From the NCBI GenBank assembly GCA_046706965.1, contig JBJKOX010000012.1, forward strand, positions 1 through 45,913: a stretch of DNA of 45,913 bases. Direction: 5' to 3'. Position numbers and translations under genes: made by a program. Below, one piece after another: positions 1 through 45,913 of the stretch. The notes beneath the pieces were generated by a model. The model searched no databases. It was not told where the DNA came from and was given only the letters and a program-made list of their open reading frames with translations. How positions within the stretch are numbered: the first letter of the stretch is position 1; the number at the start of each line of letters is the position of its first letter. This DNA is from Candidatus Pacearchaeota archaeon (GTDB lineage Archaea; Nanobdellota; Nanobdellia; Pacearchaeales; GW2011-AR1).

Positions 1-60
1 GAAATAGGTTATAGCTCCGGCCACTATGATACTAAAAATGGCTTTTGTTATGAATTTCAT
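1..60 (-). CDS. 5' end of a membrane/secreted protein gene that runs off the window (partial)
   Basis: The reverse complement of 1-60 reads MKFITKAIFSIIVAGAITYF, a hydrophobic N-terminus. A TTTTATAAA TATA-like box lies on the minus strand at 82-90, about 25 nt upstream. Only 20 codons are visible. Confidence 0.3.
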   Translation of the reverse strand, partial: MKFITKAIFSIIVAGAITYF

Positions 61-133
61 CCTAAATTTAATACATGTATCTTTATAAAATTTCTCTGAA
101 AAAATTTATTAACTCTTCTTTTGTTGTAAGTGT

Positions 134-325
134 ATGAATTTTGTAAGTAGAACTGTAACAGGGATTATACTAATTGTCTTTGGAATTGCACTGATTATAA
201 TGTCTTTTTGGAGTCATTTTATAACCTTAATCTATGGCATTCCTATTCTTATACTTGGCATTTTCATTTTATTCAATAAGAATGAAGATAAAATAGAGCA
301 AATTGTGAAAGGAGGTAAGAGATAG
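134..325 (+). CDS. small membrane protein with two predicted TM helices, hypothetical
   Basis: The 63-aa ORF has two hydrophobic stretches (TGIILIVFGIALIIMSF and IYGIPILILGIFILF). It ends 3 nt before the next gene, whose AGGAGG SD sits inside its 3' end, which suggests an operon. Confidence 0.4.
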   Translation: MNFVSRTVTGIILIVFGIALIIMSFWSHFITLIYGIPILILGIFILFNKNEDKIEQIVKGGKR

Positions 326-328
326 GGT

Positions 329-643
329 ATGATAGTTACTACGGGGTATGATATACCTGAGAAGAAGATTGTAAAAATCCTTGGAATTGTTAGGGGTAAT
401 ACGGTGCGTGCTAGGAATATAGGGAGGGATATAGGTGCAGGACTTAAGAATATTATAGGGGGTGAAATAAAGACCTATACAGACATGGCAAGTGATTCTA
501 GAGATGAAGCATATAATAGGATGGTCAATGAGGCAATAAAACTAAAGGCGGACGCAATAATAGGTATGAGATTTATGACTTCTACAATAATGTCTGGCGC
601 GTCTGAAATGCTTGCCTTTGGGACTGCAGTAAAACTAAAATAA
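329..643 (+). CDS. ybjQ: YbjQ/UPF0145 (DUF74) family protein
   Basis: The 104-aa protein shows the family pattern along its full length: MIVTT...IVRGNTVRARNIGRDIGAGLKNIIGGEI..Y......R.EA..RM..EA...GADAIIGMRF.TS.I..G.SE.LA.GTAVKL. An AGGAGGT SD lies upstream. Confidence 0.85.
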   Translation: MIVTTGYDIPEKKIVKILGIVRGNTVRARNIGRDIGAGLKNIIGGEIKTYTDMASDSRDEAYNRMVNEAIKLKADAIIGMRFMTSTIMSGASEMLAFGTAVKLK

Positions 644-722
644 TTTTTGTTTACAAATTTTATTTTATAACTTTCCGGGCGAAGAATATGGTAAATAAAT
701 ACACGTTTTAAATTTTGAAGTT

Positions 723-1346
723 CTAAATTAATTTTTGCGACCTTTTTATTCGCTCAATAACTTTTTCTAGTATTACTCCTCCAAATACTACTATAACTAA
801 GATTACAAGGGCAGCGATTTCTACACGTTTAAAATATTTTGCAACAGTGAGATATGCCTCACCTGTATAAAATCCTAGCACTAAAAAAAAGAGTGAGTAT
901 AATATTGAAATTAATACCGAAAAGGTAAAAAATTTTTTTACAGGGACTTTTATGGCACCTGCCATGACAAGCCCAACAGCAGGAAGGGGAGGTATTAATT
1001 TTATCAATGCCATGGTCTTTCCTGTGTGATTTTTAAGACCATACTCTATCCTATCAATGGTTTTACTCTTGACTTTTTGCTTCTTTAGGTATTTTTCTGT
1101 AATTTTATTCTTTCCTACATGGCCTATGTAATAATAGATGAAATCTCCTATGACACTCCCTGCAACTGAGAGGCCAAAGATGATATAAATGTTAAAAATT
1201 CTCAGTGAAGCAGCGAAAGAGGTTAGATATGTTATGAGTGGACCTTCAATACACATTAGGATAAAAATTAGAAAATAGCTACTGCCTTGTATTGCTTCAA
1301 GAGATGTCCCTGCTATTAACAATGACGATGTTGACATTAGGACCAT
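723..1346 (-). CDS. DedA/SNARE-associated (VTT domain) membrane protein
   Basis: The 207-aa multi-TM protein has a DedA-like core: CIEGPLITYLTSFAASL....AGSVIGDFIYYYIGHVGKNKI. Confidence 0.65.
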   Translation of the reverse strand: MVLMSTSSLLIAGTSLEAIQGSSYFLIFILMCIEGPLITYLTSFAASLRIFNIYIIFGLSVAGSVIGDFIYYYIGHVGKNKITEKYLKKQKVKSKTIDRIEYGLKNHTGKTMALIKLIPPLPAVGLVMAGAIKVPVKKFFTFSVLISILYSLFFLVLGFYTGEAYLTVAKYFKRVEIAALVILVIVVFGGVILEKVIERIKRSQKLI

Positions 1347-1432
1347 TATCTGGTGTGTTTAATAAACGTTGCGAAGCAGTCGACTGAAAAACAATTTACT
1401 GTCCCAAATTTATTATACCCTCTTTTTTAAAA

Positions 1433-1527
1433 AGCCTGTGGAGGGATTTGAACCCCCGACCCCCGGTTCTTTTGGAATTTTCTAAAAATCGTACAAAACC
1501 GATGCTCTGCCACTGAGCTACACAGGC
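1433..1527 (-). tRNA. tRNA-Thr(UGU) with a ~23-nt intron after position 37
   Basis: The minus strand folds as GCCTGTG/TA/GCTC-AGTGGCA-GAGC/A/TCGGT-TTTGTA[intron CGATTTTTAGAAAATTCCAAAAG]A-ACCGG/GGGTC/GGGGG-TTCAAAT-CCCTC/CACAGGC. The acceptor, D, anticodon and T stems all pair. A TATA-like TTTTAAA lies about 26 nt upstream. Confidence 0.75.
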
Positions 1528-1581
1528 TTGTAATTTAGAAAAATGAATAGTTTAAAACGTTTTCCTTTGTTAAGATATTTC

Positions 1582-2199
1582 TTATTCTTTTTCTTCCCCA
1601 GGTTTCTTATCCTCTTCTTTTACAGTCTTCTTCTTAATCTTTACCTCTTCAATTTTTTCAGGCTCAAATATCTTTTCTACTTTGAAATACTTGATTTCAC
1701 AAAGTGATAGGGGGTAAATCTTCTTTAAGATCAAACTGAATTTTTTTTGAAGTCTTCCTTTCAATATCTCGTCAAAAAGTTCATTTCTTGTTTTGGTTTT
1801 TATGTATTTTTTGACCTCTTCGTCTGCTTTTTCACGGAGTGCTTTCCTTACTGCTCTTGAGACTTTCTTTCTTGTCACAAGAAAGACCTTCACTCTGACT
1901 CTTCCATCATTACATTCTGTAGAGAAAGAATCTTCAATATAATTTGTGCCTTTCCTAACCATTCTTCTTAAGAAATAAGGGAGAACCACTGTTTCAACAG
2001 GTTCGCTTGTGGCTTTTCCATCATGGATATGCGTTTTTAGTGTCAAAAGCATGCTTTTCCCTCTAAGCAATCTTGTTAGATCGTACTTTATGAATCTTCC
2101 TTCTAACTCCTTGATATCAAAAGCATAAAGCTGAGTTTCTTTCCCAAGTATGGGCATTTCAACATCAAAAAATTTTTGTTTTCTTTTTGCTTGCGCCAT
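1582..2199 (-). CDS. rps3ae: 30S ribosomal protein S3Ae (eS1)
   Basis: The 205-aa protein starts with ...KQKFFDVEMPILGKETQLYAF.....GRFIKYDLTRLLRGKSMLL, typical of archaeal S3Ae. Its start is 1 nt from the stop of the upstream L44e gene. Confidence 0.9.
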   Translation of the reverse strand: MAQAKRKQKFFDVEMPILGKETQLYAFDIKELEGRFIKYDLTRLLRGKSMLLTLKTHIHDGKATSEPVETVVLPYFLRRMVRKGTNYIEDSFSTECNDGRVRVKVFLVTRKKVSRAVRKALREKADEEVKKYIKTKTRNELFDEILKGRLQKKFSLILKKIYPLSLCEIKYFKVEKIFEPEKIEEVKIKKKTVKEEDKKPGEEKE

Positions 2200-2200
2200 T

Positions 2201-2512
2201 TTACTCCTGTACTACTTTACCGGCCCTCTTACCCTTTTTCTGATACTTTGATTTTCCACATTTTTCACAGGTGTACATTATATTTGTCTTTTTATTTGTT
2301 TTTGTCTTTCTTTTATTTTTTGTTATTGGTGGCTTAGAGCCCCATTTTCCTTTATTACCTATCCCCCTACCTAAACCTCTTAATTTCGCTCTATATTTAG
2401 CACCTCTTGTCTGCGTCCCTCTTCTGAATCCAGTTCCTACTAATTTAATCTTCTGAGTGGTTTTTTCGTTACAATATGGACAGAATCTTTTCACTGTCTT
2501 TGGAACTTTCAT
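2201..2512 (-). CDS. rpl44e: 50S ribosomal protein L44e (eL42)
   Basis: The 103-aa, very basic protein has a split zinc ribbon (CPYC...CEKC) and the MKVPKTVKRFCPYCNEKT N-terminus typical of L44e. Confidence 0.85.
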   Translation of the reverse strand: MKVPKTVKRFCPYCNEKTTQKIKLVGTGFRRGTQTRGAKYRAKLRGLGRGIGNKGKWGSKPPITKNKRKTKTNKKTNIMYTCEKCGKSKYQKKGKRAGKVVQE

Positions 2513-2557
2513 AGAACTGAGAGAAAAAGTGAGTTTTTAAAGCTTATTAGTTAGAAA

Positions 2558-2629
2558 TGGCCTCGCCCGGAATTGAACCGGGGTTACTTCCACGTCAAGG
2601 AGGCGTCTTAACCACTGGACTACGAGGCC
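2558..2629 (-). tRNA. tRNA-Val(GAC)
   Basis: The minus strand reads GGCCTCG TA GTCC AGTGGTTA AGAC G CCTCC TTGACGT GGAAG TAAC CCCGG TTCAATT CCGGG CGAGGCC A. The cloverleaf is good apart from one C28-A42 mismatch in the anticodon stem. A TTTAAATA box lies about 28 nt upstream. Confidence 0.75.
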
Positions 2630-2684
2630 TTTTAAGTGTAAGACATTTGAAAATATTTAAATATAATGATTTATAACATTTATA

Positions 2685-2894
2685 ATGGATATCCTTCCAA
2701 AAAAAAGAGGCCCAAAAATAATTTATCTTATAGTATATCTTATTTTTGGACTTTATTTTATTAATTTTCCCTTTCAGTTTGTAAAAATTCCTGCTGCTGT
2801 AATGAGTGTTAATCAATGGATTGTTCTTGTGGGAGGGATTCTGATCCTTCTAGGCGCGGTTAATTACTTCAAGGTTAAACGCAGGGCTTTTTAG
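2685..2894 (+). CDS. small membrane protein with two TM helices, hypothetical
   Basis: The 69-aa ORF has two hydrophobic segments (IIYLIVYLIFGLYFINF and WIVLVGGILILLGAV) and a basic C-terminus. Confidence 0.35.
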   Translation: MDILPKKRGPKIIYLIVYLIFGLYFINFPFQFVKIPAAVMSVNQWIVLVGGILILLGAVNYFKVKRRAF

Positions 2895-2927
2895 GGAAAT
2901 CTCATTTTTGGTAAATCTAAATTCTTA

Positions 2928-2964
2928 CTTAATAACTTAATAATTTACTAAGTAAGTTATTAAG
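2928..2964. promoter_or_regulatory. perfect 12-bp inverted repeat with a 13-nt spacer, candidate operator (alternatively a terminator hairpin)
   Basis: CTTAATAACTTA (2928-2939) and TAAGTTATTAAG (2953-2964) are exact reverse complements. The repeat lies 5 nt upstream of the TTTATATA box at 2970-2977 and about 50 nt upstream of the RHH-like ORF. Confidence 0.4.
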
Positions 2965-2969
2965 AAACA

Positions 2970-2977
2970 TTTATATA
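2970..2977 (+). promoter_or_regulatory. putative archaeal TATA box for the RHH / 616-aa / 2291-aa gene string
   Basis: TTTATATA lies about 36-43 nt upstream of the ATG at 3013, leaving room for a short leader that carries the GGGGTGG SD at 3003-3009. Confidence 0.35.
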
Positions 2978-3012
2978 ATCTATTTTTTTAATTTGTGCTG
3001 TAGGGGTGGTTT

Positions 3013-3147
3013 ATGAAAAAATATTTGCTTCTTATTGAAGATGAGGAATTATGGGAGAAGTTCAAGAAAAGTATAGAAAAAGATATTAATACAGAAATTA
3101 TCGAATTGGTGAAAAAGAAAGTAAAGGAGGGTAAAAATGGAAAGTAA
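3013..3147 (+). CDS. 44-aa ribbon-helix-helix (Arc/CopG-like) putative DNA-binding protein
   Basis: MKKYLLLIEDEELWEKFKKSIEKDINTEIIELVKKKVKEGKNGK is absent from the ORF track because it is under 60 aa. The pattern is a beta-strand (YLLLIE), helix (EELWEKFKKSI), a loop ending in N-T-E as in Arc/CopG, and a second helix. A GGGGTGG SD lies 4-10 nt upstream. The ORF overlaps the next gene by 11 nt. Confidence 0.45.
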   Translation: MKKYLLLIEDEELWEKFKKSIEKDINTEIIELVKKKVKEGKNGK

Positions 3148-4987
3148 GAAAGCTCAAGTTACTATTTTTATAATCATAGCAGTTGTGATTGTAGCTGCAG
3201 GGTTAATCTTTTTCCTTGTTCGTTTTAATACAAATAAAACTCAACAAGTTCCATCGAGCCTGCAACCTGTTTATAATTCATTTTTAACGTGCCTTCAGCA
3301 AGAGACCTCTATGGGTATTAATGTCTTGGAGAATCAGGGGGGCTATATTTACCTCCCTCCTTTTACTCCAGGGTCAAGTTACATGCCTTTCGGATCTCAG
3401 CTTAACTTTTTAGGAAATCCCATACCTTATTGGTATTACGTTTCTGGGAATAATATTCCGACCCAGCAAGTGCCTTCTATGAATGATATGGAATCACAAC
3501 TCGCAAAGTTCATAGACCAGGGCATTCAGAATTGTGATTTTCAAGGATACGGATCCCAAGGATTTGATATCTCTTTGGGATCTCCTAATGCCACTGTAAC
3601 TATTTCAGACAATAATGTTCAAGTTAATCTTAATGCAGATTTGAGTATTACCGGGAAAAATGCAACTACTATAATCAGTAGCCATAAAGTTACAGTGAAC
3701 TCTGAACTAGGTACACTTTACAATTCTGCTGTCAAGATTTATGATTACGAGCAAAAAAGCATGTTTCTTGAAAACTATAGTATCGATACACTTTGGTCCT
3801 ATGCTCCTGTAGATGGTGTGGACATAAGTTGTGCACCGAAAACATGGAATGCAAACAATGTTTTCTCGACATTGAGGACAGCAATAGCTGAGAATACAAA
3901 TACATTAGTCAATGGCGGTTCTAAAACTAATTATTTTAATGTAAAACTTCCTGTAAGTCAAGATGTCAGATTTTTGAATTCCCCTAACTGGTCAAGCAGT
4001 TATCAGGTTGATCCTACAGAAGGTAATAGCCCGGTAATGACCGCTGGCCCTGTAGGTAATCAACAAGGATTAGGAATTTTAGGATTTTGCTATGTTCCTT
4101 ATCACTTTGTTTATAGCATTAAATATCCCGTATTAGTCCAAGTCCTGTCTTCTGAAAATGCACAGGAAATTTTCCAGTTTCCGTTTGCAGTAGTCATAGA
4201 AAATAATAATCCAAGAGAACCATTAAACACCACTGCATTTAATTCTTCTCAAGGTTCTCAACTATGTTCAGCAGGAACTTCACCAATACAGGTAACTACT
4301 ACGAATGTGGCAGGAGATCCTCTTGCAGCTAATATTTCATACTCGTGTGCTGATGCCACCTGCGGGGTAGGGGAAACATCTTCAGGGGGGACTCTTAATG
4401 GTAACTTCCCTCAATGTGTAAATGGATATGTAATTGCTTCTGCACCAGGATATGAGGATGCAAAATATCTTCTTACAACAACAACACCAGGGAGTGTTAG
4501 CATTGCTCTTCAAAAACTTTATTCTGAAAACATAATGCTCCAGGTTGATGGGCAACCCTATGAAGGTCCGGCTACTATAAGTTTTAATTCTCCAGACTTA
4601 TCCACCACCATATCTTATCCCCAGCAAAAAACCATTCAGCTTGCCGAAGGACAGTATCAGATTCAGGTTAATATATACAAAAATACCTCCATTACACTTC
4701 CAGCTACGACATCACAACAATGCACAACCGTTCCACAATCTGGCGTTTTAGGGCTTCTTGGACTTACTCAAAAAAATTGTTTTACAGTAAATGTGCCTCA
4801 ACAAATAATTTCAAATGCCCTTTCAGGAGGAGGTAATCAGACAGAGTTCATATTGGGCTCTGAGCTTCAGGCCTCAAATACAATCACAATAAATGCATCA
4901 AGCCTCCCTGTTCCAAAAACTATTCAGGATGTTCAGACAAACAATCTCTTGATAGGGCAGCAAGGCCTAGGCATAACATTCCAATAA
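3137..4987 (+). CDS. 616-aa extracellular or cell-surface protein with a pilin-like (class III-like) N-terminal signal/anchor
   Basis: There is a strong AGGAGGG SD. The N-terminus MESKKA-QVTIFIIIAVVIVAAGLIFFLV has the basic-then-A/G-then-Q plus hydrophobic-helix layout of archaeal prepilin-type signals. The rest is S/T/N/Q/G/P-rich and K/E-poor, with many N-x-S/T sequons and paired cysteines. Confidence 0.75.
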   Translation: MESKKAQVTIFIIIAVVIVAAGLIFFLVRFNTNKTQQVPSSLQPVYNSFLTCLQQETSMGINVLENQGGYIYLPPFTPGSSYMPFGSQLNFLGNPIPYWYYVSGNNIPTQQVPSMNDMESQLAKFIDQGIQNCDFQGYGSQGFDISLGSPNATVTISDNNVQVNLNADLSITGKNATTIISSHKVTVNSELGTLYNSAVKIYDYEQKSMFLENYSIDTLWSYAPVDGVDISCAPKTWNANNVFSTLRTAIAENTNTLVNGGSKTNYFNVKLPVSQDVRFLNSPNWSSSYQVDPTEGNSPVMTAGPVGNQQGLGILGFCYVPYHFVYSIKYPVLVQVLSSENAQEIFQFPFAVVIENNNPREPLNTTAFNSSQGSQLCSAGTSPIQVTTTNVAGDPLAANISYSCADATCGVGETSSGGTLNGNFPQCVNGYVIASAPGYEDAKYLLTTTTPGSVSIALQKLYSENIMLQVDGQPYEGPATISFNSPDLSTTISYPQQKTIQLAEGQYQIQVNIYKNTSITLPATTSQQCTTVPQSGVLGLLGLTQKNCFTVNVPQQIISNALSGGGNQTEFILGSELQASNTITINASSLPVPKTIQDVQTNNLLIGQQGLGITFQ

Positions 4988-4988
4988 A

Positions 4989-7900
4989 ATGAAAATAACT
5001 TTTACAGAAGATAATAGAATAAAAAGGCAAGGAACAAATAAGAATATGAAAAATATATTCCTAATTTTAGGAACAATTTTTTTAATGTTTTTTTTAGTTT
5101 CTCAGGTTTCTGCAACCTATCAAACAACTTATAATCCTGCATTCTCCCCTACATCAACGAATTATAATGTTGGAAACATATTATCCATAATTGGAAATAA
5201 CCAGTGTTCTCCTTCACAAGATTTCATTTTACAGATTAATCCAACAGGGTGCGAGGACACTCCTGTTAGAAGTGATCTTCTTGCAGATCAGAATGTCCCT
5301 GTATTTTGCCCTGTTATTGCAACGAAAATAAATCCCCTCATCAATGTTAATGACATAAATTCAATAACCTTCACAGGAAATTTTCCTCCAGGGGTTGAAG
5401 GAGTAACTTTTGTTCCATACAGGGCTGCACTTTCTCCCGCAACCATAACTTCAACAGGCGTATCTCTTCAGACAGGGCTTACACAACAACAAATAGGGGG
5501 AAATATAGGTTATGTTGTAATAGTTTTAAAACAACAGGCAAATGAATCTGCAATTCCAAAATGGATAAACGGAACATTAACTGCTCACATGAATTATAAT
5601 ATTCAGAATGCATTTGGTGTAGGTCAAGTAAACTATTATCTTCCAGACACGACAGATCAGCAATGGGCACAGAATTATAACTCCTATAGTTTCTGGGGGG
5701 GACGTGGATTCCTTCGTGCTACAGGTATAACAGGCAATAGTGCTACGATTTCTGTTTATTCTTCAACTAATGTTCCAAATACACCCGGGAATCAGAAAGT
5801 CCTTGTTTCACAATCCACACTAAATGTGGGGCAAACCTCCTCAAGCATACCTATCTCAGGGTTTAGCTATTGTTTCGGAAATATGAACGTTAAACTTAAT
5901 GGTCTTCAAAATCCAGATACTATGGCGAAGCTTGATGTAAATGGGAATACCCTTGAACTTCCTGCCGGGCAATCTTTCATAAATGGGCAGTGCAAACTTA
6001 ACAGCGTTTCTGCTCAGGGGATAGTGAGTACGGCAAGCATTTCGTGCCAAACTGATACAGGAAATGTAAATTTACCTCCTCTCACTATAAGCCCACAAAT
6101 TAATCTTTCCGTTAATGGGGCCCCTTCAAAAGCATACAGCGTCGGAGACCTCCTTTCAGCAACGTCAGATCCTTCAGAATTCGTTTATTTGGGATATATC
6201 GGAAGAGATAGCAGTGGCAATCTTTTCATAGTTCCAGTAGTAAGTCCTGCACAAAGTTCTGCAGCATTTAAACAAACAACCATCTATAATGCTTTGCCTG
6301 CTGCTATGCAATATATGTCTTGGAATTCTGGGAGCAAATCTGAAAATTTACTCAAGTCTGTTCTCGGAACTCTTGCAGGCAGCCTAGGTTCAAGTACCAG
6401 TTGGCTTGTAGCTGGAACAGCCCCTCTAGGCACAATAACTCAAGCATCAAATGGAGGAAAAGGTACTTTCAATTCCTTTAATAATATAGCTGTACTCTCT
6501 GAAACAATAAATAACCTTTTCTCTAGCGGTAATGTGCAGGATATAGTAAATAATATTAATATAAATGGACTAGTTGGCCCACAAGACGTCCCTCTTTCAG
6601 GAGATTCCAAGACATATTATGATAATGCCATAAAGGATTATCAATCCGTAATTGCAAGTTACTCCCAGGCTTCTTATCCTGATGGAAACCCCGTAACTTT
6701 TGGAGAAGAGACTTTGGCTCATGAGGCACAATTCAGTTATGATATGGGACAGAAGGCAACAGCCCAACAGCTTTGCAAACAACTTTCAAATTCATATCCC
6801 GATTCTCAACTTATACCCAACTTTTGTTCAAATTTGGACGCTTTGGCCAGCCCAACTACATCTTCACAAAGTGTTAACATAAATGGACAAACTTATGATA
6901 TCTCTTTAGAAGATGTAATTCAGCCTACCCTTAGTGATTATGGTGTTAATATTACTATAAATCAACCAGGGCAACCGACTTTGTATGCTCAGCTATCCAA
7001 GAATCAGAGATATTATATTTCCAGTACAGACTACATTTCTCTTACGGGACTTACTGCTAACTCTGCGACGTTTGATATTAGCGGAGTAACACCCCCTGCA
7101 TTACAGCAATACACAATCGCTTCCTCAAGTATAACTGCACAATTAAATGGCCCATATCAAACTTTTGGTAAAAATAAATATACTCTTGCGGTTACAGGAA
7201 TAAATCTCCATCAACTAGCTAGTGTAACTGTGCAACCTAATATAAATTATATGAATACTAATGCATCGTTCCCTTTCAATATCGGTGTTGAGAAGAGAGC
7301 AATAAGCCTTACTCCAAATCAAACGAGAAGCTTAATGAATTCAACTACAGATAAAATCCAGAAATGGACTTCAATATCAAACCAGCTTGGAACTGTTGTG
7401 ACTGATATGCAAGACACATGCCAGGCTGTTGGTGCTTATTTAACTATAAAGAATTTCATTTCTGATTTAAGTGGAGAAGGGCTTGCACGGGCTAAGGTTA
7501 TGAGTGGGCCTAACGGGTGGGCACAGAAATGTGCTGATGCGGTGAAGAACAAAAAGGATCCTGATACTGGTGCTCCTGCAACTTATACTAGCGTTGATGC
7601 TTGTCTTATCGCACACTCTTCTGAAATAGATAATGCTGTTACAGTTTATCAGAATGCGATGAATTCTCAGGATCAAACATACAAAAATATTCAGTCACAA
7701 CCAGGTGTTTCGTCGAGTTCAAATTTCTTAGGACAAACTGTTGTGGATAACTCAAAGGTTTTGGCTGCGACGGTTACTTCTACTGCAACAAGTGCTGTTG
7801 CTTCAGAGGCAAGTAGCGCAGGACTCAGTACCATAAAAATCAAGGGACAAAATGTGCCTGTCAGTGAGATAATGAATGCAGTGTCTCCTACTAATATTGA

Positions 7901-10900
7901 TGTTACTACGTGGAGAGATATCCAGCTTGAATCAAGCCTTTTGGGCTCAAGTGATAAAACTGTAAGTCAAACTGCATTGAGCGCCTTGCAGTCTGATCTA
8001 GGAACCTGGTATGGGAACAATGAAGCGGCTACACAGGTTACGAAACAGGCTCAGAGCTTGGGAGTGGACCCTTCCAAGGTTACTCAGGTAGGTTCACCGA
8101 ATACTAAGACCGAACCTTATCTGGGGCTTACTTATAATGACATTCAAAATAAAGTTAGCTTGAGCGGCGTAGCTCCTAGTACCCCTATTGCAATTTTACA
8201 AAATAGAAACACTGGACTTTTATATTATGCAGTACTTGCTTCAGTTCAGGGGGGATATGGTATATCAAAAATTTATGATCAGACAGGATCTTTGGCATAT
8301 GATGCCTCTAAGACTACAACTCCCTCTAGTACTACAAGCGGAACACAAAAGAGCACCCCTAATAATAACCTACTTACAACCTTAGGACTAGAAGGAGTTG
8401 AGTTTAAAGTAAATCCTTACCAGAATCAAATTATCAATCCAGAAGTTTCCTATTATAATACTGGGCCTTATGCAGGGCTACCTGCGGTTATTCCTTTTGA
8501 CCCAAAAGATGGATGGTATGCCTACATACAGTCTGTTTTACCTACGGGCAGCAGCTCAAACTCAATAACTCCTTATGATAAATCTGGAAGAGTTTCGACT
8601 TTATACCTTTGCAATGTTGGCTCAGTTGGTATTGTTCAGGGTCCTTCAGGAGATTCATGTGTGCAGGAAAATCTTGCTACAGGCCAGGCATACACTAACT
8701 TTGGAGGACTTTCACAAGCTCAAACAAATCAGTATATACAGTGTGCAGTTAGTGCGGTTCAGCAAGCTTCCCAGAAATATAAATCAGGTGTGAGTTCGAT
8801 ATCAATAAGTACCTCTTGTGGAGGATCTGTATCTCTTAAAGTGGGAGCACCCTCTATCGGAACCCCTGCGATACAATGTGAAGATTTCATGTCCCCTTCA
8901 GACTGCAGTCTTCTTTTCAACGTTTGTGATCCTGTAGTTTGTCCTACAAGCAGGTGCAATCTTGGAGGGGCATATCCCGTATCAAATGTTGTCCAGTCAG
9001 GGATTATTGGAAGCGTCGCATTATGCTATCCTAATGCAAAGTGGCAAGGAGGTACTGACTATTTGCCTGTTTGTGTTACAGGGGTTAAGGCAGGACTTGA
9101 TGGGTATATAAGCATGCTGAAGTCCTTCAATTCGTGTTTGAATACAAGTTTACAGACAGGGCAAGTTGTGGGAATCTGTGACGAGATAAGCGCATTTTAC
9201 AAGTGCAATTTCTTCTGGAATGATGTTTATCCACTGGCAAAGCAGGGGGCTATTTCTGTTCTTGAGTCCTCACAGGGTGAACATACTTCAGGAGGAGGAG
9301 AATATCTTAATGTACAAAACGCTATATCTAACGCGAAGAGTGCTGCTAATTATTTCACACAAACTTATAGTGCACAGTCTTCCCAGGCATTCCAAGCTAG
9401 GAGTACACAGAGCCTTCAGGCAGATGTTTGCAGTCAATATGTTTCTGCGGTTGTGCCTGAAGCTAGTAGTATCATGAATTCTCTAAGTGCTCAAGCCTCC
9501 CCTCCACAATATTTCGGATTTTTCCAATCAACACCTTACACTACAGACACAAATCCCCCAATCTCGGAGTACAAAGTTTTTTATCACATTTATGCGGGAC
9601 AGTATCCCGCTTACTATGAGGTTTATCTGAAGGGTACTCAGGGTTCATATTATCAAGATACTGCACCTACCTATCAACTTGCTCAAGGTTATATTGCATC
9701 AGGACAATCGGTGGATCAAACTCCTGACTTCACCGCTCCTACTGGCTACAATCAACTTTGTATAAATGTAAATGGTCAAGAGGATTGCAACTTTAATGAG
9801 GTATCTACAAACTTCGCTGCAAATTATCTTGCTCAGGCATATACTGCTAATCAGGCATCTCAAAATGATATTACCACAACGGCCGGATGTAGTTCTACAA
9901 ATGGAATTGTAAGGGTTTGTGCAACTAATAGTCCTGGGCAAGGGACAGACCCTAATTATGGCACAACCAATGCGATATGGCAGCCTGTAGGATATTGTGA
10001 TACCCCCAATATGAAGTGCTGGCTTAATGAACAGAGTGTCACAAGTACTATAACGGATCAGAATCTGGCGCAAGGTGCTCTGCAAACAGCTACTGCAAAT
10101 GTCCAATCATACCTTTCTTCAAATTATATACATCCTGCAGACTTTTCAGGAATAGTCTCCGCAATACAATCTCTAAGCGATCCTTTAACAATTGTTAATA
10201 ATATAACTGCGACTCTTGCCAAGATTTATTATCCTAATGAAACAGGGTACCTTACACTTTTGAGGGGAGATACATATGCAATCCTTGCCGAGGACGCGCT
10301 TTTAGCTGCTAGGAGTGGTACATCTAGTTCCGTAACACCATGTGTTAATGTCACAACAGGCCCTGTAATGACTCTCCCTATTCCCTCAGGAATGACGTGG
10401 GGACAATATTGTACTAATGCAGGTAGCAATTACGCAAGTTGCACTCCCGCCACGTGTAGTGCAAATGAAGCAGGCACATCTACATTATGTGTTAATGTCA
10501 CAACAGGCCCCGCAATGACTCTCCCTATTCCTCCCGGAATGACTCAAGAACAATATTGTACTAATGCAGGTAGCAATTACGCAAGTTGCACTCCTGTCGC
10601 TTGCCCTGTGACAAATAATCAATTGACTCAAGAAACTTCCACTTCTGGTCAGTTTACTGCCTCTAACTCACTTAAGAGCGCTATAGCAAATTCAGATTAT
10701 TCTAATCTACAATACCCTCTACTTAATCTTAATAACATTTATTATCTTTATGTTGACGGGAATTGGTATTGGTCTACTGACAAAGACAGGTGGATAAGTT
10801 CAGATCTTTCAAGCCAGTTTTATGTTTCCGATAATACCCCTGTTCAGGCAATATCTACAACTACTTTAAATTTCAACCAACAATCTAGTTCTAACCAAGC

Positions 10901-11864
10901 GCTTATAAAATCTCTTGTGGGTGTTTCCTATGGAGGTGGCTTAAATCTACTTATAGGATTTGAAGAAAAGAATGGAGGTGGTTTTATTGGTATTGGTGGC
11001 TACCCTCTTTCAACAGAACATGTTTCCATGGATTCTAGTGGAGTCTTCAAGGTTAATATAATCTCCTCTACCTCTGCTCTTCAAGGCTACCTCTTTCAAT
11101 ATTCTAATGGACAGTGGATACTTCCTCAAGGAAATCAGGTTCCTGAAATTACTAATTTACTTAACTCTCTTGCAGGGAAATCTTTTTCAGAAGGCGCACA
11201 GATTCTCTTTTCAATTGACTCTGCAGGTGCGCCTAGCACTGCTACTTCTACCACTACCTCCGGAACCGGATCAACTACAGGAATTTCATGTACTACTCAA
11301 TCTAGTTGCCAAATAGCATTAGGTAATCAAATAATGAATATTGCACAACAGGTGGCAACAAAATATTCCATATCCGACGCTCAGGTCCAACAGGACACGG
11401 GTGTGAAAAGTTTTGCTTGCCTAGCTTTATTGGTCTCTAATCTTGAGAGTGGGATACAACAATGTGTAACTTATCAACAAAACGGAAACCCTTTATATTG
11501 CGAGGGTAATCCTGGTCAAGTATTGGGTGGAGATTCTACCCAAGGGGGGAGCTTCGGAGCCATGCAAGTAAATAAGGCTGCACAATCCAATGCTTTTACA
11601 AGTTCAAACCCAAATAATGCATATAATTTCAATTACAACGTGAATTATGCTCTCAACCTTTTAGCTGGCGATTACACCACAATACCTCGAACTTACGTAT
11701 GTAATTCTAAAACTTATAGTGGATGGGAGGCTGCATTGAGAAGTTATAATGGGTGGACGTCTTCTGCTGCAGGTTGCACATCAGGGAATATTAATTATGT
11801 AGAACAAGTTCTTGGGACAAACAACAAAAATCAGGTTAATGCTTTATTCCCCCAGTGTGCCTAA
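4989..11864 (+). CDS. giant (2,291 aa) secreted surface protein with a C-terminal lytic-transglycosylase (SLT-like) domain
   Basis: An uninterrupted 6.9-kb ORF starts 1 nt after the previous stop. The alternative start at 5046 gives MKNIFLILGTIFLMFFLVSQVSA-TYQ, a classic Sec signal peptide. The composition is S/T/N/Q/G-rich. There is a 10-Cys core, a tandem 49-aa Cys module, a T/S linker, and then the ES...GAMQVN...YNGW motifs. Confidence 0.9.
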   Translation: MKITFTEDNRIKRQGTNKNMKNIFLILGTIFLMFFLVSQVSATYQTTYNPAFSPTSTNYNVGNILSIIGNNQCSPSQDFILQINPTGCEDTPVRSDLLADQNVPVFCPVIATKINPLINVNDINSITFTGNFPPGVEGVTFVPYRAALSPATITSTGVSLQTGLTQQQIGGNIGYVVIVLKQQANESAIPKWINGTLTAHMNYNIQNAFGVGQVNYYLPDTTDQQWAQNYNSYSFWGGRGFLRATGITGNSATISVYSSTNVPNTPGNQKVLVSQSTLNVGQTSSSIPISGFSYCFGNMNVKLNGLQNPDTMAKLDVNGNTLELPAGQSFINGQCKLNSVSAQGIVSTASISCQTDTGNVNLPPLTISPQINLSVNGAPSKAYSVGDLLSATSDPSEFVYLGYIGRDSSGNLFIVPVVSPAQSSAAFKQTTIYNALPAAMQYMSWNSGSKSENLLKSVLGTLAGSLGSSTSWLVAGTAPLGTITQASNGGKGTFNSFNNIAVLSETINNLFSSGNVQDIVNNININGLVGPQDVPLSGDSKTYYDNAIKDYQSVIASYSQASYPDGNPVTFGEETLAHEAQFSYDMGQKATAQQLCKQLSNSYPDSQLIPNFCSNLDALASPTTSSQSVNINGQTYDISLEDVIQPTLSDYGVNITINQPGQPTLYAQLSKNQRYYISSTDYISLTGLTANSATFDISGVTPPALQQYTIASSSITAQLNGPYQTFGKNKYTLAVTGINLHQLASVTVQPNINYMNTNASFPFNIGVEKRAISLTPNQTRSLMNSTTDKIQKWTSISNQLGTVVTDMQDTCQAVGAYLTIKNFISDLSGEGLARAKVMSGPNGWAQKCADAVKNKKDPDTGAPATYTSVDACLIAHSSEIDNAVTVYQNAMNSQDQTYKNIQSQPGVSSSSNFLGQTVVDNSKVLAATVTSTATSAVASEASSAGLSTIKIKGQNVPVSEIMNAVSPTNIDVTTWRDIQLESSLLGSSDKTVSQTALSALQSDLGTWYGNNEAATQVTKQAQSLGVDPSKVTQVGSPNTKTEPYLGLTYNDIQNKVSLSGVAPSTPIAILQNRNTGLLYYAVLASVQGGYGISKIYDQTGSLAYDASKTTTPSSTTSGTQKSTPNNNLLTTLGLEGVEFKVNPYQNQIINPEVSYYNTGPYAGLPAVIPFDPKDGWYAYIQSVLPTGSSSNSITPYDKSGRVSTLYLCNVGSVGIVQGPSGDSCVQENLATGQAYTNFGGLSQAQTNQYIQCAVSAVQQASQKYKSGVSSISISTSCGGSVSLKVGAPSIGTPAIQCEDFMSPSDCSLLFNVCDPVVCPTSRCNLGGAYPVSNVVQSGIIGSVALCYPNAKWQGGTDYLPVCVTGVKAGLDGYISMLKSFNSCLNTSLQTGQVVGICDEISAFYKCNFFWNDVYPLAKQGAISVLESSQGEHTSGGGEYLNVQNAISNAKSAANYFTQTYSAQSSQAFQARSTQSLQADVCSQYVSAVVPEASSIMNSLSAQASPPQYFGFFQSTPYTTDTNPPISEYKVFYHIYAGQYPAYYEVYLKGTQGSYYQDTAPTYQLAQGYIASGQSVDQTPDFTAPTGYNQLCINVNGQEDCNFNEVSTNFAANYLAQAYTANQASQNDITTTAGCSSTNGIVRVCATNSPGQGTDPNYGTTNAIWQPVGYCDTPNMKCWLNEQSVTSTITDQNLAQGALQTATANVQSYLSSNYIHPADFSGIVSAIQSLSDPLTIVNNITATLAKIYYPNETGYLTLLRGDTYAILAEDALLAARSGTSSSVTPCVNVTTGPVMTLPIPSGMTWGQYCTNAGSNYASCTPATCSANEAGTSTLCVNVTTGPAMTLPIPPGMTQEQYCTNAGSNYASCTPVACPVTNNQLTQETSTSGQFTASNSLKSAIANSDYSNLQYPLLNLNNIYYLYVDGNWYWSTDKDRWISSDLSSQFYVSDNTPVQAISTTTLNFNQQSSSNQALIKSLVGVSYGGGLNLLIGFEEKNGGGFIGIGGYPLSTEHVSMDSSGVFKVNIISSTSALQGYLFQYSNGQWILPQGNQVPEITNLLNSLAGKSFSEGAQILFSIDSAGAPSTATSTTTSGTGSTTGISCTTQSSCQIALGNQIMNIAQQVATKYSISDAQVQQDTGVKSFACLALLVSNLESGIQQCVTYQQNGNPLYCEGNPGQVLGGDSTQGGSFGAMQVNKAAQSNAFTSSNPNNAYNFNYNVNYALNLLAGDYTTIPRTYVCNSKTYSGWEAALRSYNGWTSSAAGCTSGNINYVEQVLGTNNKNQVNALFPQCA
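10341..10594 (+). repeat. in-frame tandem duplication (147-bp period) encoding two 4-Cys modules
   Basis: Segments 10341-10447 and 10488-10594 are near-identical at the DNA level. They encode CVNVTTGPVMTLPIPSGMTWGQYCTNAGSNYASCTP and CVNVTTGPAMTLPIPPGMTQEQYCTNAGSNYASCTP. Confidence 0.9.
11380..11800 (+). other. SLT / family-1 lytic transglycosylase-like catalytic domain of the giant protein
   Basis: The motifs appear in canonical order: E-S (candidate catalytic Glu codon at 11445-11447, ...NLESGIQQC...), G-A-M-Q-V-N (11562 onward) and A-L-R-S-Y-N-G-W (about 11735-11757). A TSTTTSGTGSTTG linker precedes the domain. Confidence 0.7.
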
Positions 11865-11874
11865 TTTCTAAACC

Positions 11875-11882
11875 TTTTTATA
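11875..11882 (+). promoter_or_regulatory. putative TATA box of tRNA-Leu
   Basis: AACC-TTTTTATA is centred about 27 nt upstream of tRNA position 1. A near-identical AACCTTTTTAT element precedes tRNA-Arg(UCG) at about 35413-35423. Confidence 0.4.
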
Positions 11883-11905
11883 CTGAAATAATTCTTTAAT
11901 TTTGA

Positions 11906-11989
11906 GCGGAGATGCCGGAGTGGTCAAACGGAACAGGTTTAGGCCCTGTTGGCTTAGTGCCTACCTAGGTTCAAATCCTAGTCTCCGCA
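11906..11989 (+). tRNA. tRNA-Leu(UAG), long variable arm
   Basis: GCGGAGA TG CCG GAGTGGTCAAA CGG A ACAGG TTTAGGC CCTGT TGGCTTAGTGCCTAC CTAGG TTCAAAT CCTAG TCTCCGC A. All stems pair. Confidence 0.9.
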
Positions 11990-12016
11990 TTTTATTTTTT
12001 AGAAAAATAATGAATC

Positions 12017-12943
12017 CTAATTTTTTACATGTATTTCACTTTCTTTTTGCTTGATTTTATCTTCTAATTTAAGTTTTTCAATTAGTTCTTTGTATCTATT
12101 TCTTATTGTTACTTCTGTTATACCTGCAATATCTGCTACTTCTCTCTGGGTTTTTTTCTCATCATTCATTAATGCGGCTACATAAAGTGCTGCAGCAGCA
12201 ATTCCCGCAGGACCTCTCCCTGATGTAAGTTCTACATCTTCCGCTTGTTTCAGAACTTTAAGTGCATTATTCTGTGTTTTTGGCGAAAGTTTCAATACTG
12301 AAGAGAATCTTGAAATGTAATCCTTAGGACTTGATTGTTTTACCTTTATTCCCAGTTTTCTGATTATGAACCTGTAGGTCCTTCCAATTTCTTTTCTTTC
12401 AACATCTGAGGCCGTTGCCATCTCATCAAGAGTTCTAGGGATGTTATATGATCTACATGCTGCATAAAGACAAGCAGCAATTACAGACTCCATGCTCCTG
12501 CCCCGAACAAGCCCTCTTTGAAGAACATAATTATATATTCTTGCTGCATCATCACGCACTACATTAGGTAAATGTAAATATGAGGATATGACCCTTAATT
12601 CTGCCATAGCTAGCCTTAAGTTACGTTCAATAGATGTTGAAACACGTTCTTGCCATTTTTTGAGCCTAAGGAATTTTCTAGTCTGTTTTGGATCTAGTCT
12701 ATAAATATCAGATATTTCTCCTACATTTGTTGTAAGGCCCTTATCAAACTTCTGGATACTTGTTGGTGCACCTCCCCTCCCTTTCTTTTCACCCTTATCA
12801 AACTTACTAGAAAGATCCACACCAGTGTCTACCATTTTCTCTTCAACTACAAGTCCGCAATCATTGCAGATTACTTCTCCAAGATGGGGATCATATGTAA
12901 GATGAATGCTTCCACACTCAGGACATTTTTTTATAAAGGCCAT
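12017..12943 (-). CDS. tfb: transcription initiation factor B (TFB/TFIIB)
   Basis: The 308-aa protein has an N-terminal Zn ribbon (CPECGS...CNDCGLVV), a B-reader/linker and two cyclin-fold repeats (...RGRSMESVIAACLYAACR... and ...GRGPAGIAAAALYVAA...). Confidence 0.95.
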   Translation of the reverse strand: MAFIKKCPECGSIHLTYDPHLGEVICNDCGLVVEEKMVDTGVDLSSKFDKGEKKGRGGAPTSIQKFDKGLTTNVGEISDIYRLDPKQTRKFLRLKKWQERVSTSIERNLRLAMAELRVISSYLHLPNVVRDDAARIYNYVLQRGLVRGRSMESVIAACLYAACRSYNIPRTLDEMATASDVERKEIGRTYRFIIRKLGIKVKQSSPKDYISRFSSVLKLSPKTQNNALKVLKQAEDVELTSGRGPAGIAAAALYVAALMNDEKKTQREVADIAGITEVTIRNRYKELIEKLKLEDKIKQKESEIHVKN

Positions 12944-13038
12944 TTTAAGAAAATAACTTATTTAGGTATAGTTTATAAATCTTTTGTATTTATAAACCTT
13001 TCGTTTTTTGAATTTATGCTAGGGTAGTAAAAACAGAA

Positions 13039-13407
13039 TTATTTGATATCTTCTATACGGACTCCACTGATTGTACCCTCTTGCCCTGGCCTATTTGTTA
13101 TTCTGACTTTTCCCACTTCTGTCTCAACTATTGTGCCCTTCGTGATTACATTCTGGCGTGCTAGGAATCTGTTTGAAGGGGTTTCTACAACATTTTTTAT
13201 CTCCAATCTCCTTGCCTTACCTTTATTTCCGATTGTTACAAATTTTGTGTTGAAAAGGAATGTTTTTTTGTTCCCCCCCATTGTTCTTACAGATTTTCTT
13301 TTTACTTCCCCTAATCTAACTAATCTTTTCTGACCTGGCATCTCGTAAGACTTCTTCTTCCTCGGTTTATGGTATTTTCCCCCGGAAATTTTTCTTCCTT
13401 TCTTCAT
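13039..13407 (-). CDS. rps8e: 30S ribosomal protein S8e (eS8)
   Basis: From the internal Met the protein reads MKKGRKISGGKYHKPRKKKSYEMPGQ...RLEIKNVVETPSN...GTISGVRI, which is S8e-like. The track ORF extends to 13482, but those extra 25 codons are non-homologous and lie in AT-rich promoter-like sequence. Confidence 0.85.
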   Translation of the reverse strand: MKKGRKISGGKYHKPRKKKSYEMPGQKRLVRLGEVKRKSVRTMGGNKKTFLFNTKFVTIGNKGKARRLEIKNVVETPSNRFLARQNVITKGTIVETEVGKVRITNRPGQEGTISGVRIEDIK

Positions 13408-13532
13408 GAGAAAAAATGATAAATTTAGTTTAAATAGGTTTCTATCTTTGATTTTAGATTCAGGCGAAATATTTATAAACAAGTTTCATCGAGATAGATT
13501 ATAGTCAAGATTTGTTTTGACTTTGAAATAAA

Positions 13533-13784
13533 ATGGCTAACGGAATTGAAAGACCTCTTGATCTTTTGAACAACTCTAAAGGCAAAGAAGTTCTTGTGCA
13601 CTTGAAGGGCGACAAACAGTTTGTAGGCACGCTTTTGGCTTTTGATATCCATATTAACCTTGTTTTAGATAACATCAAGGAAATGGAAAACAATGAAATA
13701 AAGCGAAACCTTGGACTTACGTTCCTTAGAGGAGATACAATTATCTTCATCTCGCCTGCTTCGACTGCTTTGAAAAAAGAGTGA
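13533..13784 (+). CDS. archaeal Sm-like (LSm/SmAP) protein
   Basis: The 83-aa protein has Sm1 (VLVHLKGDKQFVGTLLAFDIHINLVL) and Sm2 (FLRGDTIIFIS) motifs. Confidence 0.9.
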   Translation: MANGIERPLDLLNNSKGKEVLVHLKGDKQFVGTLLAFDIHINLVLDNIKEMENNEIKRNLGLTFLRGDTIIFISPASTALKKE

Positions 13785-13839
13785 TTCTTAATTGAGGATT
13801 TCTGGTTAAGTTTTTAAGGATTAATTTGTTTAGTTGCAC

Positions 13840-14748
13840 ATGCCAGAAGCAATAAAATTACATTTTCTTGGAACAGGGAGCATGATTCCTGATGCAAAGC
13901 GAGGGCACCCTGCTTTTCTATTGACTTACGGGGCAGAGAACATACTTATTGATTGTGGAGAAGGAACACAAATACAATTTAGGAAGGCACATCTTAATCC
14001 CTGTAAGGTAACGAAGATATTAATTACTCATTGGCATGGGGTTCATACATTCGGATTACCTGGATTTTTGAGAACTCTAGCTACTTCAGGGTACAAGAAG
14101 AAACTTGAAATTTATGGACCTTATGGATTTAAAAAACATATGGGTGAAATGTTTAGAGCATTCGGGGGAATTAATGAATATGAGATCTCTATCCATGAGA
14201 TCAACTCTTCAGGGAAATTTTTTGAAAGCTCTGGATTTTTCCTTGAATCTGAGAAAATGATTCATGTTCAACCTTGTAATTCATATAATTTTATAGCAAA
14301 GGGACATTCAAGAATCGACAAGATAAAAATGAAAAAGTTGAAGTTACCTCAAGGAGAACATTTACAAAAACTAAAGTCAGGAAAAGATATCACTATTAAT
14401 GGAAAGAAATTCAAGGCAAAAGATATATTGTTCAGAGAAGATGATAGAAAGATATCTTTCGTTATGGATACAAAGATAAATAAAAAAATTGTGCCCTTTG
14501 TAAAAGATGCGGAAGTACTTGTTTCTGAAGCTACATTTGGGAAAGGGGATGAGAAACTTGCAGAGGCATACCAGCATCTTACTGCTGAACAAGCAGCAAT
14601 GATTGCAAAGAAAGCCAATGTAAAAAAGCTATATATAACTCATTTGAGCGCGCGTAATGATGGTAATCTGAAAGAATTTTTGGCGGATGCTAAAAAGATT
14701 TTTCCTGAAACCTTTCTTGCGAATGAATTGATGGAAATCGATATGTAA
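13840..14748 (+). CDS. rnz: ribonuclease Z (tRNA 3' endonuclease, metallo-beta-lactamase fold) with an atypical metal motif
   Basis: RNase Z features are FLGTGS...PAFLL...ILIDCGEGTQ, ITHWHGVH (at the HxHxDH position), SEATF and ITHLSARN. I prefer the ATG at 13840 to the TTG at 13834 used by the track. Confidence 0.8.
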   Translation: MPEAIKLHFLGTGSMIPDAKRGHPAFLLTYGAENILIDCGEGTQIQFRKAHLNPCKVTKILITHWHGVHTFGLPGFLRTLATSGYKKKLEIYGPYGFKKHMGEMFRAFGGINEYEISIHEINSSGKFFESSGFFLESEKMIHVQPCNSYNFIAKGHSRIDKIKMKKLKLPQGEHLQKLKSGKDITINGKKFKAKDILFREDDRKISFVMDTKINKKIVPFVKDAEVLVSEATFGKGDEKLAEAYQHLTAEQAAMIAKKANVKKLYITHLSARNDGNLKEFLADAKKIFPETFLANELMEIDM

Positions 14749-14780
14749 TCCTATTAAAAGCTTAGGAGTTGTTTTTTATA

Positions 14781-14853
14781 AGCGAGGACCGGGATTCGAA
14801 CCCGGGAATACTCGGGCTGCAACCGAGCGCGTTAGCCACTTCGCCATCCCCGC
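14781..14853 (-). tRNA. tRNA-Cys(GCA)
   Basis: The minus strand reads GCGGGGA TG GCGA AGTGGCTA ACGC G CTCGG TTGCAGC CCGAG TATTC CCGGG TTCGAAT CCCGG TCCTCGC T. Confidence 0.85.
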
Positions 14854-14865
14854 ATGTTTTTTCAG

Positions 14866-14940
14866 CGCCCCCGACAGGATTTGAACCTGCGACCTACTGC
14901 TTAGAAGGCAGTCGCTCTATCCAGGCTGAGCTACAGGGGC
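14866..14940 (-). tRNA. tRNA-Arg(UCU)
   Basis: The minus strand reads GCCCCTG TA GCTC AGCCTGGATA GAGC G ACTGC CTTCTAA GCAGT AGGTC GCAGG TTCAAAT CCTGT CGGGGGC G. It lies 12 nt from tRNA-Cys on the same strand. Confidence 0.85.
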
Positions 14941-15072
14941 ACAACCATTTTAAAATTTAAGAAATAATTCTATTTAAAATCTTTCTATATCTAATTAATA
15001 CATCAAACTTTGTTTAGTACCTATTTACCCTAAACCACAAAAGTTTTTAAACATAAAAAACATTTTCTCTGA

Positions 15073-16764
15073 ATGAAAAGAGAGATGAGTGCCTTTGCTT
15101 TAGTTTTGGCGGCAGTTCTACTTTTTGCCTATTTATTCAATCTTAATCTAACTGGTTTTGCTGTCTATCAATCGGATCTCTCAGGAGGGGCCTATAGCGG
15201 GACTTTTTATAATGGGAGTGCAATAGTATTAAATTCAAGCGCCAATCTAACTTCAGGTAGTTATACTTCCTCAGTTTTAAACGCAGGGAATAAGTCCCTG
15301 TGGAATAATCTAACATGGGTGGGATCTGTGCCAAATGGTTCTTCATTATCTTTCCAAGTGACAACCTGTTCTGATTCAAATTGCTCTGGTGCTAGTTTTT
15401 CTAATGTTACAACGAACAATAATACAATTGACTTGTCTCCAATGAACTTAACTTCTCAATATCTCCAATACAAAGTCCTGTTTTCAAGAGAGAGCATTAA
15501 CATTACAAGTCCTTCTTTGGTGGGCGTATCTTATTATTATTCTACATTAAAACCTTCAACTTCCAATAATGAAACTTCAAATCAAACTAATTCCACAACT
15601 GAGACTGTTTTAAACACTTCCGCATCTATTATTGATCCTTCCGGAACACTTGATTCTCAAAGAGACATCTCTTTGAATTATATTGCATCAGGAACGAACA
15701 TTACCTGCTCTTATTCCATTCTTAACACATCAGGAATAGTTGTAGATAACACCACCCTTATAGGGTGCGGAAACCTAACTTTTGATCTCTCAAGCGACGG
15801 AACCTATAATCTTCATCTTTATGTGAACGGAACAGGAGGATTTGTTCAGAAGAGTTCTAAGTTTATTGTTGATACCTCATCAAATCAGAATCAACAGCAA
15901 ACACAGCAGAATACTACTCAGCAGCAACAAGTAAATACTACTCAGCAACAACAGCAGCAAAAGACCATCCAGACAATAACTGCCTTATCTGCTTCAGATA
16001 TCTCTTCTGGAAATTTTACCCCTGGTGAATCCGAAAACCTAACTTTTAATGTTAAGAATGTTGGGACTGCTCCTGTAAGTTCGTGTATTCTTGTATTTAA
16101 AGGAAATTATGCTTCGTGGATTTCGGCTCCTAAAGTTAATAAGAATTTAAGTCCAGGACAAACTGCATCATTCTCTTTTACAGTGAAAGTGCCCCTGAAT
16201 GTATCAGATGGATCTTATCTTGAGAGTGCTTCTGCATCATGTTTAGAAACTTCTGTTTCCAAGAACTTTAATATTAATGTTGAAAAACCAAAATTAAATG
16301 CGACCATTCTAAATTCACGTAGGACTAGTCTTGGTAATGTTAAGGTTTCTTATTCCTTATCTGAATTGTCAGGTCAGGACCAAAACGTTTCTATTTCCTT
16401 TGATATTTTGAATTCAAATAATACCAAAATAGGAAATGCTACGGATAAACAAGAGCTTCAAGCAAATTCCACTAAGACTTTTAGTCTTAACATCCCTATA
16501 AATTCTACTGCAGAAGGAAACATGAGTCTTTTAGGGGAATTTGATTCAAAAGTTTATTCTAGCAAAATTTCAGAGCCTATAACTTTAGGTGCACCAATAA
16601 GCGGCTTTGCAATATTAGAGAATATGGGTACCGGAAGTTATGCAGTTGTCGGGATTGTTGTTGTGGTCCTCCTTGCATTATTCTTTGGTATTAGAAGAGC
16701 TAAGAAAAAATCAAGGAAAAAACCTTCCGCTAACGAAAGAAATTCTGTGGAAAGCGAGAAATAG
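15073..16764 (+). CDS. cell-surface (S-layer-like) glycoprotein with an N-terminal signal and a C-terminal TM anchor
   Basis: The 563-aa protein has the signal MSAFALVLAAVLLFAYLF and the C-terminal anchor YAVVGIVVVVLLALFFGIRRAKKKSRKK. It contains dozens of N-x-S/T sequons, a Q-rich linker, and a CARDB-like segment (LTFNVKNVGTAPVSSC). Confidence 0.75.
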   Translation: MKREMSAFALVLAAVLLFAYLFNLNLTGFAVYQSDLSGGAYSGTFYNGSAIVLNSSANLTSGSYTSSVLNAGNKSLWNNLTWVGSVPNGSSLSFQVTTCSDSNCSGASFSNVTTNNNTIDLSPMNLTSQYLQYKVLFSRESINITSPSLVGVSYYYSTLKPSTSNNETSNQTNSTTETVLNTSASIIDPSGTLDSQRDISLNYIASGTNITCSYSILNTSGIVVDNTTLIGCGNLTFDLSSDGTYNLHLYVNGTGGFVQKSSKFIVDTSSNQNQQQTQQNTTQQQQVNTTQQQQQQKTIQTITALSASDISSGNFTPGESENLTFNVKNVGTAPVSSCILVFKGNYASWISAPKVNKNLSPGQTASFSFTVKVPLNVSDGSYLESASASCLETSVSKNFNINVEKPKLNATILNSRRTSLGNVKVSYSLSELSGQDQNVSISFDILNSNNTKIGNATDKQELQANSTKTFSLNIPINSTAEGNMSLLGEFDSKVYSSKISEPITLGAPISGFAILENMGTGSYAVVGIVVVVLLALFFGIRRAKKKSRKKPSANERNSVESEK

Positions 16765-16880
16765 TAGTGCCTACAAAAGATTTAAATAATTTGTAGTGGT
16801 TAAATGCTGATGATTATTAAGGAAAAGATATTGGACCTCTACTTTAATTTTGTCGACGTAAATAAATGTAATTTAGGGTT

Positions 16881-18539
16881 ATGTTAATAATGGCGTTTAT
16901 AGTAAAGAAAAAAATTAAAGGCAATGAATATTATTATCTTAATGAAAATAAAAGGGTTCAGGGAAAGGTTAAAACTAGAACTCTTGCTTACTTAGGAAAA
17001 AATAAAAAAGAGGCAGATAAGAAAGCCAAGGAAATTATTAAAAACCTTGAGCGTGAAAAGATTAAAATGAAAAAAGATGTTGCGGAGCCAGGCTCTGAAA
17101 ATATGCTAGAAGAGAGAACAGAAATTTCTGTTGAACAACTTGCAGCATTTTGTAAACGAAAAGGCTTCGTTTATCCTTCTGCAGAAATTTATGGAGGATT
17201 TACAGGATTTTGGGATTTTGGTCCTTTAGGGGTCGAGCTTAAAAATAACATTAAGAAAGAGTGGTGGAAGTTTCATGTTTTTGGACGAGAAGATATTGTA
17301 GGTATGGATGGAGCAATCATCACTAACCCAAAAGTTTGGGAGGCCTCGGGTCATGTAGGTCATTTTATTGATTTTGCAGTTTACGACAAAAAGAAAAAAG
17401 AAAAATTCAAGGTTGATAGACATGAGCTTTCAAAATATGAGAATAGTCCTGATTACGAAGTTATTGGTGAATTCAATCCTATGTTCACAACTCAGGTGGG
17501 GCCTGTAAAGAAGGATTCTGTTAAAGCATACCTAAGACCTGAAACTGCCCAACTTATTTTCGTGAATTTCAAGCAGATTTATGATAATACCCGTATGAAT
17601 CTACCCGGAGGAATTGCCCAAATAGGAAAATCTTTTAGGAACGAGATAGCTCCTAGAGATTTCATTTTTCGTGATCGTGAGATGGAACAAATGGAGATGG
17701 AGTATTTTATAAAACCTGAACAAGAGTGCCCTTATGAAATTCCTGGTCTTGATGTAAATGTATTTTCAGAGAAAATGCAAAAAGAAGGCCTTGATCCTGA
17801 AAAAATGAAGATTAAGGATGCTTTTGAATTGGGAATAATTAAAAGAAAATGGCATGCATACTGGCTTGCAACTGAAATTTCTTGGTTTAAAATGTTGGGT
17901 GTGGATCCAGATAATTTAAGAGTAAGGCAACATCTTTCAGAGGAGCTTTCACATTACTCTTCTGATACCTGGGATATCGAATATAAATTCCCCTTTGGTT
18001 GGAAGGAGCTACAAGGAATCGCTGATCGTGGAGATTATGATCTATCTCAGCATGAGAAATATTCAGGTAAGGATCTTAAAATATTTGATGAACAAACTAA
18101 GAAAAAAGTTTTGCCTCATGTAGTCTGTGAACCTGCACTCGGGGTTGAACGCGCATTTTTGGTGTTCATGTTTGATTCTTACTTTTATAACAAAGAAAGA
18201 GATAATATTGTTCTTCATCTAAACCCTAAAATTGCCCCTGTGAAAGCGGCAATATTTCCCATAGTTAAAAAACCAGAGTACGAGAAAATAGCCTCCGAAG
18301 TGTTTGATTTGCTTAAGAGTGAATGGAATATTGTTTATGACAAGAGTGGATCAATAGGAAGACGTTATGCACGAAACGATGAAATTGGAACACCTTTTTG
18401 CATAACTATAGATGAAGAAAGTGTTAAAAAAAAGGATGTTACAATCAGAGATCGTGATACCAAAAAACAAATTAGAGTAAAAATATCTGAATTGAAAAAT
18501 TTCGTAAAAAAATTAATTGATGGTGAAGAAAAAATATAA
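16881..18539 (+). CDS. glyS: glycyl-tRNA synthetase (archaeal/eukaryal alpha2 type) with an ~80-aa N-terminal extension
   Basis: The core starts near ...LAAFCKRKGFVYPSAEIYGGFTGFWDFGPLGVELKNNIKKEWW. Class II motifs are present (FRNEIAPR, GVERAF), along with a C-terminal anticodon-binding domain (GRRYARNDEIGTPFCITID). Confidence 0.9.
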   Translation: MLIMAFIVKKKIKGNEYYYLNENKRVQGKVKTRTLAYLGKNKKEADKKAKEIIKNLEREKIKMKKDVAEPGSENMLEERTEISVEQLAAFCKRKGFVYPSAEIYGGFTGFWDFGPLGVELKNNIKKEWWKFHVFGREDIVGMDGAIITNPKVWEASGHVGHFIDFAVYDKKKKEKFKVDRHELSKYENSPDYEVIGEFNPMFTTQVGPVKKDSVKAYLRPETAQLIFVNFKQIYDNTRMNLPGGIAQIGKSFRNEIAPRDFIFRDREMEQMEMEYFIKPEQECPYEIPGLDVNVFSEKMQKEGLDPEKMKIKDAFELGIIKRKWHAYWLATEISWFKMLGVDPDNLRVRQHLSEELSHYSSDTWDIEYKFPFGWKELQGIADRGDYDLSQHEKYSGKDLKIFDEQTKKKVLPHVVCEPALGVERAFLVFMFDSYFYNKERDNIVLHLNPKIAPVKAAIFPIVKKPEYEKIASEVFDLLKSEWNIVYDKSGSIGRRYARNDEIGTPFCITIDEESVKKKDVTIRDRDTKKQIRVKISELKNFVKKLIDGEEKI

Positions 18540-18662
18540 TTTTTATCACATATTTTTTCTCGACGAGAAAAATAATATTTTTAAAATTTTTTTTCTTACA
18601 TGAACAAAACTTTTTTAAACATTTAATTCTTAGTTTAAATAATTAAAAAGAGGTTAATTCAA

Positions 18663-18770
18663 ATGCCTGCAAGAAGAGCAAAGAAAAAAACGGCAAAAAG
18701 AACAACAAAAAGAAAGACAGCTAAGAAGAAGACAACGAAGAGAAAGACTGCTCGAAAAACAAGAAGATAA
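18663..18770 (+). CDS. 35-aa extremely basic mini-protein, function unknown
   Basis: MPARRAKKKTAKRTTKRKTAKKKTTKRKTARKTRR is absent from the ORF track. A GAGGT SD lies 8-12 nt upstream of the ATG, with an AT-rich TATA-like sequence further upstream. The sequence has an internal ~9-10-aa periodicity (TAKRTTKRK / TAKKKTTKRK / TARKTRR). Confidence 0.45.
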   Translation: MPARRAKKKTAKRTTKRKTAKKKTTKRKTARKTRR

Positions 18771-18855
18771 TTTCTCTTGTTAGTTTATTTGTTGTTAGCT
18801 GCTTTTTGTTTTTGTTTTAATGTCTAGAATTATTTTTATTTTTATATTGTTGGAA

Positions 18856-18953
18856 TGTCTCTGGGGAGATTTTAACTCCCGACCTCTGCCTTTCTCAACG
18901 AACTGGTTTTTATGTTCATGAGAGCAGCGCTCTAAACCCTGAGCTACAGAGAC
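18856..18953 (-). tRNA. tRNA with CAU anticodon (elongator Met or Ile2) and a ~25-nt intron after position 37
   Basis: The minus strand reads GTCTCTG TA GCTC AGGGTTTA GAGC G CTGCT CTCATG[AACATAAAAACCAGTTCGTTGAGAA]A GGCAG AGGTC GGGAG TTAAAAT CTCCC CAGAGAC A. G1-C72 argues against an initiator. The T-loop has A at the position where C56 is expected. Confidence 0.7.
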
Positions 18954-18996
18954 AAAATTAATAGAAATAATTGATTTAATAGTTTTAAGGTCAGAA

Positions 18997-19173
18997 TTAT
19001 TTTCTTTTTTTCAATCTTGTAACATACCCTGCAACCTGATTTCTTATTTTCTTGCTTGGCATGGTATCCCCAAGGATTTTTTTGTTCTCGTCGAAGCTTT
19101 CGCTGAATTCTATACCCTCTTTGATCAGCTCATTTGCAGAACGTTTTATCAGCTTAGATTTGATTTTTCCCAT
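18997..19173 (-). CDS. rps17e: 30S ribosomal protein S17e (eS17)
   Basis: The 58-aa ORF is not in the track: MGKIKSKLIKRSANELIKEGIEFSESFDENKKILGDTMPSKKIRNQVAGYVTRLKKRK. This matches the archaeal S17e pattern (MG.I......KR.A.E........F..DF..NK........S.K.RN.IAGY.TR). Confidence 0.8.
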   Translation of the reverse strand: MGKIKSKLIKRSANELIKEGIEFSESFDENKKILGDTMPSKKIRNQVAGYVTRLKKRK

Positions 19174-19210
19174 GTTAGAATTTCATGTTTGATGTTTTTA
19201 AAGCTTGTGT

Positions 19211-20119
19211 TCAATCTGAAAGCGATCCTATCGAGTCCATATTTTCTAGATCTGAGATTAGAGATTCAATCTTTTTTAATACCCCATACTTTCCAAGTAT
19301 AATATAGGGAAGACCTAGTTCTTTGGATTTTTTACTAGATTTTGAAATTTCTTTCTCACCTATTTTGTTCTTATTAAAAGCTAAAAGGATTTTCTCTTTT
19401 CCGTTTTCTTCAACAATCAGTACAATCTCACTTTTGGAAAAACTTGAGATATCTTTCAGCGAAATAGATTTTTTATTCATAAATTCTTTAACTTCGTTGA
19501 AAAGTTTCTCATTAGATGCTTGCTTTTTCTTATGTTGACGCCCTACACTCTTCCTTTTCTTTTTAATTGGCTTATCTTCTTTTTCTTTTTCTTGTTTGTC
19601 GAATATTCCTAAATCTTTTTCTCTTTTTTCTAAAGGCAGACCTTCCTTAATTACTTCGGGAATTGGAACTTCTTTATTCTGATCTTTTTTTTGAGTGAAT
19701 TCGTTTTCAGGTATAATAAAATATCTCCAGAAAATCTCATTAAGGTCCCCATTTCTGAAAGGTATGGCAAAATCTTTTATCTCTCTCAGTGCGACACGAA
19801 TTGCAGGCTGTTGGACTGAATCTTTAAGGAATCTTTTGTCTTTTAGCAGAAGAAAAGCCTCTTTTTCTTTGCTTTTAAGATATTGAGAGAATCTTTCTAG
19901 CTGTGGCTCTTGCCCTGTCAAAAAGTATAAGGGGGAGCTGCCTACGCGCATATTACTTATTTTTACTCTTTTTTCAGAGAGCAATTCCGAAAGGAATGCG
20001 GACGTGAATAATATGCTATTATCTATTTGGCCCGCAATATGAACGGGTAGGCTGGGGCCATTAATTTTTAAAAAAGAAATTATCTTATCTTTTATCTGTG
20101 AAGTATCTTGGGTGGGCAT
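19211..20119 (-). CDS. hypothetical protein with a probable N-terminal winged-helix domain and a K/E-rich linker
   Basis: The 302-aa N-terminus (IKDKIISFLKINGPSLPVHIAGQIDNSILFTSAFLSELLSEKRVKISNMRVGSSPLYFL) looks like a wH fold. The middle is a low-complexity lysine/glutamate stretch. I do not recognise a family. Confidence 0.5.
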   Translation of the reverse strand: MPTQDTSQIKDKIISFLKINGPSLPVHIAGQIDNSILFTSAFLSELLSEKRVKISNMRVGSSPLYFLTGQEPQLERFSQYLKSKEKEAFLLLKDKRFLKDSVQQPAIRVALREIKDFAIPFRNGDLNEIFWRYFIIPENEFTQKKDQNKEVPIPEVIKEGLPLEKREKDLGIFDKQEKEKEDKPIKKKRKSVGRQHKKKQASNEKLFNEVKEFMNKKSISLKDISSFSKSEIVLIVEENGKEKILLAFNKNKIGEKEISKSSKKSKELGLPYIILGKYGVLKKIESLISDLENMDSIGSLSD

Positions 20120-20158
20120 GTTTTGAAAAGATAAATAGGGGTTATAAATATTATGCGG

Positions 20159-20677
20159 CTAAGGCCTAATCCATCTTACCTCATAATAACTGACGTCGTT
20201 TTCTTCATCAACTATTGCAAGGAGTAGGTTCTTTTTTGTGGAGTGGGCCACTCTGTTTTTAGCTGAAAACTCGTGCCATGTTATTTTTTTCGATTCATGA
20301 TCTGTAAAAACAATCCACTTAGCGTGCTTTTGACCTGGGTGGGAACCTTTTTCATAAACTCTGAAATCTGCGCCAAATTTCAATGCAGTCTTTACAACAT
20401 AACCTTTATTTCTTAAATCTTTAAAAACAGGATATTTTATATTTATGCGCCTGTCTTTAGAATAAATCTTCTTCATCAATTCCTTAAATGATAATTTGCT
20501 ATCTTTTTGGAAAACTTCTATGTAATTTTTTTCTTCTAGATAAAGAGCTTCAGGGAAAGAATATTTGATTTTTTCCCCTACAGGTTCTCCGAAATGTCTT
20601 TTTCTATAAAGAGAAAATGCCTCTGAAGAGTTTGTAGATATGTTTTCTCCAGTAAGTGTCGCCTGAATTTTTCTCAT
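20159..20677 (-). CDS. endA: tRNA-splicing endonuclease, short homotetramer-type subunit
   Basis: The 172-aa protein shows FSFPEALYLEEKNYIEV, VFKDLRNKGYVVKTALKFGADFRVYEKG....H(A)KWIV and LLLAIVD, which is the EndA catalytic-domain pattern. Confidence 0.85.
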   Translation of the reverse strand: MRKIQATLTGENISTNSSEAFSLYRKRHFGEPVGEKIKYSFPEALYLEEKNYIEVFQKDSKLSFKELMKKIYSKDRRINIKYPVFKDLRNKGYVVKTALKFGADFRVYEKGSHPGQKHAKWIVFTDHESKKITWHEFSAKNRVAHSTKKNLLLAIVDEENDVSYYEVRWIRP

Positions 20678-20729
20678 ATCCGTTAAAGCAAGACGGAATA
20701 TTTAAAAGTTCCTGAGTTATGTCTTTAAT

Positions 20730-23249
20730 ATGAATGTTAGAAACAAGAAAAAACAGGCTATTAACTTCAAAAAAATAGAGGAAAAATGGCAAAAGCAATG
20801 GGCTGATAAGAGAATCTTTGAAGTTAAGGAAGATAAAAGAAAAAAGAAATTTTATGTCCTTGCCATGTTCCCCTACCCTTCAGGTTCAAAGCTCCATATG
20901 GGACATGCATTCAACTATACTGTGGGGGATATTTATGCAAGATTCAAGAGGATGCAAGGTTTTAACGTTTTGTATCCTATAGGATACGACAGTTTTGGTT
21001 TACCTGCTGAAAATGCAGCTATAAATGAGAAAAAGCACCCCTCCGAAACTATAAAACTTGCTACTAATAACTATACTACTCAGTTAAAGAGATTTGGGTT
21101 GAGTTATGATTGGTCTAGGATGATTAGAACATCTGATCCTGATTATTATAAATGGAATCAATTCTTCTTTTTGAAATTTCTTGAAAAAGGACTTATGTAC
21201 AGGAAAAGAGCCCCTGTGAATTGGTGTCCTAGGTGCAATACTGTTCTTGCAAATGAACAGGTCCATAATGGTAAGTGTTGGCGTCATGAGGATACAAATG
21301 TTGAGATAAAACATCTTGAGCAATGGTTCATGAGGACTACAGATTATGCAGAAGAACTTTTAGATATGATTGATAAACTGGATTGGCCAGAGAGAATTAA
21401 AACTATGCAGAGGAATTGGATAGGAAAAAGCAAAGGTGCTGAGATTACTTTTGAAATTAATGGGCAACCCTGGAGTATTTTTACCACGCGCCCTGACACT
21501 ATATTTGGTGTTACGTTTATGGTGATTTCTGCACAACATGAGAGACTTTCAGAATTAGTAACTCCTGAACAGAAAAAGGCTGTTGAATCGTTCTTGAAAA
21601 AATTAAGAAGCGTATCTGAAAAAGAATTGGAGAGCATGGATAAAGAAGGGGTATTCACAGGAAGTTATGCTGTGAATCCTATTAATGGTGAAAGAATTCC
21701 TGTTTATGCAGGAAATTTTGTAGTGGCAGATTATGGTTCAGGTATAGTCATGGCTGTCCCTTCTCATGATCAGAGGGATTTTGAATTTGCAGAGAAATAT
21801 GATATTCCTATAAAGGTTGTTGTTGAACCTGAAGAATATGAGATCTATGAACGAAAGAATGCTTCTGGTGAACTTGAAATACCTAGGGCATACCCTGGAG
21901 AAGGGACTCTTGTAAATTCAGGTCAGTTTAATGGAATGACCACAACTGAGGCACGAAAGAAAATTGTAAGATTTTTAGAAAATAAAGGCCTAGCTCGACC
22001 AACTATACAATATAAAATGAGGGATTGGCTTATATCAAGACAAAGGTATTGGGGTACACCTATACCCATTATTTATTGTGATAATTGCGGGGTTGTCCCT
22101 GTTTTAGAGAAAAATCTTCCTGTTAAGCTTCCTGAAAAAGTGGGTTTTGGAAAAGGAAATCCTCTTGAAACTAATGAAAAATTCCTTAAATCGAAATGTC
22201 CAAAGTGCGGAGGGCAAGCAAGACGTGAAACAGATACAATGGACACCTTCTTTGATAGTAGTTGGTACTATATTAGATTTACCGACCCTCATAATGATAA
22301 AAAGCCTTTTGACTTAAAGAAGGAAGGCTATTGGATGCCTGTTGATCATTACATTGGTGGTGCTGAACATGCTACCATGCACCTGATTTATGCTAGGGCT
22401 TTTATGAAAGCCTTGCGTGACTTAGGATTTTTGGAACAAGATGAACCTTTTGTAAGATTATTCAATCAAGGAATGTTGCATGGAGAGGACGGATATGTTA
22501 TGAGTAAGTCAAGAGGAAATGGGGTATATCCTGATGTAATAAGTGACAAGTATGGTATAGACACTGCACGACTATTCCTTGTTTCTATAGCATCACCAGA
22601 TAAAGATATCCAGTGGAGTAGTAGCGGAATAGAAGGAAGTTTTAGATTTGTCAATAAGGTGATAAGTTATTTTGAGGACATAAAAATTTCTAAGGGTGCT
22701 AAGAGTAACGAGCGGATTGAACATTTTATGAATAAGGCGATAAAAGATATCACCGGGCAAGTAGAAAGAATGGAATATAATCTGGCGGTTATAAGGCTTA
22801 GAGAATTATTTTCTTCAATGCCTGACGAAACTGATAAAGCAACTCTTGAGAGTTTTCTAAAACTTCTTTCTCCTTTTTGTCCTCATATTGCAGAGGAACT
22901 TTGGTCAAAAATAGGAAATAAGGGCTTTATTGGACTTGCGGATTGGCCTTCTTATGATGAAAAAAAGATAAATAGCAAGTTTGATCTAGAAGATAAGGCC
23001 TTAGGGAAAGTTATAGGGGACGTTAATAATATTGTTAAACTTATTCGTGAAAAATCAGGAGATGTTAAGAATTTTTATCTTTATGTTATGCCTCAAGAGC
23101 TAGATTTTTATAAGAAAAATAAAACTTTGATTGAAAACAGGATTGGCCTTAAACTTGAAATATTCGCTGTAAATGACAAAAATAAGTATGACCCCGACAA
23201 TAAGGCTAAAAAGGCGAAACCAGGACGGCCGGGGATATATGTTGAGTAG
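20730..23249 (+). CDS. leuS: leucyl-tRNA synthetase, apparently bacterial-type
   Basis: The 839-aa protein has the HIGH-region motif PYPSGSKLHMGH and KMSKS as VMSKSRGN. It also has GYDSFGLPAENAAI, TTRPDTIFGVTFMVISAQH and AVPSHDQRDFEFAEKYDIPI, which I recognise as bacterial LeuRS/CP1 signatures. Confidence 0.95.
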   Translation: MNVRNKKKQAINFKKIEEKWQKQWADKRIFEVKEDKRKKKFYVLAMFPYPSGSKLHMGHAFNYTVGDIYARFKRMQGFNVLYPIGYDSFGLPAENAAINEKKHPSETIKLATNNYTTQLKRFGLSYDWSRMIRTSDPDYYKWNQFFFLKFLEKGLMYRKRAPVNWCPRCNTVLANEQVHNGKCWRHEDTNVEIKHLEQWFMRTTDYAEELLDMIDKLDWPERIKTMQRNWIGKSKGAEITFEINGQPWSIFTTRPDTIFGVTFMVISAQHERLSELVTPEQKKAVESFLKKLRSVSEKELESMDKEGVFTGSYAVNPINGERIPVYAGNFVVADYGSGIVMAVPSHDQRDFEFAEKYDIPIKVVVEPEEYEIYERKNASGELEIPRAYPGEGTLVNSGQFNGMTTTEARKKIVRFLENKGLARPTIQYKMRDWLISRQRYWGTPIPIIYCDNCGVVPVLEKNLPVKLPEKVGFGKGNPLETNEKFLKSKCPKCGGQARRETDTMDTFFDSSWYYIRFTDPHNDKKPFDLKKEGYWMPVDHYIGGAEHATMHLIYARAFMKALRDLGFLEQDEPFVRLFNQGMLHGEDGYVMSKSRGNGVYPDVISDKYGIDTARLFLVSIASPDKDIQWSSSGIEGSFRFVNKVISYFEDIKISKGAKSNERIEHFMNKAIKDITGQVERMEYNLAVIRLRELFSSMPDETDKATLESFLKLLSPFCPHIAEELWSKIGNKGFIGLADWPSYDEKKINSKFDLEDKALGKVIGDVNNIVKLIREKSGDVKNFYLYVMPQELDFYKKNKTLIENRIGLKLEIFAVNDKNKYDPDNKAKKAKPGRPGIYVE

Positions 23250-23284
23250 TTAGTTTTTTATAATATCTCTTCTAATATAAGATA

Positions 23285-24346
23285 ATGTTTAGGAAAAGAG
23301 GGGACGTGCCAGTAAATAATGCTTCTAAGAAGTTTAACTATTTTCCCTTTTTGATATTTGCTGTTATGATTTTGGCAACTCTCGCATTTGGCCTAAACTA
23401 TTCTAATAATAAACAAGAAGTTCCAACATGTGGTGACGTAACTTTTTACAATTCATGCTCGCTAGTAAAACCTTATTGTTGCTCCAATGGGAGTCTTGTT
23501 GAAAAAGCATCTCTCTGTGGGTGTTTTGCAAACATGACTAAAAGTGGAGAATCCTGCCTTTCTAGTTATCAAATAGGTGAGAAAAATGTAACGCTAAATT
23601 ATGTCCTTAGAGGCAAAGAAGGTAAGATTATTTTTCCTGTTTATTCAGGAATGGATAAGTATCTTCAGACGATTTCAAGGACTACTTTTTATGCAGCAGG
23701 AGAACAGCCATTGATATCTGACTTTAAACTTAAGAGTATGAATGAACCTCAGCAAATGGATCTTCTTCTGCCTCTTGTAGAGAAAATACAGAATATAACT
23801 ACAAATAGGGACGATCAGGTCAGAATTGCAATAAGTATTATTCAGAACATTCCTTATGGGCCTTCAAATCTTACTACCTCCTTAGGAGATAACAAAAGCG
23901 TTAATTACTCAAGATATCCTTATGAAGTTCTTTATGACAATATGGGCGTTTGCAGCGAAAAATCAACACTTCTTGCTTTTGTACTGAAAGAGATGGGGTA
24001 TGGCGTAGCATTCTTGTATTACGCTCCAGAAAATAATGAGGCTGTAGGGATAAAGTGCCCTGTAAAATTTAGTGTAGATGGAACGGGATATTGTATTGTT
24101 GAAACTGTTGGTCCTTCTATAATAACAGATGATAAACTCCAATATGTTGGAGGAACTACACTTTATTCAGCTCCCCAAGTTATACCTATCTCACAAGGTG
24201 CGTCAATTGGAGATAACTGGCCGGAATTTCAGGATGCCAAACAGCTTGAATCTCTTATGAAGGGAGGAATTCCCTATCTAAGACAATGGGAACTAAGCAA
24301 TTTAGAAAAAAAGTATGGGCTTGGAGGAGTTTATAATCTTGCCTGA
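23285..24346 (+). CDS. membrane-anchored extracellular protein, possibly with a degenerate transglutaminase-like/papain-fold core
   Basis: The 353-aa protein has an N-terminal TM (FPFLIFAVMILATLAFGL) and a Cys-rich stretch (CGDVTFYNSCSLVKPYCCSNGS..CGC). The segment YPYEVLYDNMGVCSEKSTLLAFVLKEMGYGVAF resembles the Cys motif of transglutaminase-like proteins. The expected His is not obvious. Confidence 0.45.
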   Translation: MFRKRGDVPVNNASKKFNYFPFLIFAVMILATLAFGLNYSNNKQEVPTCGDVTFYNSCSLVKPYCCSNGSLVEKASLCGCFANMTKSGESCLSSYQIGEKNVTLNYVLRGKEGKIIFPVYSGMDKYLQTISRTTFYAAGEQPLISDFKLKSMNEPQQMDLLLPLVEKIQNITTNRDDQVRIAISIIQNIPYGPSNLTTSLGDNKSVNYSRYPYEVLYDNMGVCSEKSTLLAFVLKEMGYGVAFLYYAPENNEAVGIKCPVKFSVDGTGYCIVETVGPSIITDDKLQYVGGTTLYSAPQVIPISQGASIGDNWPEFQDAKQLESLMKGGIPYLRQWELSNLEKKYGLGGVYNLA

Positions 24347-24383
24347 TAAAAATCTTTAAAACTTGTGGTTTCTAATTTAATCT

Positions 24384-26153
24384 ATGGAGAGGAAAGAACT
24401 TATAAGAAAATATCTTGATTTTTTCAAGTCAAAAGGACATAAAGTAATTCCTTCTGCATCACTCGTTCCTGCAAATGATCCAACTGTTTTATTTACAACT
24501 GCAGGAATGCATCCTCTTGTGCCTCACCTGCTGGGGCAAAAACACCCTCTAGGAAAAAGACTAGTTAATGTTCAAAAATGCATAAGGACTACTGATATTG
24601 ACGAAGTAGGAGACAAGGTACACCATACCTTTTTTGAGATGCTTGGCAATTGGTCTCTGGGGGATTACTGGAAAAAAGAAGCTATAAACTATACCTTTAC
24701 CTTTCAAAATAGCATTTTGAAAATACCTCTTGAGAGGTATGCTATAAGCTGTTTTGCAGGAGATAGTGATGCCCCTCAAGACAAGGAATCTGCTAAAATT
24801 TGGGAATCTTTGGGTGTAAAAAAGGAACGAATTGCATTTTTGCCCAAAAAAGATAATTGGTGGGGGCCTGCAGGAAATACCGGCCCTTGTGGGCCTGATA
24901 CAGAACAGTTCTACTGGTCTGATAAAGGGCAACCGGCTCCAAAAAATTTTGATTCTAAAGATAAAAGATGGGTTGAGATAGGAAATGATGTTTTAATGCA
25001 ATATGTTAAAGACAAAAGTGGAGGGTTTAAAGAGGCAAAGCAAAAAAATGTTGACTTCGGTGGAGGCGTTGAAAGGACAGTTGCAGTGCTTAACGGATTT
25101 GATGATAATTACTTGGCAGATATGTGGAATTTGATAATAAAAAAAATCGAAAAAATTTCGGGAAAAAATTATAAGGGTAATGAAAGGGCTATGAGGATTG
25201 TTGCTGATCACATAAAGGCTGCAGTTTTCATAATTTCTGATGGGGTTGTACCTGAAAATACCGGTAGGGGCTATGTTTTAAGAAGATTGATAAGGAGGGC
25301 TATAAGATACGGCAGAGAGATTGGCATTGAAAACTTTGTTACAGAAATTGCGAAACCTGTTTTCGTTATTTATGATGATTATAAAGAACTAGAGAGAAAT
25401 AAATATCATATACTAGAAACATTGAAACAGGAAGAAGAGAAATTTGGAAGCACGTTGGGTACTGGAATGAAGCAGTTTAACAAACTTTCTTATGGGGCCA
25501 AAAAACTTTCAGGAGAAGATTCCTTCTTGCTTTACCAGTCCTATGGGTTTCCTATAGAAATAATAAATGACATGGCCAAAGAGAAAGGCATAAAAGTAGA
25601 TATAAAAGGTTTTGAACGTGAACTAGAAAAGCACCAGAAGCTTTCTAGAACTGCATCAGCAGGAACCTTCAAATCAGGCCTTGCCGATAATTCTGAGCAA
25701 GTTCAGAAGCTGCATACTGCAACACATCTCCTTAATGAATCTCTTAGAAGAGTTCTTGGTAATGATGTTAAACAGAAAGGTTCAAATATTACTTCAGAAA
25801 GATTGAGATTTGATTTTAACTTTCCACGAAAACTAACTGCGGAGGAAATAAAAAAAGTTGAAGATCTTGTTAATGAGAAAATAAAGGAGGGATTAAATGT
25901 GATAAGAGATGAAATGCCTCTTAAGAAAGCAATTGCATGTGGTGCGCAAAGCGAGTTTGGTACCAAATACCCTGATATTGTTTCTGTTTATACAATTAAA
26001 GATCCCTCTGAACCTAAGGGATGGTTCTCGAAAGAAATCTGCACAGGACCCCATGTTGAAAACACGCGTGAAATAGGGAAATTTAAAATTACAAAAGAAG
26101 AATCTTCATCAGCGGGAATTAGAAGAATTAAGGCTATTGTTATAAAAAACTAA
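24384..26153 (+). CDS. alaS: alanyl-tRNA synthetase, bacterial-type, minimal form lacking the C-Ala domain
   Basis: The 589-aa protein shows FLDFFKSKGHKVIPSASLVPANDPTVLFTTAGM, FFEMLGNWSLGDYWK, GPCGPDTEQFY and VDFGGGVERTVAVL. Editing-domain motifs HTATH and CTGPH are present. The ORF ends shortly after the editing core. Confidence 0.9.
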   Translation: MERKELIRKYLDFFKSKGHKVIPSASLVPANDPTVLFTTAGMHPLVPHLLGQKHPLGKRLVNVQKCIRTTDIDEVGDKVHHTFFEMLGNWSLGDYWKKEAINYTFTFQNSILKIPLERYAISCFAGDSDAPQDKESAKIWESLGVKKERIAFLPKKDNWWGPAGNTGPCGPDTEQFYWSDKGQPAPKNFDSKDKRWVEIGNDVLMQYVKDKSGGFKEAKQKNVDFGGGVERTVAVLNGFDDNYLADMWNLIIKKIEKISGKNYKGNERAMRIVADHIKAAVFIISDGVVPENTGRGYVLRRLIRRAIRYGREIGIENFVTEIAKPVFVIYDDYKELERNKYHILETLKQEEEKFGSTLGTGMKQFNKLSYGAKKLSGEDSFLLYQSYGFPIEIINDMAKEKGIKVDIKGFERELEKHQKLSRTASAGTFKSGLADNSEQVQKLHTATHLLNESLRRVLGNDVKQKGSNITSERLRFDFNFPRKLTAEEIKKVEDLVNEKIKEGLNVIRDEMPLKKAIACGAQSEFGTKYPDIVSVYTIKDPSEPKGWFSKEICTGPHVENTREIGKFKITKEESSSAGIRRIKAIVIKN

Positions 26154-26155
26154 AT

Positions 26156-26551
26156 TTATCCTCTATTTTGAAGTTCATCCAAACGTCTTTCTATTTCTCG
26201 CAACTGTGATTCCACATCTCCTCCCGTGTTTGTAGGGGTAGTCTTAGGTATATTATTTATGTGGTCCTGGATTTTGTTTTGTCCCTTATATTCCTCCTCA
26301 TATTTTTTAAGGATATCAGGAAGTTTTAATGTAGGGAGGAGTCTATGCACTGAACTTATTGTAGACTTAAGCTCTTTTATTTTTTTATAAAGTATCATCT
26401 TAAGTTCTAGTTCTTTATCTCTATATAATTCGTATCTTTCAATATTCCCTGCAATTCTAAGAAGCTCAGCCTCTGATGTTAAAAATTCTTTCTTTGCAGT
26501 AAGTGCTTCATCATATTCAAATTTTATGTGTATGAGGTTTTCTTTTACCAT
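26156..26551 (-). CDS. coiled-coil protein, hypothetical
   Basis: The 131-aa protein has a heptad-like K/E/L-rich sequence. Its start abuts the stop of the upstream gene (26552), which suggests an operon. Confidence 0.55.
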   Translation of the reverse strand: MVKENLIHIKFEYDEALTAKKEFLTSEAELLRIAGNIERYELYRDKELELKMILYKKIKELKSTISSVHRLLPTLKLPDILKKYEEEYKGQNKIQDHINNIPKTTPTNTGGDVESQLREIERRLDELQNRG

Positions 26552-27109
26552 TTAAACCCTAGAAAAGATATCTACATTGACTTTTTCTATCTGATTTTTC
26601 AAAGATTCAATTTCACCCTGCCATCCTGTTAATTCTTTATCTTCTTTATCTTTCACTGCTTTTAGATCAGAAAGTATTTTTTCTATCTCAGTGATCTTCT
26701 TTCTCATTGTGTTAAAGACATCCATTGCATCTTCAAATTTATCCACCCTTATGAAGACAGGGCCCGTATTTTGTGTTGTAGGGCCAGGAATCCTTCCACT
26801 TCCAGAACCTATTTCACGTGTCATGGGTTTTTTTAGCGGCTCAGGCATCATTTGTTCCTCATCTTCATCATCGTATTCGGGCTCATCCGCATGGCCGTTT
26901 CCATCCCCTTCTTCCCCAGTAACAGCTCCTTTAATTGTGTCCTGAGAAAATTTTGTTCCTAATGAACTTGATGGAAAACTAGGAAGCTTGTGAATCTGCT
27001 TATCTTCATCCCTAGAAGGAAAATCAGGACGTTTTGGAAGCTCTGGCAGCGATGGTAAGGAAGGAGAACTCCCCATTGGTTTCACCTGTTTTTTATTAAA
27101 TAATCCCAT
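26552..27109 (-). CDS. hypothetical protein with a P/S-rich N-terminus, an acidic tract and a C-terminal coiled coil
   Basis: The 185-aa protein contains SSPSLPSLPELPKRPDFPS, DEPEYDDEDEEQ, and then PVFIRVDKFEDAMDVFNTMRKKITEIEKILSDLKAVKDKEDKELTGWQGEIESLKNQIEKV. Confidence 0.55.
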   Translation of the reverse strand: MGLFNKKQVKPMGSSPSLPSLPELPKRPDFPSRDEDKQIHKLPSFPSSSLGTKFSQDTIKGAVTGEEGDGNGHADEPEYDDEDEEQMMPEPLKKPMTREIGSGSGRIPGPTTQNTGPVFIRVDKFEDAMDVFNTMRKKITEIEKILSDLKAVKDKEDKELTGWQGEIESLKNQIEKVNVDIFSRV

Positions 27110-27234
27110 CTTTTTTTGTATGTTAACATATATTTTAGGATGTATATAAAAGAGTATCTAGGTTTAAAAACTTTTATTTTTTTAGAAAAATCTTCAACCG
27201 AAAGGTATTTATTTGGATTTTTTTTCTTTTTAAA

Positions 27235-28008
27235 ATGCTGAATAAATTTCTAAAGGAGGCGTTTGGTTCTGTTGCTGGTAAGTCTGCAGAGGATCTTGTA
27301 GATTTGCTTGATACGAAAAAACATGTGAATGAGTTTGTTATTGCAAAAAAATTAGATCTTACTATCAACCAGACTAGAAACATACTTTACAAAATCTCTG
27401 ACCATGGGTTGGTTTCATCTATAAGGAAGAAAGATAAGAAGAAAGGATGGTACACTTATTTCTGGAGAATTGAGACTCTAAAGGCATTGGAATTTTTGAG
27501 AGATAATATTCTACGTAAACGCGAGAACTATGAAAGGCAATTAAAGAGTAGAGAGACGAAAAGGTTCTATGTTTGTGAAAGATGCCATATAGAACTTAGT
27601 GAAGAAAATGCTCTTCTTTCTGACTTTACATGTAATGAATGTGGAAATATACTCGTGCTCAAAGATAATACTAAGTTGATAAATGAAATAAGAAAAAATA
27701 TTGACAAACTTAATAGAGATTTGATATTGATTGACAATGAAATTGAAAAAGAAGAACACATTCGTGATAAGAAAAAGGCGAAGGAGATTAAAAAATACGA
27801 AAGTGAACGAGCACAGATTTTGAAAAAGAGGCGTGAAGAACGTGCAAAGGCTAGAGCTAAGACTAAGAAAATTTCTAAAAAGGACACTGCCAAGAAGGCC
27901 CTTAAGAAAACAAGTAAAAAATCTATTAAGAAAGTGAAGCCAAAAACAAGGTCGAAAACGTCGGCTAAAAAATCTTCGCAAAAGAAAACAAAACCAAGGA
28001 GAAAATAA
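27235..28008 (+). CDS. tfe: transcription factor E alpha (TFE/TFIIE-alpha homolog) with a lysine-rich tail
   Basis: A winged helix (EFVIAKKLDLTINQTRNILYKISDHGLVSSIRKKDKKKGWYTYFWRI) is followed by a Zn ribbon (CERC....CNEC) and a long K/R-rich C-terminus. Confidence 0.8.
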   Translation: MLNKFLKEAFGSVAGKSAEDLVDLLDTKKHVNEFVIAKKLDLTINQTRNILYKISDHGLVSSIRKKDKKKGWYTYFWRIETLKALEFLRDNILRKRENYERQLKSRETKRFYVCERCHIELSEENALLSDFTCNECGNILVLKDNTKLINEIRKNIDKLNRDLILIDNEIEKEEHIRDKKKAKEIKKYESERAQILKKRREERAKARAKTKKISKKDTAKKALKKTSKKSIKKVKPKTRSKTSAKKSSQKKTKPRRK

Positions 28009-28009
28009 T

Positions 28010-28870
28010 TTGGCTAATTATACATTTAGCCCTGGTAAGAAACCAGGGATCTTTAGTTCATTGAGTGTTACTACCTGGCTGATTCTCATTAATGTAATCT
28101 TTTTTATTGTAGCTATGCTGCTTGGATTTTTCAATAGTGGTGATTGTTCTCAGACAATATGCAAATATATTGCACTAACACCTAATTATGTCCTGCATGG
28201 TAAATACCTTTGGACTTTCTTGACTAGCATGTTTATGCATGGTGGATTTGCACATATATTATTCAACATGATTTCTTTGTTTTTTGTTGGGACTTTACTT
28301 GAGAAGATAATCGGTAGAAAAAGATATTTCTGGTTTTATATTTTTGCAGGAATTTTTGCAGGAATAATTTTCGCAGTTTTAGCATATTTTTTGGGAGGTT
28401 CTGTTCTGGGGGCAAAACTTTTCGGAGACCCTTCCATTGCAGGCATTGGTGCGTCAGGAGCCATATTCGGACTTGTAGGGGTTCTCGCGGTTTTAATACC
28501 TAAGAATAAGATAAGTCTTATTGCAGGACCTCTAATTGCGATAGTATTAGAATACTCTTTGGGATCACTTCTTAATTCTTCTGCATTGGCTATCTTTAGT
28601 TTCCTTCTTAGTGTTTACATCTTCTTTTCTATATTTGCAATTTTTTCTTTTAATCAAAGAATGATAAGATGGACACTCCCTCTTACTATGCCTTTTTGGC
28701 TTCTGCCTGTCGTTGCGATAGTTCCACTTGTTATTGCAGGACTTTTTATAACATTACCTATTGCTAACTCTGCACACTTTGGAGGTTTGATCGCAGGAAT
28801 AGCCTATGGATTTTATCTTAAAAAGAGATACAAAAAGAAAACAAGATATATAAGTAAATATTTTAGCTAA
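28010..28870 (+). CDS. rhomboid family intramembrane serine protease
   Basis: The motifs are FMHGGFAHILFNM, GASGAIFG (GxSG) and AHFGGLIAG, in a 6-7 TM protein. The TTG start lies 1 nt after the tfe stop, with an AAGGAG SD 9 nt upstream. Confidence 0.85.
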   Translation: MANYTFSPGKKPGIFSSLSVTTWLILINVIFFIVAMLLGFFNSGDCSQTICKYIALTPNYVLHGKYLWTFLTSMFMHGGFAHILFNMISLFFVGTLLEKIIGRKRYFWFYIFAGIFAGIIFAVLAYFLGGSVLGAKLFGDPSIAGIGASGAIFGLVGVLAVLIPKNKISLIAGPLIAIVLEYSLGSLLNSSALAIFSFLLSVYIFFSIFAIFSFNQRMIRWTLPLTMPFWLLPVVAIVPLVIAGLFITLPIANSAHFGGLIAGIAYGFYLKKRYKKKTRYISKYFS

Positions 28871-28875
28871 TTTAT

Positions 28876-29514
28876 ATGGTGAATAGAAAAAAACATGTCC
28901 GAAAAAAATCCTCTAAACAGATAACACATAAGAAAGATAATTTTTGGGAACGCAATTACAAAGAAAGTTGGAATTATATAAAAGATTCCAGAAAATTCAT
29001 TTATGCAGTAATATGGGTCTTCGTATTTTTTGTTATCTTGGGTGCCTTTGTTCCTGTTCCTGCGGATATAGCATCTAAAATACAGGCTTTCATAGAACAG
29101 CTACTAACTCAGACACAAGGTCTTTCTTGGCCAGGGTTGATAGGGTTTATATTTTTCAATAATATCCAAAGCAGCTTTACGGGTATGATCTTTGGCGTTA
29201 TCTTTGGTATTTTTTCCATTTTCACTACAGCCATTAACGGCTACGTTGTAGGATTTGTTGCACTACTAGCTGTAAGGGAAGGAGGTCCGACTGTTCTATG
29301 GCGACTTTTTCCCCACGGCATTTTTGAACTGCCTGCTCTTTTCATTTCATTAGGCCTTGGATTAAAGTTTGGAACCTTTATTCTTCAGAAAGACAAATTA
29401 AAATCTTTTAAAGAATATCTTTTGAACTCACTTAGGGTTTTTGTATTTGTAGTTCTGCCTCTTTTAGCAATCGCTGCAATCATTGAAGGAACTTTGATTT
29501 TCTTCGTCGGATGA
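28876..29514 (+). CDS. SpoIIM-like (DUF95) membrane protein
   Basis: The 212-aa multi-TM protein has FFNNIQSSF and PHGIFELPALFISLGLGLKFG, motifs characteristic of the stage II sporulation protein M family. Confidence 0.7.
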   Translation: MVNRKKHVRKKSSKQITHKKDNFWERNYKESWNYIKDSRKFIYAVIWVFVFFVILGAFVPVPADIASKIQAFIEQLLTQTQGLSWPGLIGFIFFNNIQSSFTGMIFGVIFGIFSIFTTAINGYVVGFVALLAVREGGPTVLWRLFPHGIFELPALFISLGLGLKFGTFILQKDKLKSFKEYLLNSLRVFVFVVLPLLAIAAIIEGTLIFFVG

Positions 29515-29568
29515 TTAAATTTATATACTCTTTTCCATTTGTATATTCAACTAAAAGGTGGAGGTAAA

Positions 29569-29712
29569 ATGGGACAAGCTACAGGATGGGTTGTTGCAGT
29601 TGCTGCACTTGCTGTTCTTCTACAAGAACTAGGCATTTGGATGTCTTGGGTAGGATGGCTAGGATTTATTCTTGCAGTGATCGGCGCAATCATGGCGTTC
29701 ATGGGCAAATAA
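29569..29712 (+). CDS. 47-aa two-TM mini-membrane protein, hypothetical
   Basis: MGQATGWVVAVAALAVLLQELGIWMSWVGWLGFILAVIGAIMAFMGK is not in the track. A strong GGTGGAGGT SD lies 4-12 nt upstream. Confidence 0.4.
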   Translation: MGQATGWVVAVAALAVLLQELGIWMSWVGWLGFILAVIGAIMAFMGK

Positions 29713-29821
29713 GCTCATAACTATTAATTTTTATTTTTTAGAAATTATTTTATCAAAGAGGGGTTAGACCGGACATCAAGATATGGTTGAGAACCCGTTT
29801 TTTAATTTTAACAGAGAGAAA

Positions 29822-30037
29822 TTATTCTCTTAAATCATTTATACCAAGGACTATTAGTAGAATCCCTATCATTGCTACAAGCCAAAAAAGGCCCCCCTTA
29901 AGAAAAACCCATCCTGCGTGAAGAAAGTTTAGATCCTTTCCCCAGATGGTCCAAGAATATGCTGACGATGCCCAAGATATCAAAACCAAGGCTACTATAA
30001 TAATAAGTCCAAGAAACAATTCACTCCATCTATTCAT
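29822..30037 (-). CDS. 71-aa two-TM membrane protein, hypothetical
   Basis: There are two hydrophobic helices (LFLGLIIIVALVLISWA and GLFWLVAMIGILLIVLGI). It is convergent with the preceding mini-ORF. Confidence 0.4.
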   Translation of the reverse strand: MNRWSELFLGLIIIVALVLISWASSAYSWTIWGKDLNFLHAGWVFLKGGLFWLVAMIGILLIVLGINDLRE

Positions 30038-30204
30038 GTTTAAACTACATTGATTTTATTTAAAAAGATTATGCTTTATGAACACATATTTTACTCTAGA
30101 TAGTTTTATAAATTAATTATTTGTCCAGGCTCTATGAGCAGAAGTGAATTAGAAAGTTTAGCGATACCTATTTATTAGCTTCAGCCTCATTAATTCTAAT
30201 TAAA

Positions 30205-31197
30205 ATGGCCATAGATAAAGAAAAAATTGCAAAGGAAAACCTTTTACGTAGTGGAGACGAGGCTTCAGGGATCAAGATTAAAGGATATGATTTTGATAAA
30301 GGAATAAATTATCCTGACCTTGTAAAGAGTTTTTTATCTACAGGTTTTCAAGCATCACACTTTTATAGGGCTATTGAAATAGTGAACAAGATGATTTCTA
30401 ATAACGCTTTCATTTATCTAGGATATACCTCTAATATGGTCAGTTCTGGACTTAGGGATATTTTCAGATGGCTTGTGGAAAATAAGAAAGTGAATATTGT
30501 GGTCACGACTGCAGGGGGAGTTGAGGAAGACATAATAAAGTGCCTAGGGGATTTTTATCTGGGAGATTTCAGGGCTTCGGGAAAAGAACTTAGAGAAAAG
30601 GGCATAAATCGTATTGGAAATATCTTTGCTTCTAATAATCGGTATGTTGAGTTTGAAGATTTTTTTCAACCAATTCTTGAAGAGATTTATCAGGAGCATA
30701 AATCACTAAGTAAAACAGTTACCGCTTCTGAGCTGATTTGGAAACTTGGCGAAAAGATAAATAATGAGAAAAGCGTTCTTTATTGGGCCTGGAAAAATAA
30801 GATCCCTGTACATTGCCCTGCAATCTTAGATGGAGCAATAGGAGATAATATATATTTTTTTAAGTTTAAACACTCTGATTTTGAATTAGATATAGCGGAA
30901 GACATAAAACAATTCAATGATACCACTCTCGGACTGAAGAAATCAGGCCTTATCATTCTTGGAAGTGGTATTGTCAAACACTGCATTCTTAATGCAAATA
31001 TGCTAAGGAATGGGGCGGATTATGCTGTTTATATTAACAATGCACAGGAGTTTGATGGGAGTGATGCGGGCGCGCTTCCTGAAGAAGCAATTTCATGGGG
31101 CAAGATCCTTCCAGATGCCCAGTCTGTGAAGGTCTTTGGAGACGCCACGATTCTTTTTCCCCTGCTTGTAGCAGAGAGTTTTGCGAAAGAAAATTGA
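30205..31197 (+). CDS. dys: deoxyhypusine synthase
   Basis: The 330-aa protein shows LGYTSNMVSSGLRDI, VVTTAGGVEEDIIKC, GSGIVKHCILNAN and SWGKI, which are typical DHS motifs. Confidence 0.9.
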   Translation: MAIDKEKIAKENLLRSGDEASGIKIKGYDFDKGINYPDLVKSFLSTGFQASHFYRAIEIVNKMISNNAFIYLGYTSNMVSSGLRDIFRWLVENKKVNIVVTTAGGVEEDIIKCLGDFYLGDFRASGKELREKGINRIGNIFASNNRYVEFEDFFQPILEEIYQEHKSLSKTVTASELIWKLGEKINNEKSVLYWAWKNKIPVHCPAILDGAIGDNIYFFKFKHSDFELDIAEDIKQFNDTTLGLKKSGLIILGSGIVKHCILNANMLRNGADYAVYINNAQEFDGSDAGALPEEAISWGKILPDAQSVKVFGDATILFPLLVAESFAKEN

Positions 31198-31250
31198 TTT
31201 TTGTATAAATTTGGATAAAAATTTATATAGAGAAGCGCTCTTAATTTCTT

Positions 31251-32384
31251 ATGACTAAGAAAAAAGAAGAAAAAAATATTTCTATAGAAAATTCTGGTGC
31301 TGCTGTATCTGAGAAACAAATGAATGAGGAAATGTCTAATTTGGATGAGGGCAAAAATGAAAGGGATTTCCTTGAAGTGCTAAAGATATTCTCTCCCGGG
31401 ACTGCTATAAGGACCTCTCTGGATGACATTTTACGTGCAGGTATGGGGGCACTTATCGTTATAGATAAAGAAGGCCTCTCTTCAATTATGGAAGGAGGAT
31501 TTAGAATAAATTCTAGGTTTAGCGCTCAAAAACTAGTTGAATTAGCTAAAATGGATGGGGCTATCGTTTTGTCTCAAGATCTTAAAAAAATACTATATGC
31601 CAACACCCTATTAACACCTAGTGCTAAGTTCCAAACTAAAGAAACAGGAACTAGGCATAAGGCTGCTGAAAGAACTGCAAGACAGTTTGGCACTATAGTT
31701 ATTGCGATATCTGAAAGGAAGAAAAAGATAACTCTTTTTTATAAAGATGAAAGCTATTTCCTTGAGGATACATCTGAGATTTTGAGGCGTGCAGCTGAGA
31801 CTCTTCAAGTACTGGAGAAACAAACAGATATGTTTAATGATCTTCTTTCTCATTTGAACATACTTGAAATTACAAACCTTACTACTATGAGTGATGTATG
31901 TAGTGTTCTTCAGACCTTAGAAATGATTAGGAGGATATCTGATATAGTCAAAAGGTATTTAATAGAACTAGGGAAAGAGGGGACTATTGTTAGTATGAGA
32001 TTGAAGGAACTTACGAGAAACCTTACTCGGGAGCGAGATAATATTCTTAAGGACTATTTTGGCAATCAATATATAGAGACTGATGAAATGTTGAAAAGTG
32101 TAAATTTTGATTTTTTACTAGAAACCTCAAACATATTACGCCTTGTTTTTGGAGAACTTCATGATGAAGCTATTGCCCCTCGGGGAGGGAGAATTCTAGG
32201 CAAGATGAACTTGCTTGAAAAAGATAGAGATTCTCTTCTAGAAACCTTTGGTACTCTAGATAAAATCTTCAGTGCAGATGTCAGTGAGCTTAAGAATGTT
32301 TTCAAGAATGAAAATCTTGTAAACTCTTTCCTGACAGAGATCAAAAGTCTTAAAGAGAAGATAATGATGGGTAAAAAGATATAG
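31251..32384 (+). CDS. disA: DisA-type diadenylate cyclase (DAC domain, helical linker and degenerate HhH tail)
   Basis: FSPGTAIRTSLDDILRAGMGALIVI is followed by DGA (31554-31562) and GTRHKAAERTA (RHK at 31653-31661). Both the length (377 aa) and the domain order match DisA. Confidence 0.8.
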   Translation: MTKKKEEKNISIENSGAAVSEKQMNEEMSNLDEGKNERDFLEVLKIFSPGTAIRTSLDDILRAGMGALIVIDKEGLSSIMEGGFRINSRFSAQKLVELAKMDGAIVLSQDLKKILYANTLLTPSAKFQTKETGTRHKAAERTARQFGTIVIAISERKKKITLFYKDESYFLEDTSEILRRAAETLQVLEKQTDMFNDLLSHLNILEITNLTTMSDVCSVLQTLEMIRRISDIVKRYLIELGKEGTIVSMRLKELTRNLTRERDNILKDYFGNQYIETDEMLKSVNFDFLLETSNILRLVFGELHDEAIAPRGGRILGKMNLLEKDRDSLLETFGTLDKIFSADVSELKNVFKNENLVNSFLTEIKSLKEKIMMGKKI

Positions 32385-32447
32385 GATTAAGAAATTAAAC
32401 GCTGGCAATCTTCATAAATCTTAAATAACCTCTATCCTTGAAGGATT

Positions 32448-33497
32448 ATGCTTACAGATAAACAAGTTTTGGAGATAAAGAAACATCTTGAGCGTGCTCA
32501 AAACCCTATTTTTTTCTTTGACAATGATCAGGATGGCCTTTGCTCCTTTCTTTTACTTCAAAGATATCTGGGAAGAGGTAAGGGCGTCCCAATCAAATCT
32601 TTTCCAGGGATGACTGCAGAATATTTTCGCCGCGTTCGAGAATTGCAGGCAGATTATATTTTCATTCTGGATAAACCTATGGTTTTTGATGATTTTTTTG
32701 AAGAAGCAAGAAAGGTTAACACCCCTATAGTTTGGATAGACCATCACCTTACAACCCAAAAAATACCTGATTACGTAAATTACTATAATCCTCTATCAAA
32801 CAAAAACAAAAGCGAAGAACCCGTTACCGCTTTATGCTATCAGGTAACTAGAAAGAAAGAAGATTTATGGATAGCCGTTGTGGGGTGCATTTCTGATAGG
32901 TTTGTTCCTTCTTTTTATAGAGAATTTGAAAAACAATACCCTGAACTTACAATAAATTCACAAGAAGCAACAGCCATCTATTATAAGTCCCTTATAGGGA
33001 AAATTGCGAAAATGTTTAGTTTCGGACTAAAGGATCGAACGACGAATGTTATCAATATGATTAGATTTTTAACTAAAGTAAAAAGTCCAGAAGATGTTCT
33101 TAACGAGAGTAGTAAAAATTATACTATGCATAAAAGATTTAATGACATCGAAAGTAAGTATCACAGACTTTTAAAAAAAGCAATCGGGCTAGAAAAAAAT
33201 AAGGATAAAATACTTTTTTTTCAATACGGGGGAGACTTAAGTATAAGCAGCGATCTTGCTAATGAATTGAGCTATCTTTTCCCCGAAAAACTCGTTGTTG
33301 TTGCTTATATAAGGGGCTCTCGGGCTAACATTTCTATTCGAGGTGAAAAGTCTAGAGATATTTTCTTAGAAGCCATTAAAGGCTTGGAGGATGCAACAGG
33401 AGGAGGTCATGAAGAAGCAGTTGGGGGGCGCATGAAGATAGAAGATATTGAAAAATTTCGTACCAATATAGAAAAAATCTCTAAGAAAAATGAATAG
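32448..33497 (+). CDS. DHH/DHHA1 family phosphoesterase (RecJ/NrnA-like)
   Basis: Motifs present are FFFDNDQDGLCS (DxDxDG), WIDHH (DHH at 32739-32747), GCISDRF and GGGHEEAVGG (GGGH at 33399-33410). Confidence 0.8.
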   Translation: MLTDKQVLEIKKHLERAQNPIFFFDNDQDGLCSFLLLQRYLGRGKGVPIKSFPGMTAEYFRRVRELQADYIFILDKPMVFDDFFEEARKVNTPIVWIDHHLTTQKIPDYVNYYNPLSNKNKSEEPVTALCYQVTRKKEDLWIAVVGCISDRFVPSFYREFEKQYPELTINSQEATAIYYKSLIGKIAKMFSFGLKDRTTNVINMIRFLTKVKSPEDVLNESSKNYTMHKRFNDIESKYHRLLKKAIGLEKNKDKILFFQYGGDLSISSDLANELSYLFPEKLVVVAYIRGSRANISIRGEKSRDIFLEAIKGLEDATGGGHEEAVGGRMKIEDIEKFRTNIEKISKKNE

Positions 33498-33694
33498 AAA
33501 TATATAAAAAGCTAGTTAATTTTTAGAGAATATGGATACAAAGGCCTGGCTTATTGATAATATGGATATGAATAATAGCCTGAAGCCTGCTTCCAAAACT
33601 AAAAATTATTCAATTTAATTCGGTCTCTTTTGCCTGGATTGAATTGAGAAACACTTCTTAACAATTTAGGCTGAAGAGGAATAACGGGTGTAAA

Positions 33695-33829
33695 ATGAGA
33701 ACACATACAGAAGACCTTCTGGAACAAGGAGACTCTGAAGTCGGCGACACGCTAAATGCGCTTGTTGAGACGACACTTAGAATGGAGCATGAACTTGAAC
33801 TTGCAATAAAGTTAAAAGATAGAAGGTAA
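33695..33829 (+). CDS. possible 44-aa acidic helical mini-protein, hypothetical
   Basis: MRTHTEDLLEQGDSEVGDTLNALVETTLRMEHELELAIKLKDRR has a GGGTG SD-like sequence 5 nt upstream. It sits in an otherwise empty 394-bp intergenic region and is GC-richer than its surroundings. Confidence 0.2.
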   Translation: MRTHTEDLLEQGDSEVGDTLNALVETTLRMEHELELAIKLKDRR

Positions 33830-33891
33830 AAAGAGGGAATTTTCAAATTGTAGACGTAGGTTTTACTCTCTAAGTCTATGTAATTTTTTTA

Positions 33892-35346
33892 TTAATATGC
33901 TTTGGAGAAATAAGCAATATTATATGTCTTTTTCCCTGTTTCTATACATGTACCTTGGTTTTTTGATTGTTCTACTATTCTGGATGTGGCCCCCCCAGTT
34001 TTTTCTTTTATTTTGGACTCAACCTCGGACGAATCCACCATATATACTTTGACTATCTTTCCTTCTTTCAACTTAGCTTTAAGCTGCCTGATATCTTCTG
34101 CAGAGTCGATTCGGGAATCTAAAAATTTTTTTTCTTTAATGAAAAGGCCCTCCTGAATTTCATCAAGTATTGCCGATATTCTTTTTGACAAATCTTTACT
34201 CTTTACAACCTCTTTTTTTCCAGTGTCTCTACGGACTATCACAACCTGATTTCTCTCGATATCCTGGGGACCAAGTTCAATCCTTAAAGGTATTCCTTTA
34301 AGCTCCCACTCATGAAATTTCCATCCTGGAGAATATGATTCTCTATCATCAAGAATGGGGTTAAACTTCCCGAGGGACTTTGAAATTTCTCTGGCTTTTT
34401 TTAGCACTTCTTCTCTCGTTTTATCAAATAATATTGGAACAATGACTATTTGATTTTTTGATATTTTTGGAGGGATGATCAACCCTTTATCATCCCCATG
34501 TACCATTATTATTGCACCTATCAATCGTGTAGAAAAACCCCAGGAAGTTTGCCATGCGATATGTTTCTTCTCACCTTCTCCTTTAAAATTTATCCCGAAT
34601 GTTCTCGCAAAATTTTGCCCTAAGTTATGTGATGTTCCACACTGTAATGCTTTCCCATCAGGCATCAGTGCTTCTATAGTCATGGTGGTCTCTGCCCCTG
34701 CGAAGGTTTCTGTGCGGGACTTTTTCCCCATTAGGACGGGGATTGCAAGTTGTGTTTCAAGGAGTCTTTTATACTCCTGTATTACATTTATCATATCTTT
34801 TTCTGCCTCTTCCCCCGTTGCGAAAACGTTATGGCCTTCCTGCCATAAGAATTCACGTGTTCTAAGGAAGGGCTTTGTCTGTTTAACTTCCCACCTAAGC
34901 ACATTACACCATTGGTTTATTTTCAAAGGAAGATCACGATAAGAACGAATCCATTTTGAATAAGAATCGTACATTATTGTTTCACTTGTCGGCCTGATTG
35001 CGAGCGCTTCATCACTGTTATCTGAATTTTTTACATATGCTAATTCAGGAGCAAATCCCTTAGCATGTTCCGCCTCTTTTTTGAAAAATGACTCTGGAAT
35101 CAACAAAGGGAAATAAGCATTTTTTACGTCCATGCTGTCAAGTATTTTGTTGAAGTAATCTTGAATTTTCTCCCAGATTGAATATGCATTTGGTCTAATT
35201 ATCATGAATCCTTTTACAGGTGCATAGTCTGCTAGCTCCGCCTTTTGTACAATTTGCGTGTACCACTCACTCATATCATCTGACTTTTTTACTGTCAGGC
35301 CCTCCTTTGTCTGTTTCTTGCTTTTAGTCATATCCCATAAACTCAA
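33892..35346 (-). CDS. proS: prolyl-tRNA synthetase (archaeal/eukaryal type)
   Basis: The 484-aa protein shows SEWYTQIVQKAELADYAPVKGFMIIRPNAYSIWE, RPTSETIMY, FLRTREFLWQEGH and the C-terminal Zn-binding-domain ending ...AYFSKAY. The track start is a TTG, and an ATG at 35331 is an alternative. Confidence 0.92.
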   Translation of the reverse strand: MSLWDMTKSKKQTKEGLTVKKSDDMSEWYTQIVQKAELADYAPVKGFMIIRPNAYSIWEKIQDYFNKILDSMDVKNAYFPLLIPESFFKKEAEHAKGFAPELAYVKNSDNSDEALAIRPTSETIMYDSYSKWIRSYRDLPLKINQWCNVLRWEVKQTKPFLRTREFLWQEGHNVFATGEEAEKDMINVIQEYKRLLETQLAIPVLMGKKSRTETFAGAETTMTIEALMPDGKALQCGTSHNLGQNFARTFGINFKGEGEKKHIAWQTSWGFSTRLIGAIIMVHGDDKGLIIPPKISKNQIVIVPILFDKTREEVLKKAREISKSLGKFNPILDDRESYSPGWKFHEWELKGIPLRIELGPQDIERNQVVIVRRDTGKKEVVKSKDLSKRISAILDEIQEGLFIKEKKFLDSRIDSAEDIRQLKAKLKEGKIVKVYMVDSSEVESKIKEKTGGATSRIVEQSKNQGTCIETGKKTYNIAYFSKAY

Positions 35347-35444
35347 GAATTGTATTTAAAATTATCCTAAGCTAATCCTAAAATTGCTTAGGGTAAGTGT
35401 TTTACAATAAAAACCTTTTTATTCTGATATTATCTGATATAAAT

Positions 35445-35516
35445 AGGCTCGTAGTTTAATGGATAGAACTTTCGGTTTCGGCCCGAAGGATGGGGGTTCG
35501 ATTCCCTCCGAGCCTG
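35445..35516 (+). tRNA. tRNA-Arg(UCG)
   Basis: AGGCTCG TA GTTT AATGGATA GAAC T TTCGG TTTCGGC CCGAA GGAT GGGGG TTCGATT CCCTC CGAGCCT G. It has an A1-U72 first pair and a 4-nt variable loop. A TTTTTATT box lies about 25 nt upstream. Confidence 0.85.
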
Positions 35517-35573
35517 CTCTTAATTTGGGCAGGTTCAGCTTCGTGCTACTTTCGATGCGAGTCGCACAGATAA

Positions 35574-36863
35574 ATGGAAAATAAAAAACAAAAACAAAAG
35601 CCTCAGCCGGGCGATCTTGTAGAAGTACATATGACCAAGGTCATCTATGAAGGAGTTTTGCTTGAAAGCCCTCAAGACTCAAGAGATATAATCTTACTGA
35701 AGCTTGATTCAGGATACAATATAGGATTCAAACGTAAGGATGTAATAAAGGTCAGTCTTCTTGAGAAGTTTAAGGAAAAGGAAGAAACATTACGTACTCC
35801 CTCAGCAAGAGGGAAACCTAAAATTGGAATGGTAATAACAGGGGGAACTATTGCTTCTCGTCTCGATTCTAGGACAGGAGGGGTGGATCCCTTATCTCGA
35901 CCAGATGACTTGTTTAAATTTTATCCTGAACTCTTTGATATTGTAGATGTTGCAGAGGTTGAAGTGCCCTTCATGAAAGCCTCAGAAGATATGGATTGGA
36001 AGGATTGGAAGAAAATTGCACAGGCTGTTCAAAAATTGCTAAATGATCCAGAAATAAAAGGAGTTATAGTAACACACGGCACCGATTTTTTACATTATAC
36101 TTCTGCAGCACTCAGTTTTTTTCTCCATGACTTGAACAAGCCTGTAGTTTTGACCTATAGCCAAAGGAGCATTGATCGTGCATCTTCCGATGCAAACCTT
36201 AACCTGAGATGTTCTGCGCTTGCTGCAATAAGTGATATAGCAGAAGTTATGTTAGTGGGACATGCCACGGAAAATGATGATTACTGCTTTTCTATGCCGG
36301 GAACAAAAGTCAGAAAACTCCATTCTTCACGGAGAGACGCATTTAAGATAGTCAACTCTGAGCCATATGCTAAGATTTATCCAGACCGTATAGAAATCCT
36401 ATCAGGGTATAATTCTAGAAACAACAAAAAGAGAGTAAAACTTGATACAAAATGGAATGATGCTGTTGCTCTTGTTAAATTTTATCCAGGGCAGAATCCT
36501 GATATCTTAGATTATTATCTAAAGAAAAAATACAAAGGGCTTATTATTGAAATGTCTGGTCTTGGCCATGTGGCAACGCGGCGTGCAAGAAACTCCTGGT
36601 TAAAAAAACTAACAGAAATACAAAAGAGAGGAATTGTTGTTTGCGCTGTCGCACAAACCATTTTTGGAAGACTTGATCCCTACGTTTATTCAAATGGGCG
36701 CGAAATTTTAAGGACCGGGGTAATCTATCTTGAAGACATGCTTGCAGAAACTGCATTGGTAAAATTAGGATATGTACTTGCTAAAACTACTGATAAAGAA
36801 AAGGTTAAGAAATTAATGCTAGAAAACTTTGCAGGCGAGCTAAATAACAGGTTAAGGAAATAA
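35574..36863 (+). CDS. gatD: Glu-tRNA(Gln) amidotransferase subunit D (asparaginase-like)
   Basis: The 429-aa protein has an N-terminal beta-domain, followed by the asparaginase motifs ITGGTIASR and VTHGTDF and the GatD-type C-terminal half. Confidence 0.9.
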   Translation: MENKKQKQKPQPGDLVEVHMTKVIYEGVLLESPQDSRDIILLKLDSGYNIGFKRKDVIKVSLLEKFKEKEETLRTPSARGKPKIGMVITGGTIASRLDSRTGGVDPLSRPDDLFKFYPELFDIVDVAEVEVPFMKASEDMDWKDWKKIAQAVQKLLNDPEIKGVIVTHGTDFLHYTSAALSFFLHDLNKPVVLTYSQRSIDRASSDANLNLRCSALAAISDIAEVMLVGHATENDDYCFSMPGTKVRKLHSSRRDAFKIVNSEPYAKIYPDRIEILSGYNSRNNKKRVKLDTKWNDAVALVKFYPGQNPDILDYYLKKKYKGLIIEMSGLGHVATRRARNSWLKKLTEIQKRGIVVCAVAQTIFGRLDPYVYSNGREILRTGVIYLEDMLAETALVKLGYVLAKTTDKEKVKKLMLENFAGELNNRLRK

Positions 36864-36871
36864 TTCTCTAT

Positions 36872-38287
36872 TTACAAAAATAAGCTTACAATCAGGGCTA
36901 TGGCACAGATTGACATGATTCCTGTGATAAGCCAACCCAAGATATTTGATATTCTCTTGTTTGTGTATTGACCCATAATTTTTTTGTTGTTTGAAATTTT
37001 CATTATCATTATCATGAGTGGCGGAGCTGCGATTCCATTTAGAACTGCAGTGTAATAAAGCATCCTGAATGGCGGGATCCCTATGAAATTTACAATGATC
37101 CCTATAATTGTTGCAAAGGCTATTATCCCATAGAATCCGTGAGCTTGCCTGAATTTCCTATACAATCCTTCTTTCATCTTGAATATTTCTGCAAGTGCAT
37201 ATGATCCTGAACCTGCGAGCACGGGAATTGCCAAAAGTCCTGTGCCTATTATTCCAAGAGCAAAGAGAAGATATGCAAACTCTCCTGTGAGGGGCTTTAA
37301 TGCTTGGGCAGCCTGATCTGCAGTCTGAATACTTGTGATTCCATGAACTCCTAATGTAGAAGCTGTTGTGACTATTATGAAAAACATTATAAGATTAGAG
37401 AAAAACATCCCACTTACCGTATCTGTTCTTAGGTTTCTGAGATCAACGCTTTTGAATTTAGGCACCCCTGCCCCCATACTTCTTAGCTCACGTCTTTCTA
37501 TCTCCTCTTCTACTTCTTCATTGGCCTGCCAGAAGAACAGATAGGGGGATATTGTTGTTCCTAGTATAGCGACTACATTTAGTAGGTAATCTTTCGAGAA
37601 GGAGAAGCTTGGAATGAAAGTAGATGCTAGAACTGACAACCAGTCTTGTTTGACCACGAACGCGACTATTACATATGATAAAAGTGAAAATGCAAAATAT
37701 TTCAGGATTTTTGCATATGTCCTATAAGAAACGAAAATTTCAAGTAATATTGTAAATATAGTTATTCCTATAAGCCACCAGATGAAATTTATCCCAAAAA
37801 CAAGCTGACCTGAAGAGGCCATTGCGCCAAGATCCGCCCCTATATTTATTATGTTTGCAATTAGGAGTATCAGGACTGAAAAATAGAGAATCCTTTTAGA
37901 ATAGTTTTTCTTTATTACTCCTGCCAGGCCTTTTCCTGTTACTAATCCTATTCGGCCACACATTTCTTGAATTGCAGCCATGAAGGGGAATGAGAAAAGT
38001 GCAGTCCAGAGTTGACCATATCCAAATTGTGCTCCTGTCTGAGAATAAGTGGCTATCCCTGATGGGTCATCATCTGATGCTCCCGTTATAAAACCAGGTC
38101 CAAGGCTTTTGAAAACTTTTTTTGTGAGGGCTACTGGAGACTCTTCTTTCTTCTTCCTTCCAAAAACCTCTTCTAGAAGATAGTTATATTTTTCTTCTCC
38201 TGGAATTCCAAGAATGAATCTTCTTCTTTCCTCAGACTCCTCTTTTCTTTTTGATTTTGTGGGCTTTTTCACACCCCTCTTTACCAT
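36872..38287 (-). CDS. NRAMP-family divalent metal cation transporter
   Basis: The 471-aa protein has about 11 TMs and shows LGPGFITGASDDDPSGIATYSQTGAQFGYGQLW together with an NRAMP-like TM pattern. Confidence 0.85.
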   Translation of the reverse strand: MVKRGVKKPTKSKRKEESEERRRFILGIPGEEKYNYLLEEVFGRKKKEESPVALTKKVFKSLGPGFITGASDDDPSGIATYSQTGAQFGYGQLWTALFSFPFMAAIQEMCGRIGLVTGKGLAGVIKKNYSKRILYFSVLILLIANIINIGADLGAMASSGQLVFGINFIWWLIGITIFTILLEIFVSYRTYAKILKYFAFSLLSYVIVAFVVKQDWLSVLASTFIPSFSFSKDYLLNVVAILGTTISPYLFFWQANEEVEEEIERRELRSMGAGVPKFKSVDLRNLRTDTVSGMFFSNLIMFFIIVTTASTLGVHGITSIQTADQAAQALKPLTGEFAYLLFALGIIGTGLLAIPVLAGSGSYALAEIFKMKEGLYRKFRQAHGFYGIIAFATIIGIIVNFIGIPPFRMLYYTAVLNGIAAPPLMIMIMKISNNKKIMGQYTNKRISNILGWLITGIMSICAIALIVSLFL

Positions 38288-38362
38288 AAAAATGCATGGA
38301 AAAAGATGTTATAAAGTTTGTCCATTAGGAAGATATTAATATTCTCATTTATTATCAATTTA

Positions 38363-38614
38363 ATGAAGAATATTTATCTTACCAAGAGCGAATTTTCTTC
38401 ATTGTATGTTTTTTATGAATTGGATACGAATGGAGGATGGCATAATAGACAGGAATTTAATGATGAGGGAAACAGCGGACTGGTTAAGAGAATTTTGGAG
38501 TTTGTACCTATTAATAGAAAAGCAATATTCCATTTAGTAAATTTGCCTGATGAACTAGCACTTGACCTTGCAGAAAAATATGAAGAATCAAAGGTTAAAG
38601 TACTTTTTGATTAA
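38363..38614 (+). CDS. hypothetical 83-aa protein (98 aa if the TTG at 38318 is used)
   Basis: I do not recognise a family. It is co-directional with and immediately upstream of the PIN and ligase genes. The C-terminus is acidic (LPDELALDLAEKYEESK). Confidence 0.4.
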   Translation: MKNIYLTKSEFSSLYVFYELDTNGGWHNRQEFNDEGNSGLVKRILEFVPINRKAIFHLVNLPDELALDLAEKYEESKVKVLFD

Positions 38615-38671
38615 TAACTCTAGAGGGGTTACAACAGTAAAATTTATAAGGTTTTGAAGGTTAAATCTTAA

Positions 38672-39307
38672 ATGAGAATTAAAAATATTGGTCCTCTTGA
38701 GGGAGATATCCTCCGAACATTTAGTGTAGACTCTATCCCTATGATAGTATTTGATACGAGTGGGTTAATTGATATTGCAACTTCCATTAGAAGATATAAC
38801 CTTTGCCATAGGAACGGCATAGGGGACATTAGGTATACAAGTCCAGATGTTTTTCTGAGAAATCTAAATGGCGCATCAAAGATTATAATAACTCCTTACA
38901 CCTATAAAGAAGTTGAGAAACATAGTCATACAATATTGAATAGGTATACAAATGAGTTAGAATCTCCAATAGTTAGTTTTTCATTTTATGCTCTGGAACA
39001 ATATATGGCAATTGCTTCTGAGTTAAAAAATAGTATCTCTTTGGATGAAGCGAGGTATGATGCTTACTGGGCAGCAAAATATGGATGTAATGGTAATGAA
39101 AAAAAATTTCTTGAAGGACCTTCTCTTACAGATAAGGAGATTTTAGGGACTGCCTCTTATTTAGCAAATGCTGAAATAAAGGGTCAAAGAATTAATCCCC
39201 TTATTGTTGTATCTTCAGATGCTCATATACTTAAGGGTGTAGAATTTTTAAGAAAAGAATTTGAAGATAAATATTCTTCCTTATCTCCCATTTCAACAAG
39301 ATATTAA
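38672..39307 (+). CDS. PIN-domain-like nuclease
   Basis: The 211-aa protein has four acidic positions in PIN order: IVFDTSGLID (Asp codon at 38753-38755), TPYTYKEVEKH, SLTDKEILGTA and LIVVSSDAHIL. Confidence 0.55.
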   Translation: MRIKNIGPLEGDILRTFSVDSIPMIVFDTSGLIDIATSIRRYNLCHRNGIGDIRYTSPDVFLRNLNGASKIIITPYTYKEVEKHSHTILNRYTNELESPIVSFSFYALEQYMAIASELKNSISLDEARYDAYWAAKYGCNGNEKKFLEGPSLTDKEILGTASYLANAEIKGQRINPLIVVSSDAHILKGVEFLRKEFEDKYSSLSPISTRY

Positions 39308-39316
39308 TAAATAATA

Positions 39317-40099
39317 ATGAAAAGCTCTCAGCCCATCTTTGTAAAATACCCTGAAATCCCTCATCTAGCAGAAACTCTTGATATACTGGATAGTAAGTAT
39401 CTTCAAGTTTTTGAGAAACTTGATGGGGGAAACAGCCAGATCCGGATGTCTGAAGGGAGACTTTTTTGTGGAAGCAGGGCTAATTTCTTGAGAAGAGAAA
39501 GGGACTTTAGATTTGACTGGTTTAGAGACTTTAACAAATGGGTCATGTCTAATTCCAGTTTTTATAACTTGCCTGAAAATCTAGTTCTTTATGGAGAATT
39601 TATGGCTCCACACACTTTAACTTATAACTCTGAATTCATCAATAGGTTCTTTGTGATTGATGTTTATGATCTCAACAAAAATAAATTTTTGCCCTATACG
39701 GAAGTTCGTAAGAATTTAGAAGATAGATTAGGAGTAGAAGATGTGTTATTTTTACCCATTCTTGTTCAAGGAACTCTTGATTTAGAGCGAGCTAAAGAAC
39801 TTGCTACTGGAAGTAGTGATTATTCTAAATATGGGAAGGAAGGAATAGTTATTAAAGATTATAAGCAACAAAAATTTGCAAAATTTTGGAGAACAAGTGC
39901 TAGTCCTACAGAGGAGGGCCTATTTGATGAGGTGCATCGGGTTATAAAAAGCATGGAGGTTGGAAACATACAAATTCAAAAACAACCTCTTGAAAACTTG
40001 TCTCGTGAAGTTTTCGCGGAACTATTACGTAGCGGCAGGTTTAATATATCTCTCGCAGAGATTTCTGATTGTGTTAAGAAGATGATAAACAAAATTTAA
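39317..40099 (+). CDS. ATP-dependent RNA ligase-like nucleotidyltransferase (KxDG superfamily, PF09414-like)
   Basis: KYPEIPHL is followed by motif I EKLDGGN (KLDG at 39416-39427), motif III/IIIa LYGEFMAPH, motif IV EGIVIKD and motif V KFAKFWR. The protein is 260 aa and has no OB or BRCT extension. Confidence 0.65.
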   Translation: MKSSQPIFVKYPEIPHLAETLDILDSKYLQVFEKLDGGNSQIRMSEGRLFCGSRANFLRRERDFRFDWFRDFNKWVMSNSSFYNLPENLVLYGEFMAPHTLTYNSEFINRFFVIDVYDLNKNKFLPYTEVRKNLEDRLGVEDVLFLPILVQGTLDLERAKELATGSSDYSKYGKEGIVIKDYKQQKFAKFWRTSASPTEEGLFDEVHRVIKSMEVGNIQIQKQPLENLSREVFAELLRSGRFNISLAEISDCVKKMINKI

Positions 40100-40109
40100 T
40101 AAACTCCAA

Positions 40110-41576
40110 ATGTATTTTTTGTTTATGGACGACAAAGGAATGTTTGAGGGCCTTAAGTCAGGTCTTGAAATACATCAACAGCTAAATACAGGAAAACTTT
40201 TTTGTGCTTGCCCTTCTGTTTTGCGACAAGATGAACCTGACTTCACCGTAAAAAGAAAATTACATGCAGTCGCAGGAGAAAGAGGAGGGGTTGATGTTGC
40301 TGCAGAATATCAAGCGTCTCAAGATAAAGAGTTTGTTTATCAAAGCTACGACACAAATTGTCTTGTAGAGCTAGATGAAGAGCCTCCTCATCAAATCAAT
40401 CCCGAAGCGCTTGAGATTACATTACAGATGGCACATCTTTTACATGCTAAAATTCTACCTATAACTCAAATTATGAGGAAGACAGTTATAGACGGGAGTA
40501 ATACTTCTGGATTTCAGAGAACTGTGGTGATTGCGCGCGATGGGTTCATAGAAACCAGTTTTGGGCGAGTGGGAATAGAAACTATTTGTTTAGAGGAAGA
40601 CTCTGCAAGAATTGTAAGCTCTGATAAACAAGAACACGTTACTGTTTATAGGCTCGATCGTCTTGGAATACCTCTTGTCGAGATAGCTACAACTCCGGAT
40701 ATTAAAACTCCTGCACAAGCAAAAGAGACTGCCCTGAAAATAGGGGAGATATTGCGGGCATGCAATGTCCGAAGGGGGCTTGGAACTATAAGGCAGGATG
40801 TGAATCTTTCAGTTAATTATCCGAAAGGAAAAAGAATCGAGCTTAAAGGATTTCAAGATATCAAAAATATTGAAACCGCAATTGAATTTGAAGTTACTAG
40901 GCAGAGAGATCTTATTGGTAAAAATAAAAGTATATCTGAAGTGAGAAAAGTTCTTCCTGATGGGCATAGTGAATTTCTAAGACCTATGCCGGGATCTGCA
41001 AGAATGTATCCTGAGACTGATTTGCCTTTGTTGAGAATTTCTAGACAAATGATTGATGATGCAAAAAAGAACCTTCCTAAACTTAAAGATGAGATTGAAA
41101 CAGAACTTGAGAAGGAAGGGCTTTCAAAAGATTTTGTTTCGCTCTTGATGAAACGAGGGAAGATTGAGGAATTTAAGGAGCTTATGAAAGTACTGAAACG
41201 CGCAGATCTTGTTGGAAAAATATTACTCGAGTATCCTAAGGAAATTTCAGGTCATGAGAAGATTCCACTTGAAAAAGTTGAACAGGTATTAACTATTGAT
41301 GTATTAGGAGAGATTCTTGAAAATGTTAAAAGGAGAGAACTTTCTGAGAATAATGTTGAACATGCTCTTGAAAATATAGTTAGGGGTGTCGCGCTGGAAA
41401 AAGCCTTAAAATTCGATACTATCTCTGTGGAGAATTTAGAGGGGCAAATTTTAAATCTTATAAAATCAAAACCGGGATTAACACCCAATGCTTACATGGG
41501 TTTAGTAATGAAGGAATTCAAAGGCCAAATTTCAGGTAAAGAGGCCATGGAAATTATTAGGAAAATTATAAAATAG
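40110..41576 (+). CDS. gatE: Glu-tRNA(Gln) amidotransferase subunit E, short form
   Basis: GatE-type motifs are GLEIHQQLNTGKLFCACPS, CLVELDEEPPH and RKTVIDGSNTSGFQRTVVIA, with a C-terminal YqeY-like tail (GLVMKEFKGQISGKEAMEIIRK). The start could be the ATG at 40110 or at 40125. Confidence 0.85.
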   Translation: MYFLFMDDKGMFEGLKSGLEIHQQLNTGKLFCACPSVLRQDEPDFTVKRKLHAVAGERGGVDVAAEYQASQDKEFVYQSYDTNCLVELDEEPPHQINPEALEITLQMAHLLHAKILPITQIMRKTVIDGSNTSGFQRTVVIARDGFIETSFGRVGIETICLEEDSARIVSSDKQEHVTVYRLDRLGIPLVEIATTPDIKTPAQAKETALKIGEILRACNVRRGLGTIRQDVNLSVNYPKGKRIELKGFQDIKNIETAIEFEVTRQRDLIGKNKSISEVRKVLPDGHSEFLRPMPGSARMYPETDLPLLRISRQMIDDAKKNLPKLKDEIETELEKEGLSKDFVSLLMKRGKIEEFKELMKVLKRADLVGKILLEYPKEISGHEKIPLEKVEQVLTIDVLGEILENVKRRELSENNVEHALENIVRGVALEKALKFDTISVENLEGQILNLIKSKPGLTPNAYMGLVMKEFKGQISGKEAMEIIRKIIK

Positions 41577-41620
41577 ACAAAAATTTTTTAAATTAGGATT
41601 CTTTTGTTCTGAAAAAAGAG

Positions 41621-42076
41621 ATGGAATTACCCTATTACCCTCAAGAAACAAAAGATACCTGTGCCGCAGCTTCGCTTAGGATGATTCTTGAACCTTTAGG
41701 AATAAAAAAATCTGAGCGCTCGCTTGCAAAAGCACTCGGCACCAATAAAAAATCAGGTGTGCGCGTTGAAAACATGGTAAATTTTGTTGAACAAATGAAA
41801 CTCTGTTACGTTGTTTTTAGGAACGCCACCCTTAAGGATATTGAAGAGCGCCTTAAGCTAGGATATTTAATAATAGTCGGATATAGACACCCTGGCCGTA
41901 TAGGCCATTATGCCATTCTTCTAAAAATTGATGATACCCATGTTTATCTTCAAGATCCGAACCCCTTGACATCAAGGATAGTAAAATATTCAACAAAGTA
42001 TTTCGTTTCTCTATGGAAAAGAGGATTAAAATACGATAGAGAGAAACGTTGGTTTATAGGAATCATTAAACAATAA
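41621..42076 (+). CDS. peptidase C39-like (papain-fold cysteine peptidase) domain protein
   Basis: The 151-aa protein has YPQETKDTCAAASLRMIL (Q...C), GHYAILLKIDD (His) and YLQDPNP (Asp) in C39-like order. There is no signal peptide and no fused ABC transporter. Confidence 0.55.
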   Translation: MELPYYPQETKDTCAAASLRMILEPLGIKKSERSLAKALGTNKKSGVRVENMVNFVEQMKLCYVVFRNATLKDIEERLKLGYLIIVGYRHPGRIGHYAILLKIDDTHVYLQDPNPLTSRIVKYSTKYFVSLWKRGLKYDREKRWFIGIIKQ

Positions 42077-42106
42077 TTTAATAAACATATTTTTCTTTGC
42101 CTCCTA

Positions 42107-42526
42107 ATGAAATTTCAGAAAAATGTGGTGACCGCTATAATTTTATTTTTAATACTTCTCTTTGTGGGATCTGTAGTTTACCATAAAATAGAAGGATGGA
42201 GTTATCTTAATGCACTTTACTTCGTCGTCATGACTGTCACTACAGTAGGTTATGGGGATTTTGTTCCAAAAACAAATATAGGAAAAATTTTCACGATGTT
42301 CTTTTCTTTTGTGGGGATAGTCTTTGTGTTCTATTTTATCTCTGTAATTGGAAGTGCTCTTTTCAAGAAACATTTAGGAAAGAAAGTTTCAGAACTTAGA
42401 TCTAGCGTTAAAAAAGATGTTTCAAAAGATGTAAAACAAGATGTAAGAAAGAATGTTCAAAGGGATGTTCAACGGAACGTAGAGAAGATAGTTAAAAAAT
42501 CCGCACAAAAGCAACCAAAGGGATAG
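42107..42526 (+). CDS. minimal 2-TM potassium channel with a periodic charged tail
   Basis: The layout is TM1, pore helix, TVGYGD filter (42242-42259) and TM2. This is followed by eight 4-residue repeats: VKKD VSKD VKQD VRKN VQRD VQRN VEKI VKKS. Confidence 0.85.
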   Translation: MKFQKNVVTAIILFLILLFVGSVVYHKIEGWSYLNALYFVVMTVTTVGYGDFVPKTNIGKIFTMFFSFVGIVFVFYFISVIGSALFKKHLGKKVSELRSSVKKDVSKDVKQDVRKNVQRDVQRNVEKIVKKSAQKQPKG

Positions 42527-42550
42527 TTTAATAAATTATAATCTCTGTGT

Positions 42551-43852
42551 TTGGCTATGGAGCGAACTTATATCAAAGAACTTAAACCATCTGATTCTGG
42601 AAAAAAAGTAGTCCTAAAAGGATGGGCGCACGAAATCCGAAACCTAGCAAAAATGAGGTTTATCCTCCTGCGAGACTTATCCGGAATGATTCAGTGTGTT
42701 GTAAAAGAGCCCCGACTTTTAGATATTGTTTCTGAGATCACTCTTGAAAGCGTTCTTGAGGTAGAAGGCATAATTAGGAAGGCCAAAGTGAATGCAGAAT
42801 TCGCACGAAGAGATATAGAAATAGAAGTAATCTCTTTGAAGATATTAAACAAGGCAGAAAATCTACCTATCCATGTTAATGAGAAAACAACTACCACTGA
42901 ACTTCCCCAGAGGCTTGACAATCGTTCTCTTGATATGAGGAAGCCTCGCGTAAAGTCTATATTTAGGATACAATCCACGATAATAAACGCATTTAGGGAG
43001 TTTTTCTACAACAAAGGATTTATTGAGATCCAACCTCCAGGAATAATAGCTACTTCTACTGAGGGAGGGACTGACTTGTTTGAGGTTGATTATTTTGGGA
43101 AGAAGGCTTATCTTGCGCAGAGCCCTCAATTGTATAAACAACTTGCCGCAATTTCTTTTGAGAAAGTTTTTTCTACCAACCCTGTATGGCGCGCCGAGAA
43201 ACATGACACTTCAAAACACATAAATGAGATTAGGCAGATGGATATTGAAGTTGCATTTGCAGACGATAAAAAAATCATGGGTTATTTAGAGGAAGTTGTA
43301 CGATTCATGGTTGAGAAAGTACTGAAAAATAACAAAATGGATTTGGAAACCTTGGGCCTTGAAGGCAAGATAAAGATTCCTAAAGTGAAATATTTGACCT
43401 ATAAAGAGGCTGTAGGGGAACTGAACAAGCATGGATTCAAGATGAAGCAAGGTGAAGACTTTGAGCCCGAGGCCGAAAGGAAGATTTGTGAAATCTTTCC
43501 CGATTCATTGATATTCACTTACGAATGGCCTATGGAGATGAAGCCCTTTTACATCTGGCCTAAAAACCCTGGAGAGAAGATTTCAGGGGGATTTGATGCT
43601 TTGTATGGCGGCGTTGAAATAAGCTCAGGAGGGCAACGTGTTCACATTCCTGATACTCTTATTGGACAGCTTAAGACCAAAAAGCTAAATCCAGAGCATT
43701 TCAAGTGGTATATTGATGCTTTCAGATATGGGGCACCTATGCACGCCGGATGGTCCATAGGCCTTGAAAGGTTTACCAAAGCTCTTCTGGATCTTGATAA
43801 TATAAGGGAGGCAACGCTCTTTCCAAGGGATAGGAAAAGGCTTACGCCCTGA
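42551..43852 (+). CDS. aspS: aspartyl-tRNA synthetase (archaeal type)
   Basis: An OB-fold N-domain is followed by LAQSPQLYKQ, WRAEKHDTSKHINEIRQMDIEVAF, EISSGGQRVH and GWSIGLERF...NIREATLFPRDRKRLTP. An ATG at 42557 is an alternative to the track's TTG at 42551. Confidence 0.9.
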   Translation: MAMERTYIKELKPSDSGKKVVLKGWAHEIRNLAKMRFILLRDLSGMIQCVVKEPRLLDIVSEITLESVLEVEGIIRKAKVNAEFARRDIEIEVISLKILNKAENLPIHVNEKTTTTELPQRLDNRSLDMRKPRVKSIFRIQSTIINAFREFFYNKGFIEIQPPGIIATSTEGGTDLFEVDYFGKKAYLAQSPQLYKQLAAISFEKVFSTNPVWRAEKHDTSKHINEIRQMDIEVAFADDKKIMGYLEEVVRFMVEKVLKNNKMDLETLGLEGKIKIPKVKYLTYKEAVGELNKHGFKMKQGEDFEPEAERKICEIFPDSLIFTYEWPMEMKPFYIWPKNPGEKISGGFDALYGGVEISSGGQRVHIPDTLIGQLKTKKLNPEHFKWYIDAFRYGAPMHAGWSIGLERFTKALLDLDNIREATLFPRDRKRLTP

Positions 43853-43956
43853 TTAATTCAGAAACAATTATAAACATCTTTTTCTTTGACAGCATATGAT
43901 AAGTTACTATTCAATTAATAATTCTAATAGTAATAATTAAAAATCTGTTTTACTTT

Positions 43957-45261
43957 TTGTTAAAAATGGCAAAATATATATCGATTAGGGATGCAATGAA
44001 TCAGGCAGACAAGAAAGTAGCGATTCATGGATGGGTTTATAGAGAAAGGGGAAGCAAAGAACTTAGGTTTCTTATTATAAGGGATTCTACAGATATAATA
44101 CAGTGCGTTCTTAAGCGAGAAAAGTTCGGAAGTCAATGGGATAAAATTGAGAAGTTGCAGATTGAGTCCTCTGTTGAAATTGAAGGTATAATAAAAGTAG
44201 ATAAGAGGGCCCCTACGGGATATGAAATAGATGCAGATAAAATAAATATTGTGGGTCTTTCGAATGAATTCCCTATAAACAAGGACCTAAATGAAGAACT
44301 TCTCGGGGACAGAAGGCATTTGTGGTTACGTTCAAGAAAGATGGTTGCAATAATGAAAATAAGAAGTACCGTTATAGGGGCTCTTCATGAATATTTCAAT
44401 AGTAAGGGTTTTTATGAATTCCAAAGTCCCATACTTGTGGCTGGAGGTGCAGAAGACGGTCCTACCATGTTTAGGGTTAATTATTTTGAGCGAGAAATGT
44501 ATCTTGCACAGACATGGCAGCTTTATGCAGAGGCGGCTGTCTATGCCCTAGAAAAAATCTACTGTGTTGCCCCTAGTTTTAGGGCTGAAAAATCAAAGAC
44601 TTCAAGACATCTCACTGAGTATTGGCATACTGAAATGGAGGTTGCGTGGACTACTCTAGATGAGATAATGAATTATGCTGAAGAAATGACTAAGCATGTT
44701 ATAAAGAGAGTTATTGAAAAAAACAAAGGGGAACTTGAGTTGCTTGGAAGAGATATCAGGAGACTTGAACCCTCTCTAAAGAAACATTTTCCAAGGATTA
44801 CATATGATGAGGCTTTGAAGAATCTCAAGGACAAGAGGAAGATGAATGTTAAATGGGGAAAAGACCTTAGAACAATTGAAGAGGAGAAACTGATGGAGTC
44901 ATATGACACACCTGTTTTTGTCCATCATTATCCTAAGGAAATAATGGCTTTTTACAAGCCAAGAGACTCTAAGAATCCAAAGACTGCTCTTTGCTTTGAC
45001 ATGCTTGCCCCGGAAGGAAATGGCGAGCTTATTGGCGGAAGCATGCGTGATACAAATATTGATGAACTTAAATCTTCTTTGAAAAAGAAAGGCGAAAAAC
45101 TTGAGGACTATCAATATTATTTTGATATCCATTCCTATGGTCCTGTACCTCATGGAGGATATGGCCTTGGTACCGAACGATTAGTCAAATGGATTTGTGG
45201 TCTTGATACAATAAAAGATGCAATCGCCTTCCCCCGAACAATGGTAAGAAGCAAACCTTAG
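43957..45261 (+). CDS. asnS: asparaginyl-tRNA synthetase
   Basis: The motifs are FRAEKSKTSRHLTEYWHTEMEVAW, ELIGGSMRD and HGGYGLGTERLVKWICGLDTIKDAIAFPR. An ATG at 43966 is the likely true start. Confidence 0.85.
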   Translation: MLKMAKYISIRDAMNQADKKVAIHGWVYRERGSKELRFLIIRDSTDIIQCVLKREKFGSQWDKIEKLQIESSVEIEGIIKVDKRAPTGYEIDADKINIVGLSNEFPINKDLNEELLGDRRHLWLRSRKMVAIMKIRSTVIGALHEYFNSKGFYEFQSPILVAGGAEDGPTMFRVNYFEREMYLAQTWQLYAEAAVYALEKIYCVAPSFRAEKSKTSRHLTEYWHTEMEVAWTTLDEIMNYAEEMTKHVIKRVIEKNKGELELLGRDIRRLEPSLKKHFPRITYDEALKNLKDKRKMNVKWGKDLRTIEEEKLMESYDTPVFVHHYPKEIMAFYKPRDSKNPKTALCFDMLAPEGNGELIGGSMRDTNIDELKSSLKKKGEKLEDYQYYFDIHSYGPVPHGGYGLGTERLVKWICGLDTIKDAIAFPRTMVRSKP

Positions 45262-45420
45262 GGATACTCAGTTTTCCGCTAAATTAAAATGAATTTTATC
45301 GTCGAAAATTACCTCCGTTTCTTTAATCTTTACTATTGATTTTGTACCCATCCCTAAGGGCATAAAAAGGTTTAAAAATCCTGGAGATACAGGACTTTAT
45401 CTAAAACTGGAGGTTTTCAA

Positions 45421-45567
45421 ATGTCTTATTACGACGAAGATGAAGACGCTGATGAGGACGAGTCTGGCTCTGAAGAGTCTGAAGACGAGGACTACAAACA
45501 GGACGACGAGGAAGAAAACGACGACCAAGACAGCTCTTCTGACGATGACAGTGATGACGACTGGTAG
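45421..45567 (+). CDS. 48-aa hyper-acidic mini-protein, function unknown
   Basis: MSYYDEDEDADEDESGSEESEDEDYKQDDEEENDDQDSSSDDDSDDDW has a GGAGGT SD 8-13 nt upstream of the ATG. The region is locally GC-richer. The track lists only an antisense 60-aa Arg/His-rich ORF (45401-45583). Confidence 0.4.
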   Translation: MSYYDEDEDADEDESGSEESEDEDYKQDDEEENDDQDSSSDDDSDDDW

Positions 45568-45639
45568 ATCGCTGTAAAACCAATTTTATTTTTGTTTTTA
45601 TTTGATAAGATTTTTAAGTTAAAGTTTGCTTGGTAAAGA

Positions 45640-45913
45640 ATGAAGATATTGGTTGTTGGGGACCCTCATGGGCAAATGAATAAGATAAAGAAAATACCTA
45701 TGGGTGGAATAGGATTAATTCTTTGCACTGGAGATGTTGGAAAAGCAAATCTGGCAAGAAAAAGATTTTTTGAGAATATTGAAAGAAAGAAGAAAGGCCT
45801 TGAAGAATTGGAACAAGATAAAAAATATAAAAGAGCCGTTCATATGGAAATTCATAATTCTACTTTGGATGTTTTAAAATATCTTTCAAGATATGCTCCT
45901 GTTTATACTATCC
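45640..45913 (+). CDS. calcineurin-like metallophosphoesterase (N-terminal part, runs off the window)
   Basis: MKILVVGDPHG...LILCTGDVGK carries motifs I (DxH) and II (GD) of the metallophosphoesterase fold. Confidence 0.6.
   Translation, partial: MKILVVGDPHGQMNKIKKIPMGGIGLILCTGDVGKANLARKRFFENIERKKKGLEELEQDKKYKRAVHMEIHNSTLDVLKYLSRYAPVYTI

Follow-up and report, generated by a model that had tools for sequence, protein, structure and literature searches.

A conserved, predicted surface locus of Pacearchaeota: a giant protein with exchangeable wall-hydrolase heads and its partner

Why should an archaeon that has no murein of its own encode a giant, apparently exported protein ending in what looks like a murein-cleaving enzyme? 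This question is raised by a locus within a 45,913-nt stretch of a Candidatus Pacearchaeota contig, which we refer to as the window. An initial annotation had read the locus as a self-contained module for attacking or attaching to host cell walls, consisting of a small regulator, a protein with a pilin-type signal and a 2,291-aa giant.

Layout and genomic setting of the locus

The three co-directional ORFs are packed as had been described, with an 11-nt overlap (3137-3147) between the 44-aa ORF and the 616-aa gene and a single base (4988) between the stop codon of the latter and the ATG of the giant at 4989 (Table 1). The tRNA genes said to bracket the locus were both located, and they recur in the relatives: among 28 related loci, 20 have tRNA-Val upstream of the module, and in 16 tRNA-Leu, usually the downstream neighbour of the giant, follows it. 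An oligo-T run 3′ of the giant's stop codon represents, by its sequence, a possible archaeal terminator. Archaeal markers are found among the ORFs of the window (TFIIB, ribosomal proteins S3Ae and S8e). Among the ORFs scanned, which are housekeeping or unannotated, neither an integrase nor any other protein of viral type was found, a prepilin peptidase (Peptidase_A24) and a pilus assembly ATPase were likewise missing, and no muropeptide transport or catabolic genes adjoin the locus.

The GC content is 0.40-0.42 over the giant compared with ~0.35, but the GC3 of the locus (0.285) equals that of the neighbouring genes, indicating that the rise stems from amino-acid composition. Because GC3 matches and the flanking tRNAs are conserved, we conclude that this is a core-genome locus, vertically inherited and conserved across the clade, and not an island. 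The two large proteins had also been described as compositionally different from everything else in the window. Their K+E content is indeed low, at 5.2% for the giant and 6.1% for the 616-aa protein, where the other ORFs pooled reach 17.6%, and S+T+N+Q+G is high (45% and 44%), but this composition is not unique, as the ORF at 15073-16764 has a K+E content of 8.0%.

Just beyond the range covered by the initial annotation, and overlooked there, a 69-aa ORF with two transmembrane segments belongs to the same conserved neighbourhood. By tblastn, 64 of 76 loci have an upstream homologue in the same orientation, and family searches with the protein gave no informative match. Since it lies upstream of the promoter described below, it probably forms a separate transcript.

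Table 1. Features of the locus, in coordinates of the window
Feature	Position	Strand	Basis or remark
tRNA-Val(GAC)	2558-2629	-	ARAGORN; upstream edge of conserved synteny block
69-aa small membrane protein, two hydrophobic helices	2685-2894	+	ORF list
Perfect 12-nt inverted repeat CTTAATAACTTA / TAAGTTATTAAG	2928-2939 / 2953-2964		putative operator region
11-nt palindrome TTACTAAGTAA	2945-2955		in loop and right arm of 12-nt repeat
Core promoter AAGAAACATTTATATA (BRE-like stretch and TATA box)	2962-2977	+	sequence
TATA box TTTATATA	2970-2977	+	sequence
Shine-Dalgarno of 44-aa ORF, GGGGTGG	3003-3009	+	
44-aa ORF	3013-3147	+	ORF list
Shine-Dalgarno AAGGAGGGT of 616-aa gene	3123-3131	+	
616-aa gene	3137-4987	+	ORF list
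Class-III (prepilin-type) signal MESKKA/QVTIFIIIAVVIVAAGLIFFL of 616-aa protein	3137-3223	+	
2,291-aa giant	4989-11864	+	ORF list
Sec-type signal peptide MKNIFLILGTIFLMFFLVSQVSA of giant, aa 20-42	5046-5114	+	
Conserved body of giant, aa 43-1767	5115-10289	+	BLASTP coverage across homologues
Cys-rich core, aa 1140-1770	8406-10298	+	most conserved part of body
147-nt (49-aa) tandem duplication, tail linker	10335-10603	+	two copies, 87% DNA identity
Tail module X, aa 1915-2088	10731-11252	+	
C-terminal lytic transglycosylase head, aa 2097-2290	11277-11858	+	divergent "type A" SLT/GEWL
Catalytic Glu2153 (predicted)	11445-11447	+	E-S motif, ES 2153-2154
GAMQ, aa 2190-2193	11556-11567	+	
YNG	11745-11753	+	YNGW aa 2253-2256 (SYNGW 2252-2256)
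Oligo-T run 3′ of giant stop codon	11874-11880	+	sequence only
tRNA-Leu(TAG)	11906-11989	+	downstream edge of conserved synteny block; ARAGORN

The giant protein and its heads

A word search returned 82 homologues of the giant, all in Pacearchaeota and Woesearchaeota, and its core is represented by 1,037 sequences at 50% identity, mostly 1,800-3,800 aa in length apart from fragments. In all homologous giants, the N-terminus opens with basic residues, followed by a hydrophobic core and S-A. In the window, an alternative start (M20, nt 5046) is positioned right before the hydrophobic signal core, and the signal region contains the only TM-like hydrophobic windows of the protein. The body behind it has no relatives in Pfam, NCBIfam, PHROG or PDB. 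An alignment of 37 sequences revealed ~100 invariant columns, 26 of them Cys; the whole giant has 48 Cys. The Cys-rich core, which contains the motif CDPxxCPxSRC without variation and a hydrophobic stretch rich in G and I (VVQSGIIGSVALC), is 44-50% identical to the best representatives, compared with ~35% over the whole body; a search with this core gave 879 matches at E<=1e-30, essentially all of them giants (fragments aside). Internal repeats were sought in the body and none were found, which leaves the "very long stalk" of the initial annotation unproven. N-glycosylation sequons are depleted (12 observed versus 39.9±5.6 expected), in line with a family median of 0.385 of expectation.

The tail of the giant consists of module X followed by the head. 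Module X is an internally duplicated unit of ~90 aa (Y.Y...W.WS ... L.GK.Y.EG) without a PDB or Pfam match; it is present in 116 of 266 giants, in one to four copies and with or without an SLT head. An SLT-type motif set had been noted at the C-terminus, and it is present. Across 24 aligned heads, including Pfam-positive ones, E2153, G2190, Q2193, Y2253 and G2255 are invariant, and the M of GAMQ and the N of YNG are conserved in at least 90%. Pfam itself gave no match, either on the whole giant (E<=1) or on its last 251 aa (E<=0.1), and thus missed SLT (PF01464). The head is, however, linked directly by phmmer to Pfam-SLT-positive heads of paralogues, and hhalign against such heads (99.7%, E 1.6e-25) places Glu2153 on the QES motif of canonical heads. 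Because membership is established by profile-profile similarity to paralogous heads in the absence of a Pfam match, the head is best called a divergent subfamily.

Structure prediction agrees with this assignment. The AlphaFold model of the head (pLDDT 89.9, pTM 0.89) adopts a lysozyme-like α-helical fold. All of the 50 PDB matches listed by Foldseek are lytic transglycosylases or lysozymes, the best being MltE (E 0.066, TM 0.37-0.46), which is consistent but numerically weak; matches in BFVD are almost all transglycosylases or lysozymes, with the PRD1 transglycosylase on top (E 5.4e-3, probability 1.0). A profile search of PDB sequences gave, among the 60 matches listed, only members of the lysozyme superfamily. 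From sequence profiles and predicted structure, the C-terminal ~195 aa is thus assigned as a real but divergent SLT/goose-lysozyme-type lytic transglycosylase. None of the outcomes that the initial annotation had named as fatal to its proposal was encountered: the fold is similar, Glu2153 is conserved, the 616-aa gene and the giant are syntenic, and both large proteins carry export signals.

The transglycosylase had been treated as the defining part of the giant, a view that the family does not bear out. An SLT-like head is present in 27 of 51 species-level giants and in 106 of 266 in a wider set, that is in only 40-53%. Pfam analysis of the 51 tails detected SLT in 17 and VanY, Amidase_2, NlpC/P60 and PT-HINT in one each. 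Other giants carry Amidase_3, an M23 domain in an internal slot, or VanY plus SLT within one protein, as in the double-headed giant P0034. The giant offers a payload slot near residue 680 and a second in the C-terminal tail, and the two hold differing bacterial peptidoglycan hydrolases across species; these are gained, lost and exchanged, and in 23 of 52 cases a giant and its nearest relative carry heads of different types. The internal slot of the giant in the window is empty. About half of the giants contain no recognisable wall hydrolase, indicating that the core function of body and partner is not murein cleavage. Judged from these sequence comparisons, what the family conserves is the body of ~1,750 aa together with the 616-aa partner.

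The 616-aa partner and the putative regulator

In every one of 78 related loci, the giant is preceded by the 616-aa gene. The giant starts at -4 nt relative to the 616 stop codon in 37 of these and at +1 nt in 11 (48 of 78 together), a spacing that suggests that the two genes are usually translationally coupled. More than 2,200 homologues of the partner, about 610 aa long and 50-67% identical, share a class-III signal with the consensus KRG/QVTIFIIIA, in which Q7 and F11 are invariant. The 616-aa protein itself shows the features typical of such signals: a short basic N-region ending in [KR][GA], Q or a hydrophobic residue at +1 and a ~20-aa hydrophobic helix. Hydrophobic windows span residues 3-15 onward, and this N-terminal helix is the only hydrophobic one. 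The export signals claimed for both large proteins are therefore present and conserved in homologues. AlphaFold modelled the partner poorly overall (pLDDT 59), predicting a helix at 3-29 and a large extracellular part with β-sandwich domains at its end (380-590).

Upstream of the module, both the TATA box and the perfect 12-nt inverted repeat reported earlier are present. Among 2,000 shuffled versions of the intergenic region, 3 had arms of this length, as did 1 of 777 contig windows of the same size. The element conserved across species is the palindrome TTACTAAGTAA, not the 12-nt repeat itself. The sequence TTACTNAGTAA occurs once in the window (0.09 expected) and 25 times in 1.26 Mb of related loci, always in loci with the 44-aa ORF and in 24 of 25 cases no more than 130 nt upstream of it; 766 kb of loci lacking the ORF contain zero copies. 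Likewise, the promoter pattern AAGAAANNTTTAWATA is found 37-66 nt before the start of the 44-aa ORF in ORF-bearing loci (26 of 30 matches) and in 0 of 47 loci without it. The strict co-occurrence of the ORF with TTACTNAGTAA beside the TATA box is a correlation only and could partly reflect the shared ancestry of one clade.

The 44-aa protein has 17 invariant residues across 19 orthologues (MKKYLLLIEDE..W..FK..D.N.E). It had been introduced as "RHH-like", which is a label rather than an observation. The protein has no sequence match to any RHH family: Pfam searches with the 19 orthologues gave weak unrelated matches only and no RHH, and its profile found no RHH match among PDB sequences. The residue pattern alone (KKYLLLI / EDEKLWEKFKESI / NTEIIELIKKK) suggests an RHH fold of one β-strand and two helices, and we regard the protein as a putative DNA-binding autoregulator. 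Nor does it complete the unit in general, since only 29 of 76 loci (38%) have the ORF.

Proposed role and related systems

We consider it probable that the locus is a conserved surface operon in which the 616-aa protein holds the giant, the head cuts bacterial murein and the 44-aa protein controls the operon. The promoter at 2962-2977 precedes all three genes. Made in step with the giant by translational coupling, the 616-aa protein would hold it at the cell surface through its N-terminal helix, which would sit in the membrane or form part of a pilus-like fibre; this role falls to the partner because the giant lacks an anchor of its own. At the contact site, the head would cut glycan strands in the murein of a bacterial partner or prey, thereby gaining access or releasing wall fragments. 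In the 38% of lineages possessing it, the 44-aa protein would bind TTACTNAGTAA just upstream of the TATA box.

The same two-gene architecture could instead represent an S-layer-like pair comparable to SlaA/SlaB, with the giant as main lattice protein, the 616-aa protein as membrane stalk and the hydrolases as occasional add-ons. The module is tightly coupled, clade-wide and confined to a single locus, its TATA promoter is near-consensus and conserved, and the amino-acid composition resembles that of S-layer proteins; moreover, an anchorless giant is paired with a protein combining a membrane helix and tandem β-sandwiches, for which Foldseek lists SlaB (8qox_B). That match (TM 0.12, from a low-confidence model) is generic for β-sandwiches, however, and the partner has a pilin-like anchor at its N-terminus instead of a TM segment at its C-terminus. 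The strong depletion of sequons in the giants also differs from archaeal S-layer glycoproteins, and many Cys together with a highly conserved core, as seen in the giant with its 48 Cys, are unusual in S-layer proteins. We therefore think this reading unlikely. A somewhat lower probability is assigned to scavenging or antagonism, in which a released or tethered enzyme carrier lyses bacteria or harvests murein fragments without stable host contact. The heads do span every major murein bond class (glycan, MurNAc-L-Ala, D-Ala-D-Ala and cross-bridge), double-headed giants such as P0034 exist, and the conserved N-terminus with a variable C-terminus and one PT-HINT domain resembles polymorphic toxins. 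Bacteria-killing archaeal wall hydrolases are also documented, with homologues prominent in Nanoarchaeota (PMC12352652). A conserved 1,750-aa body and an obligatory partner, however, are not needed by a hydrolase, in about half of the family no hydrolase is present, and no genes for muropeptide uptake or breakdown adjoin the locus. Murein fragments would comprise amino sugars and amino acids for an auxotrophic archaeon.

In the surface operon that we favour, bacterial murein is the likely target. A lytic transglycosylase cleaves MurNAc-GlcNAc bonds, and formation of the 1,6-anhydro ring requires MurNAc whose C6-OH is free. The pseudomurein of a methanogen host, offered as an alternative by the initial annotation, would accord with the archaeal hosts known for cultivated DPANN (PMC11291902) but fits poorly: it contains N-acetyl-L-talosaminuronic acid and no MurNAc, β(1-3) bonds and L-amino acids only (PMC10117817), and offers no substrate to the MurNAc-L-Ala amidase and D-Ala-D-Ala carboxypeptidase heads of sister giants, making it very improbable. 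Hardly conceivable is an origin as a cassette from a mobile element or virus, for example a tail or tape-measure-like protein plus lysin, inserted between two tRNA genes. The tRNA genes on both sides, the raised GC over the giant and the phage virion-associated transglycosylases and tape-measure proteins among the nearest structural matches of the head would fit such an origin, but most related species have these tRNAs on either side of the module, the GC rise is explained by amino-acid composition, PHROG gave no matches, the scanned ORFs are free of virus-like proteins, and the β-rich, S/T/N-rich composition is unlike a helical tape measure.

With family-1 lytic transglycosylases/GH23 (E. coli MltE, Slt70, goose-type lysozyme, phage PRD1 P7), which are its top structural matches, the head shares the E-S, G-x-M-Q and Y-N-G motifs and the all-α lysozyme-like fold. 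It differs from them by a 37-residue spacer between ES and GAMQ that contains two conserved Cys and forms a loop insertion, by extra N-terminal helices, fusion to a 2,100-aa archaeal protein and modest TM-scores. Polymorphic toxins and phage virion-associated hydrolases (tape-measure or tail-lysin fusions) likewise combine a large carrier, conserved and N-terminal, with C-terminal enzymes that are rapidly exchanged, a likeness extended by PT-HINT in one relative and by the interchangeability of several hydrolase classes. The giant, in contrast, is encoded at a chromosomal archaeal core locus without secretion-system or virion context and has slots both internally and at the C-terminus. An immunity gene is not expected at the locus, since the producer has no murein.

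The SPEARE proteins of Nanohaloarchaeota, reportedly described by Hamm et al. in PNAS in 2019, are said to be giant surface proteins with protease, adhesion and nuclease domains directed at archaeal hosts. They, too, are giant secreted DPANN proteins for which host contact through fused enzymatic domains has been proposed; no sequence relationship to the giant was seen in any search run. SlaA and SlaB of Sulfolobales are likewise the products of neighbouring genes, one a very large secreted protein and the other a smaller β-sandwich protein anchored in the membrane. Gene order and anchor polarity differ, however, sequons are depleted in the giant instead of abundant, and no homology was found, the SlaB match discussed above having a TM of only 0.12 from a low-confidence model. 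We thus do not assign the pair to the SlaA/SlaB type.

The closest counterpart is the published giant lytic transglycosylase family, with which the giant shares its lineage, a size class reaching about 3,000 aa, the predicted extracellular location, the transglycosylase domain and the proposed role. The initial annotation knew of no characterised system of this architecture, which holds experimentally; large extracellular murein-transglycosylase proteins had nevertheless been described (Castelle et al. 2021, PMC8204110), together with the same hypothesis of binding or degrading bacterial walls (PMC8204110; Vigneron et al. 2022, PMC9723730), and these papers in turn cite earlier mentions (Rinke 2013; Castelle 2015). 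With more than 1,800 aa, predicted secretion, restriction to Pace- and Woesearchaeota and a transglycosylase domain, the giant is, going by the published description, probably a member of fam00969 (PMC8204110). In the literature searched, we found no earlier description of the fixed partner gene, the interchangeable heads in two slots or the regulator cassette. The obligatory 616-aa gene, the second payload slot, this cassette and an SLT subtype that Pfam does not detect thus go beyond the published family, which these papers describe by its transglycosylase domain; here that domain is a single member of a set of heads that can replace one another on a conserved body.

The C-terminal head of the giant

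The initial annotation had placed a murein-cutting SLT (lytic transglycosylase) head of lysozyme-type fold at the C-terminus of the 2,291-aa secreted protein, here called the giant, and had singled out Glu2153 within it. Neither the whole giant nor its C-terminal 251 aa contains an SLT domain recognized by Pfam, and the head alone, used as query against PDB sequences and in a word-indexed search for homologues, retrieved nothing. Homologues came with the full-length giant as query, which yielded 82 proteins (1,260–2,820 aa) encoded in MAGs of Pacearchaeota and Nanoarchaeota, 13 of them with a precomputed PF01464 (SLT) annotation. Using phmmer, the window head was directly linked to Pfam-positive heads of these database homologues (e.g., P0045, 7.9e-11; P0067, 4.4e-8). 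An alignment of 24 heads revealed five invariant positions (E59, G96, Q99, Y159 and G161 in alignment numbering), which correspond to Glu2153, Gly2190, Gln2193, Tyr2253 and Gly2255 of the giant, and belong to the three motifs (E-S, G-x-M-Q and Y-N-G) that mark family-1 lytic transglycosylases. A profile of 14 divergent, window-like heads (type A) matched a profile of nine canonical SLT heads (type B) with 99.7% probability (E 1.6e-25) and with the catalytic Glu in register.

The claimed fold is supported by an AlphaFold model of the head (pLDDT 89.9, pTM 0.89), with modest scores in the structural comparisons. All 50 of the 50 Foldseek matches listed for the PDB are lytic transglycosylases or lysozymes, the best being MltE (E 0.066, TM 0.37–0.46), and the viral library returned the PRD1 transglycosylase as best match (E 5.4e-3, probability 1.0), followed mostly by proteins with LT/GEWL domains. 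Among the 60 matches listed for the head profile against PDB sequences, only lysozyme-superfamily chains occur, at marginal E-values. By sequence comparison and structure prediction, the window head is a true, though divergent, SLT/GEWL domain, and the alignment shows its predicted catalytic motif set to be intact. The ES and GAMQ motifs of this head are separated by a 37-residue loop containing two Cys.

A conserved body with exchangeable murein-specific heads

In nearly all relatives, homology to the giant by BLASTP begins near residue 20 and continues to around residue 1767, where divergence sets in. An exhaustive search with residues 1140–1770 of this body retrieved 1,037 50%-identity representatives, 879 of them at E ≤ 1e-30. 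The matches listed are giants of ∼1,800–3,800 aa or their fragments (44–50% identity), and the search revealed no relative outside the giant family and no remote link to a known fold. Searches of the body against Pfam, NCBIfam and PHROGs were empty, and the profile of the whole giant gave no credible match to PDB sequences. About 100 columns of the body are invariant, 26 of which are cysteines. The protein had been pictured as a very long stalk, but a repetitive stalk finds no support: we found no internal repeats in the body, and the only exception is a 49-aa duplication in the tail.

SLT heads are present in 27 of 51 complete giants in a species-level sample (type A, 12; type B, 15), and Pfam analysis of the 51 tails added one head each of VanY/M15, Amidase_2, NlpC/P60 and PT-HINT. 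The 82 database homologues also include Amidase_3 (two), M23 (one) and VanY (one), and in a wider set of 266 giants an SLT-like head was found in 106 and none in 160. A second payload position, or slot, is located near body residue 680 and contains SLT in nine proteins and M23 in one (P0051). Of 52 comparisons between a giant and its nearest relative, 23 showed different head types, one of them in a pair whose bodies are 73% identical. These results show that the giant combines a conserved body with exchangeable murein-specific heads. As the divergence of the window head shows, surveys based on Pfam or CAZy undercount these enzymes; type A accounts for 12 of the 27 SLT-like heads in the species-level sample.

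Some individual features of these proteins were also recorded. In P0051 (2,715 aa), the M23 peptidase occupies residues 687–789 within the body, and P0034 (2,776 aa) has two heads, a type A SLT (1741–1928) and VanY (2595–2728). A tail module termed X (aa 1915–2088 of the window giant) is internally duplicated and occurs in one to four copies in 116 of the 266 giants; its profiles had no credible match among PDB sequences. The tail linker of the giant contains a 147-nt tandem duplication with 87% DNA identity, encoding two Cys-containing copies of 49 aa (CVNVTTGP.MTLPIP...), which is recent. Sixteen of the 266 giants, among them P0008, P0018 and those of the related loci L047 and L080, share a C-terminal module of ∼60 aa (KYSDNK.F.D.L..DGILTE.E...G.G.F....DM.WLK.LLL.K) that is absent from the window giant. 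Clustering of the tails by BLAST gave no useful grouping, with 93 tails in one component.

Locus organization, partner and candidate regulator

The three co-directional ORFs, the 11-nt overlap between the 44-aa ORF and the gene of the 616-aa prepilin-signal protein (the partner), the 1-nt spacing between partner and giant genes, both tRNAs, the TATA box and the perfect inverted repeat were all found as initially described (see table).

Features of the module locus and other regions of the window
Feature	Position	Strand	Remark
tRNA-Val(GAC)	2558-2629	-	Precedes the module
69-aa ORF, small, two membrane helices	2685-2894	+	Upstream of the module, outside the initially annotated range
Inverted repeat, 12-nt arms	2928-2939 / 2953-2964		Perfect
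11-nt palindrome	2945-2955		In loop and right arm of the inverted repeat
TATA-type box TTTATATA	2970-2977
44-aa ORF	3013-3147	+	ORF list
Partner ORF, 616 aa	3137-4987	+	ORF list
Giant ORF, 2,291 aa	4989-11864	+	ORF list
135-aa ORF, TTG start	9699-10106	-	Antisense within the giant gene
147-nt tandem duplication	10335-10456 / 10482-10603		Tail linker of the giant
tRNA-Leu(TAG)	11906-11989	+	Follows the giant
563-aa ORF	15073-16764	+	Surface protein (probable)
LeuRS gene	20730-23249	+	PF13603 match
DisA-type diadenylate cyclase	31251-32384	+	DAC and DisA-linker
DHH/DHHA1 phosphoesterase	32448-33497	+	Adjoins the cyclase gene

The contig (GC ∼35%) is archaeal, because it encodes TFIIB, S3Ae, S8e, TFIIE and a tRNA intron endonuclease; a scan for bacterial promoters and terminators is inapplicable to such a host. 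The GC3 of the partner and giant genes (0.285) equals that of neighboring genes, so that amino-acid composition accounts for the higher GC over the giant. In related loci, tRNA-Val(GAC) is located upstream of the module in 20/28 cases and tRNA-Leu(TAG) downstream in 16/28. A homologue of the 69-aa ORF, which the initial annotation had overlooked and for which Pfam, NCBIfam and PHROGs gave nothing informative, is found upstream on the same strand in 64/76 loci. The module occupies an old core-genome locus and no island; an origin by horizontal transfer was rejected on the basis of GC3 and the conserved flanks.

The unusual composition noted for both large proteins is borne out by residue counts, with K+E of 5.2% in the giant and 6.1% in the partner versus 17.6% in the other window ORFs pooled, and S+T+N+Q+G of ∼45% in both. 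Contrary to the initial description, it is not unique in the window: the 563-aa ORF has the same S/T/N/Q/G-rich make-up (K+E 8.0%). Its product, with a signal-peptide-like hydrophobic N-terminus and a weak NPCBM_assoc/NEW3 match, is probably another surface protein. The antisense ORF within the giant gene is most likely spurious. Elsewhere in the window, the leucyl-tRNA synthetase (LeuRS) gene matches PF13603, the LeuRS editing-domain model (1.9e-63). This is the bacterial-type arrangement, and the archaeon may accordingly possess a LeuRS of bacterial type. The adjoining cyclase and phosphoesterase genes may form a pair for synthesis and degradation of cyclic-di-AMP.

The partner has more than 2,200 homologues of ∼610 aa (50–67% identity), with a mean column identity of 64% in a 25-sequence alignment. 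Pfam, NCBIfam and PHROGs revealed no known domain in it, and the family profile had no credible match among PDB sequences. We scanned one genome per species, found a relative in 352 genomes, and fetched 80 loci. The sequence downstream was long enough in 78 of these, and in every one a homologue of the giant body lies 3′ of the partner gene on the same strand. The partner stop and the first ATG of the giant overlap by 4 nt in 37 loci, and in 11 the ATG comes 1 nt after the stop, so that translational coupling is the norm. Of the proposed three-gene unit, the constant association of partner and giant was confirmed, whereas the 44-aa ORF is present in only 29 of 76 loci. An apparent fusion of partner and giant genes in L045 and L070 was rejected: most probably the alignment ran through the stop codon and the fusion is an artefact.

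Export signals are predicted at the N-termini of both proteins, as initially annotated. The signal of the giant is of Sec type, and S-A precedes the mature part in the window protein and in most relatives; further hydrophobic segments and a C-terminal anchor are absent. The partner N-terminus (KRG|QVTIFIIIA in the family, KKA|Q in the window, Gln7 and Phe11 invariant) has the sequence pattern of an archaeal class III (prepilin) signal. AlphaFold modeled the partner poorly (pLDDT 59): only the helix at the N-terminus, one small alpha/beta domain and the beta-sandwiches at the C-terminus were resolved, and the most conserved segment (209–374) was left unmodeled. Foldseek matches of this poor model to Gram-positive pilins, SlaB and teneurin are generic beta-sandwiches and were not relied on.

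The 44-aa ORF has its own Shine-Dalgarno sequence and 17 invariant residues in 19 orthologues. It had been described as an RHH regulator, but Pfam, NCBIfam and PHROGs were uninformative and the family profile had no credible match among PDB sequences; with no link to RHH proteins by Pfam or PDB profile search, this fold is therefore unproven. Arms of 12 nt, as in the inverted repeat, were reached in 3 of 2,000 intergenic shuffles and 1 of 777 equal-sized contig windows. ORF-bearing loci share a nearly invariant promoter, AAGAAANNTTTAWATA (26/30 matches), preceded in most (22/30) at a distance of 17–33 nt by an 11-nt palindrome, TTACTNAGTAA. Neither occurs in ORF-less loci (0/47), which have a different conserved promoter. 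All 25 palindrome copies in 1.26 Mb of loci are in ORF-bearing loci, 24 within 130 nt upstream of the ORF; the window contains one (0.09 expected). The most economical reading is that the ORF and palindrome represent a putative autoregulatory DNA-binding protein with its operator, a cassette inserted in one part of the family, and TTACTAAGTAA is the putative operator DNA.

The 47 ORF-less loci (e.g., L012, L031, L044 and L063) have the common promoter CAATAAANTTTATATA with the partner ATG ∼27 nt downstream, which suggests leaderless transcripts. In L016, without the 44-aa ORF, a reading-frame sequence ∼100 nt upstream of the partner gene ends in ...KSHIIEEAIKLLKEK; it resembles a canonical CopG-type RHH C-terminus and may represent a different small regulator in the same position. 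ARAGORN calls of 'tRNA-Pyl(cta)' (92–94 nt) next to tRNA-Cys in L056 (21463–21556) and L069 (21208–21299) are probably miscalled intron-bearing tRNAs; several other loci have tRNA-Arg(tct) at this position.

Possible role of the module and published systems

The main reading, which we consider somewhat more likely than not, is that the partner would anchor the giant, the head would cut bacterial glycan strands at the contact site, and the 44-aa protein would regulate the operon. We further propose, more tentatively, that partner and giant act as a machine for host contact and are a defining trait of a large DPANN clade. The Cys-rich and entirely novel body of 1,750 aa would do a conserved job, e.g., docking or membrane access, and the two slots would be reloaded over evolution with murein hydrolases matching bacterial hosts or prey. 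The heads aim at bonds found only in bacterial murein, which argues for bacterial partners or prey. A carrier for scavenging or antagonistic enzymes, without stable attachment, appears quite unlikely. Pseudomurein of a methanogen, initially offered as an alternative target, is highly improbable on chemical grounds: its bonds are beta(1-3), MurNAc is absent and its amino acids are all L (PMC10117817), and sister giants carry amidase and D-Ala-D-Ala carboxypeptidase heads.

Partner and giant could also be an S-layer-like envelope pair, which we regard as unlikely. The giant has 12 N-X-S/T sequons versus 39.9±5.6 expected from composition, and counts are below expectation in 59 of 60 homologous bodies (P0001–P0060; median 0.385 of expected). 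This depletion argues against a heavily N-glycosylated S-layer protein, and the many cysteines of the giant and the pilin-type anchor of the partner further weaken this reading. Sequons are less depleted in the partner family (median 0.57 of expected, median z –1.1) and neutral in the window partner (11 observed, 9.7 expected). A mobile or viral cassette is hardly credible and was rejected because of the conserved flanks and the GC3 equal to that of the neighbors. Overall, the initial interpretation is partly supported: the SLT-type head is supported, whereas the RHH fold and the long stalk are unproven and a pseudomurein target is unlikely.

If the host-contact reading is true, hundreds of Pacearchaeota and Woesearchaeota species live on Bacteria and not on Archaea, by a polymorphic-effector logic previously undescribed in archaea. 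Both groups are very abundant and, to our knowledge, have no cultivated member, which is why their hosts are an open question. The module locus provides a concrete handle on it: being conserved and translationally coupled, the module is recognizable even in genomes without an annotated transglycosylase, and head type could be set against co-occurring bacteria. The 44-aa protein and its 11-nt putative operator offer a simple, testable archaeal regulatory pair.

The initial annotation knew of no characterized system with this architecture, but the family and the same hypothesis had already been published from genomics. Castelle et al. (2021; PMC8204110) described fam00969 as specific to Pacearchaeota and Woesearchaeota and proposed that its members, outside the cell, attach to bacterial walls or degrade them, citing earlier sightings. 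The same inference was repeated by Vigneron et al. (2022; PMC9723730) and in an mBio study of 2024 (PMC10936187), and Strock et al. (2025; PMC12352652) reported wall-hydrolase homologues to be prominent in Nanoarchaeota. In the literature searched, whose coverage was incomplete, we found neither the partner gene nor the payload slots, the exchange of heads or the regulator cassette described. Judged by the published description, the window giant is a further member, with a divergent head subtype, of this family. That these archaea have a giant surface protein for cutting murein is a published idea, which the present analysis refines rather than discovers: it contributes the layout of the operon and a picture of modular payloads, and draws attention away from the transglycosylase and towards the conserved body with its partner.

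Follow-up and report, generated by a model that had tools for sequence, protein, structure and literature searches.

A putative divergent GH23 domain, related to lytic transglycosylases and goose-type lysozymes, at the C-terminus of a giant Pacearchaeota-type protein

Gene content and architecture

The window, the whole stretch of 45,913 nucleotides that was analysed, is DNA of a Pacearchaeota-type DPANN archaeon. The contig encodes the archaeal markers TFB, eS1 (S3Ae), eL42 (L44e), eS8 and EndA, its tRNAs were missed by a tRNA scan in bacterial mode, and its TFB shares 91% identity with the TFB of a Pacearchaeota MAG. These features bear out the archaeal assignment made in an earlier note on this DNA. 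Inside this 46-kb contig a giant gene sits between archaeal ribosomal protein genes (rpS3Ae-L44e) and TFB-S8e. The stop of the partner gene is at position 4987 and the ATG of the giant, from which residues are numbered, is at 4989 (Table 1). An open reading frame on the opposite strand within the giant gene (9699-10106) was dismissed as spurious, since it runs antisense to conserved coding sequence.

Table 1. Features of the giant gene and its upstream partner
Feature	Residues	Position	Strand	Basis or remark
Co-translated partner gene, 616 aa, N-terminus KKAQVTIFIIIAV		3137..4987	+	adjoins giant
Giant ORF, 2,291 aa; predicted secreted multidomain protein, Pacearchaeota/Woesearchaeota giant family		4989..11864, stop included	+	translation
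Sec-type signal peptide, MKNIFLILGTIFLMFFLVSQVSA, putative cleavage before TY	20-43	5046..5117	+	hydropathy
Conserved scaffold	~50-1760	5136..10268	+	homolog coverage
Two tandem ~49-aa Cys-containing repeats	1781-1873	10329..10607	+	read from translation
Trp-rich adaptor module (...YYLYVDGNWYWSTDKDRW...LFSIDSAG)	~1908-2080	10710..11228	+	precedes head
Thr/Ser/Gly-rich linker APSTATSTTTSGTGSTTG	2081-2097 (string runs to 2098)	11229..11279	+
Putative divergent GH23 (SLT / goose-lysozyme-like) catalytic domain	2098-2291	11280..11861	+	profile homology, conservation, model
Motif I, predicted catalytic Glu2153-Ser2154, within CLALLVSNLESGIQQC	2153-2154	11445..11450	+	conservation, alignment to canonical SLT
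Insertion peculiar to the subfamily, between motifs I and II	2155-2189	11451..11555	+
Motif II, G-A-M-Q-V-N, within GGSFGAMQVNKAAQ	2190-2195	11556..11573	+
Motif III, Y-N-G-W, within WEAALRSYNGWTS	2253-2256	11745..11756	+
Motif IV, Y-V-E-Q-V (NYVEQV)	2270-2274	11796..11810	+

The giant protein is poor in Lys and Glu, rich in Gln, Asn, Ser and Thr, and contains 48 cysteines. Its signal peptide is the sole strongly hydrophobic segment, with a hydropathy maximum of 2.32 (aa 23-41) against 1.38 for the next. An equivalent segment was seen in all 11 giant N-termini inspected (the giant and 10 homologs), followed in most of them by a [VI]S[SA]A-like site. Export through Sec is suggested because this signal peptide is conserved and the cysteines lie in a sequence of such composition, and the extracellular location proposed earlier agrees with this prediction.

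The scaffold is covered by 60-81 of 81 homologs and the tail by 4-16. A Cys-rich core of the scaffold (aa ~1290-1500) presents extreme conservation, with invariant Cys and Gly columns. No match to the scaffold was found in PDB, Pfam or PHROG, its profile retrieving from the PDB chance ribosomal matches alone (E of at least 0.09). The AF2 model of aa 1145-1700 was poor (pLDDT 58.8, and below 40 across the most conserved Cys-rich stretch). A membrane-inserting core was considered and found unsupported, no segment besides the signal peptide exceeding a hydropathy of 1.4.

Downstream of the scaffold, the two tandem repeats share the consensus CVNVTTGPxMTLPIPxGMTxxQYCTNAGSNYASCTP, with starts at aa 1785 and 1834. 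The Trp-rich adaptor has no Pfam match; in a motif scan of 82 giants, this one and 81 homologs, 12 had it in their tails, and adaptor-like modules ahead of the heads were seen by eye in the tails of P0012, P0026 and P0054. The T/S-rich linker that had been described before the domain is in the translation (aa 2081-2098 as quoted), and homolog P0001 has an equivalent linker ahead of the same head domain.

Motifs of the C-terminal head

The strings ES, GAMQVN and YNGW, on which the earlier note had based its reading, all occur in the 4989-11864 (+) translation in the order given, and the numbering of the catalytic Glu as E2153 is correct from the ATG at 4989. The interval assigned to them (11380-11800) corresponds to aa ~2131-2271 and is indeed part of the domain, but the full domain extends over 11280-11861. 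Likewise, the three hallmark blocks are present, although a fourth family-1 motif, YVEQV at 2270-2274, had been missed.

The head family was aligned as 52 sequences of 25-55% identity, and only E2153, G2190 and Y2253-N2254-G2255 are invariant columns. In motif I the Glu is found in 52/52 and S2154 in 47/52; in motif II the G is kept in 52/52, M and Q in 50/52 each and N in 46/52. Motif III reads S-Y-N-G-W at 2252-2256, its W being present in 50/52, and in motif IV the Y and the first V are each conserved in 51/52, the E in 43/52 and the last V in 48/52. As a sequence pattern, this motif set is far beyond chance. With hhalign, ES, GxMQ, YNGW and the distal YVEQV fall in register with Pfam-positive SLT domains; motif I aligns with the invariant QES of these canonical domains, and motif IV with their [FY]VEEV and with YsnDV of g-type lysozymes.

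The spacing of the motifs, however, is not the one expected of family 1, as had been stated. From Glu to Gly there are 37 residues in the giant and 30-39 in its subtype, against mostly 14-16 in the Pfam-positive SLT paralogs (20-24 in P0043 and P0053). The excess is due to the Cys-bridged insertion, which amounts to about 18-20 residues or columns relative to canonical SLT (hhalign). Within it lie the C2159/C2171 pair, NPLYC, and a GD whose D2182 aligns to GD86 of g-type lysozymes. The two cysteines of the pair co-vary in all 52 sequences, both being present in 51 and neither in one. The head, around whose motifs extra cysteines had been remarked upon, has eight cysteines, each kept in 34-51 of the 52 relatives.

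Homology and predicted structure of the head

As single sequences, the giant and its head gave no SLT match in Pfam, NCBIfam, PHROGs or PDB, and PF01464 was not matched at E <= 1 by the whole protein or by the head domain alone. The single-sequence matches to TPR_6 (E = 0.078, chance) and to cephalosporin acylase (E = 1.5) were discarded. A profile of two head sequences found nothing in the PDB, and a word-indexed homolog search with the head returned one fragment only, P0001. An exhaustive profile search with the head brought 235 relatives, mostly C-terminal in proteins of ~2,000 aa. PF01464 was matched by 14 of 52 relatives individually at E <= 0.1 (best 7.1e-6). The head subfamily profile aligned with the Pfam-SLT-positive domains of paralogous giants (hhalign 99.7%, E = 2.9e-27), and these domains match in the PDB MltC (3e-17), MltE (1.9e-12), Slt70 (7.9e-10) and g-type lysozymes (5.1e-8 to 7.8e-7). 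Moreover, the PDB matches of the subfamily profile itself are all GH23, comprising six distinct g-type lysozyme sequences and EtgA. Of the profile searches that had been suggested as a check, the plain Pfam search was therefore negative and the subfamily profile positive. The SLT/lysozyme reading is supported through this chain of profiles, and the head can be regarded, on homology, as a real but divergent member of GH23 (SLT / goose-lysozyme superfamily).

The AF2 model of the head is confident (pLDDT 93.9, pTM 0.91). In it E2153 (domain residue 56) lies at the C-terminal end of helix 45-57, the helix end at which the Glu had been expected. The PDB fold matches are lysozyme-like in 38 of 39 cases and include MltE, GEWL, GH23 chitinase, Slt70, LtgA, MltF, SltB1-3 and GH124. 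In the viral library the matches were PRD1 transglycosylase, GEWL-like proteins and tape-measure/internal-virion SLT (probability ~1.0, E of at least 0.011). Since the PDB matches are weak (Foldseek E of at least 0.09) and their TM only ~0.45 (0.38-0.49), the model suggests a distant variant of the GH23 fold.

The giant family and its conserved locus

In all, 82 full-length homologs of 1.3-2.8 kaa were found; the named ones are Pacearchaeota or Nanoarchaeota and one is labelled Patescibacteria (P0036). The giant matches the PF01464-bearing giants P0010, P0027, P0046 and P0050 with E = 0, at 32-37% identity over 42-84% of the length. Variable tails follow a scaffold of ~1,750 aa: divergent SLT, canonical SLT, Amidase_3, VanY, TPM and unidentified Cys/His domains. 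The head subtype of the giant is present in 15 of the 82 scaffold homologs, none of them flagged by Pfam. Among the unannotated tails, the type A Cys/His domain has no relative in the PDB and type B gave weak NlpC/P60 matches only (E = 0.03); Pfam on unannotated homolog tails returned Amidase_5 (E = 0.04). Some scaffold homologs have an internal cargo slot at ~aa 660-840. As ~51 of the 82 carry no recognised enzymatic head, the function of the scaffold does not depend on a GH23 head.

Of five homologous loci, two on NCBI MAG assemblies and three on further metagenome contigs, four keep the same gene arrangement and the fifth keeps it in part. Orthologs in this syntenic slot have Amidase_3, VanY, M23 or canonical SLT in place of the head. 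A gene of 611-629 aa lies directly upstream of the giant in all five loci, with 48% identity in the two that were aligned (L001 and L002), and, judged by eye, this partner has at its N-terminus what looks like an archaeal class III (type IV prepilin-like) signal peptide. The idea that the giant is extremely divergent relative to its genome held in part: identity is 32-34% for the giant and 88-91% for TFB, but 53-77% for the other flanking proteins.

Proposed function

The giant is probably a secreted 2,291-aa protein of Pacearchaeota type whose C-terminal GH23 head cuts bacterial peptidoglycan. As in SLT/MltE and goose lysozyme, Glu2153 at its helix end would be the general acid, cleaving the beta-1,4 MurNAc-GlcNAc bond of strands held in a cleft lined by GAMQVN, SYNGW and YVEQV. 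Pacearchaeota-type archaea are not known to make peptidoglycan, so that the head most likely cuts bacterial cell walls. A murein target would also fit the Amidase_3, VanY, M23 and canonical SLT heads of orthologs in the same slot. The scaffold may present the head for a local breach or binding of the wall of a bacterial host or prey, or for the scavenging of wall material.

The chemistry may instead be that of a hydrolytic goose-type lysozyme, a muramidase leaving reducing MurNAc ends, with the same fold and substrate; this is the least improbable of the alternatives, though clearly the less likely outcome. The best PDB matches of the subfamily profile are g-type lysozymes and not bacterial SLTs, and the head has their extended ES...GD...G-x-G-x-MQ loop, with D2182 at GD86. 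In GEWL, Glu73 and the acidic Asp86 and Asp97 have catalytic roles. In the head family the Glu is present, but D2182 is conserved in only 26/52 and the equivalent of Asp97 is Asn2195, an Asn in 46/52 relatives, so the goose-type acidic set is incomplete; moreover, in profile-profile comparison bacterial-type SLT domains give a far stronger match. Because of this Asn, lytic-transglycosylase chemistry with a 1,6-anhydro-MurNAc product would be favoured over hydrolysis. An action on another GlcNAc polymer, such as chitin or a glycan of the host archaeal envelope, as in the GH23 chitinase of Ralstonia sp. A-471, is improbable. That chitinase (3w6b/3w6e/3w6f) ranks near the top of the structural search (TMt 0.45-0.51) and the cultured DPANN have archaea as hosts (PMC8204110, PMC11537232), but at the level of sequence the relatives are SLTs and lysozymes, and the Amidase_3, VanY and M23 of orthologs target sites specific to bacterial murein, namely the peptide stem or the MurNAc-L-Ala bond.

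Attachment has been suggested as one role of such proteins (PMC8204110) and many scaffold homologs have no recognised enzyme, so that the head might be a non-catalytic adhesin anchoring the archaeon to a bacterial surface. We consider this slightly less probable still: the four cleft motifs are the most conserved positions and the Glu is invariant in 52/52, a pattern to be expected of an active enzyme. It is very unlikely that the gene is not archaeal at all, whether as a piece of bacterial or phage DNA that was mis-assembled or mis-binned or as a recent dead-end transfer. Its GC of 0.385-0.42 is higher than that of the flanks (0.33-0.36) and there is the Patescibacteria label of P0036; nevertheless, the gene lies inside the contig between archaeal ribosomal protein genes and TFB, in an arrangement that recurs in four of the five independent loci and in part in the fifth, the GC shift tracks an amino-acid composition common to the giant and its partner gene, and no PHROG matches were obtained. 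A bacterial wall cut by an archaeal GH23 head remains the preferred reading.

A broader and tentative proposal, which we think may well be wrong, is that the giant, together with the prepilin-like partner co-translated with it, makes up a "wall-breaching" cassette of the Pacearchaeota core genome, fixed between rpS3Ae-L44e and TFB-S8e, with heads exchanged like the tips of polymorphic toxins (Pfam-invisible GH23, canonical SLT, Amidase_3, VanY, M23 and Cys/His). If true, bacterial walls would be targeted by many more Pacearchaeota than now counted, the choice of head would follow the wall chemistry of the bacteria that serve as host or prey, and in the scaffold one would have a surface delivery structure of a new type, perhaps associated with pili.

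For ultra-small archaea without a wall, genomes give few clues to the partners; enzymes that degrade peptidoglycan are among these clues, and they point to bacteria, not archaea, as hosts or prey. A whole head subtype escapes standard Pfam annotation, and surveys that score murein transglycosylase as absent in some Pacearchaeota (e.g. PMC11537232) may for this reason undercount. Experiments on the contact of DPANN with bacterial walls find concrete handles in the conserved locus, in the swapped heads and in the prepilin-like partner. In addition, compact muramidase-type domains that may be stabilised by disulfides are candidate antibacterial enzymes (cf. PMC12352652).

Comparison with known systems

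The family-1 bacterial lytic transglycosylases (MltE/EmtA, MltC and Slt70; PF01464, GH23) share with the head ES, G-x-M-Q, Y-N-x-G and Y-V-x-x-V in the same order. In the model of the head the Glu likewise ends a helix, and the predicted fold, all-alpha and probably lysozyme-like, would resemble theirs; among bacterial structures MltE matches it best (probability 0.95, TM 0.47). The head differs in its motif I-II spacing (37 against ~15), its eight conserved cysteines, its lack of a direct Pfam match (11-13% identity) and its attachment to an archaeal scaffold of 2,100 aa, where the bacterial enzymes have a lipoprotein anchor or superhelical domain. Goose-type lysozymes (GEWL 153L, salmon 3MGW and cod 3GXK) are the best direct PDB matches of the subfamily profile, with marginal E-values of 0.0076-0.16. 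They are secreted and disulfide-stabilised, as is predicted for the head, and have an extended loop with GD before G-x-G-x-MQ, whereas the head has a longer loop and Asn for the Asp97 equivalent.

In polymorphic toxins a long and conserved N-terminal region serves for delivery, and the enzymatic domains at the C-terminus are swappable (Zhang et al. 2012, PMC3482391), an architecture which the conserved ~1,750-aa scaffold of the giants and its variable tails recall. However, the giants showed none of the known trafficking domains (such as Rhs, PAAR or filamentous haemagglutinin), the cargo of some lies in the internal slot, and an immunity gene was neither seen nor expected, because the producer would not have the target polymer. 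Virion-associated peptidoglycan hydrolases of phages (PRD1 P7 and tape-measure/internal-virion SLTs) are the top structural matches of the head in the viral library and may be functional analogues, a small GH23 head on a very long structural protein making a local breach from outside. They have no sequence-level relation to the head, as the PHROG search indicates, and the giant is an archaeal chromosomal core-locus gene and not a virion component.

The closest system is that of the giant extracellular proteins with transglycosylase domains of Pacearchaeota and Woesearchaeota (fam00969, up to ~3,000 aa) described by Castelle 2021 (PMC8204110), which cites Rinke 2013 and Castelle 2015 for earlier reports. 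Vigneron 2022 (PMC9723730) describes a "large lytic murein transglycosylase" of GH23, and both papers give the same interpretation for the protein family of the giant. The surprise implied earlier at an SLT domain in archaea was thus overstated, such domains being already published for DPANN (PMC8204110). The passages of these two papers on the family make no mention of the Pfam-invisible subtype, of other heads in its place, of the locus and its conservation or of a prepilin-like partner, and the head differs from the described members in being unflagged by Pfam and of the subtype with the ~20-residue Cys-bridged insertion. Lineage, size class and predicted extracellular location are nevertheless the same, and the scaffold is homologous to that of members with a Pfam-recognised SLT domain. 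The giant therefore belongs to the published DPANN giant transglycosylase family, a sound find although not one of a new kind.

The C-terminal head of the giant protein

The residue strings from which an SLT (PF01464, GH23) domain had been claimed in the earlier note all occur, in the order stated, in the translation of one ORF of 2,291 codons (4989-11864, +), which has the SLT-like motifs in its last part. The numbering of E2153 was correct, and a fourth conserved block, YVEQV, can be added to the motifs listed at that time. The interval proposed for the domain, 11380-11800, lies inside the head but covers only its middle, and the Thr/Ser linker said to precede the head ends directly where the domain starts.

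Positions of features in the window, in the giant protein and in homologous giants (P numbers)
Feature	Position	Strand	Remarks
Long tRNA gene, 95 nt	1433-1527	-	Rfam match
Partner gene, 616 aa	3137-4987	+	ends 1 nt before the giant's ATG
Thr/Ser/Gly linker	aa 2081-2097		directly N-terminal to head
Head domain	aa 2098 (nt 11280) to C-terminus (nt 11861)	+	limits by homology
ES motif codons	11445-11450	+	E2153-S2154, from translation
GAMQVN motif codons	11556-11573	+	from translation
YNGW motif codons	11745-11756	+	from translation
YVEQV block	11796-11810	+
TFB	12017-12943	-
Long tRNA gene, 98 nt	18856-18953	-	Rfam match
Canonical SLT	C-terminus		P0010, P0046
SLT, internal	~aa 660-840		P0039, P0053
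Amidase_3	C-terminus		P0044
VanY + divergent SLT	VanY at C-terminus		P0035
M23	aa 687-789		P0052
TPM domain, single case	C-terminus		P0007

Single-sequence searches of Pfam, NCBIfam, PHROGs and the PDB gave no PF01464 and no other relevant match, and the Pfam search that had been proposed as a check is thus negative for the sequence alone. With a two-sequence profile, exhaustive HMMER searching gave 235 relatives at E <= 0.001, most of which correspond to the last ~190 residues of proteins of ~2,000 aa. In an alignment of 52 sequences of this divergent subtype (A3, 25-55% identity to the query) only E2153, G2190 and Y2253-N2254-G2255 are invariant, with S2154, M2192, Q2193, W2256, Y2270 and V2271 conserved in at least 90%. 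Every PDB match of the A3 profile is GH23: six distinct goose-type lysozyme sequences (E = 0.0076-0.16) and EtgA, a type III secretion transglycosylase. Moreover, 14 of the 52 members individually match Pfam SLT (best E = 7.1e-6). The decisive link is the profile-profile comparison (hhalign) of A3 with A4, an alignment of 13 Pfam-recognised SLT domains from paralogous giants (probability 99.7%, E = 2.9e-27), in which ES falls on QES, GAMQVN on GLMQIN, YNGW on YNGW and YVEQV on [FY]VEEV. The A4 profile itself matches MltC (3e-17), MltE (1.9e-12), Slt70 (7.9e-10) and g-type lysozymes (5.1e-8 to 7.8e-7). At the level of sequence families this settles the SLT/GH23 question; the motif observation is confirmed and its SLT interpretation supported.

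The correct spacing attributed to the motifs did not stand, as the Glu-to-GxMQ distance is 37 residues in the query (30-39 across the divergent subtype), whereas it is mostly 14-16 in the Pfam-positive paralogs (20-24 in P0043 and P0053), and hhalign places an insertion of ~18 columns between the motifs relative to canonical SLT. C2159 and C2171 of this insertion strictly co-occur in A3 (both in 51 sequences, neither in one), C2238 and C2263 co-vary (43 both, seven neither, two one only), and each of the eight head cysteines is kept in 34-51 of the 52 sequences. Such paired, conserved cysteines are consistent with the disulfides of an exported protein, as had been suggested.

The AlphaFold2 model made with A3 is of very high confidence (pLDDT 93.9, pTM 0.91), is mostly helical and has E2153 (domain residue 56) at the C-terminal end of helix 45-57, where the catalytic Glu was expected. 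Foldseek returned lysozyme-like folds for 38 of 39 PDB matches, none with E < 0.09, among them MltE (probability 0.95, TM 0.47), the Ralstonia A-471 GH23 chitinase, g-type lysozymes, Slt70, LtgA, MltF, SltB1-3 and GH124. The top matches among viral models (probability ~1.0, TM 0.41-0.49) were the PRD1 transglycosylase, GEWL-like proteins and SLT domains of tape-measure and internal virion proteins. With weak E-values and moderate TM, the predicted fold is consistent with, though not proof of, a distant GH23-like fold.

The giant family

A full-length search gave 82 giants of 1.3-2.8 kaa, and those carrying a name are Pacearchaeota or Nanoarchaeota. Nearly all cover a scaffold of aa ~50-1760, which matched nothing known in Pfam, PHROG and PDB searches, and the tail beyond ~1800 is variable. 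All 11 N-termini inspected (this protein and ten homologs) have a Sec-type hydrophobic signal segment, followed in most by a [VI]S[SA]A-like site. The best-conserved family region, aa ~1290-1500 (window ~8860-9500), has many invariant Cys and Gly and the core motif QC.DFMSP.DC.LLFNVCDPV.CP.SRC..GG.YPV...GGGEY; AlphaFold2 gave no fold for it (pLDDT < 40), nor is any relative known. Two tandem Cys-containing repeats of ~49 aa (10329-10607, +; CVNVTTGP.MTLPIP.GMT..QYCTNAGSNYASCTP) are followed by a Trp-rich module (10710-11228), which also stands ahead of heads in other members.

Cargo occupies two positions on the one scaffold, the C-terminus or an insertion at ~aa 660-840 (M23 or SLT). Scanning 82 giants (81 homologs besides this protein) with the A3 and A4 HMMs placed the divergent subtype in 15, none of them flagged by precomputed Pfam annotation, and canonical SLT in a further 13, while about 51 have no recognised head. 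Tails of head-less giants (P0014, P0016, P0019, P0020, P0024, P0025, P0026, P0054 and others) carry two recurrent, unannotated Cys...His domains: type A, CW[DE]A...GHN[VA]IF, in eight giants and with no PDB relative, and type B, VCARFV...GD[IL]...TQHITIF, in nine, often followed by a Cys-less copy. Type B weakly matches the NlpC/P60 dipeptidyl-peptidase VI 3npf (E = 0.03), and both types may be further wall peptidases.

The locus and the partner gene

In all five homologous loci (L001-L005, from two NCBI MAG assemblies and three other metagenome contigs) a gene of 611-629 aa directly precedes the giant; in L003-L005 its stop codon overlaps the giant's start codon, in L001 the two codons adjoin, and in L002 a gap of 63 nt separates them. 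The window and four of the five loci have the pair flanked by rpS3Ae-L44e on one side and TFB-S8e on the other. This one slot holds differing heads: divergent SLT (window, L001), Amidase_3 (L002), divergent SLT with VanY (L003), internal M23 (L004) and canonical SLT (L005).

The partner has no Pfam or PHROG match and is 48% identical between two aligned orthologs. Its N-terminus, GK[KR]GQ[VI]T[IL]FIIIA in orthologs and KKAQVTIFIIIAV in the window (N-terminal sequence KKAQVTIFIIIAVVIV), resembles, judged by eye, the class III (type IV prepilin-like) signal peptides of archaea. Upstream lie an ORF of 69 aa with two hydrophobic segments (2685-2894, +; 35-42% identical in L001 and L002) and a Lys/Glu-rich one of 44 aa (3013-3147, +; MKKYLLLIEDEELWEKFKK...), nearly identical in L002. 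Since both are conserved, the cassette may comprise four genes. Identities between the window and L001/L002 are 88-91% for TFB, 66-77% for L44e, 61-63% for S3Ae, 53% for an MBL hydrolase, 48% for the partner and 32-34% for the giant, so that in sequence identity the cassette has diverged fastest within its neighbourhood, by a margin that is not extreme.

Elsewhere in the window, the features of a 563-aa protein (15073-16764, +) suggest a glycosylated protein of the surface or S-layer type: a hydrophobic segment at the N-terminus, dozens of N-x-S/T sequons, a run of poly-Gln and, at the C-terminus, a hydrophobic anchor with basic residues after it.

Relation to published work

In the relevant passages, Castelle et al. 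2021 (PMC8204110) describe a family of giant transglycosylase-domain proteins for which they predict a place outside the cell and the binding or breakdown of bacterial walls; they credit earlier sightings, from three genomes, to Rinke 2013 and Castelle 2015. For Woesearchaeota, Vigneron et al. 2022 (PMC9723730) describe a GH23 "large lytic murein transglycosylase" and make a case for predation. Passages of 2024 mBio and ISME J studies make the same point, the latter noting that the gene is missing from some Pacearchaeota genomes. A 2025 PLoS Biology paper demonstrates killing of bacteria by archaeal peptidoglycan hydrolases and describes such homologs as prominent and diverse in Nanoarchaeota. 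As such proteins are already published for DPANN, the earlier note rightly identified a protein of a kind already known. Three features are not mentioned in these passages and may be new, although absence of mention there is not proof: a head subtype that Pfam does not see, one syntenic locus with exchanged heads, and a partner with a prepilin-like start. The value lies mostly in how the cassette is built and in the gap in annotation, less in an archaeal SLT domain as such.

Origin and proposed role

The 46-kb window is archaeal. Besides TFB, 91% identical to that of the MAG Candidatus Pacearchaeota archaeon GCA_040879785.1, it encodes ribosomal proteins S3Ae, L44e and S8e and a tRNA-splicing endonuclease. 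The two long tRNA genes were missed by ARAGORN in bacterial mode, which together with their Rfam matches fits archaeal tRNAs that probably contain introns. A non-archaeal origin of the giant gene might be read from its GC of 39-42% against 33-36% outside it, and is not favoured: the raised GC follows the amino-acid composition (K+E+R 6.2%, Q+N+S+T 37%), K+E+R being 25-27% in the comparison proteins, TFB and an aminoacyl-tRNA synthetase. The partner has a composition like the giant's.

We propose that the giant would be exported from the cell, with its GH23 head joined through a flexible linker to the distal end of a scaffold of ~2,100 aa, and that the head would cleave the MurNAc-GlcNAc bonds of peptidoglycan with E2153 as acid catalyst. 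A head that only binds is not favoured beside an invariant putative catalyst. Hydrolytic lysozyme chemistry could be suggested by the loop GD of the head, which aligns with GD86 of g-type lysozymes, whereas the equivalent of their Asp97 is Asn in 46 of the 52 A3 sequences. By the mechanisms of GEWL and SLT, absence of a second carboxylate would, by inference, favour lytic-transglycosylase chemistry over hydrolysis in the head. Orthologs carry alternative heads directed at bonds specific to murein and, as the giant is made by an archaeon, a bacterial wall is its most likely substrate, a non-murein glycan not being favoured. The protein may serve to breach the wall locally, so that the cell can attach or take up material, or it may serve to kill or to scavenge; the closest functional analogy is with the virion-associated transglycosylases that phages carry on long structural proteins.

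Follow-up and report, generated by a model that had tools for sequence, protein, structure and literature searches.

Why would an archaeal genome keep a gene for a putative RNA-cutting enzyme directly in front of a gene for a putative RNA-joining enzyme, and on which RNA would the two act? This question is raised by a locus of Candidatus Pacearchaeota archaeon that we analysed within a sequence of 45,913 nt (contig JBJKOX010000012.1, assembly GCA_046706965.1), the whole of which is referred to as the window. A first-pass annotation had interpreted three co-directional genes of this locus, coding for a PIN nuclease, a stand-alone RNA ligase and a small protein, as a possible RNA cut-and-reseal cassette. 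The relevant features of the window are the following:

20159-20677: canonical EndA gene
35445-35517, plus strand: tRNA-Arg(TCG), directly 5' of gatD
35574-36863, plus strand: gatD (NF003217 GatD, 1.4e-134)
36872-38287, minus strand: Nramp divalent-metal transporter gene (PF01566, 6.7e-88)
38318-38614, plus strand: small ORF of 98 aa with a TTG start
38642-38649, plus strand: TATA-like element TTTATAA(G), read from the sequence, about 25 nt 5' of the nuclease ATG
38672-39307, plus strand: gene of a predicted PIN-like metallonuclease, 211 aa
39317-40099, plus strand: gene of a predicted minimal ATP-dependent RNA ligase, 260 aa
40110-41576, plus strand: gatE, short form of 488 aa (NF003107 GatE)

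Gene order around the nuclease-ligase pair

The three co-directional ORFs were confirmed, with intergenic gaps of 57 nt between the 98-aa ORF and the nuclease gene, 9 nt between the nuclease and ligase genes and 10 nt between the ligase gene and gatE. The description of the locus as lying between gatD and gatE held on the gatE side, whereas gatD is not contiguous, being parted from the pair by the minus-strand Nramp gene and an ORFan. The Nramp gene was found at this position in this window alone and was missing from all other loci; it is a window-specific insertion that separates gatD from the pair and lies outside the module. Both amidotransferase subunits were identified above the NCBIfam equivalog cutoffs (GatD, 448.9 bits versus 310; GatE, 470.3 bits versus 456). 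The match of GatE to its 630-position model is split in two because the insertion domain is missing, and GatE in this lineage is approximately 460-500 aa long. The TTTATAA(G) element represents a candidate archaeal promoter of a nuclease-ligase-gatE unit in this window, and gatE, the conserved 3' neighbour, is probably co-transcribed with the pair.

The 98-aa ORF, which a public gene caller shortened to 83 aa starting from the ATG at 38363, has gene-like codon usage. No homologue was detected among 5.8 billion proteins, nor in any related locus, and the small ORFs occupying the same slot elsewhere were unrelated to it and to one another. As a lineage-specific ORFan occupying a variable slot, the 98-aa ORF lies outside the module, and we no longer count it as a member of the cassette.

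The neighbourhood is centred on tRNA, including tRNA-Arg(TCG), gatD, gatE, two AspRS-type genes and ProRS. The same tRNA-Arg(TCG) was found just 5' of gatD in seven loci (L001, L005, L006, L014, L022, L024 and L025), and further 5', ahead of a ProRS gene that precedes gatD, in an eighth (L041). In addition to canonical EndA, the window encodes an RNase Z-like protein. The only matches in an Rfam scan of the 46-kb window were tRNAs; neither RNase P RNA nor any further structured RNA was detected in the vicinity of the pair.

The predicted enzymes and their relation to known families

The 260-aa protein matched PF09414 (7.5e-20; 72.2 bits versus a cutoff of 27) and the RNA ligase family phrog_548 (4e-16), and its best match among PDB sequences was Pab1020 (Rnl3, 2vug; 1e-4). 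Nucleotidyltransferase motifs I, III, IV and V and the preceding KYPEIPHL stretch, on which the RNA ligase assignment had been based, were all present: K10-Y11 (KYPEIPHL), K34/D36/G37/N39 (EKLDGGN), E94 (YGEF), E175/G176/K180 (EGIVIKD) and F187/K189 (KFAKFWR). Across 28 homologues, K34, D36, G37, E94, E175, G176 and K180 were invariant and K189 nearly so; K34 is the predicted adenylylated lysine. In the AF2 model (pLDDT 90.9) the protein begins 8 residues before the nucleotidyltransferase domain (residues ~8-195) and ends after the three helices of a C-terminal module (residues 199-259). When this model was compared to known structures with Foldseek, RNA ligases of the Rnl5, Rnl3, Rnl2, Rnl1 and REL1 types were retrieved with E-values of 1e-9 to 1e-7 and outranked DNA ligases (1e-5 to 1e-4). 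Together with the PF09414 match, this supports the assignment as a putative ATP-dependent RNA ligase rather than a DNA ligase.

Its placement among the RNA ligases was addressed by comparison to the individual types. Rnl5 enzymes (Naegleria NgrRnl, Deinococcus DraRnl) and Rnl2 enzymes (T4 Rnl2, trypanosome REL1) are likewise members of PF09414. The best Foldseek E-values were obtained with Rnl5, led by NgrRnl with 4.5e-9, at 22-24% identity over the nucleotidyltransferase domain; Rnl3 (2vug) followed, and then T4 Rnl2 and Rnl1. We nevertheless reject membership in Rnl5, as the ligase has no counterpart of the N-terminal domain with which Rnl5 binds nicked duplexes and carries a C-terminal helical module of ~60 aa that is missing in Rnl5. 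T4 Rnl2 was retrieved at 5e-8, but with an identity of 14% and an rmsd of ~14 A, and the Rnl2 C-domain, a helical domain required for nick sealing, is longer than the C-terminal module of the ligase; the N-terminal K-Y motif presumably resembles that of Rnl2-type enzymes. Rnl3 is a homodimeric enzyme that circularises single-stranded RNA. With the Rnl3 enzymes Pab1020, MthRnl, PpaRnl and Aquifex 3qwu the ligase has the nucleotidyltransferase core in common, the Foldseek alignment to 2vug covers the whole query (274 columns, TM 0.61), and its three C-terminal helices are about the size of the Rnl3 dimerisation domain (residues 242-312 of PpaRnl; PMC11040149). However, Rnl3 proteins comprise ~380 aa, the N-terminal domain and the C-terminal PF18330 domain of the Rnl3 domain map (PMC11040149) are both missing from the 260-aa protein, and the TIGR01209 score reached 32.5 bits versus a cutoff of 136.9, so that assignment to Rnl3 was likewise rejected.

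The sequence of the 211-aa protein itself matched nothing in Pfam, NCBIfam, PADLOC, PHROGs or the PDB sequences, and it belongs to a family of 133 representatives for which neither Pfam nor NCBIfam holds a model. When 103 diverse family members were aligned, the sole invariant columns were D28, E80, D154 and D183, which correspond to the four acidic PIN positions recognised in the first-pass annotation. According to the secondary structure of the AF2 model (pLDDT 89.9), strands 22-27, 70-72 and 172-181 precede residues of this tetrad and one acidic residue lies inside helix 152-165, in agreement with the PIN-like superfamily, whose three to four acidic residues follow beta1, beta2 and beta4 and open a later helix; residues ~98-148 form a helical insertion with a conserved R-Y-D-x-Y-W ... 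K-K motif. PIN families of Pfam were matched by several of the 103 members (PIN_4 by 16, PIN_12 by 11, PIN_6 by 3 and PIN by 2), in all cases below the Pfam gathering scores and at best with 7.8e-5 for PIN_4; each non-PIN family among the matches listed was found with one member only. A profile built from the 103 members had no match among PDB sequences, HARP structures included. Foldseek comparison of the model to the PDB yielded no match with E < 0.2. Among PIN proteins, SMG6/EST1A and PAE2754 (2dok, 2hwx, 1v8p) ranked highest, but these matches were weak (probability 0.15-0.30, TM 0.35-0.44). Since Foldseek gave no significant match, the PIN assignment rests on family-level evidence. This evidence supports a predicted PIN-like nuclease with an intact acidic tetrad that represents a previously undescribed family.

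Two groups of PIN proteins invite comparison. SMG6/EST1A (PIN_4.COG1875) possesses a tetrad of the same D-E-D-D pattern (D1251, E1282, D1353 and D1392; PMC5499597), PIN_4 was the most frequent Pfam match of the family, and SMG6/EST1A was the best PIN match by Foldseek. However, the similarity is marginal, as the 7.8e-5 match concerns one family member and none was obtained with the window protein; moreover, the nuclease contains an insertion of ~50 residues and its biological context is unrelated. VapBC-type modules likewise include a PIN-fold nuclease with four acidic residues, but of ~130 aa instead of 211 aa, and in the pair described here the partner is a predicted enzyme and not an inhibitor, a DNA-binding antitoxin is missing, and inheritance appears to be vertical at a fixed locus.

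The initial statement that no PIN-ligase pair of this kind had been described proved out of date. Co-occurrence of PIN_5 with a TIGR01209 ligase, a tRNA methyltransferase and tRNA synthetases was noted in 2017 by Matelska et al. (PMC5499597), and the linkage of HARP and Rnl3 was published in 2025 by Seshadri and Gopalan (PMC12153264). HARP is a PIN-like tRNA 5'-end nuclease acting as protein-only RNase P, and the circularising ligase Rnl3 is present in 89% of HARP-positive genomes, often adjoining HARP (PMC12153264). HARP forms a dodecameric assembly and cleaves the 5' leader of pre-tRNA. Common to both systems are a ~200-aa PIN-like metallonuclease carrying a helical insertion, an ATP-dependent RNA ligase as its partner and neighbouring genes related to tRNA; neither displays antitoxin-like features. 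Nevertheless, we reject the identification of the nuclease as HARP. At E <= 1 the 211-aa protein matched neither PF08745 nor TIGR03875 (Pfam, NCBIfam); for the 103 family members PIN_5 was not among the 25 families listed out of 54 at E <= 1, nor among the only four families matched at E <= 0.01. The catalytic aspartates of HARP, D7/D138/D142/D161 (PMC8266387), also differ from the D-E-D-D pattern with its invariant glutamate, and the likeness of the two-helix spike domain of HARP to the helical insertion, which here precedes the third acidic residue, is a topological resemblance only. Furthermore, HARP has been reported to be missing from all DPANN (PMC6380272), and the hosts of HARP-Rnl3 are extremophiles, whereas those of the pair described here are mesophilic groundwater or sediment DPANN. 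The genes differ in arrangement as well: HARP and Rnl3 genes mostly point away from each other and, in archaea, lie side by side in only a third of cases, whereas the pair described here is always tandem and nearly always abutting or overlapping.

Thus PIN-ligase pairing as such is already known, while both proteins described here fall outside the HARP and Rnl3 families, the ligase being at best a remote, truncated Rnl3 relative and the nuclease having no traceable HARP link. We retain HARP-Rnl3 as an analogy and regard the pair as a second instance of the PIN-nuclease/RNA-ligase coupling recently proposed for HARP-Rnl3. No account of this pair was found in the DPANN papers searched.

Conservation and co-divergence of the pair

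Loci were sought from the ligase side, from the nuclease side and with very distant members of the nuclease family (~20% identity). The pair is known in this and ~45 other DPANN/Nanoarchaeota genome fragments, and the nuclease gene was located immediately 5' of the ligase gene in all 44 testable archaeal loci. Pairing is far beyond chance, and the co-occurrence in other genomes that the cassette idea called for was thereby established. The distance between the two genes lies between -53 and +18 nt; it never exceeds 18 nt and an overlap of 4 nt is frequent, which suggests translational coupling of nuclease and ligase.

The usual order is gatD-[variable slot]-PIN-ligase-gatE. In most loci gatD lies 5' of the nuclease gene, at distances of 27-2265 nt, and the ligase-to-gatE gap, 10 nt in the window, is mostly 24-40 nt, about 25 nt, elsewhere. 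Unrelated genes are often inserted on either side of the pair, three loci (L018, L020 and L045) contain the pair with neither gatD nor gatE nearby, and in two loci of a single lineage (L039 and L040) the ligase gene is followed by a gene for Endonuclease V. The link to gatD and gatE could accordingly be a historical accident, given the three loci in which the pair stands apart from both.

Pairwise-identity matrices of nuclease and ligase were strongly correlated (r = 0.94), and each correlated with that of gatE (r = 0.76-0.81, Mantel p = 0.001) at least as strongly as gatD did (r = 0.70). The syntenic position of the pair is fixed across orders, with one pair per locus. This favours vertical inheritance of the pair over a mobile cassette.

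Proposed function and competing explanations

We propose that the two proteins form a housekeeping cut-then-join RNA-processing pair of Woese-/Pacearchaeota-type Nanoarchaeota that acts sequentially on one RNA, a reading to which we assign about even chances of being correct, since adjacent genes are in themselves no proof of action on a single RNA. The nuclease would function as a PIN-like, Mg2+/Mn2+-dependent endoribonuclease that introduces a defined cut into a stable, structured RNA, generating 5'-phosphate and 3'-OH ends. Ends of this type (5'-P/3'-OH) are left by metal-dependent PIN-like nucleases and accepted by ATP-dependent ligases. The ligase may then join the 5'-phosphate to the 3'-OH via a lysine-AMP intermediate, so that the ends of the same RNA would be joined or the molecule circularised. 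The most likely substrate would be a tRNA precursor or another small non-coding RNA, and the role that of a maturation or quality-control step, with the pair presumably co-expressed with gatE, and usually gatD and tRNA-Arg, in a tRNA-related gene cluster. The pair would thus represent the DPANN functional counterpart of the HARP (PIN_5)-Rnl3 pairing of other archaea and thermophilic bacteria. Candidate roles of such pairs comprise end maturation of tRNAs or small RNAs followed by circularisation, repair, or something new. That intact active sites are kept in very small genomes implies an important function.

The suggestion that the pair acts on tRNA remains plausible in view of its neighbours, tRNA-Arg, gatD, gatE and aminoacyl-tRNA synthetases. 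However, as canonical EndA and an RNase Z-like protein are both encoded in the window, there is no obvious gap in tRNA processing that would call for the pair, and we reject a replacement of the intron-cutting step of tRNA splicing because of the EndA gene.

Alternatively, the ligase may reseal tRNA or rRNA broken by accident or under stress while the nuclease trims or cleans the damaged ends, which we consider unlikely but the strongest competitor of the housekeeping reading. Endonuclease V leaves 3'-OH/5'-P nicks, and its gene follows that of the ligase in L039 and L040; this neighbour is, however, limited to the one lineage. The nearest relatives of the ligase, Rnl5 (NgrRnl/DraRnl) and Rnl2, are nick-sealing repair enzymes (PMC7261155, PMC11040149), and Seshadri and Gopalan raised a "safety net" idea for Rnl3 (PMC12153264). 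Against repair, no end-healing enzyme (kinase, phosphoesterase or Hen1-like methyltransferase) was linked to the pair in any locus, and the unchanging place of the pair in an operon next to gatE has a constitutive rather than a stress-induced look.

A more far-reaching explanation, which we hold to be doubtful and less probable than repair, is that nuclease and ligase form an obligate complex for programmed, protein-only cutting and rejoining by 5'-P/3'-OH chemistry of tRNA or another RNA of translation, and that the independent recurrence of a PIN-ligase pairing in two unrelated pairs of families, HARP-Rnl3 and the one described here, reflects a general principle of archaeal RNA processing. 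Such a complex might, for example, mature tRNA ends by a second, PIN-based and RNase P-like route that is linked to ligation or circularisation, or it might rearrange or splice RNA by a non-canonical pathway separate from EndA/RtcB.

It is improbable, in our estimate, that the two proteins are accessory factors of GatDE which act on tRNA-Gln or its precursor or bind the unusually short GatE. In most loci the pair sits between the genes for both subunits of one enzyme, its gap to gatE is tight and nearly constant (~25 nt), its divergence tracks that of gatE, and GatE, at ~460-500 aa, has lost the insertion domain. However, the invariant catalytic residues indicate that the two proteins act as nuclease and ligase, activities that transamidation is not known to require. 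Moreover, the pair occurs away from gatD and gatE in L018, L020 and L045, is followed by Endonuclease V in L039, and frequently has unrelated genes inserted on either side.

Still less probable is the toxin/antidote-by-repair module put forward in the first-pass annotation, or an anti-virus module, in which the cuts made in tRNA or rRNA by a PIN toxin would be undone by the ligase. The end chemistries of nuclease and ligase would match. Approximately 20% of prokaryotic PIN-like proteins are toxins of toxin-antitoxin systems, and a role as conflict systems has been proposed for operons that combine PIN_3.COG1569 and ligases (PMC5499597). A mobile cassette of this type is nevertheless disfavoured because the position of the pair is fixed across orders and because it co-diverges with gatE (r = 0.76-0.81). 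Concordantly, each locus holds a single pair, PADLOC returned no match, neither a small DNA-binding antitoxin nor flanking mobile-element genes were detected, and the pair bears little resemblance to a genuine PIN_2+RHH pair present in L048. In Thermococcus, knockout of Rnl3 caused no growth defect, which was argued to speak against a toxin-antitoxin role there (PMC12153264).

Least probable is a pair directed at DNA, in which a FEN-like flap or primer nuclease and a ligase that seals nicks would serve replication or the repair of ribonucleotides. The PIN-like superfamily includes FEN/Exo1-type nucleases, which were among the weak Foldseek matches, and Rnl5 and Rnl2 ligases seal duplex nicks (PMC7261155), but the profile matches were to VapC-group PIN families (PIN_4, PIN_12 and PIN_6) and not to FEN, the ligase scored far better against RNA than against DNA ligases, and the neighbourhood is related to translation, not to replication.

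As the two genes are always adjacent and tandem and often overlap, their coupling is far tighter than that of HARP and Rnl3, which makes the pair a cleaner test system for such nuclease-ligase combinations. The 260-aa protein would also rank among the smallest stand-alone RNA ligases and may serve as a minimal enzyme for the development of RNA tools.

Conserved adjacency of the nuclease and ligase genes

The first-pass annotation had placed three ORFs between gatD and gatE, reading them as a possible RNA cut-and-reseal or toxin/antidote cassette. An ORF reading of the window gave this layout:

35574-36863, + strand, gatD, upstream of the Nramp gene and the three ORFs
36872-38287, - strand, Nramp transporter gene, between gatD and the three ORFs
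38318-38614, + strand, 98-aa ORF
38672-39307, + strand, 211-aa nuclease gene
39317-40099, + strand, 260-aa ligase gene
40110-41576, + strand, gatE, directly 3' of the ligase gene

The three ORFs are co-directional with gaps of 57, 9 and 10 nt, exactly as annotated, and abut gatE as described; the gatD side, however, also holds the Nramp gene, which had gone unmentioned. The GC content around the nuclease and ligase genes (34-39% by base composition) is the same as in the remainder of the window.

Related loci were gathered in three ways, starting from the ligase, from the nuclease, and from distant nuclease or divergent ligase members. In the ligase-side collection (21 loci, GTDB species representatives) a nuclease homologue lies immediately upstream of the ligase on the same strand in 20/20 archaeal loci, which derive from Nanoarchaeota, Woesearchaeota and Pacearchaeota MAGs and two bins with a non-DPANN label. 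The latter (L012 and L020, labelled Candidatus Omnitrophota bacterium and Methanosarcinales archaeon) yet show the full archaeal gene arrangement, and probably represent mis-binned contigs or wrong bin labels. The nuclease-side collection from metagenomes had the ligase directly next in 14 of 15 loci, the fifteenth ending at a contig edge. The same arrangement was found each time for the distant nuclease members P0120, P0170, P0193, P0186, P0145, P0184 and P0174 and for the divergent ligases P0060 and P0059. The gene-neighbourhood check for PIN-ligase co-occurrence that had been proposed thus placed the ligase directly after the nuclease in 44/44 testable archaeal loci, the exceptions being a frameshifted copy, a locus cut off by the contig end and a CPR bacterium whose only ligase is a weak, partial one. 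According to the combined table, the nuclease-ligase gap ranges from -53 to +18 nt with frequent 4-nt overlaps, the ligase-gatE gap is mostly 24-40 nt (25 nt being commonest), and the gatD-nuclease gap spans 27-2265 nt.

Unlike the gatD-nuclease interval, the nuclease-ligase junction is never interrupted. That interval is a variable slot filled by unrelated small genes that differ by lineage, the filling in the window being the Nramp gene and the 98-aa ORF. No related locus has a homologue of the 98-aa ORF, so the proposed three-gene cassette loses this component and the ORF is outside the conserved module. Among 5.8 billion clustered proteins its sole entry was the window's own 83-aa version, with the ATG at 38363 as start codon. 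In codon usage the ORF resembles a gene (0.32-0.41; real genes 0.33 +/- 0.05, shadow ORFs <=0.29), and it is probably a genuine gene specific to this lineage. In the window, where the pair needs its own promoter because gatD is displaced, a TATA-like TTTATAA some 25 nt ahead of the nuclease start codon may fill this role.

The slot is an insertion hot spot, occupied at 36872-38614 in the window (Nramp and an ORFan) and by DUF1003 proteins or orphan ORFs of 75-133 aa in other loci (L002, L006, L013, L014, L019, L036, L039, L041, L046-L048). In one divergent lineage, an Endonuclease V gene (PF04493) follows the ligase, replacing gatE (L039 6534-7232, L040 1974-2672). The nicks that Endonuclease V makes at inosine in nucleic acid have 3'-OH/5'-P ends and could be resealed by an ATP-dependent ligase.

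Sequence and predicted structure of the two proteins

Searched by itself, the 211-aa protein matched nothing in Pfam, NCBIfam, PADLOC or the PDB sequences. A word-based search yielded 12 homologues, whose profile, used in a full HMMER search, expanded the family to 133 representatives (50% clustering); almost all have a single domain and a length of 200-250 aa. Across 103 of them, aligned at identities down to about 20%, the sole invariant columns are D28, E80, D154 and D183, which bears out the four acidic PIN positions noticed earlier; I33, D34, H84, E95, S151 and H185 are nearly invariant. When each of the 103 members was scanned against Pfam at E <= 1, PIN_4 matched 16 (best 7.8e-5), PIN_12 11, PIN_6 three and PIN two, with PIN_8, NYN and PIN_3 matching one member each; non-PIN families, among the matches listed, also had one member apiece. 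The D-E-D-D tetrad type is common to this nuclease and SMG6, whose canonical tetrad is D1251, E1282, D1353 and D1392 (PMC5499597). On this family-level sequence evidence we accept the protein as a PIN-like nuclease of an undescribed family. Its AF2 model, a confident one (pLDDT 89.9), has alternating strands and helices, the acidic residues at the expected places, and a helical insertion at ~98-148 ahead of the third acidic residue. A Foldseek search of this model against the PDB gave no match below E = 0.2, the best PIN matches being SMG6/EST1A (2dok, 2hwx; probability 0.30, target TM 0.43-0.44) and PAE2754, and fold-level support for the PIN assignment is only suggestive.

The 260-aa protein matched Pfam PF09414 (RNA_ligase; 7.5e-20, 72 bits, cutoff 27) and the phage RNA-ligase family phrog_548 (4e-16), and weakly the Rnl3 model TIGR01209 (32.5 bits, cutoff 136.9); among PDB sequences the Rnl3 Pab1020 (2vug, 1e-4) came closest. 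In a 28-homologue alignment K10, Y11, K34, D36, G37, N39, G52, F72, E94, Y103, D115, Y127, E175, G176, K180 and Y182 are invariant and K189 nearly so; these residues take in the annotated N-terminal K-Y element as well as motifs I, III, IV and V. The AF2 model (pLDDT 90.9) consists of a nucleotidyltransferase domain (~8-195) followed by three helices (199-259). Its top Foldseek match was Naegleria NgrRnl (Rnl5; 4.5e-9, covering the nucleotidyltransferase domain alone), along with the Rnl3 structures 2vug (TM 0.61 over 274 columns), 8uc*, 5d1o and Aquifex 3qwu, and T4 Rnl2, T4 Rnl1, REL1 and Trl1. DNA ligases appeared only at 1e-5 to 1e-4, behind the RNA ligases, in agreement with the earlier assignment. 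Rnl3 comprises N-terminal (1-63), nucleotidyltransferase (64-241), dimerisation (242-312) and C-terminal (313-380) domains (PMC11040149), whereas the 260-aa ligase lacks both the N- and C-terminal domains. Its sequence thus marks it as a predicted minimal RNA ligase with no clean fit to any Rnl1-6 definition.

Relation to HARP-Rnl3, inheritance and possible role

The first-pass annotation had been aware of no comparable PIN-ligase pair, but the pairing of HARP with Rnl3 is already published (PMC12153264; PMC5499597). Of the genomes with HARP, a protein-only RNase P of 23 kDa from the PIN_5 family, 89% also have Rnl3, often as a neighbouring gene. Three roles were put forward: 5'-maturation of C/D-box RNAs coupled to their circularisation, 5'-adenylylation and, disfavoured, a toxin-antitoxin function (Seshadri and Gopalan 2025, PMC12153264). 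Earlier work had linked PIN_5 by co-occurrence to the TIGR01209 ligase, to tRNA synthetases and to a tRNA methyltransferase, and had named PIN_3.COG1569 operons with ligases as possible conflict systems (Matelska et al. 2017, PMC5499597). All DPANN were reported to lack HARP (PMC6380272). HARP was rejected as an identity for the nuclease, with no PIN_5/TIGR03875 signal in the window protein at E <= 1 or, among the matches listed, in the 103 members. The D-E-D-D tetrad differs from the HARP catalytic pattern D7/D138/D142/D161 (PMC8266387), and only 10 tandem HARP-ligase cases are reported, whereas the pair described here is always adjacent and in tandem, often overlapping, a much tighter coupling. 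HARP carries a two-helix 'spike' just ahead of its second catalytic aspartate, whose basic residues bind pre-tRNA (PMC8266387); in the model, the helical insertion of the 211-aa protein, which bears the family-conserved R128-Y-D-x-Y-W and K144-K145, appears topologically similar and lies at the corresponding place. The pair is analogous to HARP-Rnl3 and lies outside both families. Pairing of a PIN-like nuclease with an RNA ligase is itself known; the partners here are a nuclease from an undescribed family and a minimal ligase.

Pairwise-identity matrices were compared over 21 loci with all four genes complete. Nuclease and ligase correlated at r = 0.94, nuclease and gatE at r = 0.81 and ligase and gatE at r = 0.76 (Mantel p = 0.001 for both), and gatD and gatE at r = 0.70; the pair was therefore inherited vertically with the operon. 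Mean pairwise identities in these loci (nuclease 39%, ligase 49%, gatD 64%, gatE 62%) show the pair evolving faster than the amidotransferase while retaining its catalytic residues.

Metal-dependent PIN nucleases leave 5'-P/3'-OH ends. We infer that the nuclease would cut RNA to leave such ends and that the ligase would then act on them, as a housekeeping pair for stable structured RNA co-expressed with gatE, gatD and the surrounding tRNA-related genes; this reading, the best supported, seems to us about evenly balanced between right and wrong. What the data show directly is the adjacency, the co-divergence, the conserved catalytic residues and the affinity of the second protein to RNA ligases. 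Repair of RNA breaks by the pair is conceivable though rather unlikely. An accessory role for GatDE or tRNA-Gln, which the position before gatE might suggest, is improbable; L018, L020 and L045 carry the pair with neither gatD nor gatE nearby. The toxin/antidote idea is more doubtful still, since vertical descent with the operon is unlike the behaviour of toxin-antitoxin or defence cassettes; a genuine PIN_2+RHH pair in L048 provides the contrast. The earlier interpretation was borne out in part: the observation of the pair proved far stronger than could be known from one sequence, and the toxin/antidote and three-gene aspects fell away. A DNA-directed FEN-like role is highly improbable.

tRNA genes and other features of the window

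A tRNA-Arg(TCG) gene (35445-35517, +) closely precedes gatD in the same orientation, as it does in seven related loci (L001 3902-3973, L005 151-223, L006 2974-3047, L014 3167-3240, L022, L024, L025), at 8-60 nt in most, about 140 nt in L005 and, in L014, overlapping gatD as called; the L041 copy is further upstream, ahead of ProRS. Co-transcription of this tRNA gene with the operon is possible and would call for endonucleolytic release. The window also encodes a canonical EndA tRNA-splicing endonuclease (172 aa, PF01974+PF02778, 20159-20677, -), two Rfam tRNAs of 95 and 98 nt (1433-1527 and 18856-18953, both -) that ARAGORN did not call and that probably contain introns, tRNA-Arg(TCT) and tRNA-Cys in tandem 11 nt apart (14781-14940, -), whose separation needs an endonucleolytic cut, and nearby a metallo-beta-lactamase-fold protein that may be RNase Z (304 aa, 13834-14748, +). 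Ordinary tRNA processing machinery is therefore present, which limits a tRNA reading of the pair. An LSm protein gene lies at 13533-13784.

GatE is short in this lineage (457-498 aa in the window and L001-L049). Its match to the 630-position GatE model falls into two stretches (470 bits for the window protein, equivalog cutoff 456), and the AspRS-like insertion domain found in canonical GatE is therefore missing. A start at the second or third in-frame ATG of gatE would make the ligase-gatE gap 25 or 40 nt, in agreement with the commonest value elsewhere among the loci. A stand-alone C39-family cysteine peptidase domain (151 aa, 41621-42076, +) with no attached ABC transporter separates gatE from a small K+ channel gene; it is window-specific and missing at that position in most related loci.

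A giant 2291-aa ORF (4989-11864, +) and the preceding 616-aa ORF (3137-4987, +) have no Pfam match at E <= 0.001; both may act at the DPANN cell surface or in host interaction. At 31251-33497 (+) a diadenylate cyclase of the DisA type (DAC with DisA linker) precedes a DHH/DHHA1 phosphoesterase. The two genes suggest that this DPANN genome encodes both synthesis and breakdown of cyclic di-AMP for signalling.
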